64,000 nucleotides of DNA from NCBI GenBank assembly GCA_030690165.1, contig JAUYHF010000007.1, forward strand, positions 26,722 through 90,721, in the 5' to 3' direction. Below the pieces are notes generated by a model. That model was not told the DNA's origin. It made no database searches and was given only the letters and a program-made list of their open reading frames with translations. Made by a program: the position numbers and the translations under genes. Below, in pieces: positions 1-64,000 of the stretch; positions within the stretch are counted from its first letter, which is position 1; each line of letters begins with the position of its first letter. The stretch is from Deltaproteobacteria bacterium (GTDB lineage Bacteria > Desulfobacterota > GWC2-55-46 > UBA9637).

Positions 1-1903
1 ATGCGCCAAAGTCCATAATCTTTCTTACCTTGCCGAGATATATCTTTCCTACCTCCGCCTCCTGGGTAAGTTCCTTTACCATAGCAATGGCCTTTTGCGC
101 AGCCTCATCATCAGGGGAGGCAATATTTATCTTTCCTGAATCATCTATATCCATTTTTACGCCGGTTTTTTCTATAATGCCTTTAATGTTCTTTCCGCCA
201 GGCCCTATAACATCCCTTATCTTATCCTGTTTAACATAAATGGTGATTATCCTTGGTGCATACTCGGAAAGCTCTGTTCTTGGAGATGATATTGCCTCTT
301 TCATCTTTTTAAGGATATGAAGTCTGCCTTCTTTTGCCTGATATATTGCCTGTCTTAAAATCTCTTTTGTCACGCCTGTTATCTTTATGTCCATCTGAAA
401 CGCAGTGATTCCGCTTTCTGTGCCGGCAACCTTAAAATCCATATCGCCAAGATGGTCTTCGTCACCGAGTATGTCTGAAAGCACAGCTACCTTTTCGCCT
501 TCCTTGATAAGGCCCATTGCAATGCCGGCCACAGAGTCTTTTGTGGGAACACCGGCATCCATCATGGATAGCGATGCGCCGCATACACTTGCCATAGATG
601 ATGAGCCGTTACTCTCCAATATATCTGAGACAATCCGTATTGTGTAAGGAAACGTATCAGCTTCAGGAATGATATTTGCTATAGCCCTCTCTGCCAGTGC
701 GCCATGGCCCACCTCTCTTCTGCCTGGTCCCCTTAGCATTTTCACCTCTCCGACAGAAAAAGGCGGAAAGTTATAATGGAGCATAAATCTCTTATATTCC
801 CATCCGGAGAGGGCATCTATCTTTTGTTCATCCTCTGATGTGCCAAGTGTTGTAACAACCATTGCCTGGGTCTCACCCCTGGTAAAGAGGGCAGAGCCGT
901 GGGTCCTTGGGAGGAGTCCAATCTCGCAGCTTATAGGTCTTATATCAGCAAGTCCTCTGCCATCTATCCTTATATTTTTAGAAATAACAGACTTTCTCAA
1001 TATGTGGTATTTGAGGTCTTCAAATATCTTTACTATCTCATCCTCTCTGCCTTCGTAGGTTGATTTGAGCGCCTCTATCAATTCTTTGGATATGTCGGAC
1101 AACCTCTGATATCTGTCCTGTTTGGAGGGGATATTAAGCGCCTCGCTTATTTTAATATCAGCAAATGTCTGTACCTTTGCTGTCAATCCAGTATCTATGT
1201 TGACAGCAGGAACAGGCATTTTTGGTTTTCCTATTTCCATGATTATTCTTTTCTGGAGTTTTATAACCTCCTGCATGGAATCATGGGCAAACATCATGGC
1301 ATCAAGGAGTACATCCTCTGACACCATCTTTGCACCGCCTTCAACCATTATTATTTCATCCTGGCTGCCGGCTACTATTAAATCGATATCGCTTTCCTTT
1401 TGCTGCTTATATGCAGGGTTGCATATAAGTTTTCCGTTTATCCTGCCTACCCGAACGGCTGCTATTGGGTTATTAAACGGAATATCAGAAACCATAAGCG
1501 CTGCCGAAGCCCCAAGCATTGCCGCTATCTCAGGATCATTTTCCGGATCAAACGAAAGAACTGTTGCAATAACCTGGGTCTCGTTAAAATATCCTTCCGG
1601 GAAAAGAGGCCTGAGGGGCCTATCTATCAATCTGGAACACAGAACCTCTTTTTCGCTTGGCCTGCCCTCTCTTTTAAAAAATCCACCAGGGATACTCCCC
1701 GCAGCGTATCTCATCTCCATGTAATTTACAGTAAGGGGAAGGAAATCTTTGCCTTTGCTTGCCTCTTTTGCCGCACAGGCAGTAACAATAACCGCAGTAT
1801 CCCCGTATCTTACCAAGGCAGAGCCATTTGCCTGCTTAGCCATCTTTCCAATCTCTATTGAGACCGGCCTGCCGCCGAAATCTATTTCATACCTCTTTGT
1901 CAT
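1..1903 (-). CDS. pnp: polynucleotide phosphorylase (PNPase); 3' end runs off the window start
   Basis: Reverse-strand ATG at 1901-1903 opens [38 protein letters not shown]. At the window edge the frame reads ...[52 protein letters not shown] (KH then S1 domain). Directly downstream of rpsO. Absent from the ORF track because no stop lies in the window. Confidence 0.93.
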
Positions 1904-1925
1904 TTGGTTTCTTCTCTCCTATGCT

Positions 1926-2192
1926 TTATTTTCTTAAGCCTAATTTGTCAACAACAGCCTTATATCTCGTAACATCCTTTCTCTTCAGATATTCAAGCAG
2001 CCTTCTCCTCTGGCCAACCATCTTTAAGAGTCCTCTCCTGGAATGGTGGTCATCCGTATGTACCTTGAAGTGGCCGGTCAGATAGTTTACCCTCTCGGTC
2101 AGCAAGGCAATCTGCACCTCCGGCGAGCCGGTATCTGTTTCTTTTCGCTTGAAGGTCTTTATAACCTCCTGTTTTCTTTCTTGTGTAAGCAT
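1926..2192 (-). CDS. rpsO: 30S ribosomal protein S15
   Basis: 88 aa; [48 protein letters not shown] is the canonical S15 signature. Conserved rpsO-pnp order. Confidence 0.97.
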
Positions 2193-2196
2193 ATTT

Positions 2197-3153
2197 TTAC
2201 CTCCTGTTTTCTAAGCCTGCCCCTGCATGTACTAAGCAGGGGTGAGCCTCACTATTTTTTAACACCCTTTCTAATTTAAATCCCTCCTCGCCTTTATAGG
2301 TGGCAAGGGCAATAATCCGTCCGTTAGCGGTAAATCTTATCATCTCATTATCTCTAATGGAAGGGAAAAAATTTACCCCCGCGCTAAAAGTTTTGGTATT
2401 GGGAGACATGCCATCCATTATTTTATTAGCCGTTATTGTATCAACCTCTATATCAGGTATATTTGAAAAAAGCCTTTCAACAGGGATAATATTATTATGC
2501 AGTATGTCTTCTTGTAAATCTTTGAGGTCATTTATTGAAATACTGTCTTTCAGAGAAAATATCCCGCTTTTCATCCTTCTTAAACTGACAAGATGTGCGC
2601 CGCAGCCAAGTTTTCTCCCTATGTCAAAGGCAAGGCTTCGTATATATGTTCCCCTGGAGCATATCGCATTGATAGTAATAAACGGGAGTGTAATATTTGT
2701 AATACCTATACTGTAAATCTCTACATCACGCGGTTTTCGCTCCACCGTAACACATTGTCTGGCCAGCTTGTAAAGGGGAACACCGTCCATTTTTACAGCA
2801 GAAAACATCGGAGGGATCTGTTTTATTCTGCCTTTGAAATCATTTATAGCCGAAACTATACTTTCTTTAGTAATAGATGTTATATCTCCTTTTGCCACAA
2901 CGACGCCTTCGCTGTCATAGGTGTCGGTTTCTTCCCCAAGTTTTATTGTTGCCAGATATTCCTTTTCTCCCTTTTCTAAAAATCTCGCAAGTTTTGTGGC
3001 TTCATTTATACAAAGGGGCAAAACACCTGTTGCAAGAGGGTCAAGTGTGCCGATGTGCCCCACCTTCCTCGCCCCCAATCGTTTTTTTACCATCGTCACA
3101 ACATCATGCGATGTGGGGCCTGTTGGTTTATCTATTATCAAAACACCTGTCAT
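2197..3153 (-). CDS. truB: tRNA pseudouridine(55) synthase TruB
   Basis: [17 protein letters not shown]...[18 protein letters not shown] catalytic-Asp motif plus a PUA-like C-terminus. Located in the nusA-infB-rbfA-truB cluster. Confidence 0.95.
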
Positions 3154-4130
3154 ATGGTGACTCTTTCGTATATCCTTTTTTCCGTTGCAGATATGACTTT
3201 TTCTTTTATATCTTTAAGATTGCCTTTTATATTGCATCCTGCCGCATTCATATGGCCGCCGCCGCCGAATTCCATTGAAATTTCGGCGACATCTATTCTG
3301 CCCTTGGATCTCATGCTTATCTTGTATTCCCCTTGTTTTGCCTCTCTTAAAAGGATACCGACTTCGACCCCTTCAATTGTTCTTGCGTAATTTACAAATC
3401 CATCGGCCAATTCCTTGTTTGCGTTAGCCTTATCAAGCATATCAAGGGTAACGACCAGAGAGGCGACCCTTCCATCACTTGTCAGCTCCAATGTATTTAA
3501 TACGGATGCAAGCAGTTTTAGTTTGTTGACAGGAATGCTCTCGTAAACTCTTTGAGATATATCCCAAGGGTCAACGCCAAGCCTAAGCATTTCTCCTGCT
3601 ATACCGAATGTCTTAGGTGTAGTGCAGGAGTATCTGAATGAGCCTGTGTCCGTAAGTATTGAAGTGTATATATTTATTGCTATATCACGGGTTATCGCAA
3701 CCGGTATCTCCTTTAAAAGGTCATAAACCATCTCGCCCGCGGCGCAGGCATCCGGGTCTATGACATTTATATCGCCAAAACAGTCATTTGTGGCATGATG
3801 GTCAATATTGATAACCTTTCCCTTGTTTTTTATCTTGTGAAAATCTTCGCCAAGCCTGTCTTTTTGTCCGCAATCTACAACAAAGACAGCATCATAGATT
3901 TTGTTTTCATCTATTTTGTTTGTGCATTTGTCTGCAAAGGGGAGAAAATTAAAGGTTTTTGGAACAGGGTCATACAAATATGCGGTTACATCCTTTTTAA
4001 GCTCTTTTAATCCCAGAACAAGGGAGAGCAGCGAACCAACTGCATCCCCTTCCGGGTTGACATGAGAAGACACAAGAAAGTTTTCGCCATTTTTAATTTC
4101 GTCTATTACTTCTTCAAATTTCTGAGCCAC
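3150..4130 (-). CDS. nrnA: DHH/DHHA1 phosphoesterase, NrnA-like oligoribonuclease/pAp phosphatase
   Basis: DHH motifs (NIDHHATN) and the DHHA1 GGGGHMNAAG motif. Sits between rbfA and truB. Confidence 0.85.
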   Translation of the reverse strand: MAQKFEEVIDEIKNGENFLVSSHVNPEGDAVGSLLSLVLGLKELKKDVTAYLYDPVPKTFNFLPFADKCTNKIDENKIYDAVFVVDCGQKDRLGEDFHKIKNKGKVINIDHHATNDCFGDINVIDPDACAAGEMVYDLLKEIPVAITRDIAINIYTSILTDTGSFRYSCTTPKTFGIAGEMLRLGVDPWDISQRVYESIPVNKLKLLASVLNTLELTSDGRVASLVVTLDMLDKANANKELADGFVNYARTIEGVEVGILLREAKQGEYKISMRSKGRIDVAEISMEFGGGGHMNAAGCNIKGNLKDIKEKVISATEKRIYERVTI

Positions 4131-4467
4131 TTTTAATCTCCTTTATTATCTTTTCTATACGGCTTGCATATTCCAATGAGTCATCAAATTTAAAGGTTAT
4201 TTCAGGAAAATATCTTAACTTGAGCCGTTTGCCGATTTCCCTCCTCATATAGCCGCTTGCGCTCTGAAGCCCTTCCATTGTTTTTTCTTTTTCCTCATCA
4301 TTTCCTATCATGCTGAAATATACCTTTGCCTGGCGAAGGTCTTTTGAAACCTGCGCCTTCGTTATCGTAACAAAGCCAATCCTTGGGTCATGAATCTCGC
4401 CAAAGAGCATTGTTGCAACCTCTTTTCTTATTTCTTCGGCAATTCTCTCTGAACGGTTGTAAGTCAT
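4114..4467 (-). CDS. rbfA: ribosome-binding factor A
   Basis: 117 aa; RSERIAEEIRKEVATMLFGEIHDPRIGFVTITKAQVSKDLRQAKVYFS is typical RbfA. Downstream of infB. Confidence 0.95.
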   Translation of the reverse strand: MTYNRSERIAEEIRKEVATMLFGEIHDPRIGFVTITKAQVSKDLRQAKVYFSMIGNDEEKEKTMEGLQSASGYMRREIGKRLKLRYFPEITFKFDDSLEYASRIEKIIKEIKSGSEI

Positions 4468-4532
4468 ATTAGCTCATGGCTGATAGCTCATGGCTCATAG
4501 TAACTTGCTATCAGCTATCAGCTATCAACTAA

Positions 4533-6842
4533 TTACAGTTTTCCCGCTACTTCTTCTATCTGATATGCCTCTATAATATCGCCTACCTTGATATCATTAA
4601 ACCCTTCTATGGCAATTCCGCACTCATAGCCTGTTGCAACCTCTTTAACATCATCTTTGAATCTTTTTAAAGAGGCCATTTTACCGTCATATACTACCAC
4701 GTTGTCCCTTAAAAGCCTTACCTTATTTCCTCTCAATATCTTTCCATCAGTAACATAACAACCTGCAACAGTCCCTATCTTTGACACGCGGAAGCTCTCT
4801 CTTACATTTGCCCTTCCAAGTATATTCTCCCTGATTGTAGGCGCAAGCATCCCTTCCATCGCCTTTTTTATGTCATCTATCAATTCATATATAATGCTGT
4901 AAAGCCTTAAATCAACACCCTCTTTTTCTGCAAGCGCCTGGGCCTTGGGTTCAGGTCTGACATTGAAGCCGACTACTATTGCGTTGGATGCAGCCGCAAG
5001 CATTACATCGCCTTCCGTGACGCCTCCGACTGCGTTGTGTATGATATTTACTTTTATGGCATCGGTTGGAAGCTTATTTAATGCCTCCTTGACAGCCTCT
5101 ACCGAGCCCTGAACATCGCCTTTTACAACTATCCCAAGTTCTTTTACTTCACCTATTTTAATCTTTTCATATAACTCTGCAAGGCTTATCTTTGCTGTCT
5201 TTTTAAGTTCTGCCTCCTGCTTCTTTTTAAACCGTATTCCGGCAATCTGCTTTGCGGTTGCCTCATCCCTTACTACGGAAAATACATCGCCAGCCTCAGG
5301 AACGCCTGAAAGCCCAATGACCTCTACAGGCATAGAAGGTCCGGCCTCATCTACTTTTTTCCCCCAGTCGTTTGTCATTGCCCTGACCCTCCCGGAGTGC
5401 ACACCGCTTACAATCGCATCGCCTGTCTTTATGGTTCCTTCATGGACCAGGACTGTGGCAACCGGGCCGCGGCCTTTATCAAGCTTTGCCTCAACAACAG
5501 CGCCTTTGGCAGGTTTTTCTGGATTTGCCTTTAACTCCATTACATAAGCCTTAAGAAGGATGAGTTCCAGAAGCTCTTTAATGCCAATGCCTTTTTTTGC
5601 AGAGACCTCGGCAAATATTGTATCCCCCCCCCAGTCCTCCGGCACAAGGCCGTATTCTGTCAACATCTGTTTTACCCTGCCCGGGTCTGCGCCGGGGAGG
5701 TCAATCTTGTTTATCGCTGCAATTATCGGGACATTGGCAGCCTTGGCATGGTTTATCGCCTCTATGGTTTGAGGCATAACCCCGTCATCTGCCGCCACTA
5801 CCAACACCACCAGATCCGTTATCTTTGCGCCTCTGGCCCTCATTGCTGTGAATGCCTCATGGCCGGGTGTATCAAGGAATGTTATATCGCCTTTTTCAAG
5901 ATGGACATGATATGCGCCTATATGCTGGGTAATGCCTCCTGCCTCGCCGGCAGCCACATTTGTCTTTCTTATGGCGTCCAGAAGAGATGTCTTGCCATGG
6001 TCAACATGGCCCATAACAGTTACAACCGGAGGTCTGATTTTTATCTCGCCTGACGCCTCTGCAATATCCTTCAGAAGCGATTCTTCCTGCGGGGCAATGC
6101 TCTCAACCTCGTACTCAAAATCAGACGCAACCAATGTTGCGGTGTCCACATCTACAAATTGATTTATACTTGCCATTATGCCGAGGTTCATAAGTTTTTT
6201 TATAATATCGCCTGCCTTTATGCCAAGCCTCTGGGACAGGTCTCCAACACTTATGGCATCAGATATCTTTATAACCCTCTTGGCTGCCTTTGGCACAGTT
6301 ATCTCGGTCTTCTTAAGCTCCCTTTCCGTTGACGGCGGCCTTATTTTATAAAACTTTTCCGGCCTTTCAAATTTGCCTCTCTTGCCAAAAGGCCCTTTTC
6401 TTTCATACTGTTTTTTCTTAGCAGGCCTTTGTGCAGCAACAATTTTTATCTCTTTTTTAACATGCTTTTCTTCAGGTATTTTCTCTATTGATATTATAGG
6501 CGCGATGTGGGTTAGTTTAGATTCCGCTGAAGGAATTTCCGTTTTGGCAGGGGGAGTAGCCTTTTCTTCCTTTTCTATAATTACAGCGGTAGACGCCTTT
6601 TCTTTCTCTTCTATCCGCGTAACAGGCTTTCTACCAGTCTTTTTCCCTTTAACGGTCTTTTCCCCTTTAACAGGTTTTTTTACTTGTTCTGATATCTGAA
6701 CCTCTAACTTTTTTGCCGTTTCCTTTATTGCCTCTTCTGCCTTTTTGGCAGATACTTCTCTTTCTGTCTCTGTAGGCCCCACAGCCCTCCTCCGGATAAC
6801 AGTAGGTTTTACACGTTTTTCTTCTATTTTTTTATCTGCCAT
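4533..6842 (-). CDS. infB: translation initiation factor IF-2
   Basis: 769 aa; G-domain [24 protein letters not shown]; Lys/Glu-rich N-terminal extension. Confidence 0.98.
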
Positions 6843-6887
6843 TATTTTTTATTCACCCCTTGATTAACTGTAAACTGTAAAGAACCA

Positions 6888-8189
6888 CTACCGCTTAATG
6901 TATTCCCGCGCTGCCTCCAATATTTTTTCAGCCTTTTTAAGAGCAATACCCTCTATAGTTGAAAGCCGTTCTATTCCTGCATTAATTATATCAGCTACAG
7001 TATTTATCCCTGCGCTTTTAAGCGCATCTCTTGTTTTAGGCCCGATACCCGGCAGGGAAGATACATCTTCATCCTCTGCCTTCTTAATTTCTTCTTCGCT
7101 TTGTATTACTCTCATGGCTTCAGCGCCCTCTATAACCGCCTGCGACTGCGTAATCTTCTTTGCCTCTGTTTCACTGCGGATGTCTAACTTCCAGCCTGTA
7201 AGTTTAGCAGCAAGTCTTACATTCTGTCCCCTCTTGCCTATGGCCAGAGAAAGCTGGTCGTCAGGCGCTATAACCTCCATTGAATGGTCTGTTTCATCCA
7301 TAATAACCCGGACTATCTGCGCTGGTAAAAGCGCATTGCATATAAATTTTGCAGATTCATCTGACCACGGAACTATGTCAATCTTCTCACCCCTTAACTC
7401 CTGGACAACCGCCTGAACCCTTGAACCCTTAACCCCAACGCATGCGCCCACAGGATCAACTGCCTGATCATTTGATGATACGGCTATTTTTGTCCTGTCT
7501 CCAGGTTCTCTTGCAATGCCTTTAATGTTAATAATCCCTTCGTATATTTCAGGCACCTCCATCTCAAAAAGTTTAGCTACAAGATTTGGATGCGTCCGTG
7601 AAAGGACAATCTGCGCCCCTTTTTGAACATCTCTGACATCAATTATCAATGCCCTTACCCTGTCGCCCTGACGATAGTTTTCTCTTTTGACCTGCTCATC
7701 CCTTGGAAGAACAGCCTCTGCCCTTCCCATATCCACAATAATATCGCCCCTTTCAAAGGTATGTACTATCCCTGTTACAATCTCACCTTTTTTATTTATA
7801 TATTCGTTATACACAATATTTCTTTCAGCCTCTCTCATCTTCTGAATTATAATCTGTTTTGCGGTCTGGGCCGCAATCCTGCCGAACTCGGCGGTGTCAA
7901 GTTTGATGCCAAGACTATCGCCCAGAGCCGCCTCCGGGTCAAGCTCATTGGCCTCGGCAAGCAATACCTCTTGATCAGAGTTGGTTATATCCGTTACAAC
8001 AGTTTTAAACTGAAACAATTCTATCTCGCCCAGTTCCTCGTTAAAGTGCGCTTCTATAACCTTATTCGGGCCGTGTTTCTTTTCAGCCGCCTTAACCATG
8101 GCAGATTCAAGGGCATCAATGAGTATGGCTTTATCAAGCCCTTTATCCTTGCCTACCTGTTCAATTACATTATTAAGATTAAGTCCCAT
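6888..8189 (-). CDS. nusA: transcription termination/antitermination factor NusA
   Basis: 433 aa; S1 and two KH regions (LSLAIGKRGQNVRLAAKLTGWKLDI) and a C-terminal HhH tail. Confidence 0.97.
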   Translation of the reverse strand: MGLNLNNVIEQVGKDKGLDKAILIDALESAMVKAAEKKHGPNKVIEAHFNEELGEIELFQFKTVVTDITNSDQEVLLAEANELDPEAALGDSLGIKLDTAEFGRIAAQTAKQIIIQKMREAERNIVYNEYINKKGEIVTGIVHTFERGDIIVDMGRAEAVLPRDEQVKRENYRQGDRVRALIIDVRDVQKGAQIVLSRTHPNLVAKLFEMEVPEIYEGIINIKGIAREPGDRTKIAVSSNDQAVDPVGACVGVKGSRVQAVVQELRGEKIDIVPWSDESAKFICNALLPAQIVRVIMDETDHSMEVIAPDDQLSLAIGKRGQNVRLAAKLTGWKLDIRSETEAKKITQSQAVIEGAEAMRVIQSEEEIKKAEDEDVSSLPGIGPKTRDALKSAGINTVADIINAGIERLSTIEGIALKKAEKILEAAREYIKR

Positions 8190-8210
8190 ATTTACAACCC
8201 CCGTAACATA

Positions 8211-8690
8211 CTACATATATTCAAGCTTTGCCTTTTTAATATCATTAAATGGTATCTCCCATTTTTTGCCTTCACTGTCTACCAGTAAAACCATTCCTTC
8301 TTTAAAATCATCCAATACTGCCGAGAAGTTCCTCCTGCCGGATATCGGCTGCTTTGTTTTTATCTTTACTTTTTTTCCTTTACATTTCAGAAAATCATTT
8401 TCCCTTGTTAATACCCTGTCAAGGCCGGGAGAGGAGACCTCAAGATTATAGGCATGGGGGACGATATTCTTTACATCCAATATTGTTCCAAGTTCTCCAC
8501 TTACATCACCGCAGTCATCAACCGTTATCCCTTCAGATTTATCTATAAAAAGCCTTAGAACCCATCGGCCATATTCCATTTTGTATTCAACATCAATGAG
8601 TTCCATTCCTTTTTGGGCAAGAACAGGTTCTGCCAACTCCTTCACCTGCGCTATTATATCTTCCCCCTTTAAAAGAGGCGTCACGCTCAA
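8211..8690 (-). CDS. rimP: ribosome maturation factor RimP
   Basis: 159 aa; LELIDVEY...WVLRLFIDK...VSSPGLDRVL is the RimP pattern. First gene of the rimP-nusA-infB operon. Confidence 0.92.
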   Translation of the reverse strand: MSVTPLLKGEDIIAQVKELAEPVLAQKGMELIDVEYKMEYGRWVLRLFIDKSEGITVDDCGDVSGELGTILDVKNIVPHAYNLEVSSPGLDRVLTRENDFLKCKGKKVKIKTKQPISGRRNFSAVLDDFKEGMVLLVDSEGKKWEIPFNDIKKAKLEYM

Positions 8691-8824
8691 AGACCTCCAA
8701 AAGATAAACCTTAAAATAAAAAAGCGGGCATAGGCCCACTTTCAAGAAGTGAATAACATAAATATTTTTGTTTTGCAAGTGAAAAATGTCGGCTTTTTGC
8801 TTTTCCCCCCTGAAAATTTTTCCC

Positions 8825-8853
8825 TTGACATTCTACATAAAGTAGAATATCTT
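8825..8853 (+). promoter_or_regulatory. sigma70-like promoter whose 17-nt spacer is a perfect palindrome (candidate BlaI-family operator 1)
   Basis: TTGACA (8825-8830), then 17 nt TTCTAC-ATAAA-GTAGAA (8831-8847), then TATCTT (8848-8853). The ATG at 8861 lies about 7 nt after the -10. Confidence 0.55.
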
Positions 8854-8860
8854 GGAGGAC

Positions 8861-9295
8861 ATGATAAAGGGATTTGCAAATATTTTCAGGCCGACCAGAA
8901 AAGGCCTTGGCCGCGCACTGGGCGATCTTGAAAAAGATATTATGGATATACTCTGGCAGAAGGGCGGGGTTACGGGCAAAGAGGCGCTTGAGGAAATAAG
9001 CCGTTCAAAGAAAGCGGCAATTACAACGGTTCTTACTGTGCTTGACAGGCTCGTCAAAAAAGGGATTGTAAAAAAGGCAAAGGGCGAGAGTGTTTATATA
9101 TACACCCCTGCATTGACAAAAGATGAGTTTACAGATATGGTTTCTCAGGCGGTAATGAGGGGTGTTTTGGATATATCCGCAAGCTCTGCTGTTGCCTCAT
9201 TTGTGGATGTCCTCGCAAAGACAGACCCGAAGGAATTAGACAGGCTTTCAAGACTTATAGAAAAGAAGAAAAAGGAATTAGGAAGGGGAAATTAA
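8861..9295 (+). CDS. BlaI/MecI/CopY-family winged-helix repressor
   Basis: LGDLEKDIMDILWQKGGVTGKEALEEIS...ITTVLTVLDRLVKKGIVKK...YIYTP matches the penicillinase-repressor fold pattern. The ORF track starts at TTG 8852; ATG 8861 is preferred. Confidence 0.85.
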   Translation: MIKGFANIFRPTRKGLGRALGDLEKDIMDILWQKGGVTGKEALEEISRSKKAAITTVLTVLDRLVKKGIVKKAKGESVYIYTPALTKDEFTDMVSQAVMRGVLDISASSAVASFVDVLAKTDPKELDRLSRLIEKKKKELGRGN

Positions 9296-10201
9296 GTGAT
9301 GGTTTTATTTATCACTATTATTTTTTTTATTCTAACTGCGGCATGGTTTTCCTACGGCTTCCCGCGGCTGATTTCATTCACAGAGGTTTTGGCAGAGTGG
9401 TGCCAGAGTCTGTTCCTTCAGTGTCTTGAGTATTTTTTAATTATAAAGACATTCTTTCTTTGGTTTGGTTTTATTGTTTTGTCTGCGTGGTTTGCTTACG
9501 CTGTTTTTAAAGCCTTTTTTACATTACTTAAGGCAGCCAGGCAGATTAAGAAACTTCCTTTATCTTGTCACGGCGATATTACAGTCATAAAGGATGATAA
9601 ACTAAAGACGGCGTTTACCCACGGTCTTTTCCAGCCTAAAATATATATATCTGCTGGGCTTATAAATTCCCTTGATAAATCAGAACTTAAGGCGGTCTAT
9701 CTGCATGAACTTCACCATAAGAACAGGAAAGACCCGCTTCGTTTCTTTATTCTATCAATTGCAAAAGATACATTCTTTTATATACCGGTAAAAGGATTTA
9801 TTGAAAGAATTATTCGCACAAGGATTGAGGCTAAGGCCGATGATGCGGCAGTGATGGAGATGAAAGAGCCGTTAAGCCTTGCAGCAGCCCTTTTAAAGAT
9901 TGCAGGATTTAATAAGAATATGCTCATGTTTCAGCCCGCGTCAATTACGGGGATTGGTTCTGTAGAGAACAGGATAAAGAGGCTTGTTGAAGGAAAGGGG
10001 GAGAAGATTAAACTCCCGTCAGCGAAGGCAATTGCAACGAGCATTTTTATATCAGGTTTCTTAATGCTGTCCCTCGCGTTTCCATTGTTTGCGTCTTTTC
10101 CTGCACATGGCCGATGCGATATGGAGCATTGCGATGTCCATAAGATTAAACTTGGAAAGGGCTGTCATAACCATTGCGAGGTTCAGGAACACAAACACTA
10201 A
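9296..10201 (+). CDS. BlaR1/MecR1-like M56 membrane metallopeptidase with Cys/His-rich C-terminal tail
   Basis: Several TM helices, HExxH site (YLHELHHKNRKDP). The tail is HGRCDMEHCDVHKIKLGKGCHNHCEVQEHKH. Translationally coupled to the blaI-like gene (TAA-GTG-ATG). Confidence 0.8.
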   Translation: MMVLFITIIFFILTAAWFSYGFPRLISFTEVLAEWCQSLFLQCLEYFLIIKTFFLWFGFIVLSAWFAYAVFKAFFTLLKAARQIKKLPLSCHGDITVIKDDKLKTAFTHGLFQPKIYISAGLINSLDKSELKAVYLHELHHKNRKDPLRFFILSIAKDTFFYIPVKGFIERIIRTRIEAKADDAAVMEMKEPLSLAAALLKIAGFNKNMLMFQPASITGIGSVENRIKRLVEGKGEKIKLPSAKAIATSIFISGFLMLSLAFPLFASFPAHGRCDMEHCDVHKIKLGKGCHNHCEVQEHKH

Positions 10202-10227
10202 TGCGTAAATTTTTTTTGGGCGATTTA

Positions 10228-10244
10228 TTCTACAATGCGTAGAA
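10228..10244. promoter_or_regulatory. second copy of the TTCTAC-N5-GTAGAA palindrome (candidate BlaI-family operator 2), upstream of cusC
   Basis: TTCTAC-AATGC-GTAGAA has the same 6-bp arms and 5-bp spacer as 8831-8847. Lies in the blaR1-cusC intergenic region. Confidence 0.5.
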
Positions 10245-10355
10245 GTATTGGATATGCGCAGCATAAGTGATATACGCGCTTTGGAAGCGCCGTTGACCCT
10301 TATGAAAGTATTTTAAGTTTTGCTTTATGGTGAACGTTAAAAATAAATAGACATC

Positions 10356-10416
10356 GTAGCTCAAGGCTTTAGCCTTGAAAGCCTTGAGAAACCTCAAACC
10401 TGAAGGTTTGAGCTAC
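10356..10416 (+). other. 61-nt nested or alternative hairpin element in the cusC 5' region
   Basis: Sequence GTAGCTCAAGGCTTTAGCCTTGAAAGCCTTGAGAAACCTCAAACCTGAAGGTTTGAGCTAC. Outer arms GTAGCTCAA/TTGAGCTAC; inner arms CTCAAGGCT/AGCCTTGAG and CTCAAACC/GGTTTGAG compete for the same bases. Confidence 0.4.
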
Positions 10417-10467
10417 AGAAGAATGTCAACTTATTTATGCCGTTTGCTTTAATTATGGAGTGAAGTT

Positions 10468-11745
10468 ATGAAACTACATAAAGTTATAAAGATTTTTCTA
10501 ATTTCTTTTTTGCTGATCCCTGATCCCAGACCCCTGACCCCTGCTTTTGCCCAGGAACCCTTATCAGTCAATGCGCTGATAGTTGAGGCAATGGCAAATA
10601 ATCCTGAGCTTCAGGCATTCAGGGAAAAGATTAAGGCAAAGGAATTCGCAGCAAGGGTTGAAGGGGTGTTGGATGACCCGACTTTTAAAGTGGAGATAGA
10701 GGATATAGCAAAGGATAGACCTTTCAATCTTGGCGATTCAATGCAGACCCGCTATACATTCAGCCAGATGTTTCCCTTTCCGGGCAAGCTCTCTTTAAAA
10801 CAAAGTATTGCCTTGAAAGATGTTTTAATATCAGGGGCGGAGCTTAAAAATAAAGAGCTTGAAATAACAGCGATGGTAAAGGATGTTTATTATGATTACG
10901 CATTCATAAATGAATCCATAAAGATAATGTATGAGATAAAGGATGTCCTTTCATATATGGCTGATGTGGCGCAGGTGAAATATTCAACAGGCCATGTTAC
11001 GCAGCAGGATGTTTTGAAGATTCAGACTGAGTTGACAATGCTAACAAATGAGATTATCTCCCTTGAGGCTGAAAAAGAGGTTGCTGAGGCAAGGATAAAA
11101 TCCATTCTCAATAGAAGTCAGGATGCAGTTCTTGGCGACCCTGGAAGAATAAAAAAAGACAGGATTAAAATTGATACGGCACAGCTTATGACTATGGCTT
11201 TGCAGAAAAATCCGGCTATAAAGGCTATGGAGTATGAGACCCAGGCCAATGAATTAAATGTGGGATTGGCAAAAAAGAATTATTATCCGGATTTTATGCT
11301 CGGTGTTGCGCCAATTCAGAGGGATGGCAGGTTTGAAAGCTGGGACCTTATGCTTCAGGTAAATATACCCCTCTGGAGGAGCAAATACGATAACCAGACC
11401 AGAGAGGCGCAGGCAAATACTAATGTGTTTAAATCCAGATTGAATGCCGAGAAAAACCTGAAAGGGTTTGATGTTAAATCCGCTGCTGTCAAGGTGGAGG
11501 CAGCAGAGAGGATAACGACCCTTTATGAGACGAGCCTCCTTCCTCAGGTGGAGTTGTCCTTTGAGTCTGCCATGAAAAATTATCAATCAGGCAAGATTGA
11601 TTTTATATCGCTTCTTGACGCTGAGCGGACTCTGAAAAGGACAAAGATAGAATATCTCAATTCCATTACGGATTACAGGAAGAAGATAGCCATGTTGGAG
11701 AAGGTTGTGGGGGAAGAGTTGGATACAGTGGACAGTGGTAAGTGA
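10468..11745 (+). CDS. cusC: TolC-family outer-membrane efflux protein (CusC-like)
   Basis: 425 aa, signal peptide, two OEP repeats. First gene of a three-gene heavy-metal RND operon. Confidence 0.85.
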   Translation: MKLHKVIKIFLISFLLIPDPRPLTPAFAQEPLSVNALIVEAMANNPELQAFREKIKAKEFAARVEGVLDDPTFKVEIEDIAKDRPFNLGDSMQTRYTFSQMFPFPGKLSLKQSIALKDVLISGAELKNKELEITAMVKDVYYDYAFINESIKIMYEIKDVLSYMADVAQVKYSTGHVTQQDVLKIQTELTMLTNEIISLEAEKEVAEARIKSILNRSQDAVLGDPGRIKKDRIKIDTAQLMTMALQKNPAIKAMEYETQANELNVGLAKKNYYPDFMLGVAPIQRDGRFESWDLMLQVNIPLWRSKYDNQTREAQANTNVFKSRLNAEKNLKGFDVKSAAVKVEAAERITTLYETSLLPQVELSFESAMKNYQSGKIDFISLLDAERTLKRTKIEYLNSITDYRKKIAMLEKVVGEELDTVDSGK

Positions 11746-11825
11746 TCAGTGGACAGTAAAATTATAAACCCCGTTAGAAAGCTCGTATGAGGCTTTATTT
11801 CTAATGGGGTAAAGGAGAAAGGGCG

Positions 11826-13112
11826 ATGAAGCGATTTTTAGCAATTTTATTCCTTTTAATAGCCGTTGCTATTGCGGCTGGAGTTGGATGGTATTTCTTT
11901 TATAATAAAAAGCCGCAGCTTGCAGAAATCCCTGTGGTCAAGGAACGCAAGGCTTTATTTTACCGCCATCCCATGAACCCATCTGTAACATCCCCTGTGC
12001 CAAAGAAGGATGAGATGGAAATGGATTTTATACCTGTTTATGAGGAGGAGGCAGCAGAGGCAGAAGCGCCAGGCGCTGTTATGATAAGTACTGAGAAGAT
12101 TCAAAAGATAGGTGTGAAAATAGAAGAGGTAAAGAGACGCACACTCAAGAGAACGATAAAGACTGTTGGCAGGGTTGAACATGACGAGGCAAGGGTCTTT
12201 AATATCAATGCAAAGGTTGGCGGCTGGATTGAAAAACTTTATGTAAATAGGACTGACCTGATGGTTCATCCAGGTGAAAAACTCCTTGAATTATACAGCC
12301 CTGAATTAGTTTCAACGCAGGAGGAATATCTCCTTGCAATAAAGGTAAAGGAAAGGGTTAAGGACAGTCCGTCTGAGGAGGTTAAAAAGGGCGCGGATTC
12401 CCTTGTGGAGGCGGCAAAAAAGAGGCTTAAATACTGGGATATTTCAGATGAACAGGTAAAGAGGCTTGAGGGAGAAGGGCGGATTACAAGGACGATGGCT
12501 ATCCTTGCCCCTGCCCAAGGGATTGTGACAGAGAAGATGATAAACGAGGGGCAGAAGATAGAGGCAGGCGAGATGCTCTTTAAGATTATAGACCATTCTC
12601 GGGTATGGGTGTATGGCGAGGTATATGAATATGAACTTCCTTTTGTAAAGATAGGGCAGACGGCAAGGATAATTCCATCTTATACACCGGCAGAAATCTA
12701 TACCGCTACTATCAGCCACATTTATACACATTTGGGCAGTATAAGGCATGAAGGGGGGGCAGGAATGGAAGATGCAAGGACCGCCAAGATAAGATTTGAC
12801 CTTCCCAATCTCCGGCATAAGCTAAAGCTTGGCATGTATGTGAATGTGGAACTTGCAGTGGATGTGGCAAAAAATGCCATTGCAGCGCCAGACTCTGCCC
12901 TGATAGATACAGGTGTCCGACAGGTGGTAATCGTAGATAAAGGGGACGGGAGGTTCGAGCCAAGGGAGGTGAAGGTCGGCGCGCAGGGAGATGGATATTA
13001 CCAGATTATCTCAGGCGTAAAAGAAGGCGAGAAGGTTGTTACATCTGCCAATTTTCTCATAGATTCCGAATCAAGCTTCAGGGCAGCGCTGCAGGGGATG
13101 AAAGGGCATTAA
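11826..13112 (+). CDS. cusB: RND periplasmic adaptor subunit (CusB-like)
   Basis: 428 aa, N-terminal TM anchor, Met-rich N-terminal segment (KKDEMEMDFIPVY), HlyD/barrel-sandwich pattern. Stop abuts the cusA start. Confidence 0.85.
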   Translation: MKRFLAILFLLIAVAIAAGVGWYFFYNKKPQLAEIPVVKERKALFYRHPMNPSVTSPVPKKDEMEMDFIPVYEEEAAEAEAPGAVMISTEKIQKIGVKIEEVKRRTLKRTIKTVGRVEHDEARVFNINAKVGGWIEKLYVNRTDLMVHPGEKLLELYSPELVSTQEEYLLAIKVKERVKDSPSEEVKKGADSLVEAAKKRLKYWDISDEQVKRLEGEGRITRTMAILAPAQGIVTEKMINEGQKIEAGEMLFKIIDHSRVWVYGEVYEYELPFVKIGQTARIIPSYTPAEIYTATISHIYTHLGSIRHEGGAGMEDARTAKIRFDLPNLRHKLKLGMYVNVELAVDVAKNAIAAPDSALIDTGVRQVVIVDKGDGRFEPREVKVGAQGDGYYQIISGVKEGEKVVTSANFLIDSESSFRAALQGMKGH

Positions 13113-16100
13113 ATGTTAAAAAAAATTATTGAGCTTTCCATAAACAACAAACTCATCATCCTCCTCTTTACCCTCTTTGCAGTCGGATGGGGTATATGGG
13201 CTGTTTACCGCATGCCGCTTGATGCAATACCTGACCTCTCTGATGTCCAGGTTATAATCTATACGGAATACCCCGGACAGGCCCCTCAGGTTGTGGAAGA
13301 CCAGATTACCTATCCATTGACAACCGCCATGCTCGCTGTGCCGAAATCAAAGGTAGTAAGGGGCTTTTCATTCTTCGGCGTTTCATTTGTATATATCATT
13401 TTTGAAGATGGCACAGACATATACTGGGCAAGGTCAAGGGTGCTGGAATATCTTAATTTTGCATCCGGCAAACTCCCCAAAGGTGTAACGCCTTCACTCG
13501 GCCCTGACGCAACGGGTGTTGGCTGGGTATTTCAATACTCCATAGAAGGCAAAGGTTATAGCCTTGCAGAACTCCGCAGCATCCAGGACTGGTATATCCG
13601 CTATCAGCTTACAAAGGTCCCTGGGGTATCAGAGGTTGCATCTATCGGCGGTTTTGTCAAACAGTATCAGGTGAATGTAGACCCTAATAAACTCCTCATC
13701 TATAACATATCGCTAAAGGATGTAATTGAATCGATCAAGATGGGGAACATGGATGTTGGCGGAAGGGTCGTGGAGCTTGCAGAGCGTGAATACATGGTGA
13801 GGGGCCTCGGCTATATCAAAAATATTCCTGATATAGAAAATATTGTTTTAAAGGTTGACAGGAGCGGCACGCCAATCAGGATAAAGGATGTGGCAAGGGT
13901 TGAACTTGGTCCTGATGAGAGAAGGGGGATTGTGGAGAGGGATGGCGAGGGCGAGGTAGTTAGCGGCATAGTTGTAATGCGGTTTGGTGAGAATGCCCTA
14001 AGAGTGATAGATGATGTTAAGAACAAGATAGAGGAGCTAAAGCCGGGTCTGCCGCCTGACGTTCATATTATCACAACTTATGACAGGAGCAGCCTCATCC
14101 ATCGGGCCATTGCAACACTCAAGGAAAAACTTATAGAAGAATTCATTGTCGTTTCCATCGTATGTATCATCTTCCTCCTGCATTTCAGGTCTGCACTTGT
14201 TGCCATTCTTGTGCTGCCGGTGTCCATCCTCATATCCTTCATCGTGATGCACTATCTTAAAATAAACATGAATATCATGAGTCTTGGCGGCATTGCCATT
14301 GCCATCGGCGCAATGATAGACGGCGCCATTGTGATGATTGAAAATGCACACAAGCATCTTGAAAGGGATAAAGGAAAGAAGGAGCATTGGCAAATTATCG
14401 CTGATGCCGCAAAAGAGGTTGGCCCGCCATTATTTTTCTCCCTCCTTATTATTACGGTTTCATTTATGCCTGTATTTACGCTTGAGGCGCAGGAGGGTCG
14501 GCTCTTTAAACCCCTTGCATTCACAAAGACATTTGCCATGGCAGCATCTGCGCTCTTGTCTGTAACACTCGTGCCTGTGCTTATGGGGTTTTTTATCAGG
14601 GGACGGATCATCCCTGAGCATAAAAACCCCATCACCAGGCTGATGACATGGATATACAGGCCTGCTATTAAGCTTGTCCTCAGGGCAAAAATTACAACCA
14701 TACTGATTGCCGCCATGGCTCTTGGCGCCACAATCTATCCTTTAAGCAAACTGGGAACCGAATTTATGCCTACGCTCTACGAAGGCTCGCTTATGTTTAT
14801 GACAGCCACACTTCCGGGTGTGTCAGTAACAAAGATAAATGAACTCCTCCAGACAACAGATAGAATAATAAAGTCATTCCCAGAGGTTGAGCAGGTCTTT
14901 GGTAAAGTAGGCAGGGCGCAGACGGCAACAGACCCAGCGCCCCTTGAGATGTTTGAGACAATTATAAACCTGAAGCCTGAAAAAGAGTGGCGTCCCGGCA
15001 TGACTGTGGACAAGCTTATTCAGGAGATGAGCGCAGCCCTTGAGACGCCGGGTCTTCCAATCCAGTGGTCAATGCCTATTAAAAACAGGGTGGATATGCT
15101 TGCAACAGGCATAAGGACGCCTGTTGGCGTGAAGGTATTTGGAAAGGATTTAAACACAATAGAAAAACTTGCAGCAGAGATTGAGGCAGTTTTGAAAGGT
15201 GTGCCGGGCACATCAAGCGCTTATGCGGAGAGGATTATCGGCGGATATTATGTTGATATAAAGATAAAAAGGGATGAGGCGGCAAGATATGGGTTAAAGG
15301 TTGAGGATATACAGCAGATTATTATGTCTGCTATAGGCGGAGAGAATATAACAACAACAGTTGAAGGGGTTGAGAGGTATCCTATAAATGTCAGATATAA
15401 GAGGGAATTCAGGGACAATATGGATAAGATTGGAAGGGTATTTGTTCCAACAATGACGGGACAGCCCATACCCCTCTCGCAGGTCGCTGATATAACCTTG
15501 AGCAAAGGCGTTGGAGGAATTAAAACAGAGAATGCCTTGCTTAATACATGGATATATGTTGATGTCAGGGACAGGGATATTGGCAGTTATGTTAGAGATG
15601 CAAAAAAGGTTGTGATACAAAATGTGAAATTCCCTGCGGGCTATTATGTAACATGGAGCGGCCAGTATGAATATATGGAAAGGGCTTATGCGAAGCTTAA
15701 ATATATTGTTCCGCTCACACTTATGATAATATTCCTTCTGCTGTATTTCAATTTCAAGTCAGTCACCGAATGTCTCATAATCCTGCTCGCTATCCCTTTT
15801 TCAATAATCGGCTCTGCCTGGATACTCTATATTTTGGGCTATAATATAAGCATCGCTGTTGTCGTGGGCTTTATAGCCCTTGCGGGTCTGGACGCGGAGA
15901 CGGGTGTTATCATGCTCATCTATCTTGACGGGGCATACAAGAAACGAAAGGAAGAGGGGAAGATGAACACTAATGCCGACCTCTATGATGCCATAATGGA
16001 CGGCGCTGTGAACAGGATAAGGCCAAAGGTAATGACGATAACGGCTATTATTGCAGGACTACTGCCTATCATGTGGAGCGCAGGCACAGGCGCTGAAGTG

Positions 16101-16238
16101 ATGAAGCGGATAGCAGCGCCAATGGTAGGCGGGATGGTAACATCAGGACTGCTGGAACTCCTTGTGATCCCGGCCGTATATGCGCTGTGGAAGGGATGGG
16201 GGATGAAGCAGGGAGCTGATGTTTATTCCAAAGACTGA
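13113..16238 (+). CDS. cusA: CusA/CzcA-family heavy-metal efflux RND pump
   Basis: 1041 aa, 12-TM RND architecture; C-terminal GAEVMKRIAAPMVGGMVTS resembles CusA. Confidence 0.9.
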   Translation: MLKKIIELSINNKLIILLFTLFAVGWGIWAVYRMPLDAIPDLSDVQVIIYTEYPGQAPQVVEDQITYPLTTAMLAVPKSKVVRGFSFFGVSFVYIIFEDGTDIYWARSRVLEYLNFASGKLPKGVTPSLGPDATGVGWVFQYSIEGKGYSLAELRSIQDWYIRYQLTKVPGVSEVASIGGFVKQYQVNVDPNKLLIYNISLKDVIESIKMGNMDVGGRVVELAEREYMVRGLGYIKNIPDIENIVLKVDRSGTPIRIKDVARVELGPDERRGIVERDGEGEVVSGIVVMRFGENALRVIDDVKNKIEELKPGLPPDVHIITTYDRSSLIHRAIATLKEKLIEEFIVVSIVCIIFLLHFRSALVAILVLPVSILISFIVMHYLKINMNIMSLGGIAIAIGAMIDGAIVMIENAHKHLERDKGKKEHWQIIADAAKEVGPPLFFSLLIITVSFMPVFTLEAQEGRLFKPLAFTKTFAMAASALLSVTLVPVLMGFFIRGRIIPEHKNPITRLMTWIYRPAIKLVLRAKITTILIAAMALGATIYPLSKLGTEFMPTLYEGSLMFMTATLPGVSVTKINELLQTTDRIIKSFPEVEQVFGKVGRAQTATDPAPLEMFETIINLKPEKEWRPGMTVDKLIQEMSAALETPGLPIQWSMPIKNRVDMLATGIRTPVGVKVFGKDLNTIEKLAAEIEAVLKGVPGTSSAYAERIIGGYYVDIKIKRDEAARYGLKVEDIQQIIMSAIGGENITTTVEGVERYPINVRYKREFRDNMDKIGRVFVPTMTGQPIPLSQVADITLSKGVGGIKTENALLNTWIYVDVRDRDIGSYVRDAKKVVIQNVKFPAGYYVTWSGQYEYMERAYAKLKYIVPLTLMIIFLLLYFNFKSVTECLIILLAIPFSIIGSAWILYILGYNISIAVVVGFIALAGLDAETGVIMLIYLDGAYKKRKEEGKMNTNADLYDAIMDGAVNRIRPKVMTITAIIAGLLPIMWSAGTGAEVMKRIAAPMVGGMVTSGLLELLVIPAVYALWKGWGMKQGADVYSKD

Positions 16239-16255
16239 AAAGAGGAGGTAAACTT

Positions 16256-16426
16256 ATGGTTATTGATCCGGTTTGCAAAATGACTATTAGCGAGGAGAAA
16301 GCAATTGAAAAGACAGAATATAACAGCAAGACATATTATTTCTGCGGTAAGGGTTGTAAGGATAGGTTTGAGAAAGAGCCTGAGAAGTATCTCCGTGGAG
16401 AGAAGAAGGATTGGATTAAGGAATGA
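16256..16426 (+). CDS. YHS/TRASH-domain metal-binding protein (56 aa; below ORF-track cutoff)
   Basis: AGGAGG RBS then MVIDPVCKMTISEEKAIEKTEYNSKTYYFCGKGCKDRFEKEPEKYL: the DPVC-x-M...YYFC-x2-C YHS pattern. Same motif as the CopA N-terminus. Confidence 0.85.
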   Translation: MVIDPVCKMTISEEKAIEKTEYNSKTYYFCGKGCKDRFEKEPEKYLRGEKKDWIKE

Positions 16427-16438
16427 ATAGGAAGGGAG

Positions 16439-16768
16439 GTGGTAAACGGAAGGCTTGATTCAGCAGGGTTGTTAATCGTTTGGCTAAGGAGGAAGTATGT
16501 TAAACTCAAAGGCTGTTTCATTAAGTTTTGCTGTAACTATGAGATTTTTTATCTTGTGTGCGCCTTTTTTTCTTACCTGTTTCCTAATGGTATATTGCTC
16601 CTTTTCAATACATGGGCGCATAGCATTAACCTTACAAAAATTGCCTCAACAAAGCCGCCAATGTTTATAGATTTCTTTATAGGATTTATAAGTATTTTCG
16701 TTTTTTCATATATTACAGGGGCAATCTTTACAGGTATATATAATGCTGTTGTTAAGAGGATAGGCTGA
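16439..16768 (+). pseudogene. small 2-TM membrane protein (DUF5676-like by recollection), apparently split by a -1 frameshift in a T-run
   Basis: ATG 16497 gives MLNSKAVSLSFAVTMRFFILCA..., which then stops after 57 codons. The listed frame (GTG 16439) carries the conserved-looking C-half FIDFFIGFISIFVFSYITGAIFTGIYNAV. The frames cross near the T6/T7 runs at about 16545-16571. Confidence 0.45.
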
Positions 16769-16769
16769 T

Positions 16770-17408
16770 ATGCACGGTGACGATATATCATACGCTTATG
16801 GTTTCTGGTCTTTGGTCATAGTCAATATTGCCCTGTTCGCATTTTTTATCTTAAGCTATTTGGCCCCGGTCAAGAAGCGGGAATGGCGTTCAATGGGCGT
16901 AACACTGGCCTTTTTTGTTGCCCTGTTTACAGAGATGTATGGTTTCCCGCTCACCATCTATATCATTACAGGTGTCCTTGGCAGCAGGTATCCTGCGCTG
17001 AATCCATTTTCTCATGCAAGCGGACATCTGTGGCTTGCATTTCTCGGCGGCGGGGCAATGATGATGACAGTTATTCATCTAATCAGTAATGGTTTAACCA
17101 TCATAGGTTTTGTAATAATGTGGAATGGATGGAAATTGATACATGGCGCAAAGGGCGGATTTGTGACAGAAGGGACTTACGCATATGTTAGACATCCGCA
17201 GTATTCAGGACTTTTTCTCATAATGATAGGCATGCTCATCCAGTGGCCTACCATCATAACAGCCCTGATGTTTCCTGTGCTTGTCTTTATTTATTACCGC
17301 TTGTCAAAGAGGGAAGAAGGCGAGATGATTAAGACATTCGGAGAAGAATATAAACAATACGCGGAAAGGGTTCCGATGTTTATCCCAAATATTAGGAAGA
17401 CAGAATAA
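16770..17408 (+). CDS. isoprenylcysteine carboxyl methyltransferase (ICMT)/phospholipid methyltransferase-family membrane protein
   Basis: Polytopic; [27 protein letters not shown]...[21 protein letters not shown] is the ICMT-family C-terminal signature. Confidence 0.8.
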
Positions 17409-17421
17409 CAGGAGGTTAATT

Positions 17422-19827
17422 ATGGCTATTGATCCGGTTTGCGGGATGACAGTTGATGAAAAAAAGGCCGCAGGCAAAAGCGTCTTCAATGGGCAGAGCA
17501 TATACTTCTGCTCTGTTAATTGCAAGGGGCGTTTTGATGCTGACCCTGAGTCATTCATGTCTTTGGCGCAGGGCAAAAAAGAATCTCATGCTGCAATGAC
17601 GGCTGCCGGGGCAGGCATCCATGAAACCGCCAAAGACCAAATCTGCGGGATGGTGGTGGATAAGAATAAGTCTCTCAAAACAGAAGTTGGCGGCAGGACA
17701 TATTATTTCTGCAGCGACGGCTGTTTAAGGACATTTGAGGCGCCTGAGGCGGAGCTAAAGAGTTTAAAGAGAAGGGTATCTATTGCAATGCTGGGTGTCC
17801 TTGCTTTAGCTATATTAAGGGCAGGTTTCTTTTTAGGTCTTGCAACAGGCGCAACCATTGTTACATGGGCGCCTATCCCGCAACTTCCATGGTTTACATG
17901 GGGTGTATGGCTATTTATTCTTGTAACCCCTGTCCAGTTCTTAGGCGGCTGGAGTTTTTACAAAGGTTCTTACAATGCCATAAAAAACAGGATGATAAAC
18001 ATGGATATCCTGATTGCGCTTGGGACAACCGTTGCCTATATCTATTCGGTCATCGTGATATTTGCCCCTGATATTCTGCCTGTAAAGGTTCTGGAGAGGG
18101 ATGTATATTTTGAGGTCTCTGCCGTTATCATTGCATTTGTCCTCCTTGGAAAATATATGGAGGAGATTATAAAAAAGAGGTCTTCTGCCGCAGTAAGGAA
18201 ACTCATGGATTTAAGGCCTCAGACCGCAAGGGTCGTAAGGGACGGCAATGAGATGGAAATCCCCGCAGAATTTGTGAGAATAGACGATATTGTTGTTGTA
18301 AGACCTGGTGAAAAAATCCCGGCAGATGGTGTTGTGATAGAAGGCTCGTCCGCTGTGGATGAGAAGATGATAACAGGAGAGAGCATACCTGTAGAGAAAA
18401 AAACCGGCGATGAGGTTATCGGTGCCACAATCAACAAAACAGGAATGTTTAAGTTTAAGGCGGCAAAGGTTGGGGGAGAGACAACACTCTCTCAGATTAT
18501 AAAGATGGTTGAGGAGGCTCAGGCCTCATCGGCGCCGATTCAGAGGATTGCAGATAAGGCAACAGGCTATTTTGCGCCTGCTGTTGTTATTGCAGCTATA
18601 CTGTCATTTTTAGGCTGGTGGATTTCAGGAAATTTCCCTCAGGCCATTCTTTCATCCATCGCGGTATTGATAATTGCATGTCCATGCGCATTGGGTATTG
18701 CAACCCCTGCTGCCTTAATGGTTGGCGTTGGTAAAGGCGCCGAAGCGGGCATACTTATAAGGGGGGCTGAATATCTTGAAAGGGCGCAAAAACTTACAAC
18801 AATTGTTTTTGATAAGACAGGGACTTTGACAAAAGGAGAACCCTCGGTGACAGATATAGTAGCCAGGGGCCAGGGGTCAGGGGCCAGTGAGGATGAGATA
18901 CTGAAACTTGCGGCTATTGCCGAGAAAGGTTCTGAGCATCCCCTATCAGAGGCTATTTTAAATGCAGCGAAGATGAGAGGGATAGAAATTCCTGAACCTG
19001 AAACATTTGAGGCTATTCCGGGATATGGGGTAAAAGTCGGATACAAAACTCAAACCATACTTTTAGGCAACCGTAAGTTAATGGAAGCAAATAATGCCCA
19101 TGTTAAAGATATGGAAGAAAATATTGCAGGACTTGAAAAAGAGGGGAAGACAGTGATGATACTTGCTGTTAATCCCCCGACCCATCCTTCGGATGGGTTC
19201 CCCGCCCCCTTTAACAAAGGGGGAATAGAAGGGGGATTTTTAAAGGGTGGCGGAGGGGGGATTTTGGGTATCATAGCAGTTGCAGATACGCTCAAGGGGC
19301 ATTCAAAGGCCGCAGTCAGCGCCCTTAAAAAAGAGGGGATTGAGGTCATCATGCTTACAGGTGATAATGAAAGAACGGCAAATGCAATTGCAAAACAGGT
19401 CGGCATAGAAAATGTTATTGCAAATGTGCTTCCGGGAGAAAAGGCAGGTGTAATAAAAGGGCTTCAGACTAAAGGGAAAGTTGTGGCAATGGTTGGTGAC
19501 GGCATTAACGATGCGCCGGCGCTTGCGCAGTCTGACATTGGCATTGCAATAGGAAGCGGCTCTGATGTTGCTAAAGAGACAGGTGGGATAATACTTGTAA
19601 AGGATGACATAAGGGATGTTGTTGCAGGGATTAGACTATCAAAGGCAACAATGAGAAAGATAAAGCAGAATCTTTTTTGGGCGTTTATATACAATACGAT
19701 CGGCATTCCAATCGCAGCCTTTGGATTCTTAAATCCTATAATAGCGGCAGCGGCAATGGCCTTGAGTTCCCTTTCGGTAGTGGCTAATTCGGCTGCGCTT
19801 AAGACCTTCAGGGTCGAGGTGGAATGA
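17422..19827 (+). CDS. copA: Cu(I)/Ag(I)-type P1B ATPase with two N-terminal YHS/TRASH domains
   Basis: 801 aa; CPC ([12 protein letters not shown]), [19 protein letters not shown]. The N-terminus has DPVCGMTV...[11 protein letters not shown] and QICGMVV...[12 protein letters not shown] instead of HMA GMTCxxC. Atypical roughly 27-aa insert [32 protein letters not shown]. Confidence 0.93.
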
Positions 19828-19938
19828 AAGAGGTGGCTGCGGATATATGGATATATTATAAATGGGAGGAAGGGAGATTAGAATGTTTGGAAGGTAATAC
19901 AAATCGTATGTGAGCAAAAAAAGAAAGGAGGTTATACC

Positions 19939-20175
19939 ATGATGGACGGTAGCGTGATGGGCGGAGGCATGGGGTTCTGGTCGCTTTTTGGAATGATCTT
20001 TTGGATTGTCTTGATTGCGGGGATTATCCTCCTGACGATATGGGTTATACAGAGAGCCGCAGGAGGTGGAACCGGCAAGGCCGAGGAGTCTGCCTTGGAA
20101 ATCTTAAAGAAACGGTATACCCGTGGGGAAATCTCAAAAGAAGAGTTTGAAGAGAAGAAACGGGATATTTTATAG
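19939..20175 (+). CDS. SHOCT-domain membrane protein
   Basis: 78 aa; one TM plus LEILKKRYTRGEISKEEFEEKKRDIL (SHOCT motif); GGAGG RBS. Confidence 0.8.
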   Translation: MMDGSVMGGGMGFWSLFGMIFWIVLIAGIILLTIWVIQRAAGGGTGKAEESALEILKKRYTRGEISKEEFEEKKRDIL

Positions 20176-20271
20176 AGGGGTCCTGTTATGCAGAAAAACG
20201 AGTTGAGATAACGGCCGTCGTGTTGATAGTTATGTTGGTTGTTACCCAGTCATATACGCATTATGGAAGGG

Positions 20272-20312
20272 GATTTGGATTAAAGAAAGATTAGCAATCC
20301 AAATCTTTTTTT
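20272..20312 (+). terminator. rho-independent terminator after the copA-SHOCT unit
   Basis: GATTTGGAT (20272-20280) pairs with ATCCAAATC (20297-20305), followed by T7 (20306-20312). Confidence 0.7.
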
Positions 20313-20352
20313 CTGCTGATACCCACCACTAAAAAATACCACAAAAAAATAC

Positions 20353-20384
20353 TTGACTTTATACCATAGTATAGGGTGTAAACT
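20353..20384 (+). promoter_or_regulatory. MerR-type promoter/operator (long spacer with dyad) in front of merR
   Basis: TTGACT (20353-20358), 20-nt spacer containing TATAC-CATA-GTATA, then TAAACT (20379-20384). The ATG at 20393 follows 8 nt later with no SD. Confidence 0.5.
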
Positions 20385-20392
20385 TAAATCAA

Positions 20393-20824
20393 ATGAATAA
20401 AAACCTCAACACAATAGGTAAACTGGCAAAGGCAGTTAATGTTAATGTGCAGACTATTCGCTATTATGAAAGGCTGGGGTTATTAATGCCTGCGGGCAGA
20501 AAGGAATCCTACAGGCAATCCGGATACCGTTTATACGACAAGTTGTCATTGAAGCGGTTACTTTTCATCCGTCATGCAAGGGAATTAGGTTTTACCCTGG
20601 AAGAGATTAAAGAACTTCTTAATCTCAGTGTTAGCCCCACTGCGAAGTGCGGAGATATAAGAAAGAAGGCAGAAGAAAGGCTGATGGATGTTAATAAAAA
20701 GATAGATGGGCTTGAGTCTATGCGAACGATTTTAAAGAGACTGATAAAGAGCTGCATGAGCAGAAAAGATACAGACCCATGTCCAATACTAAAGGCAATT
20801 GATGAAGACGGGTGGCAGGTATGA
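20393..20824 (+). CDS. merR: MerR-family metal-responsive regulator with Hg-type three-Cys spacing
   Basis: N-terminal HTH (IGKLAKAVNVNVQTIRYYERLGLL). Cys at residues 86, 121 and 130, i.e. spacings 35 and 9 as in Tn21/Tn501 MerR C82/C117/C126. Confidence 0.75.
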   Translation: MNKNLNTIGKLAKAVNVNVQTIRYYERLGLLMPAGRKESYRQSGYRLYDKLSLKRLLFIRHARELGFTLEEIKELLNLSVSPTAKCGDIRKKAEERLMDVNKKIDGLESMRTILKRLIKSCMSRKDTDPCPILKAIDEDGWQV

Positions 20825-20860
20825 AGCGATGGTTTATTGTGAAGAAAGGGGGTGAGTAAG

Positions 20861-21109
20861 ATGGCAAGAAAGATAGAGGTCTTCAGTGCCGGATGTCCAA
20901 TCTGCAATGAAACCCTCAAGATGGTAAGGGATGTTACCAAGTCCTGCGGCTGCGAGGTTATTGAGAGGAGATGCAGAGGAGATGTATGCTGTGATGAGGC
21001 TGTAAGGTATGGTGTAAAGACAGTCCCTACCATAGCGGTTGATGGTGTTATAGTTTTTGAGGGCAGACCCACAAAGGAGCAGGCAAGGACAATCCTGGCA
21101 AGGTATTAG
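20861..21109 (+). CDS. small thioredoxin-fold protein (Thioredoxin_3/glutaredoxin-like) with extra Cys pairs
   Basis: MARKIEVFSAGCPICNE...VPTIAVDG pattern, plus CGC and CRGDVCC. ATG 20861 is preferred over GTG 20852 (RBS AAAGGGGG). Confidence 0.7.
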   Translation: MARKIEVFSAGCPICNETLKMVRDVTKSCGCEVIERRCRGDVCCDEAVRYGVKTVPTIAVDGVIVFEGRPTKEQARTILARY

Positions 21110-21170
21110 TATTAAGGGCAAATGGGGCAAAATTCCCATTTGCCCTTAATATCTTTGGGAGGTGAAATCT

Positions 21171-21503
21171 ATGAAGGAAAGACGTGCATCTATTGCAGGT
21201 ATGTTTACCGCGCTTATTGCCGCGAGTTGCTGTATCGGTCCAGCCCTTTTCCTTGCCTTTGGGATAACAGCCTTGGGGTTTCTTACAAGGCTTGAGGTCT
21301 TTAGACCATATCTTCTGATTTTGACATTTGTCCTTGTTGGTATCTCCTACCATTATGTCTATGGCAAGGGTTCAAGGTGCAAAGATGACGAGGTATGCAA
21401 CCCAAGGGCAATAAGGATAAACAGGGTCCTCTTCTGGGTTCTTGTGGGTTTCGCAGTATTCGGGATTAGTTTCCCGTATGTTGCAGCATGGCTGCTGGTT
21501 TAG
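21171..21503 (+). CDS. merT: MerT-like mercuric ion transport membrane protein
   Basis: First TM carries a vicinal Cys pair (LIAASCCIGPALF); second Cys pair in the loop (CKDDEVC). About 110 aa, 3 TM. ATG 21171 after GGGAGG. Confidence 0.7.
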   Translation: MKERRASIAGMFTALIAASCCIGPALFLAFGITALGFLTRLEVFRPYLLILTFVLVGISYHYVYGKGSRCKDDEVCNPRAIRINRVLFWVLVGFAVFGISFPYVAAWLLV

Positions 21504-21525
21504 ATAAAAAAAGGAGGATTTTTTT

Positions 21526-21819
21526 ATGACAAGGTTAGCCGCTATCCTTATCTGTCTGGTCTTTATATCTTCAAACCCTGCAATAGCAGGGGAGGTAAAA
21601 TCTGTTACCCTTGAAGTGAAAGGGATGACATGCAAACTGTGTCCCCCGATGGTAAAGAAGGCGCTAACAGATGTGAAGGGGGTTAAGAAGGTTGATGTAA
21701 GTCTTGAAAAAAAAGAGGCCCATGTGGAATACGAGGATGGGGTAGTAAAACCAGAGGAACTAATCAAGACTATAGATAAAGCAGGTTTTAAAGCATCTTT
21801 ATCAAAGGAAAAGAAATAG
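21526..21819 (+). CDS. merP: MerP-like periplasmic heavy-metal-binding protein (HMA fold)
   Basis: Signal peptide plus VTLEVKGMTCKLCPPMVKKAL (GMTCxxC). Confidence 0.85.
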   Translation: MTRLAAILICLVFISSNPAIAGEVKSVTLEVKGMTCKLCPPMVKKALTDVKGVKKVDVSLEKKEAHVEYEDGVVKPEELIKTIDKAGFKASLSKEKK

Positions 21820-21845
21820 GCGGTTGCAAATTGAAAGGATTATCT

Positions 21846-22292
21846 ATGGAATGTTGTCCTCCCCAAAAGATACAAACCGATTTGGTTAAATGTTCAGGTT
21901 GTGGTAATACCGGACAGTCTATTAAAACCAGAACCCTCAAACACTGGCTCATAGCAGAACTTGTGCCCACCATCCCTAAAGTCCTCTTTTATTTCTGCAA
22001 GACAAGGGACTGTTCTGTAGTCTACTTTTCAGAGGATGGCTCTATCCGATATACAAAAGACCAACTCCGGGGCATAATAGGTGTCAAAGAGACAACCTCT
22101 CCCATTCAGGTGTGTTACTGTTTTGGTGTTACAGAGGAGATGATATTAAAGGAGATTAGAGAGACAGGCAAGTCGTCCTATTCCACATGGATTGCAAAAG
22201 AGATAAAGGAGGGTAATTGCGCCTGCGATGTGCGTAACCCAAAGGGTAGTTGCTGTCTTGCCGAGATAAAAAAGGCTGAAAAAGGACATTAA
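21846..22292 (+). CDS. Cys-rich protein resembling the CopZ N-terminal Zn/[2Fe-2S] (BFD-like) domain
   Basis: MECCPP..., CSGCGN, then CYCFGVTEEMILKEI...GNCACDVRNPKGSCCL (CxC...CxC...CC, BFD-like). The start is probably ATG 21846 rather than TTG 21831. Confidence 0.5.
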   Translation: MECCPPQKIQTDLVKCSGCGNTGQSIKTRTLKHWLIAELVPTIPKVLFYFCKTRDCSVVYFSEDGSIRYTKDQLRGIIGVKETTSPIQVCYCFGVTEEMILKEIRETGKSSYSTWIAKEIKEGNCACDVRNPKGSCCLAEIKKAEKGH

Positions 22293-22599
22293 AGGAGGAG
22301 GTGATTACAAATGTTGAAGAGATGGATGTTAAGGGCTGTGGCCCACTGTTCAGAGGGTTGTAGTATCTCGCCCTGGGCAAGGCGTTAAAAGGCCCATGAC
22401 AGTTGGATGTCAAATAAAACAAAAAAAGCTTACTATAAAGAAGTGAGTTAAAAGGAGTATATGGCAATTACAATCTGTTAAGGTATAATTTGACAAAAGA
22501 AAAAATCTAACAGAGTATAGATAAAAATGGACAGAAAAATACTGGTAAAATTGTCCAAGCTTAAGAGCTGGAAAAATAAAAAAAGGGACAGGAAAACTC

Positions 22600-22668
22600 A
22601 TGATACCTAACAAGAGTTATGACAAAAATTTCAAAGCAAAAGTAGCGTTAGAGGCATTAAAGTTTATT
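22600..22668 (+). mobile_element. 23-codon stub of an IS3-family transposase OrfA N-terminus
   Basis: MIPNKSYDKNFKAKVALEALK is the characteristic start of IS3-family OrfA (..FKAKVALEALKGE..). Similarity and base composition break at about 22665-22680. Confidence 0.5.
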
Positions 22669-22992
22669 GATCCAAGTATAGCCATCGCACTCAGCCTCAT
22701 CTTGGTTGCGACCAGTGTATTGGCCGCTCCAGCCAGCTACCGACTGCGGGTAGACGGACTCGCTTGCCCGTTCTGTGCCTATGGCATCGAGAAGAAGCTG
22801 GGCGCGCTTGAAGGCGTCCAGAGCGTTGAAACGCACATCAAAGACGGTGTCGTGATCGTCACCATGAAGGGTGGGGTTACGCTCGATGAAGCAACGGCCA
22901 AAAAGGCGGTGAAAGAAGCCGGCTTTAATCTGCGCAGCTTCGAACAGACCCAAGCCGCTCCACAAAGCACACCGGGAGGACAGGCAAATTGA
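22600..22992 (+). CDS. periplasmic HMA-domain protein; native start lost, reading frame now opened by the IS3 stub
   Basis: From about 22676: ..IAIALSLILVATSVLAAPA (signal-peptide remainder) then YRLRVDGLACPFCAYGIEKKLGALEGVQSVE (HMA with CPFC). G+C-rich codon usage. Confidence 0.6.
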   Translation: MIPNKSYDKNFKAKVALEALKFIDPSIAIALSLILVATSVLAAPASYRLRVDGLACPFCAYGIEKKLGALEGVQSVETHIKDGVVIVTMKGGVTLDEATAKKAVKEAGFNLRSFEQTQAAPQSTPGGQAN

Positions 22993-23882
22993 AGACGGTG
23001 TTGAGGACGGGGGTGGCCGCCTTGTGCCTATGGAGCGCAGCCGCCTGGAGTGCGCCGAGCACCTTCAATACCGCCCTTCCGGTCTACGAGGACGGCTGGG
23101 TTCTGCGCGAGCAGTTTTTATTCATGAAGAACGCCGACGATCCCACGTCCGCGAACCGCGACATGGAAGTGTCAGGCGTTATGTCGGTGCTGGGTTATGG
23201 CGTAACCCGTGATCTCGCGTTGTTTGGTGTGCTGCCCTACTTCGATAAACGCCTGGATATGACCATGGGCGGGCAGGATATCACCCGTCGTAAACAGGGC
23301 ATGGGCGATATCACTTTAATGGGGCGCTACACGCTGTTCGAGCGCAATGCTCAGGGACAGACATTGCGTGTGGCGCCGTTTCTTGGGGTGAAAGCCCCGA
23401 CTGGCAGCGACAACGCCCGGGACGGTTTGGGGCGTCTGCCGCCGCAGGTTCAGCTTGGTTCAGGTTCATGGGATATACTCGGCGGTGTGGTCGGCACTTA
23501 CCAAACGCTGGATTTCGAGATCGACGGCCAAGTGAGCTACAAGGCCAATCGCGAAGCCAACGGTTTTCAATTCGGCAATGTGACCGAACTCGATGCTTCG
23601 CTCCAGTACCGCCTGTGGCCGCGCAGTTTGGGTGCAGGCCTTCCTGGTTTTCTCTACGGCGTCATAGAAGCCAACCTCGTTCATGCGGCCAAGGACCGGA
23701 GCGGTGGCTTGGCTGACCCGAACTCGGGAGGCGCCACGCTGTTTATCGCGCCTGGGCTGCAATATGTCACCCGCAAATGGATTGTCGAGGCCGGCGTTCA
23801 GATTCCCGTCATCCAGAACCTCAATGGCACGGCGCTCAAGAACGATTATGTCTTTACCACCGGGTTCCGCATCAACTTCTAA
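22989..23882 (+). CDS. outer-membrane beta-barrel protein (MetA-pathway/transporter-type porin)
   Basis: 297 aa, signal peptide (CLWSAAAWSAP), alternating beta-strand pattern, C-terminal TTGFRINF. High G+C. Confidence 0.6.
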   Translation: MKTVLRTGVAALCLWSAAAWSAPSTFNTALPVYEDGWVLREQFLFMKNADDPTSANRDMEVSGVMSVLGYGVTRDLALFGVLPYFDKRLDMTMGGQDITRRKQGMGDITLMGRYTLFERNAQGQTLRVAPFLGVKAPTGSDNARDGLGRLPPQVQLGSGSWDILGGVVGTYQTLDFEIDGQVSYKANREANGFQFGNVTELDASLQYRLWPRSLGAGLPGFLYGVIEANLVHAAKDRSGGLADPNSGGATLFIAPGLQYVTRKWIVEAGVQIPVIQNLNGTALKNDYVFTTGFRINF

Positions 23883-23894
23883 GGAGAATGAGAC

Positions 23895-24887
23895 ATGAAA
23901 CTCACCACCGCTATCAAGGTAGGCCGCACTATCATCATCGTAGCGGCGGTCTTCATGGTGGCCGGCCGGCTGGCTTTCGTGCCTTCGGCTAAGGAGCCGT
24001 CCTACCGGTTCGTCACCGCGTGGGGTGAAAAAGGGGATGCCCCGGGACAGTTCAACGACCCGACCGGAATCGCCGTGGCCGGCGACGAGGTGTTTGTCGC
24101 CGATTCCCGCAACGGCCGCATCCAGGTCTTCGATCTCGACGGCCACTTCAAGCGCCAGTTCGGTTCGCCAGGCGATGGCCCTGGCCGGTTGGGCCGGCCG
24201 ATGAATCTCACGGTTCACGAGGGCGAGCTCTACGTTGCCGAGTACTTCAACGACCGCATCCAGATGTTCGCGCTCGACGGCACCCCGAAGCGGACCATCG
24301 GCAAGCCGGGAAGCGGCCCAGGCGAATTCAATGCGCCGGGTGGGGTGGCCGTGGCGCCGAACGGCGATCTGTTTATCGCCGATTTCTACAATCAGCGTAT
24401 CCAGCACCTCAAGGCGAACGGCCGCTTTGTGCGCCAGTGGGGCACGACCGGTAAAATCGGCATCTGGGCGGAGGAGTTCAACTATCCCACGGACGCGGCC
24501 TTGGGTCCCGACGGCATCCTTTACGTGGCCGATGGCTACAACGACCGGATACAGGTCTTCGGTTCCGACGAGACTTTCCTGCGCAAATGGGGCGGCCCGT
24601 TCGCCATGAACATCTTCGGCCCGTTCAACGGCTGGTTTGCGACGGTGACCAATGTGACGGTCGACAGGAAAGGCGATGTGTTCGTCGCTGACTTTTACAA
24701 CCATCGGATTCAGAAATTCGCCGCCGATGGCACGTTCCTGACCCGCTTCGGCACGAAGGGAAGCGGCCCAGGCCAGTTTAATCATGCCATCGCTGTGGCG
24801 GCGGCCGATGACGGAACGGTATTCGCCGTCGATTTCGGCAACAACCGCGTGGGAAAATGGCGGCAGGGAATGAGTTATGAGCGGTAG
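23895..24887 (+). CDS. NHL-repeat six-bladed beta-propeller protein
   Basis: Repeated G.G.GQFN.P.GVAV...G.L(Y/F)VAD..N.RIQ.F blades (six copies); N-terminal TM/signal. High G+C. Confidence 0.8.
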   Translation: MKLTTAIKVGRTIIIVAAVFMVAGRLAFVPSAKEPSYRFVTAWGEKGDAPGQFNDPTGIAVAGDEVFVADSRNGRIQVFDLDGHFKRQFGSPGDGPGRLGRPMNLTVHEGELYVAEYFNDRIQMFALDGTPKRTIGKPGSGPGEFNAPGGVAVAPNGDLFIADFYNQRIQHLKANGRFVRQWGTTGKIGIWAEEFNYPTDAALGPDGILYVADGYNDRIQVFGSDETFLRKWGGPFAMNIFGPFNGWFATVTNVTVDRKGDVFVADFYNHRIQKFAADGTFLTRFGTKGSGPGQFNHAIAVAAADDGTVFAVDFGNNRVGKWRQGMSYER

Positions 24888-24891
24888 GCGC

Positions 24892-24922
24892 TTGACTTGG
24901 AGTCATCTCCAGGCTCTAACCT
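24892..24922 (+). promoter_or_regulatory. orphan MerR-family (CueR/ZntR/CadR-type) metal-responsive promoter
   Basis: TTGACT (24892-24897), 19-nt spacer TGGAGTCATCTCCAGGCTC with dyad CTTGGAG/CTCCAGG, then TAACCT (24917-24922). Same layout as E. coli PcopA/PzntA. Confidence 0.6.
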
Positions 24923-25034
24923 TAAAGTTGAACCAGAAGGCCGGTCTCCCTTTTGCCAAGCGCCGGCAAAAAATAGTAGCATCCTGCGCAAAACCTTGTT
25001 AGACTTTGCATGAGATTTTCATCAGGGATGCCGT

Positions 25035-25706
25035 ATGAACAAAACCAAACTCTGGTACATAAACGCAAATAAACTCTTCTCCGGACTCTCGGGAAAAAAC
25101 AGGGGCGAAATAGCATCCAAATTAACGGAGATGAATGTTAAGAAAAATGATTTTGTCTACAACGCAGGGGATAAAGCCAAGACCGTCTATGTAGTGAAGG
25201 AAGGCAGGGTCAAAATAATCCGATACTCTCCGGATGGAAGAGAGCTTATAATCGACATCCTTGAACAGGGAGACATATTCGGCGAACTGGCTATGGCCGG
25301 AGAAAAAGAACGGGAAACCGATGCAGTGGCAATGGAAGATTCCTTTATATGCGCTATGCAACGGGGAGATTTTGAAGACCTGCTCGGTCAAATGCCGGGT
25401 CTTTCTCTTAGCATAATAAAATGGATGGGCCTTCGGTTGAGGAGGGTAGAGAACCGTTTTGAGAATATGATCTTTAATGATGTGCGGACGAGACTTATCG
25501 CCCTCTTCAATGACCTGGCTAAAAAATACGGTATGACTGTTAATGATGGAATAAAGATAAAACTTAGATTATCGCACAATGAGATAGCCAGCCTCGTCGG
25601 CGCCACAAGAGAGACGGTCACGCTCGAATTAAACAACCTCAAAAGAAGCGGCAGCATCCTCATGGATGGTAAATATTTTATCCTGCCTCAAAAGCATCTA
25701 TCATAA
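25035..25706 (+). CDS. Crp/Fnr-family transcriptional regulator (copy 1)
   Basis: 223 aa; cNMP-binding beta-roll (VYVVKEGRVKIIRYSPDGRELIIDILEQGDIFGE) plus C-terminal HTH (SHNEIASLVGATRETVTLELNNLKR). Confidence 0.9.
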   Translation: MNKTKLWYINANKLFSGLSGKNRGEIASKLTEMNVKKNDFVYNAGDKAKTVYVVKEGRVKIIRYSPDGRELIIDILEQGDIFGELAMAGEKERETDAVAMEDSFICAMQRGDFEDLLGQMPGLSLSIIKWMGLRLRRVENRFENMIFNDVRTRLIALFNDLAKKYGMTVNDGIKIKLRLSHNEIASLVGATRETVTLELNNLKRSGSILMDGKYFILPQKHLS

Positions 25707-25719
25707 ATTTTTCTGAATT

Positions 25720-25735
25720 TGTAAGTTTCATTACA
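25720..25735. promoter_or_regulatory. CRP-like box TGTAA-N6-TTACA (site 1)
   Basis: TGTAAGTTTCATTACA, perfect 5-bp arms. Lies between crp copy 1 and TVP38 gene 1. Confidence 0.45.
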
Positions 25736-25794
25736 TTTTTACCCTGATTCCTCTGGTATAGTTCAACAATGAAGAACCCCGGTTCAATAAGGAA

Positions 25795-26637
25795 GTGCAA
25801 CACTTAGGAAAGGAAGGTATCCTAAGTGAATGCTGGTTTCATGGATTTTGGAAGTATGTTGAGGAGATTATTGTGAATCAAGATAAGTCGAAAATAACGA
25901 AGAGAAAGGCAAGGTATATTATAGGTGCCTCAATCCTTATCATCATAATTCTTACCAGTTTTGCCCTGCTACCAGACTCTCTCGTGGCATTCCTCGAGCC
26001 AGAGGGGAGCATACAGAGGTGGCTAACCGCCGCTGGGAAGATGGCACCGCTGCTCTTCATTGCAGTAATGGCTTTAACGGTTGCAAGCCCGTTACCGACG
26101 CTTCCCCTGGATATAGCCGCGGGGGCATTATTCGGCCCGTTTCTGGGGACGCTGTATGCTGTGTTTGGCGCTTCTTGTGGAGCCATGATTAATTTTTTTC
26201 TGGCCCGTTATCTTGGGCGAAAATTTATTGAACGTTTTCTCAAGGGGCATATCAATTTTTGCACGATCTGTTCGGACAAACTCGTGGCCCGCCTGATTCT
26301 TATATCCCGACTGGTGCCGGTAATTTCTTTTGACCTGATAAGTTATGGAGCCGGGCTCACGAAAGTTTCTGCCCGGTCCTTTTTTCTGGCGAATTTCTTG
26401 GGCATGATCCCGCTCACGTTGGCCTACACATTGTTAGGCAAGTACGTGACCATCAAACTGTGGATGGCAATTCCCCTGGGGGTAGTCATGGTGGCGCTGT
26501 TTTTTGCCATCCCTTACTGGCTTGAGAAGCATGACCTATTCGGGGTGAGCAAGCTGTTCCGCCATCCAGAAGCCGATCAAGAAAAGCAAACAGGGACACT
26601 TTCAGATATGCTAAAAGACGTCAAAGAAAGGAGGTGA
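25795..26637 (+). CDS. TVP38/TMEM64 (DedA-related, VTT-domain) membrane protein, copy 1
   Basis: PLPTLPLDIAAGALFGPFLGTLYAVFGASCGAMINFFLARYLGRKF...LISRLVPVISFDLISYGAGLT. The true start may be GTG 25873 (after GAGGAG). Confidence 0.8.
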   Translation: MQHLGKEGILSECWFHGFWKYVEEIIVNQDKSKITKRKARYIIGASILIIIILTSFALLPDSLVAFLEPEGSIQRWLTAAGKMAPLLFIAVMALTVASPLPTLPLDIAAGALFGPFLGTLYAVFGASCGAMINFFLARYLGRKFIERFLKGHINFCTICSDKLVARLILISRLVPVISFDLISYGAGLTKVSARSFFLANFLGMIPLTLAYTLLGKYVTIKLWMAIPLGVVMVALFFAIPYWLEKHDLFGVSKLFRHPEADQEKQTGTLSDMLKDVKERR

Positions 26638-26642
26638 ATATT

Positions 26643-26792
26643 ATGGCGGATAAAACTCAAAAAGAAAAGCTTTTTGCCCAATGTTCATGCGGTTCTGGCA
26701 AAAAATATGGAGAATGTTGCGGCAGAAATGAGCCGTGTTCTTGCGGTTCCGGTAAAAAGGCAGGGGAGTGTTGTTTTAAGGCTGCAAAATGA
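26643..26792 (+). CDS. 49-aa protein with two SEC-C-like metal-binding knuckles (not in ORF track)
   Basis: AAGGAGG RBS then MADKTQKEKLFAQCSCGSGKKYGECCGRNEPCSCGSGKKAGECCFKAAK: two CxCGSGKK-x3-CC units. Confidence 0.65.
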   Translation: MADKTQKEKLFAQCSCGSGKKYGECCGRNEPCSCGSGKKAGECCFKAAK

Positions 26793-26849
26793 TGTCAATA
26801 ACATTTTCTGCTATAATAAACCAAACACTAAAACAAAGGAGGATGGACT

Positions 26850-27464
26850 ATGTGTCAAAATTGGAAGAAGATGGTTATAATAGCATTACTGGCATTGCCA
26901 TTGATTATGATGGGAGGTTTTAGAGGGGATGCTCAGGCAGGTGAAAAGAACCCCTGTGCAAAAAATCCTTGCGCCATGAAAAACCCATGCGCCAAGAATC
27001 CATACGCGGCTAATCCATGCGCGGCGAAGAAAGATATGGCAAAAAGTTCAAAACCTATCAGGAAAATAACTATTACCGATAAGGACAAACTCATGAAGCT
27101 GGGCGAGAAACTATGGAATGACACAAAGCTCGGGACATCCGGTGCGGCCTGCGCTTTATGCCATCCCGGTGGCAAGGGTCTGAAGAAAGCCCCGTTTCCA
27201 AAATATCTGAAGATGCCTGATGATATTTTAACCTTAGACCAAATGATAAATTTCTGCATGGAAAACCCCATGAAGGGCAAGCCGCTATCATGGAACTCGA
27301 TAAAGATGACTGCCCTGGCAGCCTATATCCAGGCCAATGCAAAGGAGGAAGGGGAGGGAGGGACGCCTGCAAATCCGTGCGCTGCAAAGAATCCTTGCAT
27401 GATGAAAAACCCCTGTGGTATAAAGAATCCGTGTATGATGAAAAACCCATGCGGGAAGGAGTAG
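26850..27464 (+). CDS. secreted monohaem c-type cytochrome flanked by KNPC cysteine-repeat arms
   Basis: Signal peptide; N-arm GEKNPCAKNPCAMKNPCAKNPYAANPCAAKK; CALCH haem motif; C-arm ANPCAAKNPCMMKNPCGIKNPCMMKNPCGKE; AAGGAGG RBS. Confidence 0.75.
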   Translation: MCQNWKKMVIIALLALPLIMMGGFRGDAQAGEKNPCAKNPCAMKNPCAKNPYAANPCAAKKDMAKSSKPIRKITITDKDKLMKLGEKLWNDTKLGTSGAACALCHPGGKGLKKAPFPKYLKMPDDILTLDQMINFCMENPMKGKPLSWNSIKMTALAAYIQANAKEEGEGGTPANPCAAKNPCMMKNPCGIKNPCMMKNPCGKE

Positions 27465-27495
27465 GCTCTTTTTTAGCCACAGACTTCCATTAACC

Positions 27496-27519
27496 CAGAA
27501 AATGCATTTGCATTTTCTG
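27496..27519. promoter_or_regulatory. 24-bp near-perfect palindrome upstream of the 40-aa ORF
   Basis: CAGAAAATGCA-TT-TGCATTTTCTG (11-bp arms). No T-run follows, so it looks more like a protein-binding site than a terminator. Confidence 0.35.
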
Positions 27520-27549
27520 ACATGAATTGCAAAGAAGGAGGTGAAGACC

Positions 27550-27672
27550 ATGTCTCTTATGTGTCCCATGCAAGGGTGTAAGGAAAAACAGGGTATGTGC
27601 GGCCATGAGAAGGTCATGCTGGGTTTGGTGGGTATCATCGCGCTGGTAGTTTTATTGGTAAAGTTTGCTTAA
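27550..27672 (+). CDS. 40-aa Cys-rich, C-terminally membrane-anchored mini-protein (not in ORF track)
   Basis: AAGGAGG RBS 7 nt upstream; MSLMCPMQGCKEKQGMCGHE followed by the hydrophobic helix KVMLGLVGIIALVVLLVKFA. Confidence 0.5.
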   Translation: MSLMCPMQGCKEKQGMCGHEKVMLGLVGIIALVVLLVKFA

Positions 27673-27757
27673 GTCGGTTGGGCCATAAACGTCTTCATAT
27701 CCCATGAGTTAAGCAAACCAGGTGTCTGCAAATACATAAAAAAAGGAGGTGAAAACT

Positions 27758-28060
27758 ATGTATCGGAACTTTAAAAAAGCAATTGCTGTTGCTTTGGTGA
27801 CATTGCCACTATTTATGTCCGGCGGTTTTAGCAATGTTCAGGCCGAGGAGAAAAATCCCTGTGCAGCTAAAAATCCGTGTATGGCGAAGAATCCTTGCGC
27901 AAAAGGCGCGGCAAAACACGCTAAGGCGGGCGTAAAATATTTGCAGGAGGCCATCAAGCATCTGGAAGAATCTGCTAATGCAGGCGGCGACGCCCATGTT
28001 CAAGAGGCGCTTGACCATGCAAAAGAGGCGCTAAAGCATGCAGAGGCGTCTGGCAAATAA
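27758..28060 (+). CDS. secreted KNPC-repeat protein with SmbP-like His-rich helical domain
   Basis: Signal peptide, EEKNPCAAKNPCMAKNPCAK, then AKHAKAGVKYLQEAIKHLEESANAGGDAHVQEALDHAKEALKHAEASGK. This resembles the small metal-binding protein SmbP repeats. ATG 27758 follows AAAGGAGG. Confidence 0.65.
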   Translation: MYRNFKKAIAVALVTLPLFMSGGFSNVQAEEKNPCAAKNPCMAKNPCAKGAAKHAKAGVKYLQEAIKHLEESANAGGDAHVQEALDHAKEALKHAEASGK

Positions 28061-28085
28061 GGAGAATAGCGCAAGAGAACAATCC

Positions 28086-28111
28086 CCAGCGGGGTAGTCA
28101 TACCCCGCTGG
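28086..28111 (+). terminator. strong hairpin after the SmbP-like gene (no T-run)
   Basis: CCAGCGGGGTA-GTCA-TACCCCGCTGG, 11-bp perfect stem. Confidence 0.4.
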
Positions 28112-28152
28112 AAGATTATGCCATCCATCCTAAGGTTACTGCTATAAAACAT

Positions 28153-28308
28153 AAAAAAAAGGAGGAATTTTATTACAAGGTTGGTTGCTATTCTTCTATT
28201 ACTGGTCTTTATATCTTCAAGCCCTGCAATAGCAGGGGAGGTAAAATCTGTTACCCTTGAAGTGAAAGGGATGACATGTAACCTGTGTCCCCCGATGGTA
28301 AAGAAGGC
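28153..28308 (+). pseudogene. truncated, start-less duplicate of the merP 5' end (RBS plus about 45 codons)
   Basis: Near-identical to 21505-21662, including CTGGTCTTTATATCTTCAA..GGGATGACATG..CTGTGTCCCCCGATGGTAAAGAAGGC. The ATG is changed to ATT (TTTTATTACAAGG vs TTTTTATGACAAGG). Similarity ends at 28308. Confidence 0.8.
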
Positions 28309-28378
28309 TAAAAGATTGACTATTGAAATGAAGGTTATAAATCCATTAGATTATTTTAAAGAAAATCAAATTATAATT

Positions 28379-29062
28379 ATGATTATAAAATCTGCCGAAT
28401 TTATTAAAAGTAGTTCTTCTATTGAGCTTTGCCCTAAAATAACTGCACCTGAATTCGCTTTTATTGGCAGGTCAAATGTTGGCAAATCATCTTTAATAAA
28501 CATGTTGGTTAATAGAACCGGTCTTGCTAAAACCTCAGCAAAACCAGGGAAAACCAGACTAATTAATCACTTTCTTATAAACAAAAGCTGGTATCTGGTT
28601 GATTTGCCGGGATATGGATATGCATCAGCTTCAAAAGTAGAAATTGCAAAATGGAGTAAATTTATTGATGACTACCTTAGTAAAAGAGAAAACCTTGCAT
28701 GCCTTTTTGTGTTAGTTGACTCACGCATTGAACCTCAGAAAATTGACATGGAATTTATAAGTAATTTAAAGTTTCTGGGAGTTCCTTTTGTTCTTATTTC
28801 TACCAAAACTGATAAAATATCAAAACTGAAAATTGAAAGACATATTAAATCATTTAAAAGAGAGCTTATAGAAATGCGGGAGGAGTTGCCAACACACTTT
28901 ATGTCGTCTTCTAAAACTGCTACAGGCCGCAGTGAAATACTATCTCTGATTAAAAAAATCAACAATGAATGGAATCTTGATAAAACAATTGAAGAAGTAA
29001 AAAGAGGTAAAAAAGTGGAGTTAATTGGGGACACATATTCAGAACCGAAAAAGGAGATATAA
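28379..29062 (+). CDS. engB: ribosome-biogenesis GTPase EngB/YihA/YsxC
   Basis: MIIKSAEFIKSS...PEFAFIGRSNVGKSSLIN (G1), DLPGYGY (G3), STKTDK (G4). The listed 293-aa ORF (from 28181) is a read-through from the merP stub. Region is visibly A+T-rich. Confidence 0.85.
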   Translation: MIIKSAEFIKSSSSIELCPKITAPEFAFIGRSNVGKSSLINMLVNRTGLAKTSAKPGKTRLINHFLINKSWYLVDLPGYGYASASKVEIAKWSKFIDDYLSKRENLACLFVLVDSRIEPQKIDMEFISNLKFLGVPFVLISTKTDKISKLKIERHIKSFKRELIEMREELPTHFMSSSKTATGRSEILSLIKKINNEWNLDKTIEEVKRGKKVELIGDTYSEPKKEI

Positions 29063-29068
29063 TTTTTT

Positions 29069-31069
29069 ATGAACATCATTGACAAACTCTGTATAAATAC
29101 CCTGCGATTTCTTGCAGTAGATGCTGTAGAGCAGGCGAAATCAGGGCATCCCGGCATGCCCCTTGGCGCAGCGCCAATGGCATATACTGTGTGGGACCGC
29201 TTTCTTCGGCACAACCCTAAAAACCCTGCGTGGTTTAACCGCGATCGGTTCATACTTTCTGCCGGACATGGTTCCGCCCTGTTATACGCGCTTCTCCACA
29301 TGACAGGTTATGATCTGTCTCTTGATGATTTGAAACATTTCCGGCAGTGGGGAAGTAAAACCCCGGGTCATCCTGAATACAGACATACACCGGGGGTTGA
29401 GGCTACAACTGGCCCGTTGGGGCAGGGTTTTGCAATGGGCGTGGGAATGGCTATAGCCGAGAGATTTCTTGCCAATGTTTTTAATCGCCCTGATTTTACC
29501 GTTGCAGACCACTATACTTATGCGATTGTATCTGACGGCGATCTGATGGAGGGGGTATCGTCTGAGGCGGCATCTTTTGCAGGCGCAATGGGACTCGGCA
29601 AGTTGATATATTTGTATGATGATAACGATATTTCCATTGAAGGAAACACGGATTGCACCTTTACCGAAGATGTTCATGGTCGTTTTACTTCTTATGGGTG
29701 GCAGGTAGTCTCTGTAACTGACGGTAATGACATTAAAACAATTGAAGACGCTATAAAGGCTGCCATGGCTGAAAAGAATAAACCTTCGCTTATTATCATA
29801 AAAACCCATATCGGCTATGGCAGTCCAAAACAGGATACTGCCTCTGTGCATGGCGAGCCGCTTGGGAGTGAGGCGGCCAGAAAAACAAAGGAGAAACTTG
29901 GCTGGCCGCTGGAGCCTCTTTTTTACATTCCAGAAGAGGCATTAACTCATTTTAGGCAAGCTCAGAAAAGTGGGGCAAAATTGGAAATGGATTGGAACAC
30001 CCTTTTTGAAAATTATAAGAAGGCATATCCTGATTTGGCTGTCAAATTTGAACAGGCTGCCGGGGGCAAACTCCCAAAAGATTGGGACCATCTGTTATCT
30101 ATGTTTAAGCCTGAAGAGGGGAGTATTGCCACCAGAAGCGTATCAGGCAAGGTAATGAATGCTCTTGCAGGCGTTCTGCCTAATTTTATGGGTGGTTCCG
30201 CGGATCTCTCACCGTCAACCATGACTACCCTTAATGGCGGCGGTGACTTTAGTTCTGGAAACCAATCAGGCCGCAATATACATTTCGGTGTTCGTGAAAA
30301 TGCTATGGGAAGTATCATTAACGGCATGTCCATCCATGGCGGTGTTATACCTTACGGCTCTACCTTTCTTGTCTTTTCTGACTACATGCGGCCGGCTATC
30401 CGTATGGCAGCCCTTATGAAGGCCCATTCTATTTTCGTTTTTACCCACGACAGTATTGGACTTGGGGAGGATGGCCCAACGCATCAACCTATAGAACAAT
30501 TGATTGGGCTGAGAACTATACCGGGCCTTACCGTATTCCGTCCTGCAGATGCAAATGAGACTGTTGCGGCATGGAAATTAGCGGTTGAGCGGAAGGGGCC
30601 TGCGGTTCTGGTGTTGACAAGACAGAAGCTGCCAATATTGGATCCGCAAAAATATCCAATTGCCGAGGGTGTTTCAAGAGGTGGATATATTCTAACAGAT
30701 GCTGATAATGCTCATCCCGATATCGTGTTGATTGCCACTGGCTCTGAGGTTCATCTTATTTTGGCTGCGCATGGGCAATTGACAAATCAAGGTATAAAGG
30801 CTCGCATCGTATCCATGCCGTCGCTGGAGCTTTTTGACGAACAGCCTGCAGAATACAAAAGGCATATCCTCCCGCCTAATATAGTGAAACTATCTGTAGA
30901 GGCCGGCAGCCCAAAGGGTTGGCGGGAGTATGTGGGTGATACAGGGGATGTGATCGGGCTTAACCGTTTTGGCGCATCTGCGCCGGGTAATACTGTTATG
31001 GAGATGCTTGGATTTAATGTGGAGAATGTAGTTAAACGGGCTATGGCCTTGGTGCGAAGAAGGGAATAA
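29069..31069 (+). CDS. tkt: transketolase
   Basis: 666 aa; [40 protein letters not shown]. Confidence 0.97.
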
Positions 31070-31080
31070 AAGGAGGTCGT

Positions 31081-31989
31081 ATGGAACTTGGTATGATAGG
31101 ATTAGGACGGATGGGCGCCAATATGGCGGAGAGGCTCCTCAAAGGCGGTCACCGGGTTGTGGGGTATGCCCGCACACGCGATAAGGTGGAATATATCGTA
31201 AAAAAAGGCGGCGCAGGCGCATCCTCTCTTGAGGAAATAACCAAATTGCTTAAACCACCAAGGGTCATATGGCTCATGGTTCCGGCAGGCGAGGCAGTGG
31301 AAGAGACAATTAAAGGACTGCTCTCCTGTGTCGCAAAAAACGACCTGATTGTAGATGGCGGTAATTCATATTATAAAGATTCTATCAGAAGGGGATTGAT
31401 GCTGAAAGAGAAAGGGATTCACTATGTTGATGCAGGTGTAAGCGGCGGTATATGGGGTTTAAAAGAAGGTTACAGCATCATGGTCGGTGGAGAGAAACCG
31501 GCAGTTGACAGGCTTATACCACTTATCAAGACACTCGCCCCTGCTGAAGATAAGGGGTGGGGGCATGTGGGGCCGGGCGGCGCAGGCCACTTCGTGAAGA
31601 TGGTTCACAATGGTATAGAGTATGGCATGATGCAGGCGTATGCAGAAGGGTTTTCCCTGATGAGGCATAAGGAGGGATTTAACATGGACCTCCACCAGAT
31701 TGCTGAAATCTGGAGGCACGGGAGTGTGGTCCGTTCGTGGCTCCTTGACCTGACTGCCGACGCCCTTTCTCAAGACCCTGATTTCAAGGCAATAAAACCC
31801 TATGTGGCAGACTCGGGTGAAGGGAGATGGACAGTATCCGAGGCAATTGACCTGAATGTCCCTGCGCCGGTGATTACCTTGTCGCTTCTCCAACGGCTCC
31901 GCTCCCGTGATCTGGAGTCTTTTTCAGACAAGCTCATTGCTGTCATGAGGGATAAATTTGGCGGACATGGAATAAAGAAGGAAGAATAG
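31081..31989 (+). CDS. gnd: 6-phosphogluconate dehydrogenase (decarboxylating), short ~300-aa type
   Basis: GMIGLGRMGANMAERL Rossmann motif and GAGHFVKMVHNGIEYGMMQAYAEGF. Confidence 0.9.
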   Translation: MELGMIGLGRMGANMAERLLKGGHRVVGYARTRDKVEYIVKKGGAGASSLEEITKLLKPPRVIWLMVPAGEAVEETIKGLLSCVAKNDLIVDGGNSYYKDSIRRGLMLKEKGIHYVDAGVSGGIWGLKEGYSIMVGGEKPAVDRLIPLIKTLAPAEDKGWGHVGPGGAGHFVKMVHNGIEYGMMQAYAEGFSLMRHKEGFNMDLHQIAEIWRHGSVVRSWLLDLTADALSQDPDFKAIKPYVADSGEGRWTVSEAIDLNVPAPVITLSLLQRLRSRDLESFSDKLIAVMRDKFGGHGIKKEE

Positions 31990-31991
31990 CT

Positions 31992-33449
31992 ATGTCTAAA
32001 ACAGATATAGAACCGCATATCTTTATTATTTTTGGCGCAACAAGCGATTTGATGCGCCGAAAACTTGCCCCCTCCATCTTAAGTCTTGCCGCCAGAGGCC
32101 TGCTAAAAGAAAAATGCTTAATCCTCGGTGTTGCCAGGACATCTGATTTGGATGATATATCATTTAGGTCTCATATTCGCGAGATTTTTACAGGGTCTGC
32201 TTTAAAAGATAAATTAGATATAGAGTGGTGCAATAGCTGTGTTTATTATCAATCTATCGGGTCCGGAGATGCTGAAGATTACAGAAGGTTGGCAGCCCGC
32301 ATTGCAGAATTGGAAAAGGAACACATGCTTCCGGAAAACCGCATATTCTATCTTGCCCTCCCGCCCGATGCCTTTCCTCCAATCATCAAAGGACTTGGCG
32401 AGGCAGGGCTTAATACCAGTCATGGCTGGACACGGGTGGTCATAGAGAAACCCTTTGGCCGCGACCTTGCATCTGCGCAGGCATTGAATCGGTTAGCGCA
32501 TGATTACTTCGATGAGTCTCAGATCTACCGCATTGATCACTATCTCGGCAAAGAGACGGTGCAGAACCTTCTTGCCTTCCGCTTCTCCAATACCATTTTT
32601 GAGTCCCTCTGGAACCGCGACAGGATAGAACAGGTAGAGATAACCGTTGCTGAAGAACTCGGAATAGGGAAACGTGCCAGTTATTATGAACAGGCCGGCG
32701 CTTTACGGGATATGGTGCAAAACCATCTTACACAGCTTCTAACTCTCATAGCGATGGAGGCGCCTCCTGCCTTTGATGCAGACGCTATCCGCGGTGAAAA
32801 GATAAAGGTGCTTCGCTCCCTTGCCCCTATCCGGCCAGAGGATGCTGTTTTCGGCCAATATACGAGGGGGCAGATAAATGGCAGTGAGGCGCGCGGCTAC
32901 AAAGATGAGGCATCGGTATCACCGCTTTCTACAACTGAAACTTACGCTGCCATCCGCGTTGAGATTGCAAATTGGAGATGGCAGGGTGTGCCTTTTTACC
33001 TTCGGACAGGCAAGTGTCTTGCAAAAAAGACCAGCGCCATTGTGGTTACCTTTCGCTATCCGCCGATATCGATATTTCAGCCGTTTCAATCATGTAATAT
33101 ATGCTCCAACAGGCTGGTCATTACACTTCAGCCTGACGAAGGCTTTGACCTTTATTTTGAGGCAAAATCTCCGGGTGAACCTTTTACCATTAAAACCCAT
33201 AATCTCCACTTCCGTTATGATGAGGTTTATGGCCATCTCCCTGATGCGTATGAGACCCTTTTGTTAGATATCATGGAGGGGGACCAGACCCTCTTTATCC
33301 ATGCTGATGAAACTGAAAATGCCTGGCGTCACTATACCCCTTTACTGGAAAAGCGGCCGCTGGTTTACCCGTATGCTGCCGGCACATGGGGGCCTGCAGA
33401 AGCAAATCACCTTTTTAAAGGCACAGTTAAGATATGGACAACGCTGTAA
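31992..33449 (+). CDS. zwf: glucose-6-phosphate dehydrogenase
   Basis: IFGATSDLMRRKL and RIDHYLGKE active-site motif. Confidence 0.96.
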   Translation: MSKTDIEPHIFIIFGATSDLMRRKLAPSILSLAARGLLKEKCLILGVARTSDLDDISFRSHIREIFTGSALKDKLDIEWCNSCVYYQSIGSGDAEDYRRLAARIAELEKEHMLPENRIFYLALPPDAFPPIIKGLGEAGLNTSHGWTRVVIEKPFGRDLASAQALNRLAHDYFDESQIYRIDHYLGKETVQNLLAFRFSNTIFESLWNRDRIEQVEITVAEELGIGKRASYYEQAGALRDMVQNHLTQLLTLIAMEAPPAFDADAIRGEKIKVLRSLAPIRPEDAVFGQYTRGQINGSEARGYKDEASVSPLSTTETYAAIRVEIANWRWQGVPFYLRTGKCLAKKTSAIVVTFRYPPISIFQPFQSCNICSNRLVITLQPDEGFDLYFEAKSPGEPFTIKTHNLHFRYDEVYGHLPDAYETLLLDIMEGDQTLFIHADETENAWRHYTPLLEKRPLVYPYAAGTWGPAEANHLFKGTVKIWTTL

Positions 33450-34189
33450 GTCAAGAAGTCCGTATATATCCAGATATAGAATTGTTGAGCCATGAAGCAG
33501 CCAGGGAGATGGTTTATCTGATATGTACTGTTGCGGCAGAGAAAGGCAGATTTACTATCGCACTGTCCGGCGGCCGCACCCCTGTAGCCCTCTACCAACT
33601 CATAGCCGGCAAGTACAGCAGCCGGATTCCATGGGACAAAGTCCATATTTTCTGGGGGGACGAGAGATATGTTCCTGCGGGCCATGCAGACAGCAATTTT
33701 GCAATGGCCTCTAAAACGCTTATATCTCATATAAACATACCAACTCAAAATGTCCATCCTGTTCCTATTGAATTGAAACCAATAGAAAGGGTTGCAGAGG
33801 CGTATGAGCAGATGCTTAAGGGTTTTTTTTTAAGGGAATCTTCTTTCCCTTGCCTTGACTTAATACTGCTTGGCGTGGGAGAGGATGGGCATACAGCCTC
33901 ACTTTTTCCTGGAGATTCTGCTATAAGAGAGATGCATAGATTGGTTATGCCTGTTATTGCCCCAGCCAATTATCCTCCAAGAAATAGGATAACCCTTACC
34001 CTTCCTGTAATAAACAGCGCGGACAATGTCTTCTTTATTGCGGCGGGGAGTGAAAAAGGCAAGGTTATTCGCTCCATTCTTGAGGATAGAAAAACTACCG
34101 GAAGGCTTTATCCGGCAGCGATGGTGCAGCCGAAGGGACGCATTATTTGGTTTCTGGATAACAAGGCTTACACCTCACATAAAAATTAA
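33434..34189 (+). CDS. pgl: 6-phosphogluconolactonase
   Basis: ALSGGRTP...WGDERYVP...LLGVGEDGHTASLFPG. Overlaps the zwf stop. Confidence 0.93.
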   Translation: MDNAVSQEVRIYPDIELLSHEAAREMVYLICTVAAEKGRFTIALSGGRTPVALYQLIAGKYSSRIPWDKVHIFWGDERYVPAGHADSNFAMASKTLISHINIPTQNVHPVPIELKPIERVAEAYEQMLKGFFLRESSFPCLDLILLGVGEDGHTASLFPGDSAIREMHRLVMPVIAPANYPPRNRITLTLPVINSADNVFFIAAGSEKGKVIRSILEDRKTTGRLYPAAMVQPKGRIIWFLDNKAYTSHKN

Positions 34190-34920
34190 TGAACCGGATC
34201 AATATGAAGAAACCCCCTTTGCTGACATGGCTCAAGGCGCTCATAGTTGCAGTCCTTATCATAGGGCTGTTTGCGGCTTTCAGGTATTCTGACCTCTCTT
34301 CCAGATTGCGTGATGTGTTGGCATGGATAGAAAACCTGGGATGGATCGGTGTTGGCGCTTACATTCTCATATACATTGCGGCATGTGTATTTTTACTTCC
34401 CGGGTCAGTTCTGACGCTTGGGGCAGGTGTTGTTTTTGGTGTAGTCAAGGGCTCCATAATTGTCTCCATTGCATCAACTCTGGGCGCAACCATAGCATTT
34501 CTCACCGGCCGTTATATCGCGCGGGGTTGGGTTGTGCGTCAGATTGAAAAGAGGCCTTTTTTCCGGGCAATTGATGAGGCGATTTCGGCAGAAGGCTGGA
34601 AAATCGTCCTGTTGACACGCCTGTCTCCGGTATTTCCATTCAGTCTTATGAATTACGCATTGGGACTGACCCCTGTAAAGTTAAAGGATTATGTTCTGGC
34701 CTCGTGGATTGGTATGCTTCCGGGGACAGTTATGTATGTCTACATTGGTTCACTGGCCGGAAGTCTTGTATCCCTGGGCGGAGCCGCCAACGGACGGCAG
34801 CGGTCTACCGGCGAGTGGGCGCTTTACGGAATCGGCCTTTTGGCCACATTAATCGTCACGGTATATGTCACACGCATTGCTAAACGCGCTTTATCGCAAA
34901 AAATAAGCAAGGTAGAATGA
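34189..34920 (+). CDS. TVP38/TMEM64 (VTT-domain) membrane protein, copy 2
   Basis: LPGSVLTLGAGVVFGVVKGSIIVSIASTLGATIAFLTGRYI...LTRLSPVFPFSLMNYALGLT. Confidence 0.85.
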   Translation: MNRINMKKPPLLTWLKALIVAVLIIGLFAAFRYSDLSSRLRDVLAWIENLGWIGVGAYILIYIAACVFLLPGSVLTLGAGVVFGVVKGSIIVSIASTLGATIAFLTGRYIARGWVVRQIEKRPFFRAIDEAISAEGWKIVLLTRLSPVFPFSLMNYALGLTPVKLKDYVLASWIGMLPGTVMYVYIGSLAGSLVSLGGAANGRQRSTGEWALYGIGLLATLIVTVYVTRIAKRALSQKISKVE

Positions 34921-34974
34921 TATGAGCTGTTGTGGAAACTTCTGCAACAAAAATAATTTTACCAGACTATATTT

Positions 34975-34990
34975 TGTAATATAGCATACA
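34975..34990. promoter_or_regulatory. CRP-like box TGTAA-N6-ATACA (site 2), part of a 24-nt repeat
   Basis: TGTAATATAGCATACAGAAAAATT is identical to 35583-35606. Upstream of the AhpD-like gene. Confidence 0.45.
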
Positions 34991-35050
34991 GAAAAATTTT
35001 ATAGATCTCTATAAAATGATTTATATAAATTAAGAAGGAGGTAAATTGCT

Positions 35051-35581
35051 ATGGATAGAATCAAATCTTTAAATAAAAATGTAGCAGCAGGAGAGGTAAA
35101 AGAAATATTGGAAGAGATCGAGAAAAATTTTGGAATGATCCCCAACTTGTTTAAAACCTATGCCCATTTTCTGCCCCTTTTAAAAGCGAATTGGAACAAG
35201 GTAAAAGAAGTAATGATGCAGGGAGACCTGAGCAATAAGGTAAAACAGACCATTGCGGTTCTGGTTTCCAAGGACAATAACTGCAAGTATTGCATAGCCG
35301 CTCATACTGCTGCGTTAAAATCCATTGGGGTTTCAGATGAAGAAATCAAAATAATTGAGGATGATGTCAGACGTTCAGACTTCAGTGAAAAAGAAAAAGC
35401 GATTATCGGTTTTGTCCGGAAAGCGAATCTCGAACCTCTGAAGATTTCCGATGCCGAATTTAATTCGCTCCGACAATCAGGCGCTTCGGACAGCGAAATC
35501 ATTGAGGCACTTGGGGTCATGGAATTATTTACCGGGTTCAACAAGTTCCTCGATTCTCTACAGATCGGTATTGATTTCTAA
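35051..35581 (+). CDS. carboxymuconolactone decarboxylase/AhpD-like family protein
   Basis: 176 aa; NNCKYCIAAHT (CxxC-x2-H AhpD-type motif). Confidence 0.8.
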   Translation: MDRIKSLNKNVAAGEVKEILEEIEKNFGMIPNLFKTYAHFLPLLKANWNKVKEVMMQGDLSNKVKQTIAVLVSKDNNCKYCIAAHTAALKSIGVSDEEIKIIEDDVRRSDFSEKEKAIIGFVRKANLEPLKISDAEFNSLRQSGASDSEIIEALGVMELFTGFNKFLDSLQIGIDF

Positions 35582-35582
35582 A

Positions 35583-35598
35583 TGTAATATAGCATACA
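35583..35598. promoter_or_regulatory. CRP-like box TGTAA-N6-ATACA (site 3), upstream of crp copy 2
   Basis: Same 24-nt word as 34975-34998. Confidence 0.45.
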
Positions 35599-35632
35599 GA
35601 AAAATTCAATAATAAGGTGTAGTATTATTATC

Positions 35633-36316
35633 ATGAATAAACTCTGGTACCTAAAACAATGCGATATATTTAGCGGTATGGATAAAGATAAATTAGATAA
35701 AATCAACGATATTGCAAAAGAAAGGCATATCCCTAAGAATGAATTTATCTATTCCGCTCAGGACAAAGATGATCGGATGTTTATTCTTAAAAAAGGGAGG
35801 GCAAGGATTTTTAAGGTCTCAGCAGATGGTAAAATGATTACCTTATCTATTCTGAGAGAAGGAGATATTTTTGGAAGGATGTCAGCAGTAAGAGGAGGAA
35901 CCTCCGGGGCCTACGCCGAGACTTTAGAGGATTCCTATATCTGTGTAATCCATCAGGATGATTTTCATAATGCAGTTAAGGAGATGCCGGAGATTGCATT
36001 GAGATTGATCGAATTAATAAACCATAGGCTAAAAGAGGCAGAGGATAGAATAGAAGATTTGGTTTTCCGTAATATCCCTGGCAGAATTGCAGGTATCCTT
36101 TTGAAACTGGCTGAACAGTTTGGAAAAGATACCAGTGAAGGGATTCAGATTAATTTCAAGATTACTCATCAGGAATTGGCTGATATGGTTGGAGCCACAC
36201 GCGAAACCGTTACTATTATTTTAAATGACTTTAAGAATGATAACTTGATAAAGATAAGTGAAAAATATATCACCATAATTGATGAGAAGATATTAAAAGA
36301 ATGGGCTGGAAGGTGA
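35633..36316 (+). CDS. Crp/Fnr-family transcriptional regulator (copy 2)
   Basis: 227 aa; cNMP-binding domain plus HTH (THQELADMVGATRETVTIILNDFKN). Paralogous to 25035-25706. Confidence 0.9.
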   Translation: MNKLWYLKQCDIFSGMDKDKLDKINDIAKERHIPKNEFIYSAQDKDDRMFILKKGRARIFKVSADGKMITLSILREGDIFGRMSAVRGGTSGAYAETLEDSYICVIHQDDFHNAVKEMPEIALRLIELINHRLKEAEDRIEDLVFRNIPGRIAGILLKLAEQFGKDTSEGIQINFKITHQELADMVGATRETVTIILNDFKNDNLIKISEKYITIIDEKILKEWAGR

Positions 36317-36351
36317 GAGAAAGAGCGAGTCCGATTGATGGAAAAAATAAA

Positions 36352-36570
36352 ATGATATCAAAATCTATAATTCAATGCCCTGAATGCGGATTTAAAAAGG
36401 AAGAGGTGATGCCGGAAGATTCTTGCCAGTATTTCTACGAATGTACAAATTGTAAAACACGCATAAAGGCAAAACATGGAGACTGTTGTGTCTTTTGTTC
36501 TTATGGAAGTGTTAAGTGTCCGTCAAAACAAAATGAGAATAAAGAATTAAAGGGAGGTAAAGATGTTTAG
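36352..36570 (+). CDS. GDCCVxC-domain Cys-rich metal-binding protein
   Basis: CPECGFKKEEVMPEDSCQYFYECTNCKTRIKAKHGDCCVFCSYGSVKCP. The start is uncertain (ATG 36352 vs 36301, which overlaps crp). Confidence 0.65.
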   Translation: MISKSIIQCPECGFKKEEVMPEDSCQYFYECTNCKTRIKAKHGDCCVFCSYGSVKCPSKQNENKELKGGKDV

Positions 36571-37093
36571 AAAGATAAAGATATTAATGGTTATTGTCAT
36601 GATTGTATTGATCACATTTTTGGGGAGCAGCCTGTTTGCCGAAGGGAAGAAGACAATCCTCTTCCACCTTAAGACAGGCCTTAAGCAAGACGATGCCCAG
36701 ATATGTGTGGCGTATAACGAGATATGGGCAGCCATGGAATCCGGATTCAGTGTAGATGTGCTTATTGATGCCAGTGCAGTAAATACTTATAAAAGAGGGT
36801 TCTTTGGGAAGGACTCTTTGGAAAACTATAAACTGCCTGAGGGTATGCGGCAGGTACTGGCGCATCAATTCAATATCCCGATACAAAAGGTGCCTCAGGT
36901 TTACGGTGAATATTTAACTATGCTCCACAATAAAGGCGCCGTCTTTTATATCAATAGTGAGATGATGATTACTGCTGGTATTGCCAGGGATGAGAATGAC
37001 ATGGAAAAGATCTCGGCAAAATTCTTTAAACCTATTAGCATGAAAAAGATCATTGAACTCCGGACAAAGGCGGATTATTATCTGGCTTATTAA
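36563..37093 (+). CDS. secreted hypothetical protein, possibly DsrE/DsrF-like fold
   Basis: Signal peptide, then KKTILFHLKTG..DDAQICVAYNEIWAAMESGFSVDVLIDASAV, which resembles the DsrE-family N-terminal pattern. Weak call. Confidence 0.3.
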   Translation: MFRKIKILMVIVMIVLITFLGSSLFAEGKKTILFHLKTGLKQDDAQICVAYNEIWAAMESGFSVDVLIDASAVNTYKRGFFGKDSLENYKLPEGMRQVLAHQFNIPIQKVPQVYGEYLTMLHNKGAVFYINSEMMITAGIARDENDMEKISAKFFKPISMKKIIELRTKADYYLAY

Positions 37094-37120
37094 GCCGGAA
37101 TAAACAAAAAGGAGCATTTT

Positions 37121-39535
37121 ATGGGTTTAGTCAAGGGTCTAAATTTGAATAGCAGCGGGCTGTTTCCGGCGGAAAAACCTTTTGGAAAGCCCGGACTTCC
37201 ATCGAACTGGTCTTCTGCTTCAAAGCAGGGTGTGGGAACAGCCTGCAATGATATTTCAAAGGTGTGGTTTACTATAGCAAACGGGATTATCACAGAGGTC
37301 TTTTATCCCACAGTAGATACAGCCAATATAAAAGACCTTCAGATTTTGGTAACCGACGGCAAGACGTTCGTTGATGAGGAGAGGAAAGACACAATATCAA
37401 GCATAGAGTATATTGCCCCAAAGTCCCTTGCTTATAGGATAATCAATACTGCCAAAAATGGAAGATACAAGATTGTTAAGCATATTGTAACAGATACTTA
37501 TGGGCAATCATTGGTGATTAAGACTTCATTTCAGGCCTTAAAGGGAAATCCAGATGATTACCGTCTTTTTATCTATCTTGCCCCGCATATAAAAAACAAA
37601 GGTTACGGAAACTCCGGCAGATGTATCAGCTATGCTGGCAAGGATTATCTCATTGCCTGGCGGGAAGATATCGCCATTGCCCTTACCGCCAACATACCTT
37701 TTAAAAATATGTCATGCGGTTATTCCGGTTATTCGGACGGCTGGCATGATTTGAAAAATAATCTAAAAATGGACTGGTTTTTTCACCGGATTGAGGATGG
37801 AAATATTGCCATGATTGCGGAGATTGACGCAAAGGAATTTACCGCAGTCCTCTCCTTCGGAAGAGATGATGTGGAGGCAGTGCAGGAAGCTAACAAAACT
37901 TTGGAAAGGGGTTATGATGCCATAGAAGCAGGGTATATAAAAGAATGGCATAATTATTTATCCAAACTGAAAGATTTTAGTGAAGAGGGTTTTGACAACG
38001 GCAGGCTTTATTGGATAAGCACGATGGTAGTAAAGGCCCATGAAGATAAGACCTACAAAGGCGGGGTTATCGCCTCGTTGTCCATACCATGGGGTGAAAG
38101 CAAATCAGATACAGAGACTGGCGGTTATCATCTTGTATGGCCAAGAGACATGGTAAAGGCAGCCTTTAGCTTTATGGCAATGGGAGACATGGATACACCT
38201 CTCGCGATACTTAAATTCCTTGAACGAACTCAGAAATCTGATGGCTCATGGCCGCAGAACATGTGGCTTGACGGCAGGCCATACTGGAACGGCGTGCAAT
38301 TGGACGAAGTGGCATTTCCCATACTTCTGGCATGGAGGCTTGGGGCTATGGGTATGCTGAAAGAAAATTTTTATCCCATGATTAAAAAGGCTGCGTCATA
38401 TCTGGTAAAGGAAGGCCCTATTACAGAGCAGGAGCGGTGGGAAGAGAATTCAGGCTTTTCTCCATCTACTCTGGCCATTGAAATCGTTGCCCTGATTTGC
38501 GCGGCTCAGCTGGCCAAAAAAATGGGAGAGGATAGAGAATCAAAATATCTCTTTGATATCGCAGATTATTGGCAGACACATATTGAAGACTGGACATTCA
38601 CTGATTGCGGTTGTCTCCTTTCTGAGCATCCTGAGCATTACCAGAGGATTGCCTCTGTTGCCCCTGAATCGCTTGATATGGGAGGAACAGCGTGTCAGAT
38701 ATTCCTTCCGATAAAAAACCTGCCATCCGAATCTATAAGAGAACATTCGCAATGTTCTGTTGTGGACGGCGGTTTTTTAGAATTGGTGAGATACGGCATA
38801 AGAGACCCGAAAGACCCGCATATTCTTAAGACCCTTCCTGTTATTGATAAACTACTCAAGATGGATACGCCATTCGGCGCTGTCTGGCACAGATATAATA
38901 ATGATGGTTATGGAGAAAAGGAAGACGGCTCGCCTTTTGACGGCTCAGGCATCGGAAGGGCATGGCCCCTGCTTACTGGCGAAAGGGGAATGTATGAATT
39001 TCTTGCCGGTAGTTCTATTGACCCTTACTTGAAGGCAATGCAGGGCTTTGCCAATGATGGTGGAATGATTCCAGAGCAGGTGTGGGATGCAGAGGATATA
39101 CCGGAAAAAGGACTTTTCAAAAATAGAGGCACCGGCTCGGCCACACCTCTTGTATGGGCGCATGCCGAGTATATAAAACTCTTGGTCAGCAAAAAAGAGT
39201 GCAGAGGCTGCGACATTGTTGATGAGATATACCAGAGATATGTGGTTAAAAAGACAAAGAGCAATATTATCGCATGGAAGATAAATAAACCTATAAAACG
39301 GATACAGGCATCAAACACCTTGCGAATTGTTACTTCTGAGATAGCCCTACTTCACTGGAGTAAGGATAACTGGAAAACCGTAAGGGACGATACCTTTGAG
39401 ATAACCGGGCTCGGGCTCTTTTATATTGATATACCTGCCGGGACATTTCAACAGGGAGACACCTGTATATTTACCTTCTACTATCCTGTGACGGATAAAT
39501 GGGAGGGTAAGGACTATATTTTAGTTGTGGAATAG
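37121..39535 (+). CDS. glycoside hydrolase family 15 glucoamylase/glucodextranase-type enzyme
   Basis: 804 aa; N-terminal beta-sandwich plus (alpha/alpha)6 domain with YHLVWPRDM and EQERWEENSGFSPSTLA catalytic-region motifs. Confidence 0.85.
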   Translation: MGLVKGLNLNSSGLFPAEKPFGKPGLPSNWSSASKQGVGTACNDISKVWFTIANGIITEVFYPTVDTANIKDLQILVTDGKTFVDEERKDTISSIEYIAPKSLAYRIINTAKNGRYKIVKHIVTDTYGQSLVIKTSFQALKGNPDDYRLFIYLAPHIKNKGYGNSGRCISYAGKDYLIAWREDIAIALTANIPFKNMSCGYSGYSDGWHDLKNNLKMDWFFHRIEDGNIAMIAEIDAKEFTAVLSFGRDDVEAVQEANKTLERGYDAIEAGYIKEWHNYLSKLKDFSEEGFDNGRLYWISTMVVKAHEDKTYKGGVIASLSIPWGESKSDTETGGYHLVWPRDMVKAAFSFMAMGDMDTPLAILKFLERTQKSDGSWPQNMWLDGRPYWNGVQLDEVAFPILLAWRLGAMGMLKENFYPMIKKAASYLVKEGPITEQERWEENSGFSPSTLAIEIVALICAAQLAKKMGEDRESKYLFDIADYWQTHIEDWTFTDCGCLLSEHPEHYQRIASVAPESLDMGGTACQIFLPIKNLPSESIREHSQCSVVDGGFLELVRYGIRDPKDPHILKTLPVIDKLLKMDTPFGAVWHRYNNDGYGEKEDGSPFDGSGIGRAWPLLTGERGMYEFLAGSSIDPYLKAMQGFANDGGMIPEQVWDAEDIPEKGLFKNRGTGSATPLVWAHAEYIKLLVSKKECRGCDIVDEIYQRYVVKKTKSNIIAWKINKPIKRIQASNTLRIVTSEIALLHWSKDNWKTVRDDTFEITGLGLFYIDIPAGTFQQGDTCIFTFYYPVTDKWEGKDYILVVE

Positions 39536-39552
39536 TCTGGAATAAAAAGGAG

Positions 39553-40269
39553 GTGATGATGAATAAATTACAAATATTCTTATTGTTGTTTATAATCATC
39601 TTCTTCCCGTTAATCAGTTATGCCGGGGATAAGGTTTTTTTAAGGGAGGAATTCAATGACCTCTCGAATTGGAATCCGCTCAATTTCCCTAAGATAAAAA
39701 GACATACCATTTATACCATAGAATCCAATGGGGAAGAGAGATATCTCAAGGCGGAGAGCGATGCCTCTGCCTCCGGAATAATATACAAGAAGGAGTTTAA
39801 TGTTTATGAATTCCCTAAGGTTAAGTGGCGCTGGCGGGTAGAGAATATATATAAAAAGGGGGATGTGAAAACAAAGGAAGGGGATGACTATCCGATCAGG
39901 GTTTATGTCGCCTTTAAATATAATCCGGAAAAGGCAACCTTTTCGGAAAAGTTAAAATATAATGCGGCAAAATTATTATACGGGGACTATCCCCCATACA
40001 GCGCTATCAGTTATATCTGGTCAAGCAAGGAATATCCGGAGAGGATGTTTACCAGCAAATATACAGACAGGGCAAAGATGATCCTCTTAGAGCAAGGGAG
40101 TACAAATGTCGGCAAATGGAAGACAGAGGAGGTAAATATCATAGATGACTATAAAGCCGCCTTTGGTGAAGATCCTCCTTCTGTTGCCACCATTGCTATC
40201 ATGAATGATTCTGACAATACAGGGGAGAAGGGGATTTCTTATATGGATTATATTGAGGTATATAAGTGA
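39553..40269 (+). CDS. secreted DUF3047-like protein
   Basis: Signal peptide; W..L.FPKIK..T.Y.....GE..LKAES.ASASG...K.F......P.V.WRWRV...........GDDYPIRVYVAF pattern. Confidence 0.55.
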   Translation: MMMNKLQIFLLLFIIIFFPLISYAGDKVFLREEFNDLSNWNPLNFPKIKRHTIYTIESNGEERYLKAESDASASGIIYKKEFNVYEFPKVKWRWRVENIYKKGDVKTKEGDDYPIRVYVAFKYNPEKATFSEKLKYNAAKLLYGDYPPYSAISYIWSSKEYPERMFTSKYTDRAKMILLEQGSTNVGKWKTEEVNIIDDYKAAFGEDPPSVATIAIMNDSDNTGEKGISYMDYIEVYK

Positions 40270-40354
40270 TGGAAATATTTTGACCTAACCATAAAAAGAC
40301 ATTATGTTGATAATCTGGTTAAATTTTACCTAAAACCTTAATTACAGGAGGGGT

Positions 40355-41437
40355 ATGTCAATTTCAAATTTATTTACTAAAATTCAAATTGGTCCTTATC
40401 AACTTCCCAATCGGATAGTCATGGCGCCTATGACCCGTAACCGCGCCGGGAACGAAAATGTGCCGACCGCACTAATGGCTCAATATTATAAACAACGCGC
40501 ATCTGCCGGACTAATTATCACCGAAGCAACACAGGTAACTCCTGAAGGAGTAGGTTATCCCAATACCCCGGGAATCCATTCAGATGAACAAGTAGAAGGC
40601 TGGAAACAGGTAACAAAGGCGGTTCATGAATCAGGAGGGCGGATCTTTCTGCAGCTTTGGCATGTGGGACGTATTTCCCATCCGCTTCTGCTTCCAAAAG
40701 GGATGAGGCCTGTGGCTCCATCGGCAATTGCGCCGCAGGGTCAGGTTTATACCCCGGAAGGGATGAAGCCCTATGAAATCCCCCGTCCGCTTGAAACAAA
40801 TGAAATCCCCCGGATTATAGAACAATACATTCATGGGGCAAAAAATGCCTTAAGATCAGGATTTGATGGAGTGGAACTGCACGGGGCCAACGGTTATTTA
40901 ATTGATCAATTCCTTCGTGATGGAACTAATATAAGAACTGATATATACGGCGGTTCCATAGAAAACCGCGCCCGATTTCTTCTGGAAGTTACAAAGGCCG
41001 TGATTGATATTTGGGGTAGTAACCGTGTTGGCGTGCGTTTATCCCCAGGCGGAACATTTAATGATATGAAAGACTCCAATTCTCTTAAGACCTTTAGCTA
41101 TGCGGTAAAAGAGCTCAAACAATTGGGGATTGTCTATATCCATATTATAGAAACCTCTGAGGCGGATAAACGGCATGAGGGAAATTCTGTTGAAACCAAA
41201 CAATTTCGGCCACTCTTTGACAAAGCTATTATTGTAAACGGAGGTTATAACCGTGAACGGGCAGATGCTACAATCAAAGATGGAGTGGCGGACATGGTCT
41301 CTTTCGGAGTTCCTTTTCTGGCAAATCCTGATCTCCCGCATCGTCTGAATATCGGCGCTCCGCTGAACATTCCTGATCCAGATACCTTCTATGGAGGAGG
41401 AGAAAGAGGATATATAGATTATCCGATTCTTAAATAA
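40355..41437 (+). CDS. Old Yellow Enzyme-family NAD(P)H:flavin oxidoreductase (alkene/NEM reductase-like)
   Basis: NRIVMAPMTRNRA, GLIITEATQV, ELHGANGYLIDQFL, NGGY...ADMVSFGVPFLANPDLP. Confidence 0.9.
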   Translation: MSISNLFTKIQIGPYQLPNRIVMAPMTRNRAGNENVPTALMAQYYKQRASAGLIITEATQVTPEGVGYPNTPGIHSDEQVEGWKQVTKAVHESGGRIFLQLWHVGRISHPLLLPKGMRPVAPSAIAPQGQVYTPEGMKPYEIPRPLETNEIPRIIEQYIHGAKNALRSGFDGVELHGANGYLIDQFLRDGTNIRTDIYGGSIENRARFLLEVTKAVIDIWGSNRVGVRLSPGGTFNDMKDSNSLKTFSYAVKELKQLGIVYIHIIETSEADKRHEGNSVETKQFRPLFDKAIIVNGGYNRERADATIKDGVADMVSFGVPFLANPDLPHRLNIGAPLNIPDPDTFYGGGERGYIDYPILK

Positions 41438-41497
41438 GAGCGCCATGAGGAGAAAGGGAAATAGTTTATCTGAAGGCAGAGGGAGTAACTGACGATT

Positions 41498-42610
41498 ATG
41501 GGTATAGCACTTCTTTTTCTGGCCACTTTATTCCTGGCCTATTTTAACGGGGCAAATGATAATTTTAAAGGTGTGGCCACACTCTTCGGAAGTAAGACCA
41601 TAAATTATAGGGACTCTTTATATTTGGCCACCATAACCACCCTTGCCGGTGCTCTTTGTTCTGTTTACATATCCTTCTCTCTTATTAAAATTTTCTCAGG
41701 AAAAGGGCTTGTTCCGGATAGTATTGCGGCCTCTCCTGAATTCTTATCAACTGTGGCCATAGGCGCAGGATTAACAATAATGCTTGCCACCCTGACCGGT
41801 TTCCCTGTCTCTACCACGCATAGTTTAACCGGAGCCTTGATTGGCGCCGGTTTTATGGCTATCGGCACACAGATAAATCTCAATACCCTGATTAACTCCT
41901 TCCTTCTCCCTCTTTTATTAAGCCCGTTAATCTCTGTTTCTCTCTCTGCCCTGCTTTATGCAGGATTACATTATCTGCGAATACAGGCCGACGTATGCAA
42001 GGAGTGGTGTGTTTGCGTAGGAGAGACGGAGCAACTGATCCCCATCCTTCAACCAAATTCTCTCGCGTGCCTTGAAGGTATAAAGGGGATAGATGCCTCT
42101 ATCGGCACAGTAGACGAATGTAAGGAGAGATACACAGGTAAATTTATAGGGATCGAATATCAGAAACTGATAGACCTGCTCCATATCTTTAGCGCCGGAA
42201 GTGTGAGTTTCGCAAGGGGATTAAATGATACCCCAAAGATTGTGGCCTTGCTTATGACGGCTTCAGTATTTGATATCAAATATGGGATCATGGCGATTGC
42301 CGCAGGGATGGCTATGGGTGGGATTCTTAATGCCCATAAGGTGGCGCAGACGATGAGCAAAAAGATTGTCCCATTGAACCCGGGACAGGGATTTGTTGCA
42401 AACCTTACCACCGCCATACTTGTGTTTTTTGCGAGCAGAGCCGGTCTGCCGGTATCCACTACCCATGTCTCGGTTGGTTCTATCTCCGGCATTGGTCTCA
42501 TTAATAAAAAGGTGAACATAAAGATCATTTCAGATATTTTGCTGGCATGGATATTAACCTTACCGGTATCAGCTATTCTCAGTGCGGGTATTTATTTGGC
42601 ATTAAAATAA
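41498..42610 (+). CDS. PiT/PHO4-family anion (phosphate/sulfate-type) transporter
   Basis: Two PHO4 repeats (GANDNFKGVATLFGS; ARGLNDTPK). The central loop has five Cys (CKEWCVCVG...ACLEG...DEC). Confidence 0.8.
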   Translation: MGIALLFLATLFLAYFNGANDNFKGVATLFGSKTINYRDSLYLATITTLAGALCSVYISFSLIKIFSGKGLVPDSIAASPEFLSTVAIGAGLTIMLATLTGFPVSTTHSLTGALIGAGFMAIGTQINLNTLINSFLLPLLLSPLISVSLSALLYAGLHYLRIQADVCKEWCVCVGETEQLIPILQPNSLACLEGIKGIDASIGTVDECKERYTGKFIGIEYQKLIDLLHIFSAGSVSFARGLNDTPKIVALLMTASVFDIKYGIMAIAAGMAMGGILNAHKVAQTMSKKIVPLNPGQGFVANLTTAILVFFASRAGLPVSTTHVSVGSISGIGLINKKVNIKIISDILLAWILTLPVSAILSAGIYLALK

Positions 42611-42627
42611 TCTTAAGGGGGATAACC

Positions 42628-44049
42628 ATGGAAGAATTTGATCTGACTATAATCGGCGGAGGTGTGGGCGGCCTGGTTGCGGCAAGCGGCGCAAGCCAGT
42701 TCGGGGCAAAGGTGGCCTTAGTGGAGAAAGAGAATCTGGGTGGAGATTGTCTCCATTATGGTTGTGTGCCCACAAAGACCCTTGTCCATTCTGCAAGGCT
42801 TATCTCTCTTATGCGCAGGGCTACGGAGTTTGGCCTGAACCCTGTAACGGTGGATTTTGAATTTAAGAAGATAATGGAGCATATGCGTGAGGTGCAAAAA
42901 AAGGTAGGGGAGCATGATGACCCTAAACGCTTTGAGAAGATGGGGATAAAATTATTTTTTGGAAAGGGAGGGTTTAAGGATACCCGGACATTTGAGGTAA
43001 ACGGCACAAACATAAAAAGCAGGAAATTTCTTATCGCCACCGGTTCCCGACCGGTAAAATTGCCGATCCCTGGTCTGGACAAAGTAGATAGCTTGGACAA
43101 CATAAAGATATTGGCCATTAATCACCTTCCTGAGTCCATTCTGATAATGGGCGCTGGACCAATCGGCATGGAATTTGCCCAGGTCTTCAGCAGATTTGGT
43201 TCAAAGGTAACAGTAATTGAGAAGGCAGGTCAGATCCTTCCGAGAGAAGAAAAGGAGCTCTCAGATAGATTAGAAGGGATATTAAAGAGGGAAGGTATGG
43301 AAATCATTACCTGTGTTGAGACCAAAAGGGTAGAACAGTCTGGGAATAAAAGGATAGTAGTGGCTGAGTGCAGCGGTAAAGAAAAGAGATTTGAGGCAGA
43401 CGAACTCTTAGTTGCCATAGGAAGGGCGCCGAATATCGAAGGTATGAACCTTGAAAAGATAGGGGTTAAAACTACCTCAAAGGGGATAGTAGTTAATGAT
43501 ACCATGAAGACTACAGTCTCCAATATCTGGGCATGCGGTGATGTTACGGGAATGTTTCCATTTACCCATATGGCGGAATATGAGGCCGGAATAGTAATCG
43601 GGAACGCCCTCTTTCCATTTGTAAATAGAAAGATGGATAAGACAGTAGTCCCCTGGACGACCTTTACTGATCCTGAGCTTGCCCGTGTTGGTCTGACAGA
43701 GGATGAGGCAAGAAAGGAATATGGGGATATCAGGGTCTACAGATACCCCTTCTCTGAACATGACCGCGCAATAATAGACGGAGAAACAGAGGGGATGATC
43801 AAACTTATATGTGACAAGAAAGGTAAAATATTAGGCGCCCATATCCTTGGAAAGGGCGCAGGGGATCTGCTAAATGAATATACCTTTGCTATGAAGAATG
43901 GTCTTCCGGTGCAGAAGATATCACAGACCGTCCATGTATATCCGACAATGGGGCAGGTAGTAAAGAGGGGCGCGGACCAGTATTATAAGGAAAGGCTATT
44001 TTCCGGCTGGTTTCCAAAGGTGGCAAGGTTTTTAATGAAATTTAAATAA
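42628..44049 (+). CDS. class I pyridine nucleotide-disulfide oxidoreductase (dihydrolipoyl dehydrogenase/'mercuric reductase-like' group)
   Basis: DLTIIGGGVGGLVAA, redox CxxxxC (GGDCLHYGCVPTK), second Rossmann motif (ILIMGAGPIGMEFA), dimerisation domain. No NmerA domain and no C-terminal Cys pair. ATG 42628 is preferred over the listed 42547. Confidence 0.8.
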   Translation: MEEFDLTIIGGGVGGLVAASGASQFGAKVALVEKENLGGDCLHYGCVPTKTLVHSARLISLMRRATEFGLNPVTVDFEFKKIMEHMREVQKKVGEHDDPKRFEKMGIKLFFGKGGFKDTRTFEVNGTNIKSRKFLIATGSRPVKLPIPGLDKVDSLDNIKILAINHLPESILIMGAGPIGMEFAQVFSRFGSKVTVIEKAGQILPREEKELSDRLEGILKREGMEIITCVETKRVEQSGNKRIVVAECSGKEKRFEADELLVAIGRAPNIEGMNLEKIGVKTTSKGIVVNDTMKTTVSNIWACGDVTGMFPFTHMAEYEAGIVIGNALFPFVNRKMDKTVVPWTTFTDPELARVGLTEDEARKEYGDIRVYRYPFSEHDRAIIDGETEGMIKLICDKKGKILGAHILGKGAGDLLNEYTFAMKNGLPVQKISQTVHVYPTMGQVVKRGADQYYKERLFSGWFPKVARFLMKFK

Positions 44050-44073
44050 AAAGAGGTAGAACAGGTAGAACAG

Positions 44074-46080
44074 ATGGAACTAATAGATAAGATGGTAGAT
44101 GTGATGAAAAATAAGATAAAGGTTATTCAGATAAATCTGGGTGATAAATGCAATCTGCGATGCGCTCACTGCCATATTGAGGCTTCTCCGGAAGGAAACA
44201 GAAATATGGATTCCAATACAGCAATGAAGGTCATCAAAAGATTAATCGAGACAGATATCAAAGATATTGAATTCACCGGCGGGGCGCCTGAATTAAACCC
44301 TAATCTGCGGCTCTTTATCGAAGAGCTCTCCAGCCATAATAAAAATCTGACTGTAAGGACTAACCTGACTGTGCTCGACTCACCTGCCTATTCCCTTTAC
44401 ATTGATCTATATAAAAAATATAAGGTGAAGGTCATTGCCTCTCTGCCCGACATATTTCCTGATACTACTGATAAGCAAAGAGGAAAGGGTGTTTTCCAAA
44501 AGAGTATAAATGTCCTGAATAGACTTAATGCGATTGGTTACGGGAGAGATGGCCTGTTATTAGACCTCGTGTATAACCCGGTAGGAGATTATCTGCCGCC
44601 TGACCAAAACGAGATTGAGAATAATTATAAAAGGTTATTGAAAGAGAGATATGACATCACCTTTAACAATCTTATACCCATTGTTAACTCGCCCATTAAG
44701 AGATTTAAGGAATCTCTTCAACAGACAGGCAGGTTAGAAGAATATCTAAAACTGCTTAAAAAGAGTTACAACCCTGCCACAATAGATAAGCTAATGTGCA
44801 GGAATCTGATTTCTATTGATTATAGGGGTTATGCCTACGACTGCGATTTTAATCTGGCCTTAGGTATGAAGACTAAAGGTTATGAAGACAGGAAATTCTG
44901 GGAGATAGACCTGCACAATTTTAATCAGGAGATCACCTTTGGGCAACATTGTTATGCCTGTACTGTTAATATGGGGAGCTCTTGCCATGGTGTTCTGATA
45001 AAAGAGGAGGAATCCAGACCAATGGGATTTGTTATGAAAGAAAATGTAAAGAGATATTATGGTGAAGAGTTGCAAAAGACCTCTGACTTAAAGACAGGGG
45101 CGTGCTGCAGCGCTGATCTTATCCCGGATTATGTTAAAGATGCGCTTATGCTGATAAATGATGAAATAAAGATGAAATATTACGGATGCGGCTCGCCTAT
45201 CCCGCTTTGCGTCGAGGGTTTGAATGTGCTTGATATGGGCTGTGGCACAGGGAGGGATAGTTATGTCATGTCAAAACTTGTAGGAGAGAATGGCTTTGTC
45301 TATGGTGTTGATATGACGGAAAATCAGGTAGGTATCGCCAAAAGATACATTAAAGAACAGACCGATAGATTCGGATACAAAAAGCCGAATATAGAGTTTA
45401 TCCTCGATAATATGGAAAATATAACCAAACACCTTAAAGAAGAATCAATAGATCTGGTAATCTCCAATTGCGTAATAAATCTGTCTGAGGATAAGGAGGC
45501 GGTCCTGAAGGCAATATTTAATGTCTTGAAGTGGGGAGGGGAATTTTATTTTTCCGATGTTTATGCAGACAGGAGGGCGCCTGACGAGATAAGGAAAGAC
45601 CCGCTTCTTTTTGCCGAGTGTCTTGGAGGGGCTTTGTATTATAAAGATTTTGTGCGGATAGCAAGAATATCCGGTTTCACTGATCCGCGCATTATATCTC
45701 AAAGGGAGATTCCTATTACAAATCCGGAGATTAGCAGTCTCACAGGCAATCTCAGATTCTATTCTATAACCTATCGCCTCTGGAAATTGGAAGGGCTTGA
45801 AGATGCCTGCGAGGATTACGGGCATATGGCCGTCTATAGAGGCGGAATCCCTGTATCACCATTCCGGTTTGAACTTGACGGCTCCCATATTTTTTATACA
45901 AACAAACCTGAACGTGTATGCGGTAATACTGCGCTGATGTTATCCAAGACAAGATTTGGCAGATATTTTGAAATAATCGGTGATTTAAAGGAACACTTCG
46001 GAGAATTCAAGGAATGCGGCACACCAGATAAATCTGATAGTAATAATAAAAATAGTAGTGTTCAGAGGGGATGTTGTTAG
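44074..46080 (+). CDS. fusion protein: ArsS-like radical-SAM (arsenosugar-type) N-half plus ArsM arsenite S-adenosylmethionine methyltransferase C-half
   Basis: One 668-aa ORF. N-half: CNLRCAHC (Cx3Cx2C), TGGAPELNP, LMCRNLISIDYRGYAYDCDFN, HCYACTVNMGSSCHG. C-half: YYGEELQKTSDLKTGACCS, YYGCGSPIP, VLDMGCGTGRD, SNCVINLSEDK. Ends ..VQRGCC. Confidence 0.8.
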   Translation: MELIDKMVDVMKNKIKVIQINLGDKCNLRCAHCHIEASPEGNRNMDSNTAMKVIKRLIETDIKDIEFTGGAPELNPNLRLFIEELSSHNKNLTVRTNLTVLDSPAYSLYIDLYKKYKVKVIASLPDIFPDTTDKQRGKGVFQKSINVLNRLNAIGYGRDGLLLDLVYNPVGDYLPPDQNEIENNYKRLLKERYDITFNNLIPIVNSPIKRFKESLQQTGRLEEYLKLLKKSYNPATIDKLMCRNLISIDYRGYAYDCDFNLALGMKTKGYEDRKFWEIDLHNFNQEITFGQHCYACTVNMGSSCHGVLIKEEESRPMGFVMKENVKRYYGEELQKTSDLKTGACCSADLIPDYVKDALMLINDEIKMKYYGCGSPIPLCVEGLNVLDMGCGTGRDSYVMSKLVGENGFVYGVDMTENQVGIAKRYIKEQTDRFGYKKPNIEFILDNMENITKHLKEESIDLVISNCVINLSEDKEAVLKAIFNVLKWGGEFYFSDVYADRRAPDEIRKDPLLFAECLGGALYYKDFVRIARISGFTDPRIISQREIPITNPEISSLTGNLRFYSITYRLWKLEGLEDACEDYGHMAVYRGGIPVSPFRFELDGSHIFYTNKPERVCGNTALMLSKTRFGRYFEIIGDLKEHFGEFKECGTPDKSDSNNKNSSVQRGCC

Positions 46081-46193
46081 ACTTATCTGATAAGATACTA
46101 CTTGCCTAAGGGGACTGATTTCAGTAAAATTAGCGATGTGCATCTTAGCAGAGATAGCGTCTCTGATAAACAATCGTATTAGGGGAGACAGAT

Positions 46194-46811
46194 ATGTATT
46201 CATTTAATGTCGTAGAATTCTTTGTAAAGGGCGGGATATTCATGTATCCGATAACCCTTTGCTCAATTATATCTCTCGGTATATTTATGGAAAGACTCTG
46301 GAATGTAAGACGGAAAAAGATTATACCAAACACCTTTCTTGAAAAGGTAGAGGCATTTCTTAAAAACAACAAAACAGGAGAGTCAATCGGATATTGTGAA
46401 AGTCATAATTCTCCAATAGCAAGGATACTTCATACAGGTATAAAAAACCGTGAAAGAAGCAGAGAGACTTTAAAGGGTGTGATGGAGGAGGCAGGGAGAA
46501 AGGAGACGGTCAGGCTGTTTAAAAATGTTGAGGCGCTTTCAACCATTGCAAGCATATCCACGCTTCTTGGTTTATTGGGCACAATATCAGGCATGATAAA
46601 GATTTTTGCTGTCATATCACATGAGGCTATAGTAAATCCTACAGCGCTTGCAGGCGGTATATCAGAGGCGCTCAATACAACAGCATACGGACTTACTGTG
46701 GCAATACCTACAATCATATTTTATAAATACCTTTACTCAAGAGTGCAGGCATTGATTTTATCAATAGAAGAATCCTCTCTGTATATTCTGGATATTCTAA
46801 AAATGGAATAG
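46194..46811 (+). CDS. exbB: MotA/TolQ/ExbB-family proton channel
   Basis: 205 aa; 3 TM; TIASISTLLGLLGTISGMIKIF...LAGGISEALNTTAYGL. Confidence 0.88.
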   Translation: MYSFNVVEFFVKGGIFMYPITLCSIISLGIFMERLWNVRRKKIIPNTFLEKVEAFLKNNKTGESIGYCESHNSPIARILHTGIKNRERSRETLKGVMEEAGRKETVRLFKNVEALSTIASISTLLGLLGTISGMIKIFAVISHEAIVNPTALAGGISEALNTTAYGLTVAIPTIIFYKYLYSRVQALILSIEESSLYILDILKME

Positions 46812-46812
46812 C

Positions 46813-47223
46813 ATGCATTTTAAAAGACCTGAAAGACATGACATAGGACTGGATATGACGCCGATTATTGATGTGGTGTTTAATCTCCTCATATTCTTTG
46901 CATTATCATTTAATTTCGGCATAACCCCCGGCATTCAGGTAAGACTTCCTGCTGCAAAAGGGGATGTATTAAAACATGAGAAAAAAGAGGTCATTGTGGT
47001 TGTAAAAAAAGACGGCAGTATATATCTTGAGCAGAAAAAGATAATCCTTTCAGACCTTCTGTCTGAACTTAGAAATGTCTTTCGCACAAATCCTGATATA
47101 TCACTCATAATACAGGGCGATGAAGATGCTTTATATGGCAAGGTTGTAAGGATCATGGACTCGGCAAAAAAGGCAGGTATTACAAAGATTGCAGTTGCAA
47201 CAAGACCTGAGGATGTGTTATAG
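46813..47223 (+). CDS. exbD: ExbD/TolR-family protein
   Basis: 136 aa; LDMTPIIDVVFNLLIFF TM with conserved Asp; periplasmic domain. Confidence 0.88.
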   Translation: MHFKRPERHDIGLDMTPIIDVVFNLLIFFALSFNFGITPGIQVRLPAAKGDVLKHEKKEVIVVVKKDGSIYLEQKKIILSDLLSELRNVFRTNPDISLIIQGDEDALYGKVVRIMDSAKKAGITKIAVATRPEDVL

Positions 47224-47245
47224 AAAAAGAAAGGAGGTGATACCG

Positions 47246-47587
47246 ATGAGTATTTCAAAGACAGTTATTGCAGCGCTTTTTTTGGTTTTGCTCGTTACAG
47301 TTCCTGCCATGGCAGATGAAAAGAAAGAGACAAAAAATCCATGTGGCATGATGGGTGGGCACGGCATGATGGGCGGGAAGGGGATGATGGGTGAAGGCAT
47401 GATGGGCGGGATGCATGAAGGCATGATGGGCATGATGAAGGAGATGATGGGGATGATGAAGGAGATGATCCATACCCCAACCGATGCCCAGAAAAAGAGG
47501 CTGGACGAGATGATGATGAAGATGGATGGGATGATGAAGATGCATGACGAGATGATGAAGAAAAAGATGGAAAAGAAGGGGATGTAG
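47246..47587 (+). CDS. secreted Met-rich protein with an N-terminal KNPC motif
   Basis: AAAGGAGG RBS; signal peptide ..VPAMA; DEKKETKNPCGMMGGHGMMGGKGMMGEGMMGGMHEGMMGMMKEMMGMMKEM...MMMKMDGMMKMHDEMMKKKM. Confidence 0.7.
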   Translation: MSISKTVIAALFLVLLVTVPAMADEKKETKNPCGMMGGHGMMGGKGMMGEGMMGGMHEGMMGMMKEMMGMMKEMIHTPTDAQKKRLDEMMMKMDGMMKMHDEMMKKKMEKKGM

Positions 47588-47590
47588 CAT

Positions 47591-47624
47591 TTTGAGGGGG
47601 GCGGCATCCAGACCGCCCCTCAAA
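47591..47624 (+). terminator. GC-rich hairpin after the Met-rich gene
   Basis: TTTGAGGGGGGCGG...CCGCCCCTCAAA (12-13 bp stem, one bulge); no clear T-run. Confidence 0.4.
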
Positions 47625-47751
47625 TATGATTGCGGAACATAAGCTGCGCATAAGAAATTATATATATGCCGGAGGAGATTCTGTGAAGAAAGTGGATGAG
47701 AGATTTGAAAGATAGGATTAAGGGATAATAAATCCATAGGAGGTATGAGCG

Positions 47752-48396
47752 ATGATTGAATTTATCAAACCTGTCAGGTATGGAATTTTAGTCGGCCTTC
47801 TTGGACTTACCTTTGGCGTCGGCTGGGCGTTCTGGCTTGTGCTTGGACATGAGAGTATACATAGGAGCTTTGAAGAAAGTGTTGTTGAAAAAAAAGATAC
47901 GCATAGCCTTATTCAGCTATTAGAACCCGGTAATGCTCAGGCCCACGGGCCAGAGGAAGTAAAACCCCGGCAACAAGATGAACATGCGGATATGATGAAG
48001 GAAGGGGAGCAGATGATGCCAATCTCGGAAGAAGATGAACATCAGCACGGTGAAGATATGCATGATAACCCCATTATGCAACTTGCCCATGAGAGACTCC
48101 GAAGGGGGCATATCCATGGTATGGGGTTGGGTCTTCTTACTATCGCAGTATCTTTCATTCTTGCGTTTACCAGCGCATCTGAGAGGATAAAAACCATAGC
48201 CCCTGTCCTTGCTGGGATTGGCGGGATTCTCTACCCCTTTGCATGGATTGTAATGGGCTACAGGACACCGGGCCTTGGGCCTGACGCAGCAGCGGCATCT
48301 GTGAGAATGATTGCCGGGATAGGAACTGCCCTTGTGCTTCTTGGAATTTTTACAGCAGGGGTTTTTCTTTTAAAAGATATTTTACAGAAAAGATGA
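47752..48396 (+). CDS. 4-TM membrane protein with His/Glu/Met-rich loop
   Basis: TM1, then ..HGPEEVKPRQQDEHADMMKEGEQMMPISEEDEHQHGEDMHDNP..RRGHIHG, then three TMs. No family recognised. Confidence 0.55.
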   Translation: MIEFIKPVRYGILVGLLGLTFGVGWAFWLVLGHESIHRSFEESVVEKKDTHSLIQLLEPGNAQAHGPEEVKPRQQDEHADMMKEGEQMMPISEEDEHQHGEDMHDNPIMQLAHERLRRGHIHGMGLGLLTIAVSFILAFTSASERIKTIAPVLAGIGGILYPFAWIVMGYRTPGLGPDAAAASVRMIAGIGTALVLLGIFTAGVFLLKDILQKR

Positions 48397-48441
48397 TAAG
48401 AGTGAAGCCTATTAAGGAAATAGAGATGACTGGGTCTTACT

Positions 48442-49863
48442 TTAAGAAAACTCCTCTATCTTTATTCCCAGTTCCTTTATCTTCTTTCTCAAGGTATTCC
48501 TGTTTATCCCTAAAAGCTCTGCTGTTTTGACCTGATTGCCGCCGGTCTTTTTTAGGACAAGCCTTATGAGCGGCCTTTCCATGAAAGGGACTATAGTTGC
48601 ATAGAGTTCATGTTTTCCCTTTACATCGATACTGTTTATGAAGCCCTCCAGCCTGTTGTATATGATATCCTCAAGAGATTCCTTATTTTGTTTTTTCTGC
48701 GGAAGAGCAAGGTCGTCATACGACAGCACAGGATTGGGAGAGAGGATAACAGCCCTTCTCAGGATATTTTCAAGTTCCCTCACATTGCCTGGCCATAAAT
48801 ATGCCTTAATCGCTTCCGCTGCCTTTGGCGACAATGTCCTCGGTTCAATCCCCATCTCCTCCTGAAATCTCTGCAAGAAATATTCAGCAAGGAGCAGTAT
48901 ATCCTCTTTCCTGTTTCGGAGAGGCGGCAGCTTTATAACTACGACATTCAGTCTATACAGCAAGTCTTCTCTGAATCTTTTTTCCTCAACAGCCTTTTCA
49001 ATGTCCTGATGTGTTGCCGCTATTATCCGCACATCCACCTTTATCGGCTGCTTGCCTCCAACCCTGTAAAATTCCTGTCCCTGTATCGCCCTCAGGAGTT
49101 TGCTCTGCAGGTCAAGGGGCATGTCGCCAATTTCATCAAGAAACAGTGTTCCATTATTCGCAAGCTCAAACTTCCCCAGTCTTGTCTCTACTGCGCCGGT
49201 AAATGCGCCCTTTTCATAGCCAAAGAGTTCGCTCTCCATCAGTTCCTTTGGTATGGCCGCTGAGTTAACGGCAATAAATGGCCCTTCATTTCTTGGAGAG
49301 TTTGTATGGATGAGTTTTGCAACCAGCTCTTTTCCTGTGCCGCTTTCGCCCTGAATAATAACCGGAACATCCTTTGGAGCAATTTTTCCCACTGTCTTGA
49401 ATACATCCTGGACGGCCTTGCCCTTGCCGACAAATGTTACCTCGCTCGCCCATTTTTCCTTTAGTCTATCCTTAAGGTTTGAGACCTCATCTTTTAATTT
49501 TCTATATTCAAGCGCCCTGTCAACGATTATCTCAAGTTCGCCTACATCAAATGGCTTTGTTATGTAGTCAAATGCGCCGCCTTTCATGGCCTCTATGGCA
49601 TTTTTCATAGTCCCCTGGGCTGTCATTATAATGATTGGAATTTTTAATCCGGCAGTTCTTATCTCTTTTAATACATCCAGGCCGTCTTTCTCAGGCATCC
49701 TTATATCCATTATTGCAACAGAAAAATCCTGTGACTTCAGCATTTCAAGGGCGGTCTTGCCGTCACGCGCCTCTGCTGTGTCTATCTTCTTGTCCTTGAA
49801 CATTTGCTGAAGGACCCACAAGATGCCTTCGTCATCATCTGCTATCAAAACCTTTTTTTTCAT
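48442..49863 (-). CDS. sigma54-dependent response regulator (NtrC family)
   Basis: REC ([13 protein letters not shown]), AAA+ ([29 protein letters not shown]) and Fis-type HTH. ATG 49863 is preferred (GGAG upstream). Confidence 0.92.
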
Positions 49864-49915
49864 TTTTAACTCCAAACTCCGTAAGGGTGTAATGCCTTAC
49901 GCCCCTACATCAAAC

Positions 49916-51001
49916 TCACAACTGCTTTTCCGCTATCGGCAGAAATATTGAAACAACAGTCCCTTTCCCGGGATTACTGTCTATTTTGAAGAAGCCTCCG
50001 TGTTCCTTGATAATCCTGAATGACAAGGCAAGGCCAAGTCCGCTCCCCTTTGCCTTTGTTGTAAAAAACGGCGTGAATATCTTCTCCATGTTTTCCTTTG
50101 ATATGCCGCAGCCGTTGTCTTTTATCTCTACAGAGGCCATTTTAGCAGCCCTGTATCCCTCCTCAACAAGGTGAAAGTCTGTAAGCATTCTGGTATTTAC
50201 CATTATTTCGCCATTTTTATCAACTGCCTCAATGGAATTTTTTATAAGGTTTAAAAATACCTGAATCAGATGTTCTTTATCTCCTAAAACCTGCGGAAGG
50301 CTCGGGTCATAACTTTTTATAAGATGCGCTGCCTTACCCTCTGTCATGGTGTTCCCAAGCAATATAACCGTATCTAAGACTTCGTGGATATTGATAGGCA
50401 GAGGTTTTATCCTTCGAGGATTTGCAAAGTCCAGAACCTCTTCCAGTATTTTATTCAGCCTGTCAACCTCTCTTATAATAATGTCTGTATATTCGGTCAA
50501 CCCCTTTTCCCTAACCTTTCTTGACAAAAGCTGGGCAGCGCCCCGGATGCCGCCGAGCGGATTTTTAACCTCATGAGCAATGCCTGCGGCAAATGTGCCG
50601 AGAAAGGCAAGCCTGTCCTTTCTTACAGATTCCTCCTTAATGGATTTTATGCCTGAAAGGTCTCTTAAAAGCGCGACCGCCCCGATTATTTCTCCATTCG
50701 GGTTAAGCACAGTTGATGTAGTCACGCGCACAGGCGCCATCCCTCCCATTCTCTGACTGATTATATTTTCATGCTCTATAAAGACCTTGCCTTGGTTTAA
50801 GGTTTTTTCCAGCATGTCTGTAAGCCATGTATCTTTTGAAAATATGTCTTTTAACGGCCTCCTGATGGTTAATGCCCTTGACAGTCCTGAAATCCTTTCA
50901 GCGGCCTGATTATAGACAGTAATAAGCCTTTCTGTATCTATCCCTATAACCCCTTCACCAAGGTATTCTATGATATTTTCACAGATATTTGTCTGTTCCA
51001 T
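49916..51001 (-). CDS. PAS-domain sensor histidine kinase (NtrB-like, cytoplasmic)
   Basis: PAS, H-box (AAGIAHEVKNPL), N/G boxes (DNGCGI..FTPFFTTKAKGSGLGL). Confidence 0.9.
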   Translation of the reverse strand: MEQTNICENIIEYLGEGVIGIDTERLITVYNQAAERISGLSRALTIRRPLKDIFSKDTWLTDMLEKTLNQGKVFIEHENIISQRMGGMAPVRVTTSTVLNPNGEIIGAVALLRDLSGIKSIKEESVRKDRLAFLGTFAAGIAHEVKNPLGGIRGAAQLLSRKVREKGLTEYTDIIIREVDRLNKILEEVLDFANPRRIKPLPINIHEVLDTVILLGNTMTEGKAAHLIKSYDPSLPQVLGDKEHLIQVFLNLIKNSIEAVDKNGEIMVNTRMLTDFHLVEEGYRAAKMASVEIKDNGCGISKENMEKIFTPFFTTKAKGSGLGLALSFRIIKEHGGFFKIDSNPGKGTVVSIFLPIAEKQL

Positions 51002-51005
51002 CTTC

Positions 51006-51884
51006 CTACTCCCTACCGTCTACCGCTTTTCTAAATCCCATGCTTGATGTCATCTCTATAAGCGTTCCTCTGACATCGCCGAATAATATTAAATCTTTTG
51101 CTGTAGCTTGAATTGGTATAAGTTCTTTTGTGAATCGCACCTCCAGCTTTCCTGTCTGCGAGCCGAAAAGTTCCTTGTCTATTACTATATCGGCAAGATA
51201 ATCTATTTCCGCATGGTCCGGGTTTATCCTTGCAGCCTTTTCTCCGTCTGTTGCAATCCTCACATATATGGTGGACACATTCTTTTTGGGAAATGTCGGC
51301 ACATTAAATTCCTTACCCGATGCTATCTGACCATAAACACCGAATCTGAAATTATAAAAACCTGTAAGCGGATCGTCGTAATACCCGCGTGTAGGCAGGG
51401 GTTCTTCCGCCCCCTTGTCCTCTTGTCCGCCGCCCCAGCTTTTCCATCTGTAAGTCCTTTTATTGTAATCCACTATGGTGTAGCCCTCCCTTACCTTGTC
51501 TCCTATATGGACAATCTTTTCAACCTTCGTTGTCCTGAGCCTTCTGCCTTCTTCCCATTCTTCAACGTATGTAGTATAGATGTCCTTTCTGTATTTTGTG
51601 ATAAAACCTATAAGTCCCATTGTCTCTGCCTGAAGCGTTATCTTGTAATTCCCCCTGTTCAGCCTGTGTATGCCTATCTTGCCGGTTGCGGCCTTCTTAA
51701 ACCACCAGAAGCCTATATTGTAGGTAAATTCCTCGCCGTCAAAATATTCGCCGATGGTTGGTTGTTTTTTGATAATGTCAGCGCTAACTGAAGTTGCTGA
51801 GCCTGATGGAAGAATATAAACGAAACTAACAAGAAGAAAAAAGGGAACAAGCTTGATAAGAAATGACCTTCTAAATATGTTCAT
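51006..51884 (-). CDS. secreted DUF3108-like protein
   Basis: Signal peptide; EEFTYNIGFWWFKKAATGKIGI... beta-rich pattern. Operonic with the two-component pair. Confidence 0.5.
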   Translation of the reverse strand: MNIFRRSFLIKLVPFFLLVSFVYILPSGSATSVSADIIKKQPTIGEYFDGEEFTYNIGFWWFKKAATGKIGIHRLNRGNYKITLQAETMGLIGFITKYRKDIYTTYVEEWEEGRRLRTTKVEKIVHIGDKVREGYTIVDYNKRTYRWKSWGGGQEDKGAEEPLPTRGYYDDPLTGFYNFRFGVYGQIASGKEFNVPTFPKKNVSTIYVRIATDGEKAARINPDHAEIDYLADIVIDKELFGSQTGKLEVRFTKELIPIQATAKDLILFGDVRGTLIEMTSSMGFRKAVDGRE

Positions 51885-52006
51885 GCAATATCTTTATCAA
51901 AAACAGCATCAAAAGGCAAGAAGACAGGGATAGACAAGACGCAGAAATAAACTTGTATGTTTAATGCGATTTTTGATAGTATCAGAAAATTGAATGAGGG
52001 TAAAAA

Positions 52007-53554
52007 ATGATAGCAAAGGTGTTTAGCGGAGCGGTTTTAGGCATAGATGCGTATATTGTAGAGGTTGAGGTGGATACTGCCTTTGGCCTTCCTGTCTTTT
52101 CCACAGTCGGTTTGCCTGATAATGCTGTTAAAGAGAGCAAGGACAGAGTAAGGGCAGCCTTGAAGAATTCAGGATATGAATTTCCCGCAAAACATATAAC
52201 AGTGAACCTTGCGCCTGCGGATGTGAAAAAGGAGGGGACAACATTTGATCTGCCGGTAAGCATCGGGATTCTGACTGCTGAAGGGATTGTAAAAAAGGAA
52301 AGACTGTCTGATTATATGATCTTAGGCGAGCTCTCTCTGGACGGAAGGGTGAAACCTGTAAAAGGTGTTTTGCCAATGGCTGTTGCCGCAAAGAGGGAGG
52401 GCTTTAAAGGCATAATCCTTCCAAAGGAAAATGCCGAAGAGGCTGCCCTTGTGGATGGCATAGAGGTCCTTGGCATAGAAAATCTTTCACAGCTTGTGGA
52501 GTTTTTAAATGGCAATATTGAAATCCATGCCTGCAGGATAGATATTGAAACATATTTTAAAACTGATGGAGAATCGTACGTTGATTTGAATGAGGTAAAA
52601 GGCCAGGAACATGTAAAAAGGGCAATAGAGATAGCAGCGGCAGGCGGCCACAATCTCCTTATGATAGGACCACCTGGTTCAGGCAAAACCATGCTTGCCA
52701 GGCGCATGCCGACTGTCCTGCCAGACATGACATTGGATGAGGCAATAGAGACAACAAAGATTCACAGTGTCGCAGGGGTTTTGGACGGAAAAAGGGCTTT
52801 AGTAACAGCAAGGCCGTTTAGAAACCCGCATCATACAATCTCAGATGCAGGTTTGATCGGCGGCTCCCGCATCCCTAAGCCCGGCGAGGTTTCCCTTGCC
52901 CATAACGGCATTTTATTTTTGGATGAACTGCCTGAGTTTAAAAAGAATGTGCTTGAGGTGTTAAGGCAGCCCCTTGAGGACGGCAGGGTTACAATATCAA
53001 GGGCAGCCATCTCTCTTACCTATCCATCCGGTTTTATACTGATTGCAGCTATGAACCCGTGTCCCTGCGGCTTTCTCGGAGACCCACATAAGGAATGCCA
53101 TTGCACGTCGATGCAGATTCAAAAATACAGGTCAAAGATTTCAGGGCCGCTCATGGACAGGATTGATATCCACTGCGATGTGCCTGCTGTCAGATTTAAA
53201 GAGCTTTCAAGCGATACAAAGGGCGAGTCCTCAAAAGATATAAAGGCAAGGGTTGATATAGCAAGAAAGATTCAGACAGAGCGGTTTGCAGGCTATCCTA
53301 AACATGAAGGCAGAAGGCTTTATTCCAACAGCCAGATGGCAGGACGTCATATAAAAAAGTTTTGCGGGATAGGTGATGATGGCAAAAGGCTTCTGGAAAT
53401 GGCTGTGGACAAACTTGGCTTGTCAGCGAGGGCATACACCAGGATATTAAAGGTTGCGCGGACAATAGCTGACATGGAGGGCGAGGAGCGGATAAAATCT
53501 CATCATCTTTCAGAGGCGATACAATACAGGAGTTTGGACAGGGGGATGGTGTAA
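52007..53554 (+). CDS. comM: YifB/ComM-family Mg-chelatase-like AAA+ ATPase
   Basis: 515 aa; Lon-like N-domain, GPPGSGKTMLARR, ILFLDELPEF, C-terminal ChlI-type domain. Confidence 0.93.
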   Translation: MIAKVFSGAVLGIDAYIVEVEVDTAFGLPVFSTVGLPDNAVKESKDRVRAALKNSGYEFPAKHITVNLAPADVKKEGTTFDLPVSIGILTAEGIVKKERLSDYMILGELSLDGRVKPVKGVLPMAVAAKREGFKGIILPKENAEEAALVDGIEVLGIENLSQLVEFLNGNIEIHACRIDIETYFKTDGESYVDLNEVKGQEHVKRAIEIAAAGGHNLLMIGPPGSGKTMLARRMPTVLPDMTLDEAIETTKIHSVAGVLDGKRALVTARPFRNPHHTISDAGLIGGSRIPKPGEVSLAHNGILFLDELPEFKKNVLEVLRQPLEDGRVTISRAAISLTYPSGFILIAAMNPCPCGFLGDPHKECHCTSMQIQKYRSKISGPLMDRIDIHCDVPAVRFKELSSDTKGESSKDIKARVDIARKIQTERFAGYPKHEGRRLYSNSQMAGRHIKKFCGIGDDGKRLLEMAVDKLGLSARAYTRILKVARTIADMEGEERIKSHHLSEAIQYRSLDRGMV

Positions 53555-53725
53555 GGAGAACAATTATCAAGCTTTTCAAAAGAAAATTGGAAGAGAGAGA
53601 GGAGCGATTTATTGCAGATTTTAGAATAAAGAGGATAAAGGGATGGAGGAGGTATCCATCAGGAAGGCTATATCGGCAGGGGGTTTTATTTTTTTCGATG
53701 TTTGATAATTATTTTCCCCCTGTCC

Positions 53726-53755
53726 CCTTGCGGCGGGGATTACGTTGCCGCAAGG
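53726..53755. terminator. 9-bp perfect hairpin between convergent comM and the lipoprotein gene
   Basis: CCTTGCGGC-(12 nt)-GCCGCAAGG; no T-run on either side. Confidence 0.3.
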
Positions 53756-53772
53756 CATTGTATATGGGAGCG

Positions 53773-54372
53773 TCATGGCGATGGCCCCTTATCTATGCCC
53801 TGGGTTGGGGCTGCTATCCTCATCCTGTCCATGATTTCGCTGTCATGAAGCAAATCTTTTATCAGATTATGCATAAGAGTCGCGAGCGCGGTATTTGCGC
53901 TCCACTTTGACAGCTCCGACCTCTGGAACTCTTTCGACCACGAACCATCCTCTGAAGAAAGCGTTAACTTCATCCTGCCTTCAACGCCCCAAAGACCACT
54001 TTCCCACCATACATCGCTTACCTTGACATAAATCTTGGCGGGGCTTTCCGCGGAAACCTCCACGCCTCTTTTCGCCAATTCCTCTGCGTAGGCCACAAGA
54101 AAAACATCGGTCCATTGCTTGTAATTCGCGTAGTGTTTATGTTTAATTGGAACGATTATAGGGAAAACAATGACGATGTTCCAGTAGCTTTTGATTAAAT
54201 GACGTTCGTTATCCGTCTGGCCGTTAATGAGTTGAACCGAATGTTTTTCCTCTAACACGCCCACAGTATCCAACCCTATTTCGGCGACTTTGCTGGGCGA
54301 GAAGACATGCGAACACCCGGAAATAAGCATGACGGCCGTTGGCAAAAACACATAGTAAAGGTTTTTTTTCAT
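53773..54372 (-). CDS. hypothetical lipoprotein
   Basis: MKKNLYYVFLPTAVMLISGC lipobox; no family recognised. Confidence 0.6.
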   Translation of the reverse strand: MKKNLYYVFLPTAVMLISGCSHVFSPSKVAEIGLDTVGVLEEKHSVQLINGQTDNERHLIKSYWNIVIVFPIIVPIKHKHYANYKQWTDVFLVAYAEELAKRGVEVSAESPAKIYVKVSDVWWESGLWGVEGRMKLTLSSEDGSWSKEFQRSELSKWSANTALATLMHNLIKDLLHDSEIMDRMRIAAPTQGIDKGPSP

Positions 54373-54459
54373 AAAAAAGCCTCCTTATAAGCTTTTTAAA
54401 ATGGATATTTAATTAAGTTATAACAGAAGACGTGGTATTGTCAACCCCAATTCTCCTGC

Positions 54460-55800
54460 ATGTGGTAGCAAAGTAAAACTGTCAGGGTATAACTGCAACA
54501 AGATAATGTCAGGGTATGGAAAAAGTGAGCCTGACAATGAAAGAATTAAAGAGAGTAGAAGTGATTCAAAAAGCGGTATCAGGAGAGATAACCGTCATGG
54601 AAGCAAAAGAGTTTCTTGGATTGAGTGAAAGGCAAGTTTACCGGTTAAAGTGTTCTTTCAAATTGAAAGGAATGAAAGGGCTTATACATGGTAACAGAGA
54701 CAAAATCTCCCCAAGACGTTTAGACAATGAAATATGTGAAAAGGTTGTGAAACTGGCAAAGGGGGAATATGAAGGGTATAACGATTCCTTTTTTACCGAG
54801 AGATTAGGAGAGGAGGAAGGCATTCAAATAAGCAGGGAAAAGGTAAGACAAATCCTGCGTAAACAGGGCATAGTCCCAAAAAGAAAGAGAAGGCGTCCAA
54901 CGCAGGACAAGAAGAGATAGGAAGCCTCAATCAGGCATGATGCTGCAAACAGATGGAAGCCGGCATGACTGGCTTCAGGGCAGAGGAGAATATCTTACCC
55001 TCATAGGAGCTATCGATGATGCAACCAACGAGGTTCCGTATGCCCTGTTCGCTCCCTACGAGACTACTGAAGGTTATATGAAGATGCTTATTGAAATAGC
55101 GAAAAGGAAGGGCTTGCCTCTTTCTCTTTATGCGGACCGGCACAGCATATTTCAAATAGAGAGGCATACACCTACCATTGCCGAACAGTTAAATGGAAAG
55201 CCTGACAAGACCCAATTAGGCAGGGCATTGGATGAACTGGGAGTGCAACTCATTCCTGCAAACTCTCCTCAGGCCAAGGGTCGCCAAGAGCGTTTGTGGG
55301 GGACTTTTCAGGACAGACTCGTATCTGAACTAAAACGATTCAATGCCAAAACCCAAGATGAGGCAACTGCTGTGCTTTTGAAATTCCTGCCGGATTATAA
55401 CCGCAAGTTTATGGTAGAGCCTGCCGATAAGAAATCGGCATGGAGAAGTATTGACAATATAGACCTGCATAAGTATTTCTGCATGAAATACAACCGTGTT
55501 GTGGGAAATGACAACACCATATCGTTTATGAACGAAAAGATACAGATATGGAGTTCAAAAACAAGATACAGCTTTGCAAAGGCCAAAGTGGATGTGCATC
55601 ATTTAATAGATGGAAAGATTAGAATATTTTATAAGGGAGAATTGATTGCAGAGGAAGAAGGTCTTGCCAGCGCACAGCTAAATAAGAGAGAACGGTTAAG
55701 AAAAAGATCCTGTATAACAAATAAATCTAATGAAAGGATTTCCTTGCAACCCTGACATTTTCATTTTGCTCTTAACCTGACATATTGACTTTGCTGCGAC
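54460..55800 (+). mobile_element. IS1202-group (ISNCY-family) insertion sequence, ~1.34 kb, with imperfect ~30-bp terminal IRs and 16-bp direct target duplication
   Basis: IRL GTGGTAGCAAAGTAAAACTGTCAGGGTA vs the reverse complement of IRR GTCGCAGCAAAGTCAATATGTCAGGTTA. Subterminal ATGTCAGG(G/T)T is repeated twice at each end. Flanked by ACCCCAATTCTCCTGC at 54444-54459 and 55801-55816. Confidence 0.8.
54516..55755 (+). pseudogene. IS1202/ISNCY-type DDE transposase split into two frames (134 aa + 272 aa)
   Basis: ORF1 has an HTH (EAKEFLGLSERQVYRLK..LIHGNR). ORF2 has MLQTDGSRHDWL, AIDDATN, YADRHSIF, SPQAKGRQERLWGTFQDRL. The second frame is open from 54874 (..RRTRRDRKPQSGMMLQTDGS), so a +1 shift occurs around the A-rich tract 54876-54900. 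Confidence 0.8.
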
Positions 55801-55815
55801 ACCCCAATTCTCCTG

Positions 55816-55842
55816 CGGGTTCAGGTTTGCAACCTGAACCCG
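55816..55842. repeat. REP hairpin H1
   Basis: CGGGTTCAGGTT-TGC-AACCTGAACCCG, 12-bp perfect stem. Immediately right of the IS target duplication. Confidence 0.75.
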
Positions 55843-55874
55843 AATAGTTCGTATAAAGCAAACATGAATTATTG

Positions 55875-55899
55875 GGGAGCAGGTTACAAACCTGCTCCC
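55875..55899. repeat. REP hairpin H2
   Basis: GGGAGCAGGTT-ACA-AACCTGCTCCC; same architecture as H1 and H3. Confidence 0.7.
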
Positions 55900-55907
55900 G
55901 CAAATCT

Positions 55908-56411
55908 ATGCCATCAATAAGGATTGCGAAAAAGTGTAATTCGGGTTTTTATTATCTTACTTTCACTATCAGAAACTGGTATTACATATTTGACAGGCAC
56001 AACCGTTTTGAGATACTTGCGAAATCTTTAAAATATTGTCAAAAACACAAAGGTCTTAAATTGTATGCCTATGTATTTATGCTTAATCACATACACCTGA
56101 TTGTATCATCCGATGATATGATCTGTTTTGTCCGGGACTTTAAAAAGTTCACCTCAAAAGAAATTCAGAAGAATATCATTGCGACAGAACCAAATGTTTT
56201 GAGTCTCTTTGATGTCGGGAGCGGCAAGTATGAATTTTGGGAACGGACTAATATGCCGAAGCTAATTGAACAAGAGGAGTATTTATTTCAAAAGGTAATA
56301 TACATTCATTCAAATCCAGTGCGAAAACAGTATGTGAAACGTCCTGAAGACTGGGTATGGTCATCGGCAAATCATGAGAGCATGGTTTTGGTTGAACCGT
56401 TGCCGATATGA
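55908..56411 (+). CDS. REP-associated tyrosine transposase (RAYT; IS200/IS605-like Y1 HUH)
   Basis: HUH motif (MLNHIHLIV) and catalytic-Tyr helix (VIYIHSNPVRKQYV). ATG 55908 is preferred; the listed TTG 55872 would read through hairpin H2. Confidence 0.8.
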   Translation: MPSIRIAKKCNSGFYYLTFTIRNWYYIFDRHNRFEILAKSLKYCQKHKGLKLYAYVFMLNHIHLIVSSDDMICFVRDFKKFTSKEIQKNIIATEPNVLSLFDVGSGKYEFWERTNMPKLIEQEEYLFQKVIYIHSNPVRKQYVKRPEDWVWSSANHESMVLVEPLPI

Positions 56412-56417
56412 AATTTA

Positions 56418-56442
56418 GGGTTCAAGTTGCAAACTTGAACCC
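56418..56442. repeat. REP hairpin H3 (inverted orientation relative to H1, including flank)
   Basis: GGGTTCAAGTT-GCA-AACTTGAACCC followed by GCAGAGGGGT. This mirrors ACCCCAATTCTCCTGC-GGGTTCAGG.. at H1. Confidence 0.75.
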
Positions 56443-56524
56443 GCAGAGGGGTTTAATAGTTTGTTGAAAAAGATTTGAATATAAAGTTCTTATAGTATAG
56501 AATTGAAAGGAAAAGGAGGCGCTC

Positions 56525-56818
56525 ATGCGAGCAACACAAAAAGAGAAAGACATAGTGCATGTCAAACAGTATGTAACCGATGCAAAAGGGCATAAGATGG
56601 CTGCGATTCTTGATATAAAAGAATTAGCAAGAGTCCATGAACTGCTGGAAGACCTTGCAGACCTGAAGGTTATTGAAGAAAGGGTGTATGAACTCGTCAT
56701 CAAAAATTCCGCAAAGAAAGAACTCGATGATATTCCTGCTGCTCAATTCTTAAAGATTGATGCCGCCATTCTGTCATTAAATACATCCCGTTCATTTCCT
56801 TTCAAAACTTCAGAATAA
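56525..56818 (+). pseudogene. decayed type II TA module: antitoxin-like N-half fused to a truncated RelE/ParE-like toxin N-terminus
   Basis: ..KMAAILDIKELARVHELLEDLADLKVIEER (antitoxin-like) runs into YELVIKNSAKKELDDIPAAQFLKIDAAILSL (typical RelE/ParE start) and stops after about 45 toxin residues. Confidence 0.4.
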
Positions 56819-56860
56819 TCGTGGGAAAAGTAAGTGCAAAAAAATGAATGCAAAAAAACA

Positions 56861-56889
56861 TTGACATATTTTAATATATTTGCTAATTT
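56861..56889 (+). promoter_or_regulatory. promoter of the truncated rho copy
   Basis: TTGACA (56861-56866), 17 nt, TAATTT (56884-56889), followed by a ~310-nt C-rich/G-poor leader homologous to 58935-59222. Confidence 0.45.
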
Positions 56890-57202
56890 AAAATAACCAT
56901 TCGGATTGAGACACCCTATATTGATAACTTTTTTCATATCTCATCACTAAACAACCCAAATGCTATTACCTTTAACAATCCCAGAGATAGGTTGAAAATC
57001 AGAGAAAAGACATTTACCGCTTGAAAATTTATTCTAACCTAATAACAACGCCAGCCATAGGCAGGCTATATAAATGGTAACATACCTTACCGTAATCAAA
57101 TCAAATTTGTTTTTAGAGACAGTACGCAGTGAAGCAGTGCGCAGGTTATCTACTGCCTGCAACTCATACGATACTGCTCACTATTAAAAAGAGGAGTGAT
57201 TT

Positions 57203-57934
57203 ATGAATCTTAAAGAACTAAAAGAAAAAAAGATTGGCGAGCTTACATCGCTTGCCAAGCAGTACAATATAGAGGGCGCTGCGAGCATGAGGAAGCAGGA
57301 TATGATCTTTGCGTTGCTTCAGTCACAGTCAGAGCAGAATGGCCTGATATACAGCGAAGGTGTTCTTGAAACCCTGCCGGACGGGTTTGGTTTTTTGAGG
57401 GCGCCTGACTATAACTACCTTCCCGGACCAGACGATATATACATATCCCCATCACAGATCAGAAGGTTTAATCTAAGGACAGGCGATATTGTGTCAGGCC
57501 AGATCAGGCCGCCAAAAGAAGGAGAAAGATATTTTGCCCTTCTCAAGGTAGAAAAGGTAAATTATGAAGACCCTGATGTTGCCAAAGATAAAATACTTTT
57601 TGACAACCTTACACCCTTATATCCTCAGGAAAAAATAAGGCTTGAACTGCCAGGCAAAAAAACAGATCTCTCTATGAGGATAATGGATTTTTTCACGCCA
57701 ATCGGCAAGGGGCAGAGGGGTCTTATTGTATCTCCGCCAAGGGCAGGCAAGACAGTACTTTTACAAAAGATTGCCAACAGCATAACAACCAACCATCCTG
57801 ATGTTGTCCTTATTGTGCTTCTCATTGATGAAAGGCCTGAAGAGGTTACTGATATGCAACGTTCTGTGAAGGGAGAGGTTATAAGTTCCACCTTTGATGA
57901 GCCTGCGCAGAGACACGTCCAGATGAGGTTATGA
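57203..57934 (+). pseudogene. rho: 5'-terminal rho fragment (codons 1-240 of Rho plus 3 unrelated codons), intact reading frame
   Basis: Collinear with 59223-59944. By hand comparison 39 codons differ, 33 of them synonymous. The last 117 nt (57808-57924) are identical to 59828-59944. It then diverges to MRL-stop. Contains the N-terminal RNA-binding domain and Walker A (PPRAGKT). Confidence 0.85.
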
Positions 57935-58119
57935 GGGACACATCCCATTTATAGGTAAATAGGATAAACAGCCCCAGGGACTTTGAATAGTATTTTGAAA
58001 CAGGCAAAATTAAAGGGAGAGTAAGATAGGCATCCCCCTATTTTTTATTGAAGCCAATTTGAATCGGTAGAAAACGGTCAAACTGAACCAAAATTATTTT
58101 TCTGTGTAAAAGGAGCGAT

Positions 58120-58148
58120 TTGACAATCATATATATGTGATATACAAT
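58120..58148 (+). promoter_or_regulatory. near-consensus promoter of the RHH-PIN cassette within an AT-palindromic tract
   Basis: TTGACA (58120-58125), 17 nt, TACAAT (58143-58148). The surrounding ATATATGTGATATACAATATATACAAATATATAT is a likely RHH operator. Confidence 0.5.
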
Positions 58149-58179
58149 ATATACAAATATATATTCGGGAGGCAGAGAC

Positions 58180-58428
58180 ATGACAACACAAATGATCGTA
58201 AGGATAGATGAAGGGGTCAAAAACAGGCTTAATAGACTTGCAAGGCTTGAAGGCAAGACAACAAGCGAAATGGTCAGGGAACTGATAGAGGAACGTATTA
58301 AAGAACGCGATATCGGCGCATACGTTGATGACCTGTGGAATAGAATCGGCAGGAAATTAAAAGCAAAAGGTGTAACGGCTGCAATAATAGACAAGGCTGT
58401 CAAAGAGGCGCGAAAGAAGCAGGGATGA
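58180..58428 (+). CDS. ribbon-helix-helix (CopG/Arc-type) antitoxin
   Basis: 82 aa; MIVRIDEGVKNRLNRLARLEGKTTSEMVRELIEE. Overlaps the PIN gene by 4 nt (ATGA). Confidence 0.8.
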   Translation: MTTQMIVRIDEGVKNRLNRLARLEGKTTSEMVRELIEERIKERDIGAYVDDLWNRIGRKLKAKGVTAAIIDKAVKEARKKQG

Positions 58429-58841
58429 AGGTTGTCATTGATACGAATATCTTTGTTTCATCCTTTTTCGGAGGCAACCCGAAGAAGATTATAGACCTGT
58501 GGAAGAAAGAGAAAATAACCCTTTGTCTGTCTCATGCTGTCCTTGATGAATATATAGATGTTCTTCAAAGAATCGGGTTGACGGACGAAGCGGAGCTTGA
58601 AGAGTTATTATCCCTTTTTTCAAGGGGCTTTAATATCTTGTTTACCGCAAAAACTCCAAAAATAAAGATTGTCAAAAATGACCCTGATGATGATAAGTTT
58701 ATTGAATGCGCTGCAGCGCTAAAGGCAGATGCTATTATAACAGGAGATAAGAAAGTCCTTGCTGTAAAGGAATACATGGGTATCAGGATATTAACGTCTC
58801 AGCAGTTTTTGGAAATCCATGACAATTTTGAGAAAAAATGA
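58425..58841 (+). CDS. PIN-domain toxin (VapC-like, TIGR00305-type)
   Basis: MKVVIDTNIFVSSFFGG..., ..DPDDDKFIECA.., ..IITGDK.. acidic residues of the PIN fold. Confidence 0.8.
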   Translation: MKVVIDTNIFVSSFFGGNPKKIIDLWKKEKITLCLSHAVLDEYIDVLQRIGLTDEAELEELLSLFSRGFNILFTAKTPKIKIVKNDPDDDKFIECAAALKADAIITGDKKVLAVKEYMGIRILTSQQFLEIHDNFEKK

Positions 58842-58904
58842 TTCTTTGCAATGAAGTATAATGGGCCGTCTGCAGGTTGGTTAAGAACCCCTGCAAAAAA
58901 ACTA

Positions 58905-58934
58905 TTGACAGGTTTTAACAAATCGTGCTATTTT
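58905..58934 (+). promoter_or_regulatory. promoter of full-length rho
   Basis: TTGACA (58905-58910), 18 nt, TATTTT (58929-58934), then a ~290-nt C-rich leader. Confidence 0.45.
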
Positions 58935-59222
58935 AAGACTACCTTTCAGAGCAATACACCTGAATATAATTTTTTTATATCTCATCATTATACAATCCAA
59001 ATGGATTTACCTTTAATAACCCCATAGACAGATTGAAAAACAGAGAGAAAATATTTGCCGCTTGAAAGATATCCTAACCCAATAACATTGCTCACCATAC
59101 ACGGACATACAATGGCATCATCTTGCTGCACAATCAATCGCAGGCGCTTAATTTATGATTTTTAGACATGATAAGTCTGACTTATCAGGACAAACAATCA
59201 ATTATTTAAAGAGGAGTGATTT

Positions 59223-60476
59223 ATGAATCTTAAAGAACTAAAAGAACAAAAAATCGGCGAGCTTACATCACTTGCCAAGAAATACAATATAGAAGGCGCT
59301 GCGAGCATGAGGAAGCAGGATATTATCTTTGCGCTGCTTCAGTCGCAGTCAGAGCAGAATGGCCTCATATACAGTGAAGGCGTTCTCGAAACCCTGCCGG
59401 ACGGGTTTGGTTTTTTGAGGGCGCCTGATTATAACTACCTTCCTGGACCAGACGATATATATATCTCTCCATCACAGATCAGAAGGTTTAATCTAAGGAC
59501 AGGCGACATTGTATCAGGCCAGATTAGGCCGCCAAAGGAAGGAGAAAGATATTTTGCCCTTCTCAAAGTAGAAAAGGTAAATTATGAAGACCCTGATGTT
59601 GCCAAAGACAAAATACTTTTTGACAACCTTACACCTTTATATCCTCAGGAAAAAATAAGGCTTGAACTGCCCGGCAAAAAAACAGATCTCTCCATGAGGA
59701 TAATGGATTTTTTCACGCCAATTGGCAAAGGGCAGAGAGGTCTTATTGTATCTCCGCCAAGGGCAGGCAAAACAGTCCTTCTCCAGAAGCTCGCCAATAG
59801 CATAACAACCAACCATCCGGAAGTTATCCTTATTGTGCTTCTCATTGATGAAAGGCCTGAAGAGGTTACTGATATGCAACGTTCTGTGAAGGGAGAGGTT
59901 ATAAGTTCCACCTTTGATGAGCCTGCGCAGAGACACGTCCAGATTGCGGAAATGGTGATAGAAAAGGCCAAGAGGCTTGTTGAGCATCAACGGGATGTTG
60001 TTATTCTGCTGGATTCCATCACAAGGCTTGCCAGGGCGTATAATACTGTTGTGCCGCCGAGCGGCAAGGTGCTTTCCGGCGGTGTGGATTCAAATGCTCT
60101 GCATAAGCCAAAGAGATTCTTTGGCGCAGCAAGGAATATTGAGGAAGGGGGAAGCCTTACCATTGTTGCAACAGCATTGATTGAGACAGGGAGCAGAATG
60201 GACGAGGTTATATTTGAAGAGTTTAAAGGCACAGGCAACATGGAAATAGTCCTTGATAGAAAATTGTCGGAAAGGCGCATCTTTCCTGCTATTGATATTA
60301 ACAGGTCAGGTACAAGGAAGGAAGACCTTCTCCTTACAAAAGAGGAGTTGAATCGCATATGGATATTAAGAAAGGTGCTTCAACCGCTCAACCCTGTGGA
60401 GAGTATGGAATTCCTATTGGATAAGATACAAAGCACGGATACAAACAAAGACTTTCTTAAATTAATGAGTAAGTAG
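59223..60476 (+). CDS. rho: transcription termination factor Rho
   Basis: 417 aa; N-terminal RNA-binding domain, Walker [19 protein letters not shown]- and R-loops ([23 protein letters not shown]). Confidence 0.97.
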
Positions 60477-60535
60477 CAGGGGCTATAATTGCTTTCAAGA
60501 TGTTTGCCGGCAAAGGCTGTTGGAGGTATTTAAAA

Positions 60536-60736
60536 ATGAAAGAAAAAATTGTTAGGATAGATAAAGGTAAAGAAGGGGTGGTCTTGCCGGAGGATTATCT
60601 CAGATATCTTGAACTGATACCCGGCGCGGATGTAGAGCTTGCCCTTGACAAGAAAAAAAATTGGATAATCATCAGGCCCCTGCATGGGGAGGATTTTGTG
60701 GAGCACTTTAAAACAACAATGGGGGCAATGGCATAA
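60536..60736 (+). CDS. AbrB/MazE/SpoVT-type DNA-binding (antitoxin-like) protein, no partner toxin
   Basis: MKEKIVRIDKGKEGVVLPEDYLRYLELIPGADVELALDKKKNWIIIRP swapped-hairpin pattern; GGAGG RBS. Confidence 0.6.
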   Translation: MKEKIVRIDKGKEGVVLPEDYLRYLELIPGADVELALDKKKNWIIIRPLHGEDFVEHFKTTMGAMA

Positions 60737-60817
60737 TCTATCATAAGTATAATTGCAAAGTTAAGATTGTAAACTCATCTTCTTCTGTTTTAAAATTTTC
60801 AATTCAATCTTAAAAAT

Positions 60818-60901
<84 letters not shown>

Positions 60902-60968
60902 ATGCTATGTTTCAACATAGCGTATTAGAAAACTAACATAAAGAAGCGAAGCAAATCAAGAACCACTA

Positions 60969-61319
60969 TTATTTAGGCGCTGCGCCTGACGTATCCTGCG
61001 GTGTGTTAGAGGCTGGCTGCTGTTTTTCTGGAGTTGGCTGAGCCTCATGTTTTACTGCGGGGATATCCTTCATAATAGAGCTTGTTGTTCTGGCGCCGGC
61101 CATGTAAGTAAGATAAAGGGATGTTATCATAAAGATAATTGCGCATCCCGCTGTAATCTTGCTTAGAAATGTAGCCGGCCCGGCGCTTCCGAAAAGGGTC
61201 TGACTTGATGAGCCGCCAAAGGCTGCCCCGACACTTGCCCCTTTTCCTGCCTGCAGTAAAACAACTATTATCAGAAATATACTGACAAGGATATGAAGGA
61301 TTATTGCTGTTGTGTACAT
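60969..61319 (-). CDS. secG: preprotein translocase subunit SecG
   Basis: 116 aa; ILHILVSIFLIIVVLLQAGKGASVGAAFGGSSSQTLFGS. Confidence 0.92.
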   Translation of the reverse strand: MYTTAIILHILVSIFLIIVVLLQAGKGASVGAAFGGSSSQTLFGSAGPATFLSKITAGCAIIFMITSLYLTYMAGARTTSSIMKDIPAVKHEAQPTPEKQQPASNTPQDTSGAAPK

Positions 61320-61380
61320 TTATTTACTACCTCCTATAAATAAAGGCTATAGGCGCGAGGCTATGGGCTGCTCCTCTCAT

Positions 61381-62145
61381 CTATTGCCTGTTTTTTTCAA
61401 ATCTTACAATCCTTGAAAATGCCTCTGGCTTGAGGCTTGCCCCGCCTACCAATGCGCCGTCTATATTCGGCTGGGCCATTAAGCTGTCAATATTATCAGG
61501 CTTAACACTTCCGCCGTATATAATCCTTGTTTCTTTAACTGCCTCAAGATTGAACATCTCATATAAAAACTCTCTTATTGAATTGTGAACCTCTTCCGCC
61601 TGCTCCGAAGTGGCTGTCTTACCTGTGCCTATTGCCCATACTGGTTCATATGCTATCGTAACATCTTTCATCAGACCCCGGCTTATATTTTTCAAGCCTT
61701 CTTCCACCTGTTTTCTTACTATTGAAAGCGTCTTGTTATTTTCTCTTTGCTCCAGAGTTTCTCCGACACAGAGTATCGGCTGCAAGCCTTCTTTTAATGA
61801 GGCGAGAACCTTTTTATTTACGGACTCGTCCGTCTCGTTAAAATACTGTCTTCTTTCAGAATGGCCTATTATAACATACTTGCAGCCAACATCCTTCAAC
61901 ATCTCCGGCGATACCTCGCCTGTGTAAGCCCCATTCTTTTCCCAGAATACATCCTGGCCGCAGAGCCTTATTGAGGTTTCTGCCAGGAGATAATTTATAT
62001 GGCGCAGCGCTGTAAACGGCGGGGCGATTGCCACCTCTACGTTGTTTACGCCTTTAATCGCCTCTCTTATTGCAAAGACCAGAGACTCAGCCTGGCTGAT
62101 GGTCATGTGCATCTTCCAGTTTCCTGCTATGAGAGGTAGTGGCAT
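61381..62145 (-). CDS. tpiA: triose-phosphate isomerase
   Basis: IAGNWKMH, IIGHSERR, AYEPVWAIGTG, YGGSV. Confidence 0.97.
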   Translation of the reverse strand: MPLPLIAGNWKMHMTISQAESLVFAIREAIKGVNNVEVAIAPPFTALRHINYLLAETSIRLCGQDVFWEKNGAYTGEVSPEMLKDVGCKYVIIGHSERRQYFNETDESVNKKVLASLKEGLQPILCVGETLEQRENNKTLSIVRKQVEEGLKNISRGLMKDVTIAYEPVWAIGTGKTATSEQAEEVHNSIREFLYEMFNLEAVKETRIIYGGSVKPDNIDSLMAQPNIDGALVGGASLKPEAFSRIVRFEKNRQ

Positions 62146-62151
62146 AATTTT

Positions 62152-63375
62152 TTAAACTGCTTTTGCAACCCTGTTATTTTTTTTATAATGTCTTAATGCT
62201 GCAATCCCTGGCAGGTCCTTGCCTTCCAAAAGCTCCAGAAATGCCCCACCGCCGGTTGAGAGATACGACATCTTTGCGTATTCGCCTGCCCTGTGAATGG
62301 CAACATCTGTATCACCGCCGCCCACAATAGTAAGGGCATATGTGTTTGCAACATTTGTCACCATCTGGAAAGTGCCGCGGCTGAAGGCATCCATCTCAAA
62401 TACGCCCATTGGGCCGTTCCATATAATTGTCTTTGCGTTCTGTATTGCCTCGCCAAAAAGGGTTGTGGTTGCAGGGCCTATATCCAGGGCCATCCAATCT
62501 TTTGGTATCTCCTGGTATGTTACAACCTTTGTTTCTGCTGAGGGATCAAATTTGTCCGCAACAACAAAATCAACCGGCAGATATAATTTAATATTTTTCT
62601 GCCGCGACTTTTCTATAACAGCCTTTGCGCTTTCCAATGCAGAGTCTTCCGCAAAGGATTTGCCCACCTCATAACCCAGCGCCTTGAAAAATGTCAACGC
62701 CATGCCTCCGCCTACAATGAGCTTATCCACCTTTTCGCACAGGCTTGATAAAACCCCGATCTTGTCAGACACCTTTTTCCCGCCCACAATGGCAATTAAA
62801 GGTCTTATGGGATTTTCCATTGCCTTCTTGAAATAAGTAAGCTCTTTTTTCATCAGGAAGCCTGCGCCGCATACCTTAACATATTTTGTAACCGCCACAT
62901 TTGAGGCATGGGCGCGGTGCATTGTTGCAAATGCGTCGTTTATATAGACATCGGCAATGTTTGCCAGTTTTTTGCCGAACCCGTCGTCGTTCTTTTCTTC
63001 CTCAGGATGAAACCTCAGGTTTTCCAACAGAAGGACATCGCCCCCCTTCATGTTTGCAACCATTTTCTCCACATCGCTTCCCACGCAGTCAGGCGCCATG
63101 ATAACCTCTTTTTCCAAAAGCCTGCCCAGCCTCTTTGCAGCAGGGGCAAGGCTCATTTCCGGAACCCTTTTCCCTTTCGGCCTTCCAAGGTGCGATGCCA
63201 GAATAACCTTTGCACCTTCATCAAGCGCATAATTTATAGTCGGAAGCACCGCCCTTATCCTGGTGTCCTCCGCGATGTTTCCCTTATCATCCAAAGGCAC
63301 ATTAAAATCAACCCGGATGAGAACCCGTTTTTCTTTTATATCAAGGTCGTCTATGAATATTAAATCAAAATCCAC
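62152..63375 (-). CDS. pgk: phosphoglycerate kinase
   Basis: [26 protein letters not shown]. Confidence 0.97.
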
Positions 63376-63388
63376 GGTCTGCCTCCGT

Positions 63389-64000
<612 letters not shown>

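Follow-up and report, generated by a model that had tools for sequence, protein, structure and literature searches.

How is a Cu(I)/Ag(I) efflux operon switched on when the two genes directly ahead of it encode a BlaI-type repressor and a membrane-bound zinc protease? In E. coli, cusCFBA is normally controlled by the two-component system CusRS. Neither a kinase nor a response regulator is encoded next to the pump, either in the window, by which we mean the whole 64,000-nucleotide stretch of Deltaproteobacteria bacterium DNA analyzed here, or in the related loci L018 and L019. The original prediction for this locus proposed that a repressor–protease pair flanked by two palindromic operators releases cus expression upon metal binding, and its coordinates were all correct when re-read from the window sequence; each of its parts that computation can address was supported. 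We assign a probability of about 55% to the reading that the module is a three-part transmembrane Cu/Ag efflux switch operating by regulated proteolysis, as in BlaR1-BlaI and PetP-PetR; DNA binding, cleavage, metal binding, the identity of the metal, and the direction of control are what we infer. For comparison, we used 19 loci related to this one, all from uncultivated "Deltaproteobacteria"/Thermodesulfobacteriota; the search that retrieved them was based on a 9-sequence alignment. In the source records, the module carries no annotation beyond "M56 family metallopeptidase" or "hypothetical protein".

Table 1. Features of the repressor–protease–cus locus, in window coordinates.
Feature	Position	Strand	Details
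Promoter P1 of the repressor-protease pair	8825-8853	+	-35 TTGACA 8825-8830, 17-nt spacer, -10 TATCTT 8848-8853
Operator 1 TTCTAC-ATAAA-GTAGAA	8831-8847	.	Exact palindrome, predicted repressor-dimer site
BlaI/MecI/CopY-family winged-helix repressor, 144 aa	8861-9295	+	PF03965 E 1e-25
Short M56/M48 membrane zinc protease, 300-301 aa	9296/9299-10201	+	PF05569, PF01435; ATG 9299 likely start
C36...C43 C-x6-C pair (CQSLFLQC) codons, membrane helix 2, near periplasmic end	9401-9424	+	Alignment of 113 sequences
HELHH zinc-binding/catalytic motif (H137, E138, H141) codons	9704-9718	+	Invariant; aligns to BlaR1 HEXXH...E
Third zinc ligand E178 codon	9827-9829	+	Invariant column
C-terminal tail, residues 268-301, candidate periplasmic Cu(I)/Ag(I)-binding element	10097-10198	+	C274-x4-C279-x2-H282-x7-C290-x2-H293-C294...H299-x-H301
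Proposed cus promoter P2	10210-10245	+	T-run 10210-10217, -35-like TTGGGC 10216-10221, 6-nt gap, operator 2, -10-like TAGAAG 10240-10245
Operator 2 TTCTAC-AATGC-GTAGAA	10228-10244	.	Exact palindrome; predicted repressor site overlapping the P2 -10 region
cusC	10468-11745	+	Pfam OEP
cusB	11826-13112	+	Pfam HlyD_D23/CusB
cusA	13113-16238	+	Pfam ACR_tran
Small YHS-domain protein gene	16256-16426	+	PF04945 E 1e-18; 17 nt past cusA

The pump had been predicted to be a Cu/Ag RND system, and it is indeed of the true Cus type. Window CusA scores 1249 bits in the CusA/CzcA NCBIfam family and 1239 bits with E. coli CusA (3K07/3T51) as reference, compared with 585 for ZneA, and alignment to 3T51 demonstrates that all three methionines of the Cu(I)/Ag(I) triad (M573, M623, and M672) are conserved. 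The YHS-domain gene, which also comes next after cusA in L001, probably shares the cusA transcript, and no terminator-like site was found between cusA and copA. The window as a whole is a mixed metal island, in which a separate MerR-family regulator is encoded at 20393-20824.

The repressor matches PF03965 above the cut-off over residues 20-134, and its sequence matches in the PDB are BlaI (1SD4, E 5e-11), M. tuberculosis BlaI (2G9W), and MecI (1OKR). The recognition-helix segment TTVLTV is invariant across 16 orthologues. The window protein is devoid of cysteines, none is conserved among the 16 orthologues, and there is no CopY-type CxCx4CxC motif, which rules out CopY-style metal sensing. 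The best NCBIfam match of the repressor is TIGR02698 (CopY/TcrY), at 56.9 bits far short of the 121.95-bit cut-off. A conserved segment, ...SGA.ASFVD.LA, aligns to N101|F102 in the dimerisation domain of S. aureus BlaI, the cleavage site of that protein. The aligned position reads S|F in the window repressor versus N|F in S. aureus, so that Phe is kept but Asn is not, and a cut site placed here is therefore a guess.

The repressor stop codon TAA (9293-9295) adjoins both possible protease starts, GTG 9296 and ATG 9299, and GGAAGGGG is located just upstream of these codons, which makes translational coupling of the two genes plausible. The protease matches PF05569 (E 3e-10, 40.2 bits against a cut-off of 31) as well as PF01435, and its family profile aligns to BlaR1 residues 143-325 (8EXP), including the last membrane helix, with an E value of 3e-10. 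NF000326 (BlaR1/MecR1) is reached with 35 bits against a cut-off of 400, covering profile positions 145-328 of 585 only. The AF2 model has a pLDDT of 82, and its top Foldseek matches are BlaR1 cryo-EM structures (8EXS, 8EXP). H137, E138, H141, E178, and D182 are invariant in 113 protease sequences. The proposed identity as a BlaI/BlaR1-type pair is thus borne out by Pfam, NCBIfam, PDB sequence, and fold matches. The protease is predicted to have three membrane helices at its N-terminus, followed by a gluzincin domain in the cytoplasm, a further membrane helix, and a Cys/His tail in the periplasm.

The tail takes the place of a penicillin-binding domain, as predicted: The protein stops 35 residues past the helix that aligns with the last membrane helix of BlaR1, and its C-terminus reads ...HGRCDMEHCDVHKIKLGKGCHNHCEVQEHKH, the ending that had been claimed. 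Since this BlaR1 helix precedes the extracellular sensor domain, the tail is expected to face the periplasm. The original prediction named lack of tail conservation among orthologues as a reason to abandon the idea. Among the 113 sequences, however, C274 and C279 are present in all, C294 in 111, H282 and H293 in 108 each, C290 in 99, and H299 in 97, and the motif C-x4-C-x2-H...C-x2-H-C is kept down to 38% identity. The tail is accompanied by the C-x6-C pair of helix 2, of which C36 never varies and C43 is retained in at least 90% of the 113 sequences, and which is also kept in the 34%-identical relative of L015. Every sequence with the tail motif also has this pair, and the pair and a Cys-rich tail co-occur among short M56 representatives (70/73 versus 27/57). 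The tail is consequently a candidate that is probably not the sole sensory element; together, the two regions offer six cysteines as well as two to four histidines, all in defined places.

Sco/SenC proteins, which are extracytoplasmic, hold copper at a C-x3-C motif plus a histidine, so that there is precedent for copper sites built from thiols and imidazoles outside the cytoplasm. The Cys/His site alone does not discriminate Cu(I) from Zn(II) or Cd(II). A Pfam scan of the tail gave no match, and a tail-only profile (with 8 extra residues) returned zero matches from a 5.8-billion-protein set, in a search that also missed the tail's own family.

The four tail cysteines, lying in a small extracytoplasmic segment, could equally form two structural disulfides. 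The circuit might then work as proposed while the tail serves as a disulfide-stabilized cap or as a sensor of thiol redox state and not as a metal ligand; in that case, what is sensed would be periplasmic thiol oxidation, copper-caused or not, metal bound by the helix-2 C-x6-C pair alone, or a partner such as a Met-rich periplasmic protein. Four near-invariant cysteines within 30 extracytoplasmic residues are the usual pattern of a disulfide-bonded mini-domain, and AF2 fails to model the tail: pLDDT values of 46-54 for residues 270-301 give no structural support for a metal site and no readable geometry. Moreover, the C-x6-C pair is wider in the family than the exact tail motif, as 33 representatives carry the pair without it, and a small Met-rich periplasmic protein is encoded first past operator 2 in 9 loci; Pfam scans of these proteins gave only sub-threshold matches (YtkA-like, DUF4426, and Fe2+ transport families). 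However, H282 and H293 are conserved as strongly as the adjoining cysteines, which a disulfide scaffold does not need, and the Met-rich protein is missing from the window, L001, L004, L008, L014, L018, and L019, all of which have the rest of the circuit intact. We therefore regard a tail that does not bind metal as rather unlikely, and proceed with the metal-binding tail as the preferred reading.

The proposed twin palindromes flanking the pair are both present. TTCTAC-N5-GTAGAA occurs exactly twice in the 64-kb window against 0.02 copies expected by chance, none of 100 shuffled windows contained two or more exact copies, and no third copy was found in the window even with up to two mismatches tolerated. 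Operator 1 forms the whole 17-nt spacer of the pair's own promoter, as had been pointed out, between a TTGACA and a TATCTT hexamer that reach a promoter-scan score of 10/12. This layout, TTGAC(A/T)-operator-TAnnnT, precedes the repressor gene in every one of the 18 related loci that cover the region. The arms of operator 1 are unchanged and its N5 is variable in L001-L006, L017, L018, and L019, while the right arm reads GTCGAA in L007-L014 and GTAAAA in L020. A repressor dimer on operator 1 would occlude RNA polymerase at P1 and thereby confer autoregulation. The repressor ATG lies 7 nt past the -10 hexamer, and its mRNA is thus probably leaderless. An RNA element was considered for this region and dropped, as the sole Rfam match was a sub-threshold L20_leader on the minus strand (8710-8808).

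Operator 2 starts 26 nt past the TAA stop (10199-10201) of the M56 ORF and is exact in the window and in 12/12 genome loci covering the gap, again with variable N5; one-mismatch variants occur in L018 (GTAGTA), L019 (ATCTAC), and L020 (TACTAC). L012 is an exception: Operator 2 is missing, and the 680 nt available past its protease gene contain no cus gene. Judged by their conservation in sequence, both palindromes are phylogenetic footprints. The -10-like TAGAAG of the proposed promoter P2 sits within the right arm of operator 2, and bound repressor would thus cover the -10 region and control cusCBA. Operator 2 was also considered as an intrinsic terminator of the pair and rejected: Its stem is 6 bp long and AT-rich, the T-run precedes the stem, and the terminator scan made no call.

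A simple sigma-70 scan by E. coli rules did not call P2 because the last -10 base (TAGAAn) is not T. Since P2 is weak by these rules, read-through from P1 with operator 2 as a roadblock is conceivable, and the pair might regulate itself alone: Palindrome 2 would then not be a promoter operator but at most a roadblock, and cusCBA would be transcribed from P1 or from an unrecognized downstream promoter. All genes lie on the same strand, the scan called no terminator in the interval from the protease gene to cusC, and cusC starts 223 nt past operator 2 in the window, which fits such an arrangement. Against it, a T-run followed by TT(G/C/A)nnn stands 5-6 nt upstream of operator 2 in 13/13 loci, and an A/T-tract of the same kind precedes the -35 hexamer of P1. 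In L019, this T-run/operator 2 block is found about 195 nt past the protease stop and about 40 nt ahead of the OEP gene; operator and partner element have moved together, so that the block is to be assigned to the pump rather than to the protease gene's 3' end. Further, the ribosome-binding site and ATG of the downstream gene begin only 10-27 nt past operator 2 in 9 loci, and even a mere roadblock at operator 2 would leave cus under control of this same repressor. Self-regulation alone is thus improbable, and the preferred reading keeps operator 2 as the operator of a cus promoter.

The original prediction suggested surveying whether M56 proteins with Cys/His tails co-occur with cus/czc operons. 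In 14/14 loci that extend downstream to a pump gene, the order is repressor, M56 protease, and OEP/cus operon, and this order persists to about 39% protease identity, with unrelated upstream neighbors. That the signal is not a metal at all (e.g., envelope damage, sulfide, or an organic compound) and that the cus link reflects mere co-transcription in a resistance island is most improbable: Beta-lactams are the ligand of most characterized M56 sensors and the island has a MerR-family regulator of its own, but the penicillin-binding domain is missing, the Cus pump is the sole conserved neighbor across 14 loci with differing surroundings, the more distant relative L015 lies beside CopA and cupredoxin-like genes, and PetRP, the closest characterized system, responds to copper.

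The proteolytic switch that we favor would operate as follows. Without signal, the cysteine-free repressor dimer would occupy TTCTAC-N5-GTAGAA at P1 and P2 and shut both promoters. The M56 protease would reside in the inner membrane with its gluzincin domain in the cytoplasm and its 35-residue tail in the periplasm, beside the outer end of helix 2. Periplasmic Cu(I)/Ag(I) would be bound by tail thiolates and imidazoles, probably jointly with the helix-2 cysteines, and the change would be relayed via the membrane helices to render the protease active; our model for this step is BlaR1, whose sensor domain exerts its effect on the loop preceding helix 3. The active protease would cleave the repressor, probably at ...ASF|VD... 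of the dimerisation domain, and the cut repressor would leave the DNA, allowing transcription of the cus operon and of the sensor pair itself.

If this holds, a proteolytic switch ahead of cusCBA represents a regulatory logic for metal efflux unlike that of CusRS, and BlaR1-type signaling, known chiefly from antibiotic resistance, extends to metal homeostasis beyond cyanobacteria. More tentatively, short M56 proteases that have both a helix-2 C-x6-C pair and a periplasmic tail rich in cysteines may constitute a widespread, unrecognized class of transmembrane metal sensors that cut BlaI-type repressors to turn on metal export (Cus here, CopA in L015), and the tail/helix-2 site may be how PetP-like proteases detect copper. 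The compact candidate sensing site bears on copper detection by PetP. Both the Cys/His candidate site and the 17-bp operator can readily be tested with peptides, point mutants, and reporters, and the module could act as a compact Cu/Ag-responsive genetic element.

The literature yielded no relevant report of a BlaI/M56 pair tied to cus or RND metal efflux, and in the accessible part of a 2024 review on how bacteria sense metals, CopY is present and an M56-dependent sensor is absent. A repressor, a short protease, and two operators before a cus pump are probably an undescribed way to turn on metal efflux. Compared with CusRS, the proposed outcome is alike in that periplasmic Cu(I)/Ag(I) is sensed and the Cus RND pump is turned on; CusRS, however, uses phosphotransfer between a histidine kinase and a response regulator, whereas we propose proteolysis of a repressor. 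CopY/TcrY of Firmicutes (TIGR02698; PMC7253601; PMC11672702) belongs to the same winged-helix repressor family and likewise represses copper export genes via two palindromic operators. In contrast to the cysteine-free window repressor, CopY senses Cu(I) itself through its C-terminal CxCx4CxC and does not need a protease partner; moreover, its operator is KACANNTGTA, and its target is a P-type ATPase instead of the presumed RND pump.

The mechanistic model is provided by BlaR1/BlaI and MecR1/MecI of S. aureus (8EXP-8EXT; PMC9834060). The repressors share one fold (1SD4), the proteases share the HExxH...E gluzincin membrane domain and a matching last membrane helix, and in both cases the operon is laid out for autoregulation, with palindromic operators over promoters. 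BlaR1 also uses an extracytoplasmic element to signal to a cytoplasmic protease, as proposed for the window protein. In contrast, the window protease is without a transpeptidase-like sensor domain and without SxxK, and has 301 residues versus 585. It further lacks a long EL1 loop, which spans residues 56-96 in BlaR1 (PMC9834060); its helix 2 and helix 3 hydrophobic segments are separated by one or two residues (K51, T52). The operators differ as well (6-N5-6 in the window versus TACA/TGTA for BlaI/MecI), and the output is metal efflux instead of beta-lactamase or PBP2a.

The closest precedent is PetR/PetP of Synechocystis sp. PCC 6803, a characterized copper-responsive BlaI/M56 pair (Garcia-Canas et al. 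2021, bioRxiv 10.1101/2020.07.31.226407; commentary PMC7896320). The earlier statement that metal-sensing pairs of this type are poorly characterized needs correcting: PetR/PetP has already been described, and it is the only characterized relative. The principle of a copper-responsive BlaI/M56 pair is therefore not new. PetP, like the window protein, is a short M48/M56 protease that has no penicillin-binding domain and is paired with a BlaI-family repressor; the window protease is encoded directly after its repressor, and in both systems the genes overlap or abut in one transcript. By its description, PetP also has four predicted membrane helices and a cytoplasmic HExxH domain. Copper triggers degradation of PetR by PetP, and the PetR level drops on copper addition in a PetP-dependent manner (bioRxiv 10.1101/2020.07.31.226407). 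The repressed petE promoter carries the PetR core site GAC-N5-GTC between its -35 and -10 elements (bioRxiv 10.1101/2020.07.31.226407). This core site differs from TTCTAC-N5-GTAGAA, yet both are inverted repeats spaced by 5 nt. Together with BlaI_0696 of C. thermocellum, which binds GTCTAT repeats 5 nt apart (PMC8457756), this establishes experimentally that hexamer inverted repeats with 5-nt spacing are used in the BlaI family.

The two systems part at the sensor and at the target. For copper sensing by PetP, the authors point to two methionines in the helix 2-3 loop and report no Cys/His tail (bioRxiv 10.1101/2020.07.31.226407). The window protease has no methionine at its helix 2-3 junction, and its family is set apart, by description, through the conserved tail and the helix-2 C-x6-C pair. 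While PetR governs a cofactor switch between petE and petJ and activates one of them, the presumed targets in the window are the Cu/Ag RND pump and the pair itself; in place of a petE/petJ regulon, cusCBA is the presumed target in 14/14 loci. PetR/PetP is cyanobacterial, whereas the window family belongs to uncultivated Deltaproteobacteria/Thermodesulfobacteriota.

Two abutting ORFs, encoding a BlaI/MecI/CopY-family repressor and a short M56 protease, occupy the interval between operators 1 and 2, ahead of a cusCBA pump. We propose that a repressor dimer keeps the promoter of the pair (P1) and a predicted pump promoter (P2) shut, that the C-terminal tail of the protease, with or without two helix 2 cysteines, binds periplasmic Cu(I) or Ag(I), that the activated protease would cut the repressor, and that the pair and the pump would then be expressed. 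We assign this whole chain a probability of about 0.55.

The features named in the original prediction held on re-examination. Both operators lie exactly where it had placed them, and the palindrome TTCTAC-N5-GTAGAA occurs twice in the window, compared with 0.02 exact matches expected and two copies in 0/100 shuffles; no extra site was found in the 64 kb with up to two mismatches allowed. Operator 1 fills the spacer of P1 (score 10/12 in a promoter scan), and genes for an OEP, a CusB-type adaptor, and a CusA/CzcA-family RND permease follow 3′ of the protease on the same strand. The predicted Cu/Ag specificity is likewise borne out, as the permease scores 1239 bits against Escherichia coli CusA (3K07/3T51) versus 585 bits against the zinc pump ZneA, and the Cu(I)/Ag(I)-binding CusA methionines M573, M623, and M672 (chain positions 580, 630, and 679) all align with Met. 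Beyond cusA lie genes for a YHS protein, an ICMT-like membrane protein, a P-type ATPase with two YHS domains, and a SHOCT protein, while rimP, nusA, and infB are encoded upstream of the pair on the opposite strand. Upstream of rimP, a sub-threshold Rfam L20_leader match (32 bits versus a gathering score of 58.7, E 6e-4) overlaps a terminator-like hairpin and is probably due to chance or to an unrelated leader or terminator.

Positions of features in the window and in related loci (L numbers)
Feature	Location	Positions	Remarks
L20_leader match	window, − strand	8710-8808	hairpin 8743-8720
P1 −35	window	8825-8830	TTGACA
Operator 1	window	8831-8847	TTCTACATAAAGTAGAA
P1 −10	window	8848-8853	TATCTT
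Repressor ORF	window, + strand	8861-9295	144 aa; PF03965 (penicillinase-repressor family), E 1e-25
Protease ORF	window, + strand	9296/9299-10201	300/301 aa; matches Peptidase_M56 and Peptidase_M48
Operator 2	window	10228-10244	TTCTACAATGCGTAGAA; 26 nt past protease stop codon 10199-10201
Insertion	window	10328-10451	9-nt repeats 10319-10327, 10443-10451; hairpins e.g. 10360-10388, 10393-10412
cusC	window, + strand	10468-11745	
cusB	window, + strand	11826-13112	
cusA	window, + strand	13113-16238	
Second metal module	window	20393-22992	
MerR-family regulator	window	20393-20824	
MerT	window	21162-21503	
HMA protein	window	21526-21819	
zf_CopZ protein	window	21831-22292	
Another HMA protein	window	22600-22992	
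MetA-pathway-like outer-membrane protein	window	22989-23882	
NHL-repeat beta-propeller protein	window	23895-24887	
Met-rich secreted protein	L002	3259-3729	
Met-rich secreted protein	L005	7928-8314	
Met-rich secreted protein	L006	8018-8449	
Met-rich secreted protein	L007	1778-2191	
Met-rich secreted protein	L009	7962-8357	
Met-rich secreted protein	L010	7942-8316	
Met-rich secreted protein	L013	7942-8325	
Met-rich secreted protein	L017	7991-8395	
Met-rich secreted protein	L020	7229-7639	
P1 and repressor fragment	L005	3662-3882	
Locus without operator 2	L012	5904-6587	
Distant relative	L015	29-1323, 2699-2715, 4549-6777	

Related loci were collected by a one-genome-per-species scan (17 loci) and contig look-ups (3 more), of which 19 were compared after leaving out L016, a remote Verrucomicrobiota match. 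The original prediction had called for a survey of whether M56 proteins with Cys/His tails co-occur with cus/czc operons, and had named lack of tail conservation as a refuting outcome. The relatives favor it on both points: The order repressor, protease, cusC, cusB, cusA recurs in 12/12 sufficiently long genome loci and in L018 and L019, down to ~39-41% protease identity, and the tail is kept in all close and distant protease relatives. Upstream neighbors vary: rimP/nusA recur in L001 only, L018 has pilus genes there, and L019 has unrelated enzymes. Wherever the region is covered, operator 1 has the same layout, in which TTGAC(A/T) runs directly into TTCTAC-N5-GT(A/C)(G/A)AA, with a TAnnnT hexamer next. 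Closer loci carry GTAGAA as the right arm, L007-L014 carry GTCGAA, and L020 carries GTAAAA; N5 varies freely. Operator 2 is exact in 12/12 genome loci covering the gap, and L018, L019, and L020 carry one-base variants. The sole exception is L012, where a T-run and TTGCCC are present past the protease stop but operator 2 is missing, the sequence breaking off exactly at its expected start; the 680 nt available 3′ of this protease hold no cus gene and instead encode a very Met-rich secreted protein (MGGGPMMQGQGGGMMMDKQQMM...).

About 2.8 kb upstream of its complete module, L005 contains a second P1 with operator 1 (TTGACA-TTCTACACTAAGTAGAA-TATATT) and the first ~64 repressor codons, a partial duplication. 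The distant L015 (34% identity) again pairs a BlaI-type repressor with a short M56 protein, here with the helix 2 motif SCQTLFLSC and another kind of Cys-rich tail, CSSHCSTNACC; its neighbors encode a CcdA-like protein, cupredoxin-like membrane proteins, and a CopA ATPase, and a palindrome, TACTAC-N5-GTAGTT, stands directly before an ORF at 2719.

The protease has 156 relatives of ~300 aa in a 90%-clustered protein set, nearly all from metagenomes or genomes labelled Deltaproteobacteria/Thermodesulfobacteriota and at best annotated as “M56 family metallopeptidase”. H137, E138, and H141 of HExxH as well as E178 and D182 are invariant in an alignment of 113 sequences. The family profile aligns to residues 143-325 of BlaR1 (cryo-EM structure 8EXP, E 3e-10), including the catalytic motif and the last membrane helix, and BlaR1 structures are the best Foldseek matches of the AF2 model (mean pLDDT 82). 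In BlaR1, the helix ending near residue 335 leads into the extracellular sensor domain (PMC9834060). In the protease, a single hydrophobic helix (~residues 243-266) separates the protease domain, which must be cytoplasmic because it has to reach the DNA-binding repressor, from the final 35 residues. Topology and BlaR1 homology thus predict a periplasmic tail.

BlaR1 topology, with helix 2 running from inside to outside, would also place C43 near the periplasmic face, adjoining the very short helix 2-3 junction. At this junction, the BlaR1 loop EL1 docks into the sensor domain and relays the signal to helix 3 (PMC9834060). Together with C36, C43 forms a CQSLFxxC motif in the second hydrophobic segment, in which C36 is invariant and C43 at least 90% conserved (113 sequences). 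The tail reads C-x4-C-x2-H-x3-(K/R)-L-G-x2-C-x2-H-C, followed by at least one histidine, and its columns are occupied as follows (n = 113): C274, 113; H278, 75; C279, 113; H282, 108; C290, 99; H293, 108; C294, 111; H299, 97; H301, 66. An exhaustive search of 1.84 billion representatives returned 895 clusters at E ≤ 1e-10; the 64 that reach E ≤ 1e-30 essentially make up the tail-bearing family. Among full-length representatives, the tail motif never occurs without the C-x6-C pair, which 33 further proteins combine with other Cys-rich tails; overall, the pair is associated with at least two cysteines in the last 45 residues (70/73 versus 27/57; Fisher p = 2e-10, ignoring shared ancestry). Because of this co-occurrence, tail and helix 2 pair look like two halves of one device. 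Representatives P0121-P0254 include many other short M56 proteins of ~300 aa with short Cys-rich or Met-rich tails, such as GCSPETCRSMGCM, CHPPCCCGSACVKGP, and MHPPTEAPRMMSACPMGMPGCGMR, which suggests that M56 proteins without a sensor domain but with small ligand sites in the periplasm form a wider class.

In the main rival reading, sensing is indirect and the four cysteines of the tail are joined in disulfides, either structural or redox-active. Extracytoplasmic Sco/SenC proteins bind copper through C-x3-C and a histidine, which makes it chemically plausible, above all for anaerobes, that thiols and imidazoles form a copper site outside the cytoplasm. We consider the tail as direct metal ligand to have even odds or slightly better.

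The repressor matches S. aureus BlaI (1SD4, E 5e-11), M. tuberculosis BlaI (2G9W), and MecI in a PDB sequence search. Its best NCBIfam match is CopY/TcrY, yet at 57 bits versus a cut-off of 122. It contains no cysteine, and an alignment of 16 orthologues shows neither a conserved cysteine nor CxCx4CxC, the CopY metal motif (PMC11672702), so that it cannot sense copper in the CopY manner. The recognition-helix segment TTVLTV is invariant (16/16), paralleling the invariant operator arms, and we regard the repressor-operator step as highly probable. A conserved ...SGA.ASFVD.LA aligns with the S. aureus BlaI region holding the N101|F102 cleavage site, the pair being S|F here; this would fit cleavage without proving it, and we judge proteolytic inactivation of the repressor likely. 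The repressor ATG stands 7 nt past the −10 hexamer (8848-8863), and eight related loci (L001, L002, L003, L005, L006, L008, L014, and L017) have a distance of 6-7 nt, so that in this clade the repressor is probably translated from a leaderless mRNA; in L004, L010, and L013, the gene is preceded by a leader containing a Shine-Dalgarno sequence.

Several features assign operator 2 to the predicted pump promoter P2. In 13/13 loci an A-tract, 6-8 consecutive T, TT(G/C/A)nnn, and 5-6 nt stand in front of it, and the same A/T-tract stands before TTGACA of P1; a 17-18-nt spacer leads to TAGAAn as the P2 −10 hexamer, within the right arm of operator 2. In L019, the whole block lies ~195 nt past the protease stop and ~40 nt before the OEP gene and thus accompanies the pump rather than the 3′ end of the protease gene. 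Moreover, in nine loci the first gene 3′ of operator 2 encodes a small Met-rich secreted protein whose RBS and ATG begin 10-27 nt past the operator, so that transcription must start at or inside it. As a minor alternative, transcription from P1 could read through into cus, with operator 2 acting as a roadblock, in line with the weak match of P2 to the E. coli consensus and its absence from the promoter scan calls; under both readings, the same repressor would control the pump. The secreted protein (124-156 aa, conserved motif L.GM.MG..FS(F/Y)MN) is not present in the window. In Pfam it has only sub-threshold matches, to YtkA-like, DUF4426, and Fe2+ transport families, and it probably binds copper in the periplasm. 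Between operator 2 and cusC, the window carries a hairpin-rich, single-copy 124-nt insertion, absent from the orthologous L001 and flanked by the direct repeat TTTGCTTTA, that resembles a small MITE- or REP-type element with target-site duplication.

Further downstream, additional metal genes have their own MerR-type regulator, and the island would thus join a cytoplasmic MerR-type sensor with a membrane protease switch. The adjacent stretch 23000-25000, encoding an outer-membrane and a beta-propeller protein, has a G+C of 0.59-0.61 versus 0.40-0.46 around it and may be foreign DNA.

TACA/TGTA-type sites are the operators of BlaI, MecI, and CopY, and a C. thermocellum BlaI recognizes a 6-N5-6 inverted repeat (GTCTAT), as found by DAP-seq and EMSA (PMC8457756). 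Our literature searches found no BlaI/M56 pair linked to cus or RND metal efflux, and the accessible portion of a 2024 review on metal sensing in bacteria includes CopY and no M56-dependent sensor (PMC11672702). The principle of a copper-responsive repressor/protease pair is already established by PetR/PetP of Synechocystis, in which a BlaI-type repressor is degraded by a sensor-less M48/M56 membrane protease. The petR and petP genes overlap, four helices are predicted for PetP, whose HExxH domain is cytoplasmic, and the PetR core site GAC-N5-GTC lies between −35 and −10 of the repressed petE promoter; two methionines in the helix 2-3 loop were suggested by the authors as candidate copper-sensing residues (bioRxiv 10.1101/2020.07.31.226407). 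The window protease lacks the sensor domain that defines BlaR1 proper, and the window repressor lacks the metal motif of CopY. As proposed here, the module would share its working principle with BlaR1-BlaI and PetP-PetR, whereas its target, operator, and candidate sensing site all differ from those described for PetRP.

Follow-up and report, generated by a model that had tools for sequence, protein, structure and literature searches.

We analysed a 64-kb stretch of DNA (hereafter the window) in which the interval from 25.7 to 28.1 kb is one operon of five genes, situated behind a conserved CRP-type operator. All five genes lie on the + strand and encode, in order, a DedA/VTT-domain membrane protein, a 49-aa mini-protein with SEC-C motifs, a secreted monohaem cytochrome c, a 40-aa membrane mini-protein (mini40) and a secreted His-rich protein related to SmbP. 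The cytochrome and the SmbP-related protein share a Lys-rich arm with one cysteine per 5-6 residues and Asn-Pro before each Cys, hereafter the NPC arm.

Upstream of the operon, a CRP/FNR-family regulator (25035..25706, + strand) has a cNMP-binding domain and HTH_Crp_2 (Pfam) and a single Cys, the FNR-type Cys cluster being absent; orthologues with 39-72% identity are encoded 1-4 kb 5' of the NPC cytochrome in ~12 loci. A second CRP paralogue in the window adjoins an AhpD-like gene. The operator-like palindrome TGTAAGTTTCATTACA (25720..25735), of the form TGTAA-N6-TTACA, is the unique perfect site in the window and has a -10-like TATAGT at 25757-25762 on its 3' side. Together the two elements look like a class II CRP/FNR-type promoter, at which a regulator of this family would bind and activate transcription. 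The exact site is present exactly once in 18 of 157 fetched loci, and of the 14 such loci with checked NPC coordinates, 13 have it 5' of the NPC gene(s), whereas in L052 it falls inside the NPC ORF as called.

The first gene of the operon (25795..26637, +; Pfam VTT_dom, 2.5e-26) ends with its stop codon 5 nt 5' of the start of the SEC-C ORF. DedA genes are likewise found near the NPC cytochrome in L003, L018, L023, L025, L060 and L061, the one in L003 being fused to an FAD oxidoreductase. The preliminary description of this DNA had listed four successive same-strand ORFs, each with its own ribosome-binding site, and indeed a GGAGG(TG) site precedes each of the four ORFs from 26643 to 28060 by 6-9 nt. 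Between the cytochrome and mini40 genes lies a palindrome with perfect arms, GAAAATGCA-TT-TGCATTTTC (27498..27517), which occurs once in the window against 0.04 matches expected by chance. A GC-rich, 13-bp hairpin 3' of the last gene (28084..28113) likely marks the end of the operon; its role as a terminator is putative, because the scan match is on the minus strand and the + strand has no clear T-tract.

The third gene encodes a secreted NPC-armed monohaem cytochrome c of 204 aa (26850..27464, +; PF21342, 9e-15). A signal peptide with an AQA/G site, assigned by sequence inspection (26850-26939), is followed by an N-terminal arm of 4 NPC and 1 NPY units (26940-27029), a core domain (~27057-27347) and a C-terminal arm of 5 NPC units (27357-27461). 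The CALCH haem motif (aa 101-105; 27150-27164) is the only such motif in the protein, so that the arrangement noted beforehand, a single CALCH between two KNPC-repeat arms, is what the gene encodes. The core scores 54.9 bits with PF21342 against a cutoff of 27, and the same Pfam entry is precomputed on 119 of 120 homologues among the matches listed, from a homologue search that gave 203 clusters. Profile matches are to SoxA (1H31, 4e-12) and TsdA (9e-4). Residues C101, C104, H105 and C136 are invariant in 31 sequences, and Cys136 (27255-27257) falls in the alignment at the position of the axial Cys in SoxA haem 1 (the MINAC Cys) and of Cys96 in TsdA. Structure prediction of the core, proposed earlier as a check, agrees with this: AF2 gives pLDDT 86-97 over most of the core (72-73 at aa 111-130; <50 in the arms), and the best 13 Foldseek matches are all TsdA or SoxA, with probability 1.0 and E from 7e-4; the disorder of half of the model keeps the TM-scores low. 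By profile and by predicted fold, the core is a SoxA/TsdA-type domain, and its haem is predicted from the alignment to be His/Cys-ligated. The preliminary assignment of haem c stands, and the protein is no generic electron carrier. In the alignment the active-site Arg of TsdA and SoxA is not found in the core, which has Met at C-4 as in the non-catalytic haem 1 of SoxA. The protein has a single haem, with neither the second haem nor the SoxX partner of the SoxAX/TsdA functional class, no sox genes were found among the window regions scanned or the loci examined, and soxXYZB, psr or similar sulfur genes do not occur nearby.

The last gene of the operon encodes a second secreted NPC-armed protein (27758..28060, +). 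Its signal peptide, again placed by inspection (27758-27844), is followed directly by the arm EEKNPCAAKNPCMAKNPCAK with 3 NPC units (27845-27904) and then by a His-rich helical hairpin in the AF2 model (27905-28057). That an arm here precedes a His-rich, SmbP-like helical domain had been claimed from the outset and is borne out by a 6-sequence profile, which matches SmbP 3U8V with E 1.4e-10; by itself the protein falls below the gathering score of Pfam SMBP (PF16785; E 6e-4, 20.3 bits vs cutoff 29). Since the query aligns to each of the two repeats of SmbP, we regard the domain as one SmbP repeat and call the protein half-SmbP; on the profile alignments, homology to a single repeat is clear. 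The AF2 model shows a single hairpin (helices 46-74 and 79-98, pLDDT ~90; arm aa 20-45 mostly <50) in place of the two-hairpin four-helix bundle of SmbP. Foldseek with this model was uninformative and returned generic helical hairpins only. The fusion appears to be rare, as the homologue search gave 4 clusters only. In one of them (P0123) there are arms at both ends, and its gene occupies the operon slot of the cytochrome in L071, a sign of modularity. A further secreted, Met-rich protein (47246..47587, +) had been put forward as an example of the arm joined to methionine chemistry. A KNPC does follow its signal peptide directly, but the case rests on that one unit, possibly a coincidence; with no family match and no tblastn match in 70 related loci (L001-L070), its membership in the arm family is doubtful.

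The two mini-proteins are likewise as first described. The 49-aa ORF (26643..26792, +) encodes a cytoplasmic mini-protein with two SEC-C zinc-knuckle motifs (CxCGSGKKxGxCC), matched by PF02810 in two stretches with E 4e-11 and 42.9 bits against a cutoff of 20.4. Together with its ribosome-binding site it is kept directly 5' of an NPC protein in 9 genome loci and in L071 and L081, and its Cys pattern is invariant in 10 orthologues. The 40-aa ORF, mini40 (27550..27672, +), reads MSLMCPMQGCKEKQGMCGHE, comprising a Cys3His head (MSLMCPMQGCKEKQGMCGHEK), and continues as a single hydrophobic transmembrane helix; it has no Pfam or NCBIfam match. It too is kept with its ribosome-binding site, in L012, L014, L017 and a Burkholderiales MAG (L075), with NPC genes adjoining every time. 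The conservation test suggested for these ORFs thus came out in their favour: dN/dS is ~0.13 (0.12 for the SEC-C protein and 0.14 for mini40), and on this comparison both are under purifying selection and co-inherited with NPC genes.

The arms of the operon's two NPC proteins hold 12 NPC tripeptides in total; in the remaining 63 kb of the window there are 24 in all six frames, with ~9 expected for the whole window. Lone NPC tripeptides occur by chance too. The repeat is not a product of chance, since in 107 of 115 homologous cytochromes the haem motif has NPC units both before and after it. Successive units are 5 or 6 residues apart in 1440 of 1724 pairs, the copy number among close cytochrome homologues ranges from 1 to 20, and the arms are predicted to be disordered. 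Among 1.84e9 representatives, a standalone NPC query retrieved 274 clusters, and the 35-aa window arm alone retrieved 59. Arm-only standalone proteins are the commonest class (85/260). Elsewhere the arms are joined to SoxA-like cytochrome, SmbP, YHS, DUF5666-like and TPR cores, and further to cytochrome P460, redoxin, LysM, DM13 and rhodanese. The database search and tabulation of fused domains recommended in the preliminary description therefore bear out its view of one arm grafted onto several cores, on a far wider scale than claimed (>270 clusters, many core types): the NPC arm is a modular element, usually found on both sides of a small periplasmic core. Its suspicion that the arm belongs to no characterised family also holds, as the repeat is unnamed in Pfam, NCBIfam and the searched literature and NCBIfam has no model for arm-only NPC proteins; matches of homologues to PF25052 (defensin-like), Extensin and Cornifin were set aside as low-complexity artefacts. 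The proteins come from groundwater, sediment, vent and soil bacteria and from a few cultured marine Gammaproteobacteria.

To ask what accompanies the NPC genes, we surveyed their neighbours in 63 genome loci, 55 of which, with an NPC cytochrome, served for the count that follows. A pentahaem cytochrome is encoded directly downstream of the NPC cytochrome in 42 of these 55 loci, and it is this MccSep-like protein, not metal genes, that is the conserved neighbour; by tblastn there is none in the window. In the reverse direction, NPC genes lie upstream in 20 of 52 metagenomic pentahaem loci only, so the linkage is not obligatory. The best solved relative of the pentahaem partner, albeit a distant one (E 2e-8), is MccSep, a polysulfide/selenite reductase with a His/Cys haem from Geobacter sulfurreducens (PDB 9WT8; PMC13510729). 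When 43 partner sequences are aligned with MccSep, all five CxxCH motifs match, as does an Ig-like domain at the C-terminus together with its GHxxP loop. The catalytic residues of MccSep are not found in the partner family: C239 is Leu in 40/43, U325 is Val or Ala in 39/43, and the R83 loop is deleted in 43/43. Because catalytic residues are missing, the homology of both the pentahaem and the SoxA-like core to sulfur enzymes is one of scaffolds, not of active sites. Other recurrent neighbours are a TlpA-like redoxin (~18 loci), rhodanese (one with an NPC tail), YeeE, DsbD_TM, PiT, DedA and ArsS/ArsM. With partners such as these, a role in thiol, chalcogen or metalloid redox fits at least as well as metal-cation capture.

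Tentatively, and at somewhat below even probability, we favour a model in which NPC arms are redox-serviced poly-thiol swinging arms that capture thiophilic cargo and present it to haem centres. The model starts from the gene structure, conservation, core homology, arm disorder, gene linkage and operator, each of which is directly supported; that the haem has His/Cys ligands, that the arms bind cargo or undergo redox reactions, and what the cargo is, we infer. The dedicated CRP-family regulator would drive the operon, and the two NPC-arm proteins would be exported. Their arms would take up thiophilic cargo either by forming S-S, S-Se or S-As bonds or through coordination by thiolates, and haem centres would move electrons to or from the cargo so presented. 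In the Sox system, a SoxA/TsdA-type haem makes or breaks bonds on the cysteine of a carrier protein; here, the predicted His/Cys haem of this type would be fused to cysteine arms of its own. In most genomes the electrons would pass via the MccSep-like pentahaem of the adjoining downstream gene, while oxidised arms would be returned to their reduced state by TlpA-type reductases. Family-wide, the cargo is most likely sulfane sulfur or a thiophilic oxyanion or metalloid (polysulfide, selenite, As(III)/thioarsenic). The pentahaem may have been lost from the module in this window, or may never have been part of it. This module probably serves metal(loid) defence, given its His-rich SmbP version and its position inside a metal/metalloid island. 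We count against our favoured model that the SmbP and YHS cores and the contexts of L071, L075, L014 and L025 favour metal cations, that active-site residues of the sulfur enzymes are missing from the SoxA-like core and the pentahaem alike, that this window has no pentahaem and most metagenomic pentahaem loci no NPC genes upstream, and that sulfur genes of the soxXYZB or psr kind are not found nearby.

These observations lead to the alternative that the proteins form a soft-metal buffer or chaperone, which we hold possible, if rather doubtful. The arms would serve as metallothionein-like thiolate ligands for periplasmic Cu(I), Hg(II), Ag/Au or Cd, with haem, SmbP or YHS cores adding a second ligand set or reducing Cu(II)/Hg(II), and haem partners and TlpA repairing metal-catalysed thiol oxidation. 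The mer/cop/cus/ars surroundings on which the preliminary description built its soft-metal reading are present: the window contains a Cus-like RND system, a YHS-type P-type ATPase, MerR-MerT-MerP, CopZ-like and HMA genes, and merP repeats bracket the operon on both sides. An assembly chimera at the merP repeat is unlikely, as the copies are only 91% identical. Some relatives also have copper or mercury genes nearby, with a P-type ATPase and MerR at L014, MerR and MerT at L025, and CusB, OEP, ArsR and CopD at L071. In L075 the copper-defence operon bufA1-bufB-bufC-doxX, itself behind an ECF sigma factor, has mini40 and an NPC gene on its upstream side and a pentahaem on its downstream side. SmbP and YHS cores bear arms, and a Lys-plus-Cys composition is typical of metallothioneins. 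This part of the soft-metal reading stands, but a family-wide link to metals is not supported: such genes are near NPC loci in a minority (~6 of ~70), and a Pfam census of flanking genes found no enrichment of HMA, P-type ATPase or Cus among the best 25 families. Moreover, CxC and CxxC pairs are missing from the arms, a sponge would have no need of a SoxA-type haem, pentahaem, rhodanese or YeeE, and control lies with a CRP-type regulator, not with MerR, CueR, ArsR or CsoR.

A more specific version of our carrier model, which we consider unlikely, is that NPC arms act in trans as cysteine 'cofactor arms', supplying the nucleophilic Cys that the MccSep-like pentahaem lacks, having neither C239 nor Sec325. 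Arms, pentahaem and a SoxA-type His/Cys haem would then make up a periplasmic enzyme system that is split between proteins and relies on a carrier for the redox reactions of S-S, S-Se or S-As bonds, with polysulfide/S0, selenite/tellurite or thioarsenic as candidate substrates. It would have a CRP-type regulon and two mini-proteins of its own and would extend across uncultured Desulfobacterota, Nitrospirota and Nitrospinota and some Gammaproteobacteria.

It is quite improbable, in our view, that the arms protect the periplasm from oxidants or nitrosative stress as a renewable thiol buffer, their sacrificial thiols being oxidised or S-nitrosylated and re-reduced by TlpA/CcdA and haem proteins. 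CRP/FNR-family control, the recurrence of TlpA/AhpC-TSA, thioredoxin and DsbD_TM among the neighbours, arms on a cytochrome P460 core, a hybrid-cluster protein and hemerythrin near L007, and the AhpD-like gene next to the second CRP paralogue would all suit such a buffer; it leaves unexplained the SmbP/YHS cores, the linkage to rhodanese, YeeE and PiT and the tethering to specific cores, and no peroxidase-type residues were seen. We give still less credence to the idea that the arms are substrates of post-translational modification, as precursors of Sec-exported, RiPP-like metallophores comparable to bufferins and EGKCG oxazolins. By inspection, NPC proteins do combine a Sec signal peptide with a core of short Cys-containing repeats with Lys, as oxazolins do; the NPC gene of L075 directly precedes bufA1 and an MNIO gene; and there is a 'CxxxxC' precursor family with Sec signal peptides, listed by accession (PMC12452194). 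Yet the arms are joined to folded domains of up to 400 aa and no maturase is conserved nearby. When the window and 156 loci were searched by tblastn with L075 queries, BufA1, MbnB, BufC and DoxX were found only at L075, nor were adjacent MNIO (MbnB_TglH_ChrH) and DUF2063 partner genes found beyond it, and on account of this confinement of bufferin/MNIO genes to one locus we rank the reading low. Lastly, a tether or assembly tag with no carrier role, holding proteins by disulfide or metal bridges to a surface (metal-sulfide, S0 or Se0 particle, cell envelope) or to each other, would suit multivalent, basic, disordered arms shared by such different proteins of one pathway as redoxin, rhodanese, cytochromes, TPR and LysM, but is highly improbable with arm-only proteins, an odd form for a tag, as the commonest class.

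Whatever the cargo, hundreds of protein clusters share one repeat that has no database name, and this repeat goes with two haem families whose sole characterised relatives, SoxA/TsdA and the recently described MccSep, act on sulfur and selenium bonds at cysteines. Should the cargo be sulfane sulfur, selenium or arsenic, the arms would represent a new periplasmic carrier system with relevance to how S, Se and As cycle in aquifers. Soft-metal binding would make them an exported, cytochrome-serviced metal buffer of a new class, and a function as cofactor arms would give a new counterpart to SoxYZ-type carrier chemistry. The system offers parts that can be tested: its operator is defined, its two mini-proteins are conserved, its cores are interchangeable, and there are cultured hosts, among them Motiliproteus sp. 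MSK22-1 and Oceanisphaera, which have NPC, NPC-cytochrome and pentahaem or DUF6969 genes.

The closest known counterparts of the cytochrome are SoxA (in SoxAX) and TsdA, His/Cys-ligated c-type cytochromes of thiosulfate oxidation, with which it shares PF21342 above cutoff, the fold found by Foldseek, CxxCH and a Cys at the axial ligand position; it differs in being one domain with one haem and no SoxX, in having Met for the active-site Arg, in its flanking arms and in the lack of nearby sox genes. Half-SmbP shares a homologous His-rich helical repeat with SmbP of Nitrosomonas europaea (PDB 3U8V), but with one hairpin for two, a score that alone is below the Pfam cutoff, and a cysteine arm that SmbP lacks. 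The 49-aa ORF resembles SEC-C proteins (the SecA C-terminal zinc-binding domain, YchJ) in its two motifs above the Pfam cutoff, yet here the double motif stands by itself, without a further domain, and the gene keeps company specifically with NPC genes. Like metallothioneins and bacterial Cys-rich metal stores, the arms are Cys- and Lys-rich and of low complexity; unlike them, they are exported, their cysteines are regularly spaced at 5-6 residues without CxC/CxxC clusters, and they are linked to haem proteins. The pentahaem partner shares five CxxCH, the Ig-like domain and the GHxxP loop with MccSep/ExtKL, but has neither the haem-ligating C239, nor Sec/Cys325, nor the substrate-binding R83 loop, and it is absent from the window. 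The concept closest to our carrier model is SoxY, a folded protein that ends in a GGCGG swinging arm whose single Cys carries sulfur intermediates: in both, a flexible arm cysteine would act as covalent carrier served by a SoxA-type haem, whereas NPC proteins have 3-26 Cys in disordered repeats, are haem-fused or arm-only, and show no sequence similarity to SoxY. Bufferins and EGKCG 'oxazolins', finally, are Sec-exported, Cys-containing, copper-binding RiPPs (PMC11626156, PMC12452194); NPC proteins resemble them in their Sec signal peptide, short repeats with one Cys plus Lys/Gly, periplasmic location and, at L075, an NPC gene within a bufferin operon, but elsewhere NPC genes occur without MNIO or DUF2063, and their arms flank folded domains.

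The four ORFs of the window operon lie on the + strand where the preliminary description had placed them, each preceded by a GGAGG(TG) site that was also recovered as a DNA repeat family (D4). The first, of 49 aa (26643-26792), contains two SEC-C motifs above the Pfam cutoff; the second, of 204 aa (26850-27464), is the NPC cytochrome, with a signal peptide ending in AQA before a Gly, a single CALCH, and four NPC units and one NPY before the haem domain and five NPC units after it. These are followed by a 40-aa ORF with a Cys3His head and one hydrophobic helix (mini40; 27550-27672) and by a 100-aa ORF (27758-28060) encoding the SmbP-like protein, in which a signal peptide resembling that of the cytochrome leads into three NPC units and a His-rich helical part. 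The exported proteins carry disordered, basic arms with evenly spaced cysteines (NPC arms), and the window arms hold 12 NPC tripeptides, against 24 across all six frames of the other 63 kb. A fifth protein (47246-47587), previously joined to this set, does carry KNPC, but only once, and we treat its family link as unproven. A palindrome unique in the window, GAAAATGCATTTGCATTTTC (27498-27517), separates the cytochrome and mini40 genes.

The module has a private regulator and operator. A CRP/FNR-family regulator gene, whose product contains just one Cys and lacks an FNR-type cluster, stands upstream of a DedA/VTT gene that ends 5 nt before the SEC-C start codon. Between regulator and DedA lies TTGTAAGTTTCATTACAT (25719-25736), the sole perfect TGTAA-N6-TTACA site of the window, with TATAGT 21 nt downstream, an arrangement matching that of a class II CRP/FNR-type promoter; we infer that a CRP-type regulator binds and activates there. 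Because of this promoter arrangement, the upstream regulator, the DedA/SEC-C spacing and a GC-rich hairpin 3' of the last gene (28084-28113), we read 25.77-28.1 kb as one transcript comprising DedA, SEC-C, cytochrome, mini40 and SmbP-like genes. Nine other loci share both this palindrome and the downstream CTGATATAGTT after the orthologous regulator. In its exact form the box is present in 18 of the 157 loci fetched from other genomes and metagenomes (L001-L157), one copy in each; of the 14 with comparable NPC gene coordinates, 13 have it 5' of the NPC gene(s), the exception being L052, where it falls inside the NPC ORF as called.

Where the window has DedA, five loci (L007, L022, L025, L028 and L049) carry a further conserved element between the box and the SEC-C or cytochrome gene. 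The reading was made by eye on the DNA, with no ORF called: in frame, four loci give '...C(I/V)(T/I)(L/F)KKGE...', and L049 gives TLKKE, with no in-frame Gly. Elsewhere in the window, a second CRP/FNR paralogue (35633-36316) stands beside an AhpD-like gene (35051-35581), which is flanked by TGTA-N8-TACA-like sites (34974-34991 and 35582-35599).

Both mini-ORFs are genes, and their conservation in related loci, about which the preliminary description had asked, is evident. The SEC-C protein, with its RBS, directly precedes an NPC protein in nine genome loci (64-84% identity) and also in L071 and L081, while mini40 recurs in L012, L014, L017 and a Burkholderiales MAG (L075, 60% identity), adjoined by NPC genes each time. 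Median dN/dS was 0.12 for SEC-C and 0.14 for mini40, with dS saturated. All four genes are present in L014, in a different order.

The arm itself belongs to a large and modular family. Homologues of the NPC cytochrome form 203 clusters, with 1 to 20 NPC copies, and in 107 of the 115 examined the units lie on both sides of the haem motif. As sole query, the 35-aa C-arm of the window cytochrome retrieved 59 representatives among 1.84 billion proteins; a standalone NPC protein retrieved 274 clusters. Besides the 115 SoxA-like cytochromes, the 260 sequences examined include 85 secreted proteins, 59-135 aa long, that consist of the arm alone. The units recur every 5 or 6 residues, most often as (K/A)NPCAA. 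That one arm is grafted onto different cores, as first proposed, now extends to many further cores: DUF5666-like beta domains with arms on both flanks, YHS, cytochrome P460, TPR, LysM, DM13, AhpC/TSA redoxin and SmbP domains, and one rhodanese with an NPC tail. Nor had a characterised family been recognised for the arm, and this holds: the repeat matched no Pfam or NCBIfam model, the motif was not found printed in the literature searched, and annotated members are named only 'hypothetical protein', 'cytochrome c' or similar. The hosts are mainly MAGs of Deltaproteobacteria/Thermodesulfobacteriota, Nitrospirae, Nitrospinota, Tectomicrobia and Zetaproteobacteria; the few with species or strain names (Motiliproteus sp. 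MSK22-1, Oceanisphaera and Onishia) are presumably cultured.

The haem core is of SoxA/TsdA type (PF21342, 54.9 bits). A profile of 31 homologues matches the first haem domain of SoxA (1H31, E 4e-12) and TsdA (E 9e-4), which are also the best structural matches of the AlphaFold model (pLDDT 86-97 over most of the core, dipping to 72-73 near aa 111-130; both arms below 50), and an invariant Cys136, in DQMINFCMxNPM, aligns with the haem-ligating Cys of both. The catalytic haems of TsdA and SoxA have Arg four residues before the ligand Cys, whereas the window cytochrome has Met, as does SoxA haem 1. By its active-site residues and partners, the domain is therefore a family member outside the SoxAX/TsdA enzyme class. 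A SoxA-like remnant (…PMASKPLPWESRDLAALTAY…; 6745-7000) between mini40 and the NPC gene of L075, a Burkholderiales bufferin locus, suggests that the cytochrome gene has decayed there.

For the SmbP-like protein, a six-sequence profile matches SmbP (3U8V, E 1.4e-10) at each of its two repeats, and the window protein is therefore predicted to be one hairpin, half of SmbP; in its model, two helices reach pLDDT about 90 and the arm is disordered. Only four homologue clusters were found, one of which (P0123) has arms at both ends. In L071, P0123 lies between the SEC-C gene and a five-haem cytochrome, the slot taken elsewhere by the SoxA-like cytochrome, with ArsR and CopD following; arms and partners are thus retained where the core is exchanged.

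That five-haem cytochrome is the principal partner. When flanking ORFs from 63 genome loci were clustered de novo, a single neighbour dominated: a cytochrome of 380-440 aa containing five CxxCH motifs (the pentahaem). Among the 55 loci with enough sequence, 42 have it immediately downstream and on the same strand; no pentahaem gene was found in the window. The closest relative of the pentahaem among solved structures is MccSep/ExtKL of Geobacter sulfurreducens (E 2e-8; the NCBIfam ExtKL model matches at 7e-19, below cutoff), which reduces polysulfide and selenite in the periplasm and whose active site comprises His/Cys-ligated haem 2 (C239), Sec325 and R83 (PMC13510729). The five haem motifs of MccSep all align in 43 NPC-linked pentahaems, but C239 is replaced by Leu, the R83 loop is deleted, and the U325 position, inside an invariant GH(Y/F)FPTY(V/A)TP, is occupied by Val or Ala. 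In these alignments the pentahaem shares the scaffold of MccSep and not its catalytic residues. The linkage does not hold equally in both directions: the pentahaem family numbers at least 564 metagenomic relatives, and NPC genes lie upstream in only 20 of 52 metagenomic loci with upstream sequence.

This MccSep-like family without C239, Sec325 and R83 (L077-L156) is abundant and itself uncharacterised. Where NPC genes are absent, its upstream partners include TlpA-like redoxins, and L136 has an upstream YeeE gene and a rhodanese ending ...KKVSNPCAL. Two gammaproteobacterial loci lack a pentahaem and have a DUF6969 protein downstream of their NPC genes, in L003 (10951-11691) immediately after the NPC cytochrome and in L157 (8147-8848) beyond an unannotated 246-aa protein.

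Tight linkage also extends to thiol reductases. TlpA/ResA-type redoxins lie near NPC genes in about 18 loci, and standalone NPC proteins just upstream in about 20; rhodanese, DsbD_TM and YeeE/YedE recur, as do PiT transporters (10 loci) and DedA (7 loci). ArsS, ArsM-like, DUF2064 and GT2 genes occur in L003, L005, L023, L025, L066 and L157, and also in the window, at a distance of 17 kb. In the window, 41498-46080 encodes a PiT-family transporter, a FAD disulfide oxidoreductase (MerA-like, below cutoff) and an ArsS (arsenosugar radical SAM, above cutoff)::ArsM-like methyltransferase fusion; genes of these kinds adjoin the NPC cytochrome in L003, L005, L018, L025 and L066, with DUF2064 and GT2 genes also in its neighbourhood in L003 and L157.

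The metal context reported for the window was recovered: around the operon are a Cus-like RND system, a P-type ATPase with YHS domains, CopZ-like and HMA proteins, MerR, a thioredoxin-like gene, MerT and MerP, with the PiT, oxidoreductase and ArsS::ArsM genes farther away. Metal genes also lie near the module in L014, L024, L025, L062 and L071. The MerR, thioredoxin-like (MJ0307/ArsE type), MerT and MerP genes form a cluster at 20393-21819 that lacks a MerA gene. A duplication at 91% identity covers the initial ~140 nt of merP together with its RBS (21522-21662 and 28168-28308); the second copy stops after ...CPPMVKKA and continues in frame into a YsxC/EngB GTPase ORF (28181-29062). The intervening 6.6 kb hold CopZ-like, HMA, outer-membrane, NHL, CRP and DedA genes and the NPC operon, and GC at 22-26 kb is 0.51, compared with about 0.42 in the vicinity. 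The arrangement has the look of a metal island's right-hand border or of a scar left by recombination. At 47752-48396, a membrane protein of 214 aa carries a loop rich in His, Glu and Met and matched no family; its 56%-identical homologue lies directly 3' of a P-type ATPase in L014.

We propose that the arms would act as poly-thiol swinging arms holding thiophilic cargo, and that the haem proteins would pass electrons to or from thiol-bound cargo or arm disulfides. SoxAX acts on an arm cysteine of SoxY, a parallel for a haem core that has a conserved ligand-position Cys and stands beside NPC arms, and the Cys/Sec chemistry of MccSep offers a second. From these parallels, with support from the rhodanese, YeeE, PiT, DedA and ArsS/ArsM partners, we tentatively favour sulfane sulfur, selenite or arsenic species as cargo. 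Capture of soft metals, as originally suggested, remains a strong if somewhat less likely rival: SmbP and YHS cores carry arms, the window operon sits between two merP copies at a metal-island edge, and Mer, CopD and bufferin contexts recur, with L075 ordered mini40, NPC gene, bufA1-bufB-bufC-doxX, pentahaem (bufA1-bufB-bufC-doxX being a copper-binding RiPP operon; PMC11626156). An oxidant or NO thiol buffer, a RiPP-like precursor and a tether are lesser rivals.

The cores of the module are new members of known families. In the resources searched, the arm repeat, its modular use, both mini-proteins and the operator are not described, and likewise the linkage of the arms to a MccSep-like pentahaem without the catalytic residues. 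One caveat is the 'CxxxxC' family, defined as 76 Sec-exported putative MNIO substrates (PMC12452194), with which NPC proteins may overlap. Exported Cys-rich carriers or binders are a known kind of protein, and there is a genuine possibility that the NPC arms are a new carrier system among them.

Follow-up and report, generated by a model that had tools for sequence, protein, structure and literature searches.

A fused ArsS-ArsM protein in an uncultured, probably anaerobic bacterium and the genes that accompany ArsS

Does an uncultured and probably anaerobic bacterium encode, within one polypeptide, both enzymes that lead from arsenite to the first arsenosugar intermediate, and if so, is this arrangement genuine and new? 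[quoted passage not shown] The ORF is real and uninterrupted: the junction DNA (positions 44940-45119) stays open in one frame throughout, and the 3' end reads TGT TGT TAG, that is, Cys-Cys-stop. The ORF list, Pfam, NCBIfam and tblastn searches with each half place ArsS first and ArsM second in a single polypeptide, with the Pfam domains Radical_SAM (residues 20-157), DUF3641 (174-306) and Methyltransf_31 (381-517) recognized in the 668-aa protein. Together with the match to the ArsS model TIGR04167 and the alignments to ArsM structures, these results bear out the proposed architecture.

Table 1 Features of the arsSM locus, in positions of the window
Feature	Coordinates	Strand	Evidence
arsSM, complete gene, 668-aa ArsS-ArsM fusion protein	44074..46080	+	Single ATG-initiated ORF, stop TAG at 46078-46080
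ArsS half, residues 11-308, radical-SAM core and Cys-rich DUF3641 domain	44104..44997	+	TIGR04167; pLDDT mostly 80-97
CxxxCxxC radical-SAM [4Fe-4S] motif, CNLRCAHC, C26/C30/C33	44149..44172	+	No substitution among the 40 aligned family members
Cysteines of the ArsS C-terminal domain, C242, C257, C293, C296, C304	44797..44985	+	5/5 invariant in the 40-sequence alignment
Inter-domain linker, residues 309-320	44998..45033	+	Alignment columns variable in length and sequence; pLDDT <50 over 301-319
ArsM half, residues 321-651, SAM-binding, As(III)-binding and C-terminal domains	45034..46026	+	phmmer against PDB, Foldseek
Polar tail ending in the vicinal pair C667/C668, VQRGCC at 663-668	46027..46077	+	Predicted flexible, pLDDT <50 for 642-668
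Pyridine-nucleotide disulfide oxidoreductase (PNDR, CxxxxC)	42547..44049	+	Pyr_redox_2 and Pyr_redox_dim; 25 nt upstream of arsSM
DUF3047 protein, N-terminal hydrophobic helix	39553..40269	+	PF11249, E=3e-74; 3.8 kb upstream of arsSM
DedA/VTT membrane protein	34189..34920	+	PF09335; 9 kb upstream of arsSM

The N-terminal half matches TIGR04167, the NCBI equivalog model for ArsS, with 370.2 bits (cutoff 300) over model positions 3-303 of 303, whereas the next-best radical-SAM model reaches 52 bits. By its profile match, this half is therefore assigned to the ArsS family, and its affiliation with another radical-SAM/SPASM family, an outcome that had been held open, is dismissed. The DUF3641 domain is detected with PF12345 (E=1.9e-46). 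Three of its conserved cysteines, C293, C296 and C304, lie in HCYACTVNMGSSCHG, and C304 is part of a GSSC sequence that corresponds to the GxxU motif given for the selenoprotein members of TIGR04167 (PMC13188914). In Foldseek searches, the N half hit generic radical-SAM enzymes only (SkfB, EpeE and BlsE, TM about 0.5). To our knowledge, there is no solved structure of ArsS. By extension from characterized relatives, the ArsS half of the window protein would adenosylate dimethylarsenite, DMAs(III), to 5'-deoxy-5'-dimethylarsinoyl-adenosine (DDMAA).

The C-terminal half contains the ArsM motifs ACC (C344/C345), YYGCGSPIP (C372), GCGTGRD (389-395) and SNCVINL (C466); like these, the other motifs quoted in the original prediction, CNLRCAHC, HCYACTVNMGSSCHG and VQRGCC, are all present as stated. 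A phmmer search against the PDB aligned this half end to end with CrArsM of Chlamydomonas (5evj, E=2e-100, 50% identity), with whole chains of CmArsM of Cyanidioschyzon (4fr0/4fs8, E=1e-83, 43%) and with human AS3MT (8xt7, E=8e-66, 39%), all identities being taken over the whole methyltransferase and the 4fr0 and 5evj matches spanning chain residues 21-356. The crystallized enzymes share four cysteines with the window protein, C44, C72, C174 and C224 of CmArsM aligning to C344, C372, C466 and C516, but they are stand-alone methyltransferases that lack the N-terminal radical-SAM module. Structural superposition of the C half on ArsM chains gave a Foldseek target-normalized TM of 0.83-0.93. The curated NCBIfam cutoffs for ArsM were missed (NF008823, 164.7 against 263; NF038099, 89.9 against 400; NF040538, 121.1 against 500), which places this half outside those particular subfamilies but not outside ArsM. 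On sequence grounds, the C half clearly belongs to the ArsM/AS3MT family, and it would be expected to catalyze SAM-dependent methylation of As(III).

An AlphaFold model of the 668-aa protein, built on 40 family members, consists of two well-folded halves (mean pLDDT 82.7, pTM 0.75); the pLDDT drops under 50 at residues 1-4, 301-319 and 642-668 and nowhere else. The ArsS match ends at residue 308 and the ArsM alignment begins at residue 321, which leaves a gap of about 12-15 residues, in line with the proposed linker of about 15 residues. The C-terminal VQRGCC had been read as a dithiol added with the fusion. This interpretation did not survive comparison with stand-alone ArsMs from the metagenome scan (about 350 aa, 48-62% identical to the C half), which end in HFGxFxxCG followed by a polar spacer and CC: at least two cysteines among the last six residues are a feature of nearly all stand-alone ArsMs (57/58) and of nearly all fused proteins (118/119). 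The tail is thus an ArsM trait that was inherited by the fusion rather than a fusion-specific addition; a role in metalloid capture or disulfide exchange is a plausible guess.

How common the fusion is, a point that the original prediction had suggested checking in databases, was addressed by a search of 5.8 billion proteins that produced 1915 matches at E<=1e-10. Among the best 120 of these, 119 are full-length fusions (617-706 aa, 57-92% identity), which come from separate contigs of NCBI, JGI, ENA and Logan assemblies, among them a contig of 3.6 Mb and the RefSeq genome of an isolate. The ArsSM fusion is therefore widespread in anaerobic bacteria: most of the fused relatives belong to Nitrospirota and other anaerobes, the named ones are annotated as 'arsenosugar biosynthesis radical SAM (seleno)protein ArsS' in Nitrospirota, Thermodesulfovibrionales and Chloroflexota MAGs, and family members are found also in Desulfosediminicola and Deferribacter. 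The nearest genome record is that of a 'Deltaproteobacteria bacterium' MAG (92% amino-acid identity), and an exact-sequence look-up of the window protein gave no match. A contig scan with the whole window protein as the query retrieved two loci only; tblastn with each half as a separate query added 17 loci (here, loci are numbered with L) with both halves in one frame. An alignment of 40 relatives (57-92% identity to the window protein) shows no variation in the cysteines of the radical-SAM motif, the five of DUF3641 or the four of ArsM (C344, C372, C466 and C516), which indicates purifying selection on both activities.

The fusion has arisen more than once. Scanned exhaustively with HMMER, 1.84 billion cluster representatives yielded further ArsS-then-ArsM clusters (P0121; P0124, from a Desulfosediminicola isolate; P0126, from Deferribacter thermophilus; P0128) as well as proteins with the reverse order (P0123, P0125, P0135, an 81-member cluster, P0139 from Eggerthellaceae, and P0183), in three of which Pfam confirmed ArsM followed by ArsS. 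The two gene orders by themselves call for at least two independent fusion events. In crude neighbor-joining trees of both domains, computed without support values, the clade of the window protein is one coherent group, so that its two halves apparently evolved together as one gene, and the remaining fusions branch at various places between stand-alone enzymes. In the fusion junction, the sequence GAGGAGG lies 11 nt 5' of the in-frame ATG of M316 and could be taken for a fossil ribosome-binding site. Because this sequence is confined to the clade of the window protein and the other fusions lack a Met at this position, we dropped this reading as a general feature.

Neither the fusion nor the functional link that it suggests is new. 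An 'ArsSM fusion protein' from a paddy-soil sulfate-reducing bacterium is named in the title of Yang et al. 2024 (Environ Sci Technol 58:19266-76, doi 10.1021/acs.est.4c04730), a title that stresses arsenic methylation rather than adenosylation. The name implies the same ArsS-then-ArsM architecture in an anaerobic host, a likeness drawn from the title and not from the sequence; the host there is a sulfate reducer, whereas the window copy comes from an uncultured, MAG-type organism. Going by this title, the architecture has already been described in an anaerobe, so that the fusion is not a novelty, nor is it unexpected in such an organism. In Synechocystis sp. PCC 6803, SsArsM makes the substrate of SsArsS, and the adjacent arsM and arsS genes are co-transcribed. 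These enzymes, which belong to the same families by sequence, take As(III) to DMAs(III) and on to DDMAA (Xue et al. 2019; mechanism in Cheng et al. 2021), the ArsS step being a redox-neutral radical adenosylation of DMAs(III) (PMC13598754). Synechocystis is an oxygenic phototroph with two separate genes, in contrast to the single polypeptide and the anaerobe-type genome of the window. The Rosetta-stone argument of the original prediction is accordingly sound, and strengthened because reverse-order fusions also exist, but the ArsM-to-ArsS link that it yields had already been established experimentally in Synechocystis. The NCBI pipeline automatically names such proteins ArsS.

We then compared the surroundings of ArsS genes. 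For 17 fused genes, the ORFs lying up to 8 kb away were clustered, and the resulting families were searched with tblastn in all 90 loci, which were collapsed to lineages at >=85% ArsM identity, giving 20 lineages with ArsS (fused or separate) and 39 with arsM only. Five families are enriched near ArsS: TIGR04282 (13/20 ArsS lineages against 5/39 arsM-only lineages, p=7e-5), DedA (12/20 against 4/39, p=1e-4), PNDR (9/20 against 4/39, p=0.006), TIGR04283 (11/20 against 9/39, p=0.02) and DUF3047 (7/20 against 4/39, p=0.03). The CxxxxC disulfide reductase, that is, PNDR, is the one proposed neighbor that stood up, whereas the other two, the OYE flavoenzyme (1/20 against 0/39, p=0.34) and the PiT transporter (3/20 against 3/39, p=0.4), show no enrichment and are confined to near-identical relatives of the window. 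The L005 locus, which belongs with the window, L001 and L006 to a group sharing 92-97% nucleotide identity, lacks the PiT gene and the 34.9-40.3 kb block that includes the DUF3047 gene; by this comparison, OYE and PiT represent lineage-specific context. The conserved partners DUF3047, DedA, TIGR04282 and TIGR04283 had been overlooked in the original prediction.

In several lineages, the partners form compact same-strand cassettes, in the orders ArsS-DedA-PNDR-TIGR04283-TIGR04282-DUF3047-ArsM (L060), ArsSM-DUF3047-TIGR04282-PNDR-DedA, with overlapping stop and start codons (L017), and GT2-ArsSM-DUF2064-DedA (L086). PNDR lies inside such cassettes in L017, L025 and L060, and the DUF3047 gene overlaps or directly follows the fusion in L012 and L015-L018. 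TIGR04282 and TIGR04283, which score above the NCBIfam cutoff in the relatives, carry the model name 'arsenosugar biosynthesis glycosyltransferase'. Compared with the cassettes of the fusion relatives, which hold both transferases along with DedA, PNDR and DUF3047, the window retains the latter three, and tblastn found no homologs of either transferase within its 64 kb. The window DedA is 93% identical to that of L005, which is located three genes upstream of the fusion there, and the true start of PNDR is likely the Met at 42628. None of the partner genes was found near the fusion in four loci (L003 and L087-L089). ArsR, Acr3 and ArsC were not found beside the fusion in any Pfam-annotated locus, so the setting looks more like a biosynthetic one than a resistance operon. 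Promoter and terminator scans of the window gave 39 hits where 36 were expected and 10 where 11.5 were expected, respectively, which is what chance predicts, and are uninformative on operon structure; Rfam matched a tRNA alone in the 64 kb, with no rRNA gene.

Taken together, these observations make it probable that arsSM encodes a bifunctional enzyme of an uncultured anaerobe that would methylate As(III) and then form DDMAA. What was computed here is the identity of the two domains, the invariance of their catalytic residues, the flexibility of the tether and the enrichment of partners; the reaction steps are carried over from the separate enzymes. The C-terminal ArsM domain would bind As(III) via C344, C372, C466 and C516 and methylate it stepwise with SAM to DMAs(III). 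In the N-terminal ArsS domain, the [4Fe-4S] cluster held by the CxxxCxxC motif would reductively cleave another SAM molecule, and the resulting 5'-deoxyadenosyl radical would react with DMAs(III), yielding DDMAA, the first committed intermediate of arsenosugar synthesis. The tether may hold DMAs(III), a trivalent intermediate that is toxic and prone to oxidation, near the site of the second reaction and thus raise its local concentration; given this proximity, substrate channeling in ArsSM is plausible. ArsM enzymes are described as working through a disulfide cascade (Marapakala et al. 2015), and the adjacent PNDR is a reasonable candidate for the enzyme that would turn the disulfides formed by ArsM during turnover back into thiols. 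DUF3047 and DedA are part of the conserved ArsS-associated gene set, and the TIGR04282 and TIGR04283 transferases, which this set includes in many relatives, would process DDMAA further.

Other explanations of the locus have to be weighed against this one. That the fusion results from a lost stop codon or a frameshift introduced during sequencing or assembly, joining two neighboring genes, might be considered since separate adjacent arsM and arsS genes do occur in other lineages (L021, L025 and L064). However, with at least 119 full-length fused relatives on independent contigs, the long contig and the isolate genome among them, with 17 further loci fused in frame, far more than chance would give, and with the identical junction in the window, L001, L005 and L006, such an artefact is effectively excluded. 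Another alternative is that ArsSM in the living cell is in essence an arsenite methyltransferase that serves to detoxify arsenite or to release toxic methylarsenite, with the ArsS half in an accessory, regulatory or other radical role and no arsenosugar-type product. The emphasis on methylation in the title of Yang et al. 2024, the absence of both arsenosugar transferase families from the 64-kb window and the several fused loci devoid of partner genes would all fit this explanation. Yet a dispensable domain should decay, whereas the CxxxCxxC motif and the five DUF3641 cysteines are invariant, the N half scores as an ArsS equivalog, and the transferases are encoded nearby in most ArsS lineages (13/20 for TIGR04282 and 11/20 for TIGR04283). 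We therefore consider a purely methylating ArsSM unlikely.

Even less likely, in our assessment, is that the enzyme methylates and adenosylates another metalloid or chalcogen, such as selenium, antimony or tellurium, instead of arsenic. This possibility comes to mind because the fusion in L003 adjoins genes of the rhodanese, SelD-like AIRS, Se/S-carrier, TusA/DsrE and cysteine-desulfurase types, selenoproteins are present within the ArsS family and in several ArsM-like families, and a fusion of an ArsM-like protein with SelD is known in Naegleria (PMC5552862). The selenium gene context, however, is limited to that one locus, selenocysteine serves as a catalytic residue in the selenoprotein members and is uninformative on the substrate, and the protein agrees exactly with the crystallized ArsMs in all four cysteines for As(III) binding and catalysis.

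The bifunctional ArsSM enzyme, which remains our preferred interpretation, would add one uncultured anaerobe to the probable arsenic methylators that also start arsenosugar synthesis, which matters for the arsenic cycle of paddy soils and anoxic sediments. What is left as novel is the uncharacterized partner genes rather than the fusion. A tentative and rather doubtful extension is that ArsS, ArsM, TIGR04282, TIGR04283, DUF3047, PNDR and DedA jointly constitute a complete route from arsenite to an envelope or membrane arsenosugar in strictly anaerobic non-phototrophs; PNDR might recycle the ArsM disulfides via the two flexible cysteine tails, GSSC304 and the C-terminal CC, and exported DUF3047 together with DedA might handle the product at the membrane. 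The predicted model of DUF3047 is a beta-sandwich with weak jelly-roll, lectin and GH11/12-type matches (TM <=0.6, identity <=14%), which suggests sugar binding, although fold matches of this kind are not diagnostic. Fused or not, ArsS tends to be accompanied by PNDR, DedA, DUF3047 and the two transferase families, which are accordingly candidates for the steps that follow DDMAA.

The ArsS-ArsM protein is not the only fusion of ArsM with an enzyme of its pathway. The 554-aa protein encoded at locus L064 joins TIGR04282, annotated as an 'arsenosugar biosynthesis glycosyltransferase', to an ArsM that ends in CC, and a separate arsS gene lies immediately upstream. This fusion is a second Rosetta-stone link within the same pathway. 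At another locus, L090, a 1033-aa protein combines a radical-SAM domain, a methyltransferase of the ArsM-like type that is 31% identical to the ArsM half of the window protein, and an MbdU-like/DUF5714 metal-binding domain. The radical-SAM domain is of the SPASM type and not TIGR04167, the ArsS model. The surrounding cassette encodes TIGR04283, DUF3047, a GalT-like protein, TIGR04282, DedA and a fatty-acid hydroxylase, and ArsS may have been replaced here by a different radical-SAM enzyme.

Fusions in the reverse order, ArsM followed by ArsS, are represented by five proteins (P0123, P0125, P0135, P0139 and P0183), one of which stands for a cluster of 81 members and one of which comes from Eggerthellaceae MAGs. 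ArsS has other fusion partners too: a flavin reductase domain in P0242 and a CMD/AhpD domain in P0260. A stand-alone CMD-family protein is encoded in the window, in the same-strand array upstream of arsSM. Within arsSM itself, the linker carries a purine-rich GAGGAGG 11 nt 5' of the in-frame Met316 ATG, which resembles a ribosome-binding site for the ArsM half; this feature is restricted to the window's own clade.

Coordinates of the features described in the window and at the compared loci
Feature	Location	Strand	Remark
TIGR04282-ArsM fusion	L064:10971-12635	+	TIGR04282 193.5 bits, cutoff 134
Radical-SAM/ArsM-like/DUF5714 protein	L090:9840-12941	+	
Selenium/sulfur-trafficking neighbourhood of fusion	L003:9036-15503		
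Second DedA/VTT paralogue	window 25795-26637	+	
SoxA/TsdA-type cytochrome c gene	window 26850-27464	+	
Stand-alone CMD-family gene	window 35051-35581	+	
DUF3047 gene	window 39553-40269	+	
5' part of listed oxidoreductase ORF	window 42547-42627	+	
GAGGAGG and Met316 ATG	window 45003-45025	+	
Met/Gly/His-rich 132-aa ORF	window 47189-47587	+	

Relatives of the window at 92-97% nucleotide identity differ in gene content (window 34912-40323 and 41477-42623). One of them, L005, lacks the block of CMD, Crp-type regulator, unknown, GH15 glucodextranase and DUF3047 genes, and likewise the PiT gene. Between L006 1572-3777 and window 22673-24874 the identity is just 79%, a value that suggests a paralogous segment. 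At L003, on a 3.6-Mb contig, the genes flanking the fusion encode a rhodanese, an AIRS protein of the SelD-like type, a Se/S-carrier protein, TusA/DsrE and a class V aminotransferase, a neighbourhood not seen at the other loci.

In the window, the GH15 glucodextranase gene ends 18 nt upstream of the DUF3047 gene, whose product is confidently modeled (pLDDT 83, pTM 0.78) as an N-terminal hydrophobic helix followed by a beta-sandwich jelly-roll and resembles lectin, GH11/GH12 and CBM folds only weakly. The disulfide oxidoreductase ORF, as mechanically listed, shares 64 nt with the end of the PiT gene. Its homology sets in at residue 28-31 (MEEFDLTIIGGG), and therefore the true start is probably 42628. 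A second DedA/VTT paralogue adjoins a SoxA/TsdA-type cytochrome c gene. Immediately 3' of ExbB/ExbD lies a 132-aa ORF whose product has a hydrophobic N-terminus and, after it, a stretch extremely rich in Met, Gly and His (MGGHGMMGGKGMMGEGMMGG...). This protein had no match in a Pfam search and may bind metal in the periplasm.

Follow-up and report, generated by a model that had tools for sequence, protein, structure and literature searches.

Some genomic islands integrate into the end of a gene and carry a replacement copy of that end, as in the tRNA/tmRNA-type duplication of att sites. The isolated N-terminal domain of the termination factor Rho binds RNA; to our knowledge, no natural stand-alone Rho N-terminal domain has been described, and none was found in the present searches. 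Homologous exchange at one end combined with illegitimate joining at the other end, as well as circularization followed by a single crossover, is documented (PMC3240628; de Vries & Wackernagel 2002 and Meier & Wackernagel 2003, as cited in PMC5361080). Displaced gene remnants beside newly acquired modules are described for the T6SS and Rhs arrays (PMC5361080).

The locus analyzed here carries a 5' fragment of rho (rho', copy 1), a predicted toxin-antitoxin (TA) cassette and full-length rho (copy 2), in this order. It lies downstream of comM in the window, that is, the whole 64,000-nt stretch of contig JAUYHF010000007.1 (assembly GCA_030690165.1, Deltaproteobacteria bacterium). With a probability of about three in four, rho' is a real, recent, strain-specific and incidental scar left when two strain variants recombined, rather than a new regulator.

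Two copies of rho and the DNA around them

Table 1. Features of the comM-rho gap and rho (positions in the window)
Feature	Position	Strand	Evidence or remark
ISNCY-family insertion sequence	54460..55800	+	NCBIfam ISNCY transposase, E 3.5e-74
REP-associated tyrosine transposase (RAYT)	55813..56446	+	NCBIfam REP_Tyr_transpos, E 5.4e-25
Decayed RelB/RelE-type cassette	56525..56818	+	Pfam RelB-like, E 1.5e-6; alignment to L002
Leader 1, with promoter and ribosome-binding site	56834..57202	+	common leader type of the population
rho'	57203..57934	+	codons 1-240 of Rho, then M-R-L and stop; Pfam
Tract identical to 59828-59944	57808..57924	+	rho' here has the copy-2/L002 allele state, not that of L092
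45-nt block GAGGTTATGAGGGACACATCCCATTTATAGGTAAATAGGATAAAC	57925..57969	.	left edge is a recurrent breakpoint (alignment, BLAST coordinates, L006 sequence)
hicA toxin gene, 3' remnant APGTLNSILKQAKLKGE*	57968..58020	+	translation compared with the longer hicA of L008 and HicA of L094
37-nt motif GGCATCCCCCTATTTTTTATTGAAGCCAATTTGAA	58028..58063	.	upstream of RHH-PIN here, downstream in L100/L101
RHH-PIN core cassette, predicted type II toxin-antitoxin	58117..58855	+	Pfam RHH_1, PIN_3; TIGR00305
Leader 2, with promoter	58892..59222	+	-35 at 58905-58910, TGC-TATTTT
rho copy 2, full length, 417 aa	59223..60476	+	protein identical to the single-copy Rho of L001-L004

The two copies are similar far above chance: 57188-57924 aligns with 59208-59944 over 737 nt at 94.3% identity, with 42 mismatches and no gaps (BLASTN). 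Codon-by-codon comparison of codons 1-240 yields 39 differing codons, 33 of them synonymous, while the other six are replacements (K9Q, Q20K, M34I, I190L, D200E, V202I). The last mismatch is at 57806, the remaining 117 nt (57808-57924 and 59828-59944) are identical, and at the 3' end of the shared part rho' reads ATG AGG TTA TGA (57923-57934). The preliminary description of the locus had given the collinearity of 57203-57924 and 59223-59944 without indels, the codon counts, the identical end followed by three unrelated codons and a stop, and the retention of the RNA-binding domain with Walker A, and each of them is reproduced exactly.

Copy 2 contains the complete set of Rho domains (PF07498, PF07497, and PF00006 over residues 158-362). 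In rho', Pfam finds no more than Rho_N, the RNA-binding domain of Rho and Walker A, and the PF00006 match is confined to residues 158-225 (profile positions 2-66 of 213). Aligned with E. coli Rho, rho' corresponds to residues 1-242, the break falling at about 241/242, in the middle of the ATPase domain; the DVVILLDS segment (copy 2 residues 257-264) and everything 3' of it are missing. With residue roles as in E. coli Rho, this segment is Walker B, and the break leaves Walker A in rho' but removes Walker B, the Q and R loops and the arginine finger. The exact-protein look-up of rho' gave no record. As for complete Rho proteins, the best match in the search of genome contigs is 78% identical among the matches listed (Binatia, Bdellovibrionaceae and others), and proteins 94-95% identical come from sources such as 'Deltaproteobacteria bacterium GWC2_42_51'.

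The leaders are less alike than the coding parts. Both have a TTGACA -35 box (56861 and 58905) followed by TGC-TAWTTT (in leader 1, TTGACA at 56861-56866 and TGC-TAATTT at 56881-56889), although the promoter scan passes the second only. The TTGACA boxes had been pointed out in the preliminary description, but the homology of about 300 nt reported there shrinks to the first ~200 nt (56849-57047 and 58892-59087, 77.6% identity, seven gaps), and the final ~140 nt (57048-57187 and 59088-59207) do not align. Rfam gives no match for either leader, the sole match being a tRNA-Leu, and a metagenome scan with a 24-mer from leader 1 gave no match.

The only ORFs between the rho copies are those of RHH and PIN, with no recombinase gene there. 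The RHH antitoxin gene (58180-58428; RHH_1, E 5.6e-6) and the PIN toxin gene (58425-58841; PIN_3, E 6.2e-21; TIGR00305, E 1.8e-16, over the cut-off) overlap by 4 nt (ATGA, 58425-58428) and have their own promoter, TTGACA-17-TACAAT at 58120-58148 (11/12 in the scan). Adjacent small antitoxin and PIN toxin genes in one operon are as expected of a type II system, which we predict here, and the acidic residues D6, D41/E42, D86-D90 and D108 of the protein sequence, candidates for the PIN active site, appear to have the usual spacing. The region of the hicA remnant upstream contains a 47-nt match to L094. GTTATKAGGGACA has one site only in the window, with no terminal inverted repeats and no inverted copy near the PIN end.

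Upstream of leader 1, a RelB-like antitoxin is joined in frame, through a 58-nt deletion relative to L002, to the N-terminal remnant of a toxin, which in our own reading is RelE/ParE-like; the exact-protein look-up of the fusion gave no record. The RAYT gene (55872-56411) stands between inverted REP-like hairpins (55813-55844 and 56415-56446; 32 nt, 91%). The ISNCY element consists of an HTH ORF (54516-54920) and a DDE transposase ORF (54937-55755), has 26-nt inverted repeats (54490-54515 and 55749-55774) and is flanked on both sides by the 16-nt direct repeat ACCCCAATTCTCCTGC (54444-54459 and 55801-55816).

Haplotypes of the comM-rho gap

The comM-rho gap of this uncultured groundwater lineage of the 'Deltaproteobacteria' type is a hypervariable hot spot, in which TA cassettes and small mobile elements come in, replace one another and decay. 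In related metagenome contigs the gap contains, depending on the strain, nothing, HicAB (HicA-HicB in L094), a MazE-like gene (L098), RAYT with RelB, or RHH-PIN. The ISNCY element belongs to this variable part, being missing at the matching position of L001 and L002, while the RAYT segment is 98.5-98.6% identical to theirs. The presence of an essential gene around a PIN module had been called unusual in the preliminary description; this is weakened, since various TA modules directly adjoin rho upstream in the lineage.

Four contigs (L001-L004) represent single-copy loci of the RAYT-RelB-leader-rho type, with Rho 100% identical to copy 2 and neither RHH-PIN nor a rho fragment. Their alignment with the window (98.5% identity) runs as far as 56687, where the near-identity to the L002 haplotype breaks off (BLAST), and resumes at 58892, the start of leader 2. 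Relative to L002, which has no TA cassette at this place, 174 nt are thus replaced by 2204 nt (56688-58891), and not by the 2020-nt repeat unit. The first 200 nt of leader 2 are of the L006 type and the remainder is common to L002. L006 itself has RHH-PIN, leader 2 and complete rho without a rho fragment and with different DNA on the left, and L007-L009 share its RHH-PIN-leader 2 part. In L092, comM is directly followed by leader 1 and full-length rho; its leader is 95.7% identical to leader 1. Contiguous matches of 94-97% extend from about 56834 to 57924 in L092, L093, L094, L095, L098 and L099.

The junction of rho' with the TA block is found, among the related contigs recovered, only in the window and in the short Logan contig L005 (SRR13727534), 100% identical to 57895-59237. 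Each end of L005 lies exactly 30 nt inside a repeat, which is what a k=31 graph with the duplication would give. The window and L005 possibly come from the same sample. The junction is absent from L001-L004, L006-L008, L092, L094 and L098, whereas L009, L093, L095 and L099 start too near the TA cassette or rho to bear on this. Two loci with matches to a copy-1-specific 20-mer (L090, L091) have no further homology to the window, the matches being due to chance. A 271-aa protein (P0018), which resembled a second truncated Rho, is an assembly artefact, as contig L102, on which it lies, is folded back on itself, with 1472-1583 reverse-complementary to the rho sequence that precedes it. Other short Rho matches appear, from their C-terminal sequences, to stop mid-rho as cut by contig ends, with the exceptions of P0019 and P0094, whose tails diverge. 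A search of the literature for naturally occurring Rho fragments, truncated or dominant-negative, gave no relevant result.

Origin of the rho fragment

Judging by the variable sites, copy 2 groups with the alleles of the nearest single-copy relatives, and rho' is a different, L092-type allele. In CDS positions 1-606, rho' differs from the full-length L092 rho at 8 positions and from copy 2 at 42, and copy 2 differs from L002 at 10. Codons 1-202 of rho' are L092-type in the variable-site tables, and full-length Rho proteins with all copy-1 residues (K9, Q20, M34, I190, D200, V202) exist (P0001). In the last 114 nt, rho' switches to the copy-2 type (37:3 against 0:3, Fisher p = 0.0016, with just three informative sites supplied by the tract). 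The site of homologous crossover or gene conversion is probably the tract 57808-57924. Here rho is conserved throughout the population (0-4 differences between copy 2 and other alleles), which makes the 117-nt identity less striking: from an L092-like source, about three differences are expected, and P(0) is ~0.05, not 2e-4.

The scar would have been formed by joining two locus haplotypes in one strain, relB/relE'-leader 1-rho (L092-type) and hicA'-RHH-PIN-leader 2-rho (L002/L006-type). In the illegitimate joint, rho codon 240 meets the 45-nt block at its left edge, upstream of hicA', and the two sides share no more than 2 nt (AT). The second joint would be a homologous exchange or gene conversion within rho at CDS 605-650, through which the fragment's final 70-117 nt became identical to copy 2. 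Both parts of an illegitimate-plus-homologous event of the HFIR or Campbell type are seen in the product, that is, AT only at 57924/57925 and the allele switch at CDS 605-650. The product may have arisen by (i) tandem duplication of TA-leader 2-rho(1-240), after which L092-type DNA took the place of the upstream part by allelic replacement, (ii) integration of a circularized fragment by a single crossover, or (iii) homology-facilitated illegitimate recombination and then gene conversion. The event would have been tolerated because intact rho stayed downstream.

The left edge of the 45-nt block has three partners: rho codon 240 in the window, RAYT codon ~55 in L007, and in L006 an unknown gene with three 17-nt repeats (the 77-aa ORF left of the TA block in L006 has no Pfam or NCBIfam match). 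Random illegitimate recombination does not predict such a junction, which counts against the proposed scar and hints at a site-specific or transposon-end process.

Transcription of rho' from its intact promoter and leader is probably still possible, and the 243-aa product would presumably have no selected function. That the fragment is retained and expressed, as considered in the preliminary description, or, further, that it is made from its autoregulated leader as an RNA-binding decoy or subunit poison modulating Rho, or that leader 1-rho' couples RHH-PIN transcription to Rho activity, is improbable. The promoter, leader, ribosome-binding site and ORF are intact, all five private substitutions of rho' are synonymous, and the Rho N-terminal RNA-binding domain is a stable autonomous fold solved alone (PDB 1a62, 2a8v). 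Moreover, the + strand scan finds no terminator-like site from the end of rho' to the TA promoter, and transcription could thus run on into RHH-PIN. However, the dN/dS between rho' and copy 2, a calculation suggested in the preliminary description, comes to 0.049, equal to that of full-length alleles (0.045-0.054 for copy 2 and L092), and is therefore uninformative about selection on the fragment, the low value being inherited from divergence as a full-length gene. The fragment is absent in all relatives whose contigs cover the region, its junction being confined to the window and L005, and the only other 'truncated Rho' ORF found is the fold-back artefact of L102. The break cuts the RecA-type ATPase fold and not a domain boundary, favoring an unstable product, and we see no positive evidence for retention and expression. 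As an observation that speaks against a scar, rho' shows no decay: its frame is intact, and its promoter, leader and ribosome-binding site are like those of functional alleles, which is compatible with a very recent event and also with retention.

Similarly unlikely is that two coexisting strain variants, one with leader 1-rho and one with TA-leader 2-rho, were placed one after the other during assembly via shared tracts. Both haplotype classes are present in public metagenomes, the exact shared stretches of 117 and 39 nt are short-read branch points at which L005 breaks, and fold-back artefacts occur in such assemblies (L102). Yet the rho tract must be physically joined to GAGGTTATGAGGG, with which it has only 2 nt in common, so that a de Bruijn graph could not create the junction. 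It is present in both the window and L005 (30 nt of rho, then the TA block), and no other recovered haplotype supplies it. The window is part of a long contig, the longest listed in the Rho record being 258,792 nt, and the alternative graph needs a perfect TA-leader 2-rho' tandem repeat in a second strain, which would contain a truncated rho anyway.

Very unlikely is site-specific entry into rho of an integrative element made of RHH-PIN with promoter, leader and rho codons 1-240, which would have replaced the 5' part of the gene, leaving the original one as the truncated copy, with the 117-nt tract as att. Direct repeats do surround the 2020-nt unit and end in this tract, the block edge next to rho' is a recurrent junction, and RHH-PIN is mobile: L100/L101 have it at 94% identity in an unrelated genomic context, and proteins 80-90% identical are named from other phyla. 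On the other hand, no integrase or recombinase was found in the 2-kb unit or elsewhere in the comM-rho gap, where the ISNCY transposase and RAYT lie outside the repeat unit and vary independently. Comparison with L002 and L100/L101 reveals neither the same ends nor an empty and occupied site, the mobile core shared with L100/L101 (58117-58855) being devoid of rho sequence. Copy 2 matches the L002 backbone at 98.7%, as well as the flanks do, and homology over 737 nt and a leader is unlike a short att site. The preliminary description had also proposed an element that brought in a rho 5' segment of a related lineage. Of this, recombination between related lineages is supported, the copies being different alleles and rho' a mosaic that switches within the tract, but the polarity and the element are not: TA-leader 2-rho is an ordinary haplotype, found in L006 with another left flank, and the upstream L092-type copy is the odd one. 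An integron cassette with attC was rejected, since the border GTTATGA/GTTATTA misfits the GTTRRRY form of the RYYYAAC/GTTRRRY cores; 57925-57969 and 58842-58891 show neither an inverse core nor an imperfect palindrome, and there is no integrase in the gap.

Least credible of all is that leader 1-rho' is kept as a sensor or modulator of Rho activity tying the toxin module to the termination machinery, in which inhibition of Rho (e.g. by a phage anti-Rho factor) would relieve attenuation in the duplicated autoregulatory leader, transcription would proceed through rho' into RHH-PIN, and/or the fragment would compete at Rho loading sites.

Comparison with known systems

As a recombination scar, rho' is a clean natural example of how a hot spot can leave a promoter-bearing piece of an essential gene. 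It also shows that paralogous pieces can owe a low dN/dS to earlier divergence as alleles, so that selection on the fragment need not be the cause. Moreover, the comM-rho gap emerges as a site where at least four TA types are swapped, with a recurrent unexplained breakpoint. An expressed and active rho' product would constitute a natural dominant modifier of Rho, though nothing here supports its expression or activity.

The cassette resembles type II RHH-PIN (VapBC-like) modules of the TIGR00305/PIN_3 kind in its overlapping small genes, strong promoter of its own and wide mobility. The module itself is ordinary; what stands out is its site directly upstream of the rho promoter, which other TA types occupy in sister strains. 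Residues 1-130 of rho' correspond to the Rho N-terminal domain solved in isolation (PDB 1a62/1a63, 2a8v), but rho' has about 110 more residues of a cut ATPase fold.

As in gene-end genomic islands, a partial direct duplication of the target brackets the insert and the gene stays intact. Unlike these islands, the rho locus has no integrase, its repeat is 737 nt plus a leader at 94% and not a short exact att, the intact rho has the resident-type allele, and nowhere else was the insert found as a unit.

Homology-facilitated illegitimate recombination and single crossover of a circularized fragment (PMC3240628) resemble the rho locus, where one joint is homologous, with the allele switch inside rho, the other has at most 2 nt in common, and foreign DNA is added together with a partial duplicate of the anchor gene. 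The differences are that the illegitimate joint of rho' reuses an edge seen in two other haplotypes, something that these processes do not predict, and that the process is deduced here from its product.

The T6SS effector-immunity and Rhs/CDI orphan arrays (PMC5361080) share with this locus a conserved gene that stands beside variable cassettes and serves as the recombination anchor, truncated pieces of an earlier, other-lineage copy left by incoming modules, and alleles that group with other strains and not with each other within one genome. In contrast to these arrays, there is a single remnant at rho, the anchor is the 5' part of an essential gene, and the remnant retains a promoter and a start codon.

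Alleles of the two rho copies

The first copy of rho (57203-57934, plus strand) is truncated, and the second (59223-60476, plus strand) encodes a complete Rho of 417 aa. In BLASTN of both regions, 57188-57924 aligns with 59208-59944 over 737 nt with 94.3% identity and no gaps, and the codon-by-codon comparison of codons 1-240 reproduces the 39 differing codons of the preliminary description, 33 synonymous and six with conservative replacements (K9Q, Q20K, M34I, I190L, D200E, V202I). No difference lies beyond 57806, and the tract 57808-57924 matches 59828-59944 exactly, so the partial duplication had been described accurately. The first copy ends with M-R-L-stop (57923-57934), the predicted product being 243 aa long with the C-terminus ...HVQMRL. 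It retains Rho_N and the Rho RNA-binding domain, and its ATPase domain is limited to the first third. Its end corresponds approximately to residue 241/242 of E.coli Rho, inside the ATPase fold; judging by residue roles in E.coli Rho, we take the break to follow Walker A, so that the DVVILLDS segment, the Q and R loops, and the arginine finger are missing. A small ORF directly 3' of full-length rho (60500-60736; 66 aa as called in relatives) is kept in all related contigs reaching it and has no match in Pfam or NCBIfam.

According to the table of variable sites in ten rho alleles, the second copy groups with L002 and L006 (L-numbers denote related public metagenome contigs), with 10 and 13 differences, respectively, in CDS positions 1-606; for positions 721-1254 the counts are 6 and 8. 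The first copy falls together with the full-length L092 rho (8 differences in CDS 1-606, compared with 42 to the second copy), and full-length Rho proteins with all six first-copy residues exist (related protein P0001). The dN/dS between the copies, proposed earlier as a check, is 0.049 (Nei-Gojobori), within the level of full-length alleles (0.045-0.054 for the second copy against the L092 allele), and says nothing about selection after truncation; the strong synonymous excess was therefore inherited, having built up while both were complete, functional genes diverging in separate lineages. Private substitutions in the first copy are five, all synonymous, their small number being consistent with a recent event.

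At sites where L092 differs from the second copy, the first copy is L092-like at 37 and second-copy-like at 3 in positions 1-606, against 0 and 3, respectively, in positions 607-720 (Fisher p = 0.0016). Given this switch of allele state, the first copy is a mosaic whose exchange point lies within CDS positions 605-650. The identity of the 117-nt tract is less striking than a uniform rate implies (P ~0.05 with an L092-like source versus 2e-4), since this tract is conserved across the population generally.

The match of the leaders is weaker (56849-57047 with 58892-59087, BLASTN, 77.6% identity, 7 gaps), and their final ~140 nt do not align. Leader 1 (5' of the first copy) is 95.7% identical to the L092 leader, whose type is the common one in the population. 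The two leader types found there resemble each other (about 78%) in the promoter-proximal ~200 nt and share the final 15 nt, which include the ribosome-binding site, their distal ~140-nt parts being unrelated; the L002-type leader is itself a mosaic, in which a third variant of the promoter-proximal part is combined with the distal part of type 2. Neither leader type matched any family in the Rfam search of 56834-57202 and 58892-59222.

Variable content of the comM-rho gap

Haplotypes of the locus were collected from groundwater and other metagenomes through exact-protein look-ups. L001-L004 carry a single rho gene, its protein 100% identical to that of the second copy, and a RelB-like gene upstream (4/4); neither RHH-PIN nor a rho fragment is present at this locus. 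Up to 56687 and once more from 58892 onwards, their identity with the window is 98.5%; for L001 and L002, homology reaches across the region of the RAYT (REP-associated tyrosine transposase) as well. An uninterrupted arrangement, sought as a comparison for the window, exists in L092, where comM is directly followed by leader 1 and full-length rho, the gap being empty. The gap contains HicA-HicB in L094, a MazE-like gene in L098, RAYT plus RelB in L001/L002, and (hicA)-RHH-PIN in L006-L009, with a longer hicA kept in L008. RHH-PIN and leader 2 precede a complete rho in L006; L007-L009 have the same RHH-PIN-leader 2 arrangement, and the DNA to its left differs across L006-L009. Several contigs begin ~300 nt upstream of rho, where strain heterogeneity starts. 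Given these differing contents, the gap (53556-58891 in the window) is, in this lineage, a hypervariable hot spot for cassettes, and a toxin-antitoxin (TA) module beside rho is here the rule and no oddity, its kind depending on the strain.

Features of the comM-rho gap in the window
Feature	Position	Remark
comM	52007-53554	upstream limit of the gap
199-aa ORF		unassigned; minus strand; after comM, before ISNCY
ISNCY insertion sequence	54460-55800	26-nt inverted repeats
RAYT	55813-56446	between inverted hairpins
Decayed RelB/RelE-type cassette	56525-56818	
45-nt block	57925-57969	directly after the rho sequence of the first copy
hicA toxin gene, last 17 codons	57968-58020	after the 45-nt block
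37-nt motif GGCATCCCCCTATTTTTTATTGAAGCCAATTTGAA	58028-58063	between the hicA remnant and RHH-PIN
RHH antitoxin gene	58180-58428	between the rho copies
PIN toxin gene	58425-58841	between the rho copies

With such neighbors, the truncated rho lies in a graveyard of TA modules and small mobile elements. ISNCY is missing at the corresponding site in L001/L002, and hence its insertion is probably recent; a perfect 16-nt direct repeat, ACCCCAATTCTCCTGC, flanks it (54444-55816), and the insertion sequence lies beside the REP hairpin. The 97-aa ORF of the decayed cassette joins in frame a RelB-like antitoxin and the N-terminal remnant of a putative RelE/ParE-like toxin, and compared with L002 (6584-6919), where the toxin remnant is shorter, 58 nt are deleted, which gave rise to the fusion.

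The RHH and PIN genes overlap by 4 nt and are preceded by a near-consensus promoter. Their core (58117-58855) is mobile: L100/L101 carry a 94% identical copy in unrelated surroundings. Proteins with 80-90% identity to the PIN toxin bear source names from Nitrospirota, Thermodesulfovibrionales, Nitrospinota and the archaeon Ca. Methanoperedens, which indicates that the cassette has recently spread across phyla. The 37-nt motif is upstream of RHH-PIN in the window, whereas in L100/L101 (L100 3625-3661) it is downstream of the 94% identical cassette, as if marking cassette borders. In several loci, cassette borders have short direct repeats with TAGGGWC nearby: two copies of CGAAAATAGGGTC in L094 (1300-1345), two of GGTAGAGGGTCA in L100 (2720-2780 and 3700-3740), and three of GTTATTAGGGACA in L006 (250-306), AAAATAGGGTCAGCGMCCATTAAACAGG being common to L094 and L100.

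The junction and the origin of the fragment

The rho sequence ends at 57924, and only AT is common to rho and the adjoining block (31-mer across the junction, ACGTCCAGATGAGGTTATGAGGGACACATCC), which makes this end of the fragment an illegitimate joint. The left edge of the block (GGTTATKAGGGACAC...) has three different partners in three haplotypes: rho codon 240 in the window, RAYT codon ~55 in L007 (215-270), and, in L006 (240-350), an unassigned ORF and then three direct repeats of 17 nt, TGTTATTAGGGACA. A single edge with three partners is not expected from random breakage, and it may be the end of a mobile element or a recombination site; the window sequence and ORF profile searches revealed no inverted copy, recombinase or attC-like structure in this region.

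In the reading with the best support, one homologous and one illegitimate event joined two haplotypes of the locus. A 5' fragment of the second allele, with its promoter, would thereby have stayed behind upstream of the TA cassette, and the outcome would have been viable because rho was still present in intact form. This could have proceeded by tandem duplication of TA-leader 2-rho(1-240) with subsequent allelic replacement of the upstream part, by integration of a circularised fragment through a single crossover, or by homology-facilitated illegitimate recombination and then gene conversion.

The preliminary description had proposed that an element carrying the TA cassette recombined into rho together with a rho 5' segment from a related lineage. 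This is partly right: recombination between alleles stands, while the polarity is reversed, the second copy being the resident-type allele, and a self-contained element lacks support. An integrative element restoring rho is unlikely for the same reason and because TA-leader 2-rho exists as a normal locus in L006, the mobile RHH-PIN core lacks rho sequence, and no recombinase was found. The other proposal, that the fragment is functional, agrees with its intact promoter, leader, ribosome-binding site and frame, and with the lack of a terminator-like site between it and the TA promoter, but is unsupported: the fragment is missing from every related contig covering the region, it breaks off inside the ATPase fold, and the only other apparent truncated Rho, a 271-aa ORF in L102 (1380-1583), is a product of a fold-back (palindromic) contig end, which is a caution for automated searches for gene fragments. 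An assembly chimera is unlikely, since a graph assembler cannot create a rho-to-TA junction with only 2 nt in common, and the junction recurs in Logan contig L005 (possibly from the same sample), a sequence with 100% identity to 57895-59237 whose ends lie exactly 30 nt into each repeat.

The truncated copy is thus a real, strain-specific feature, and the event was probably recent. We consider it, with a probability of about 0.75, a recombination scar in the TA cassette hot spot upstream of rho and therefore a further case of an already known type of event. Of greater interest than the fragment itself are two loose ends, the hot spot and the recurrent breakpoint. The underlying recombination mechanisms are documented (PMC3240628), and displaced gene remnants comparable to the truncated rho have been described in T6SS and Rhs arrays (PMC5361080).
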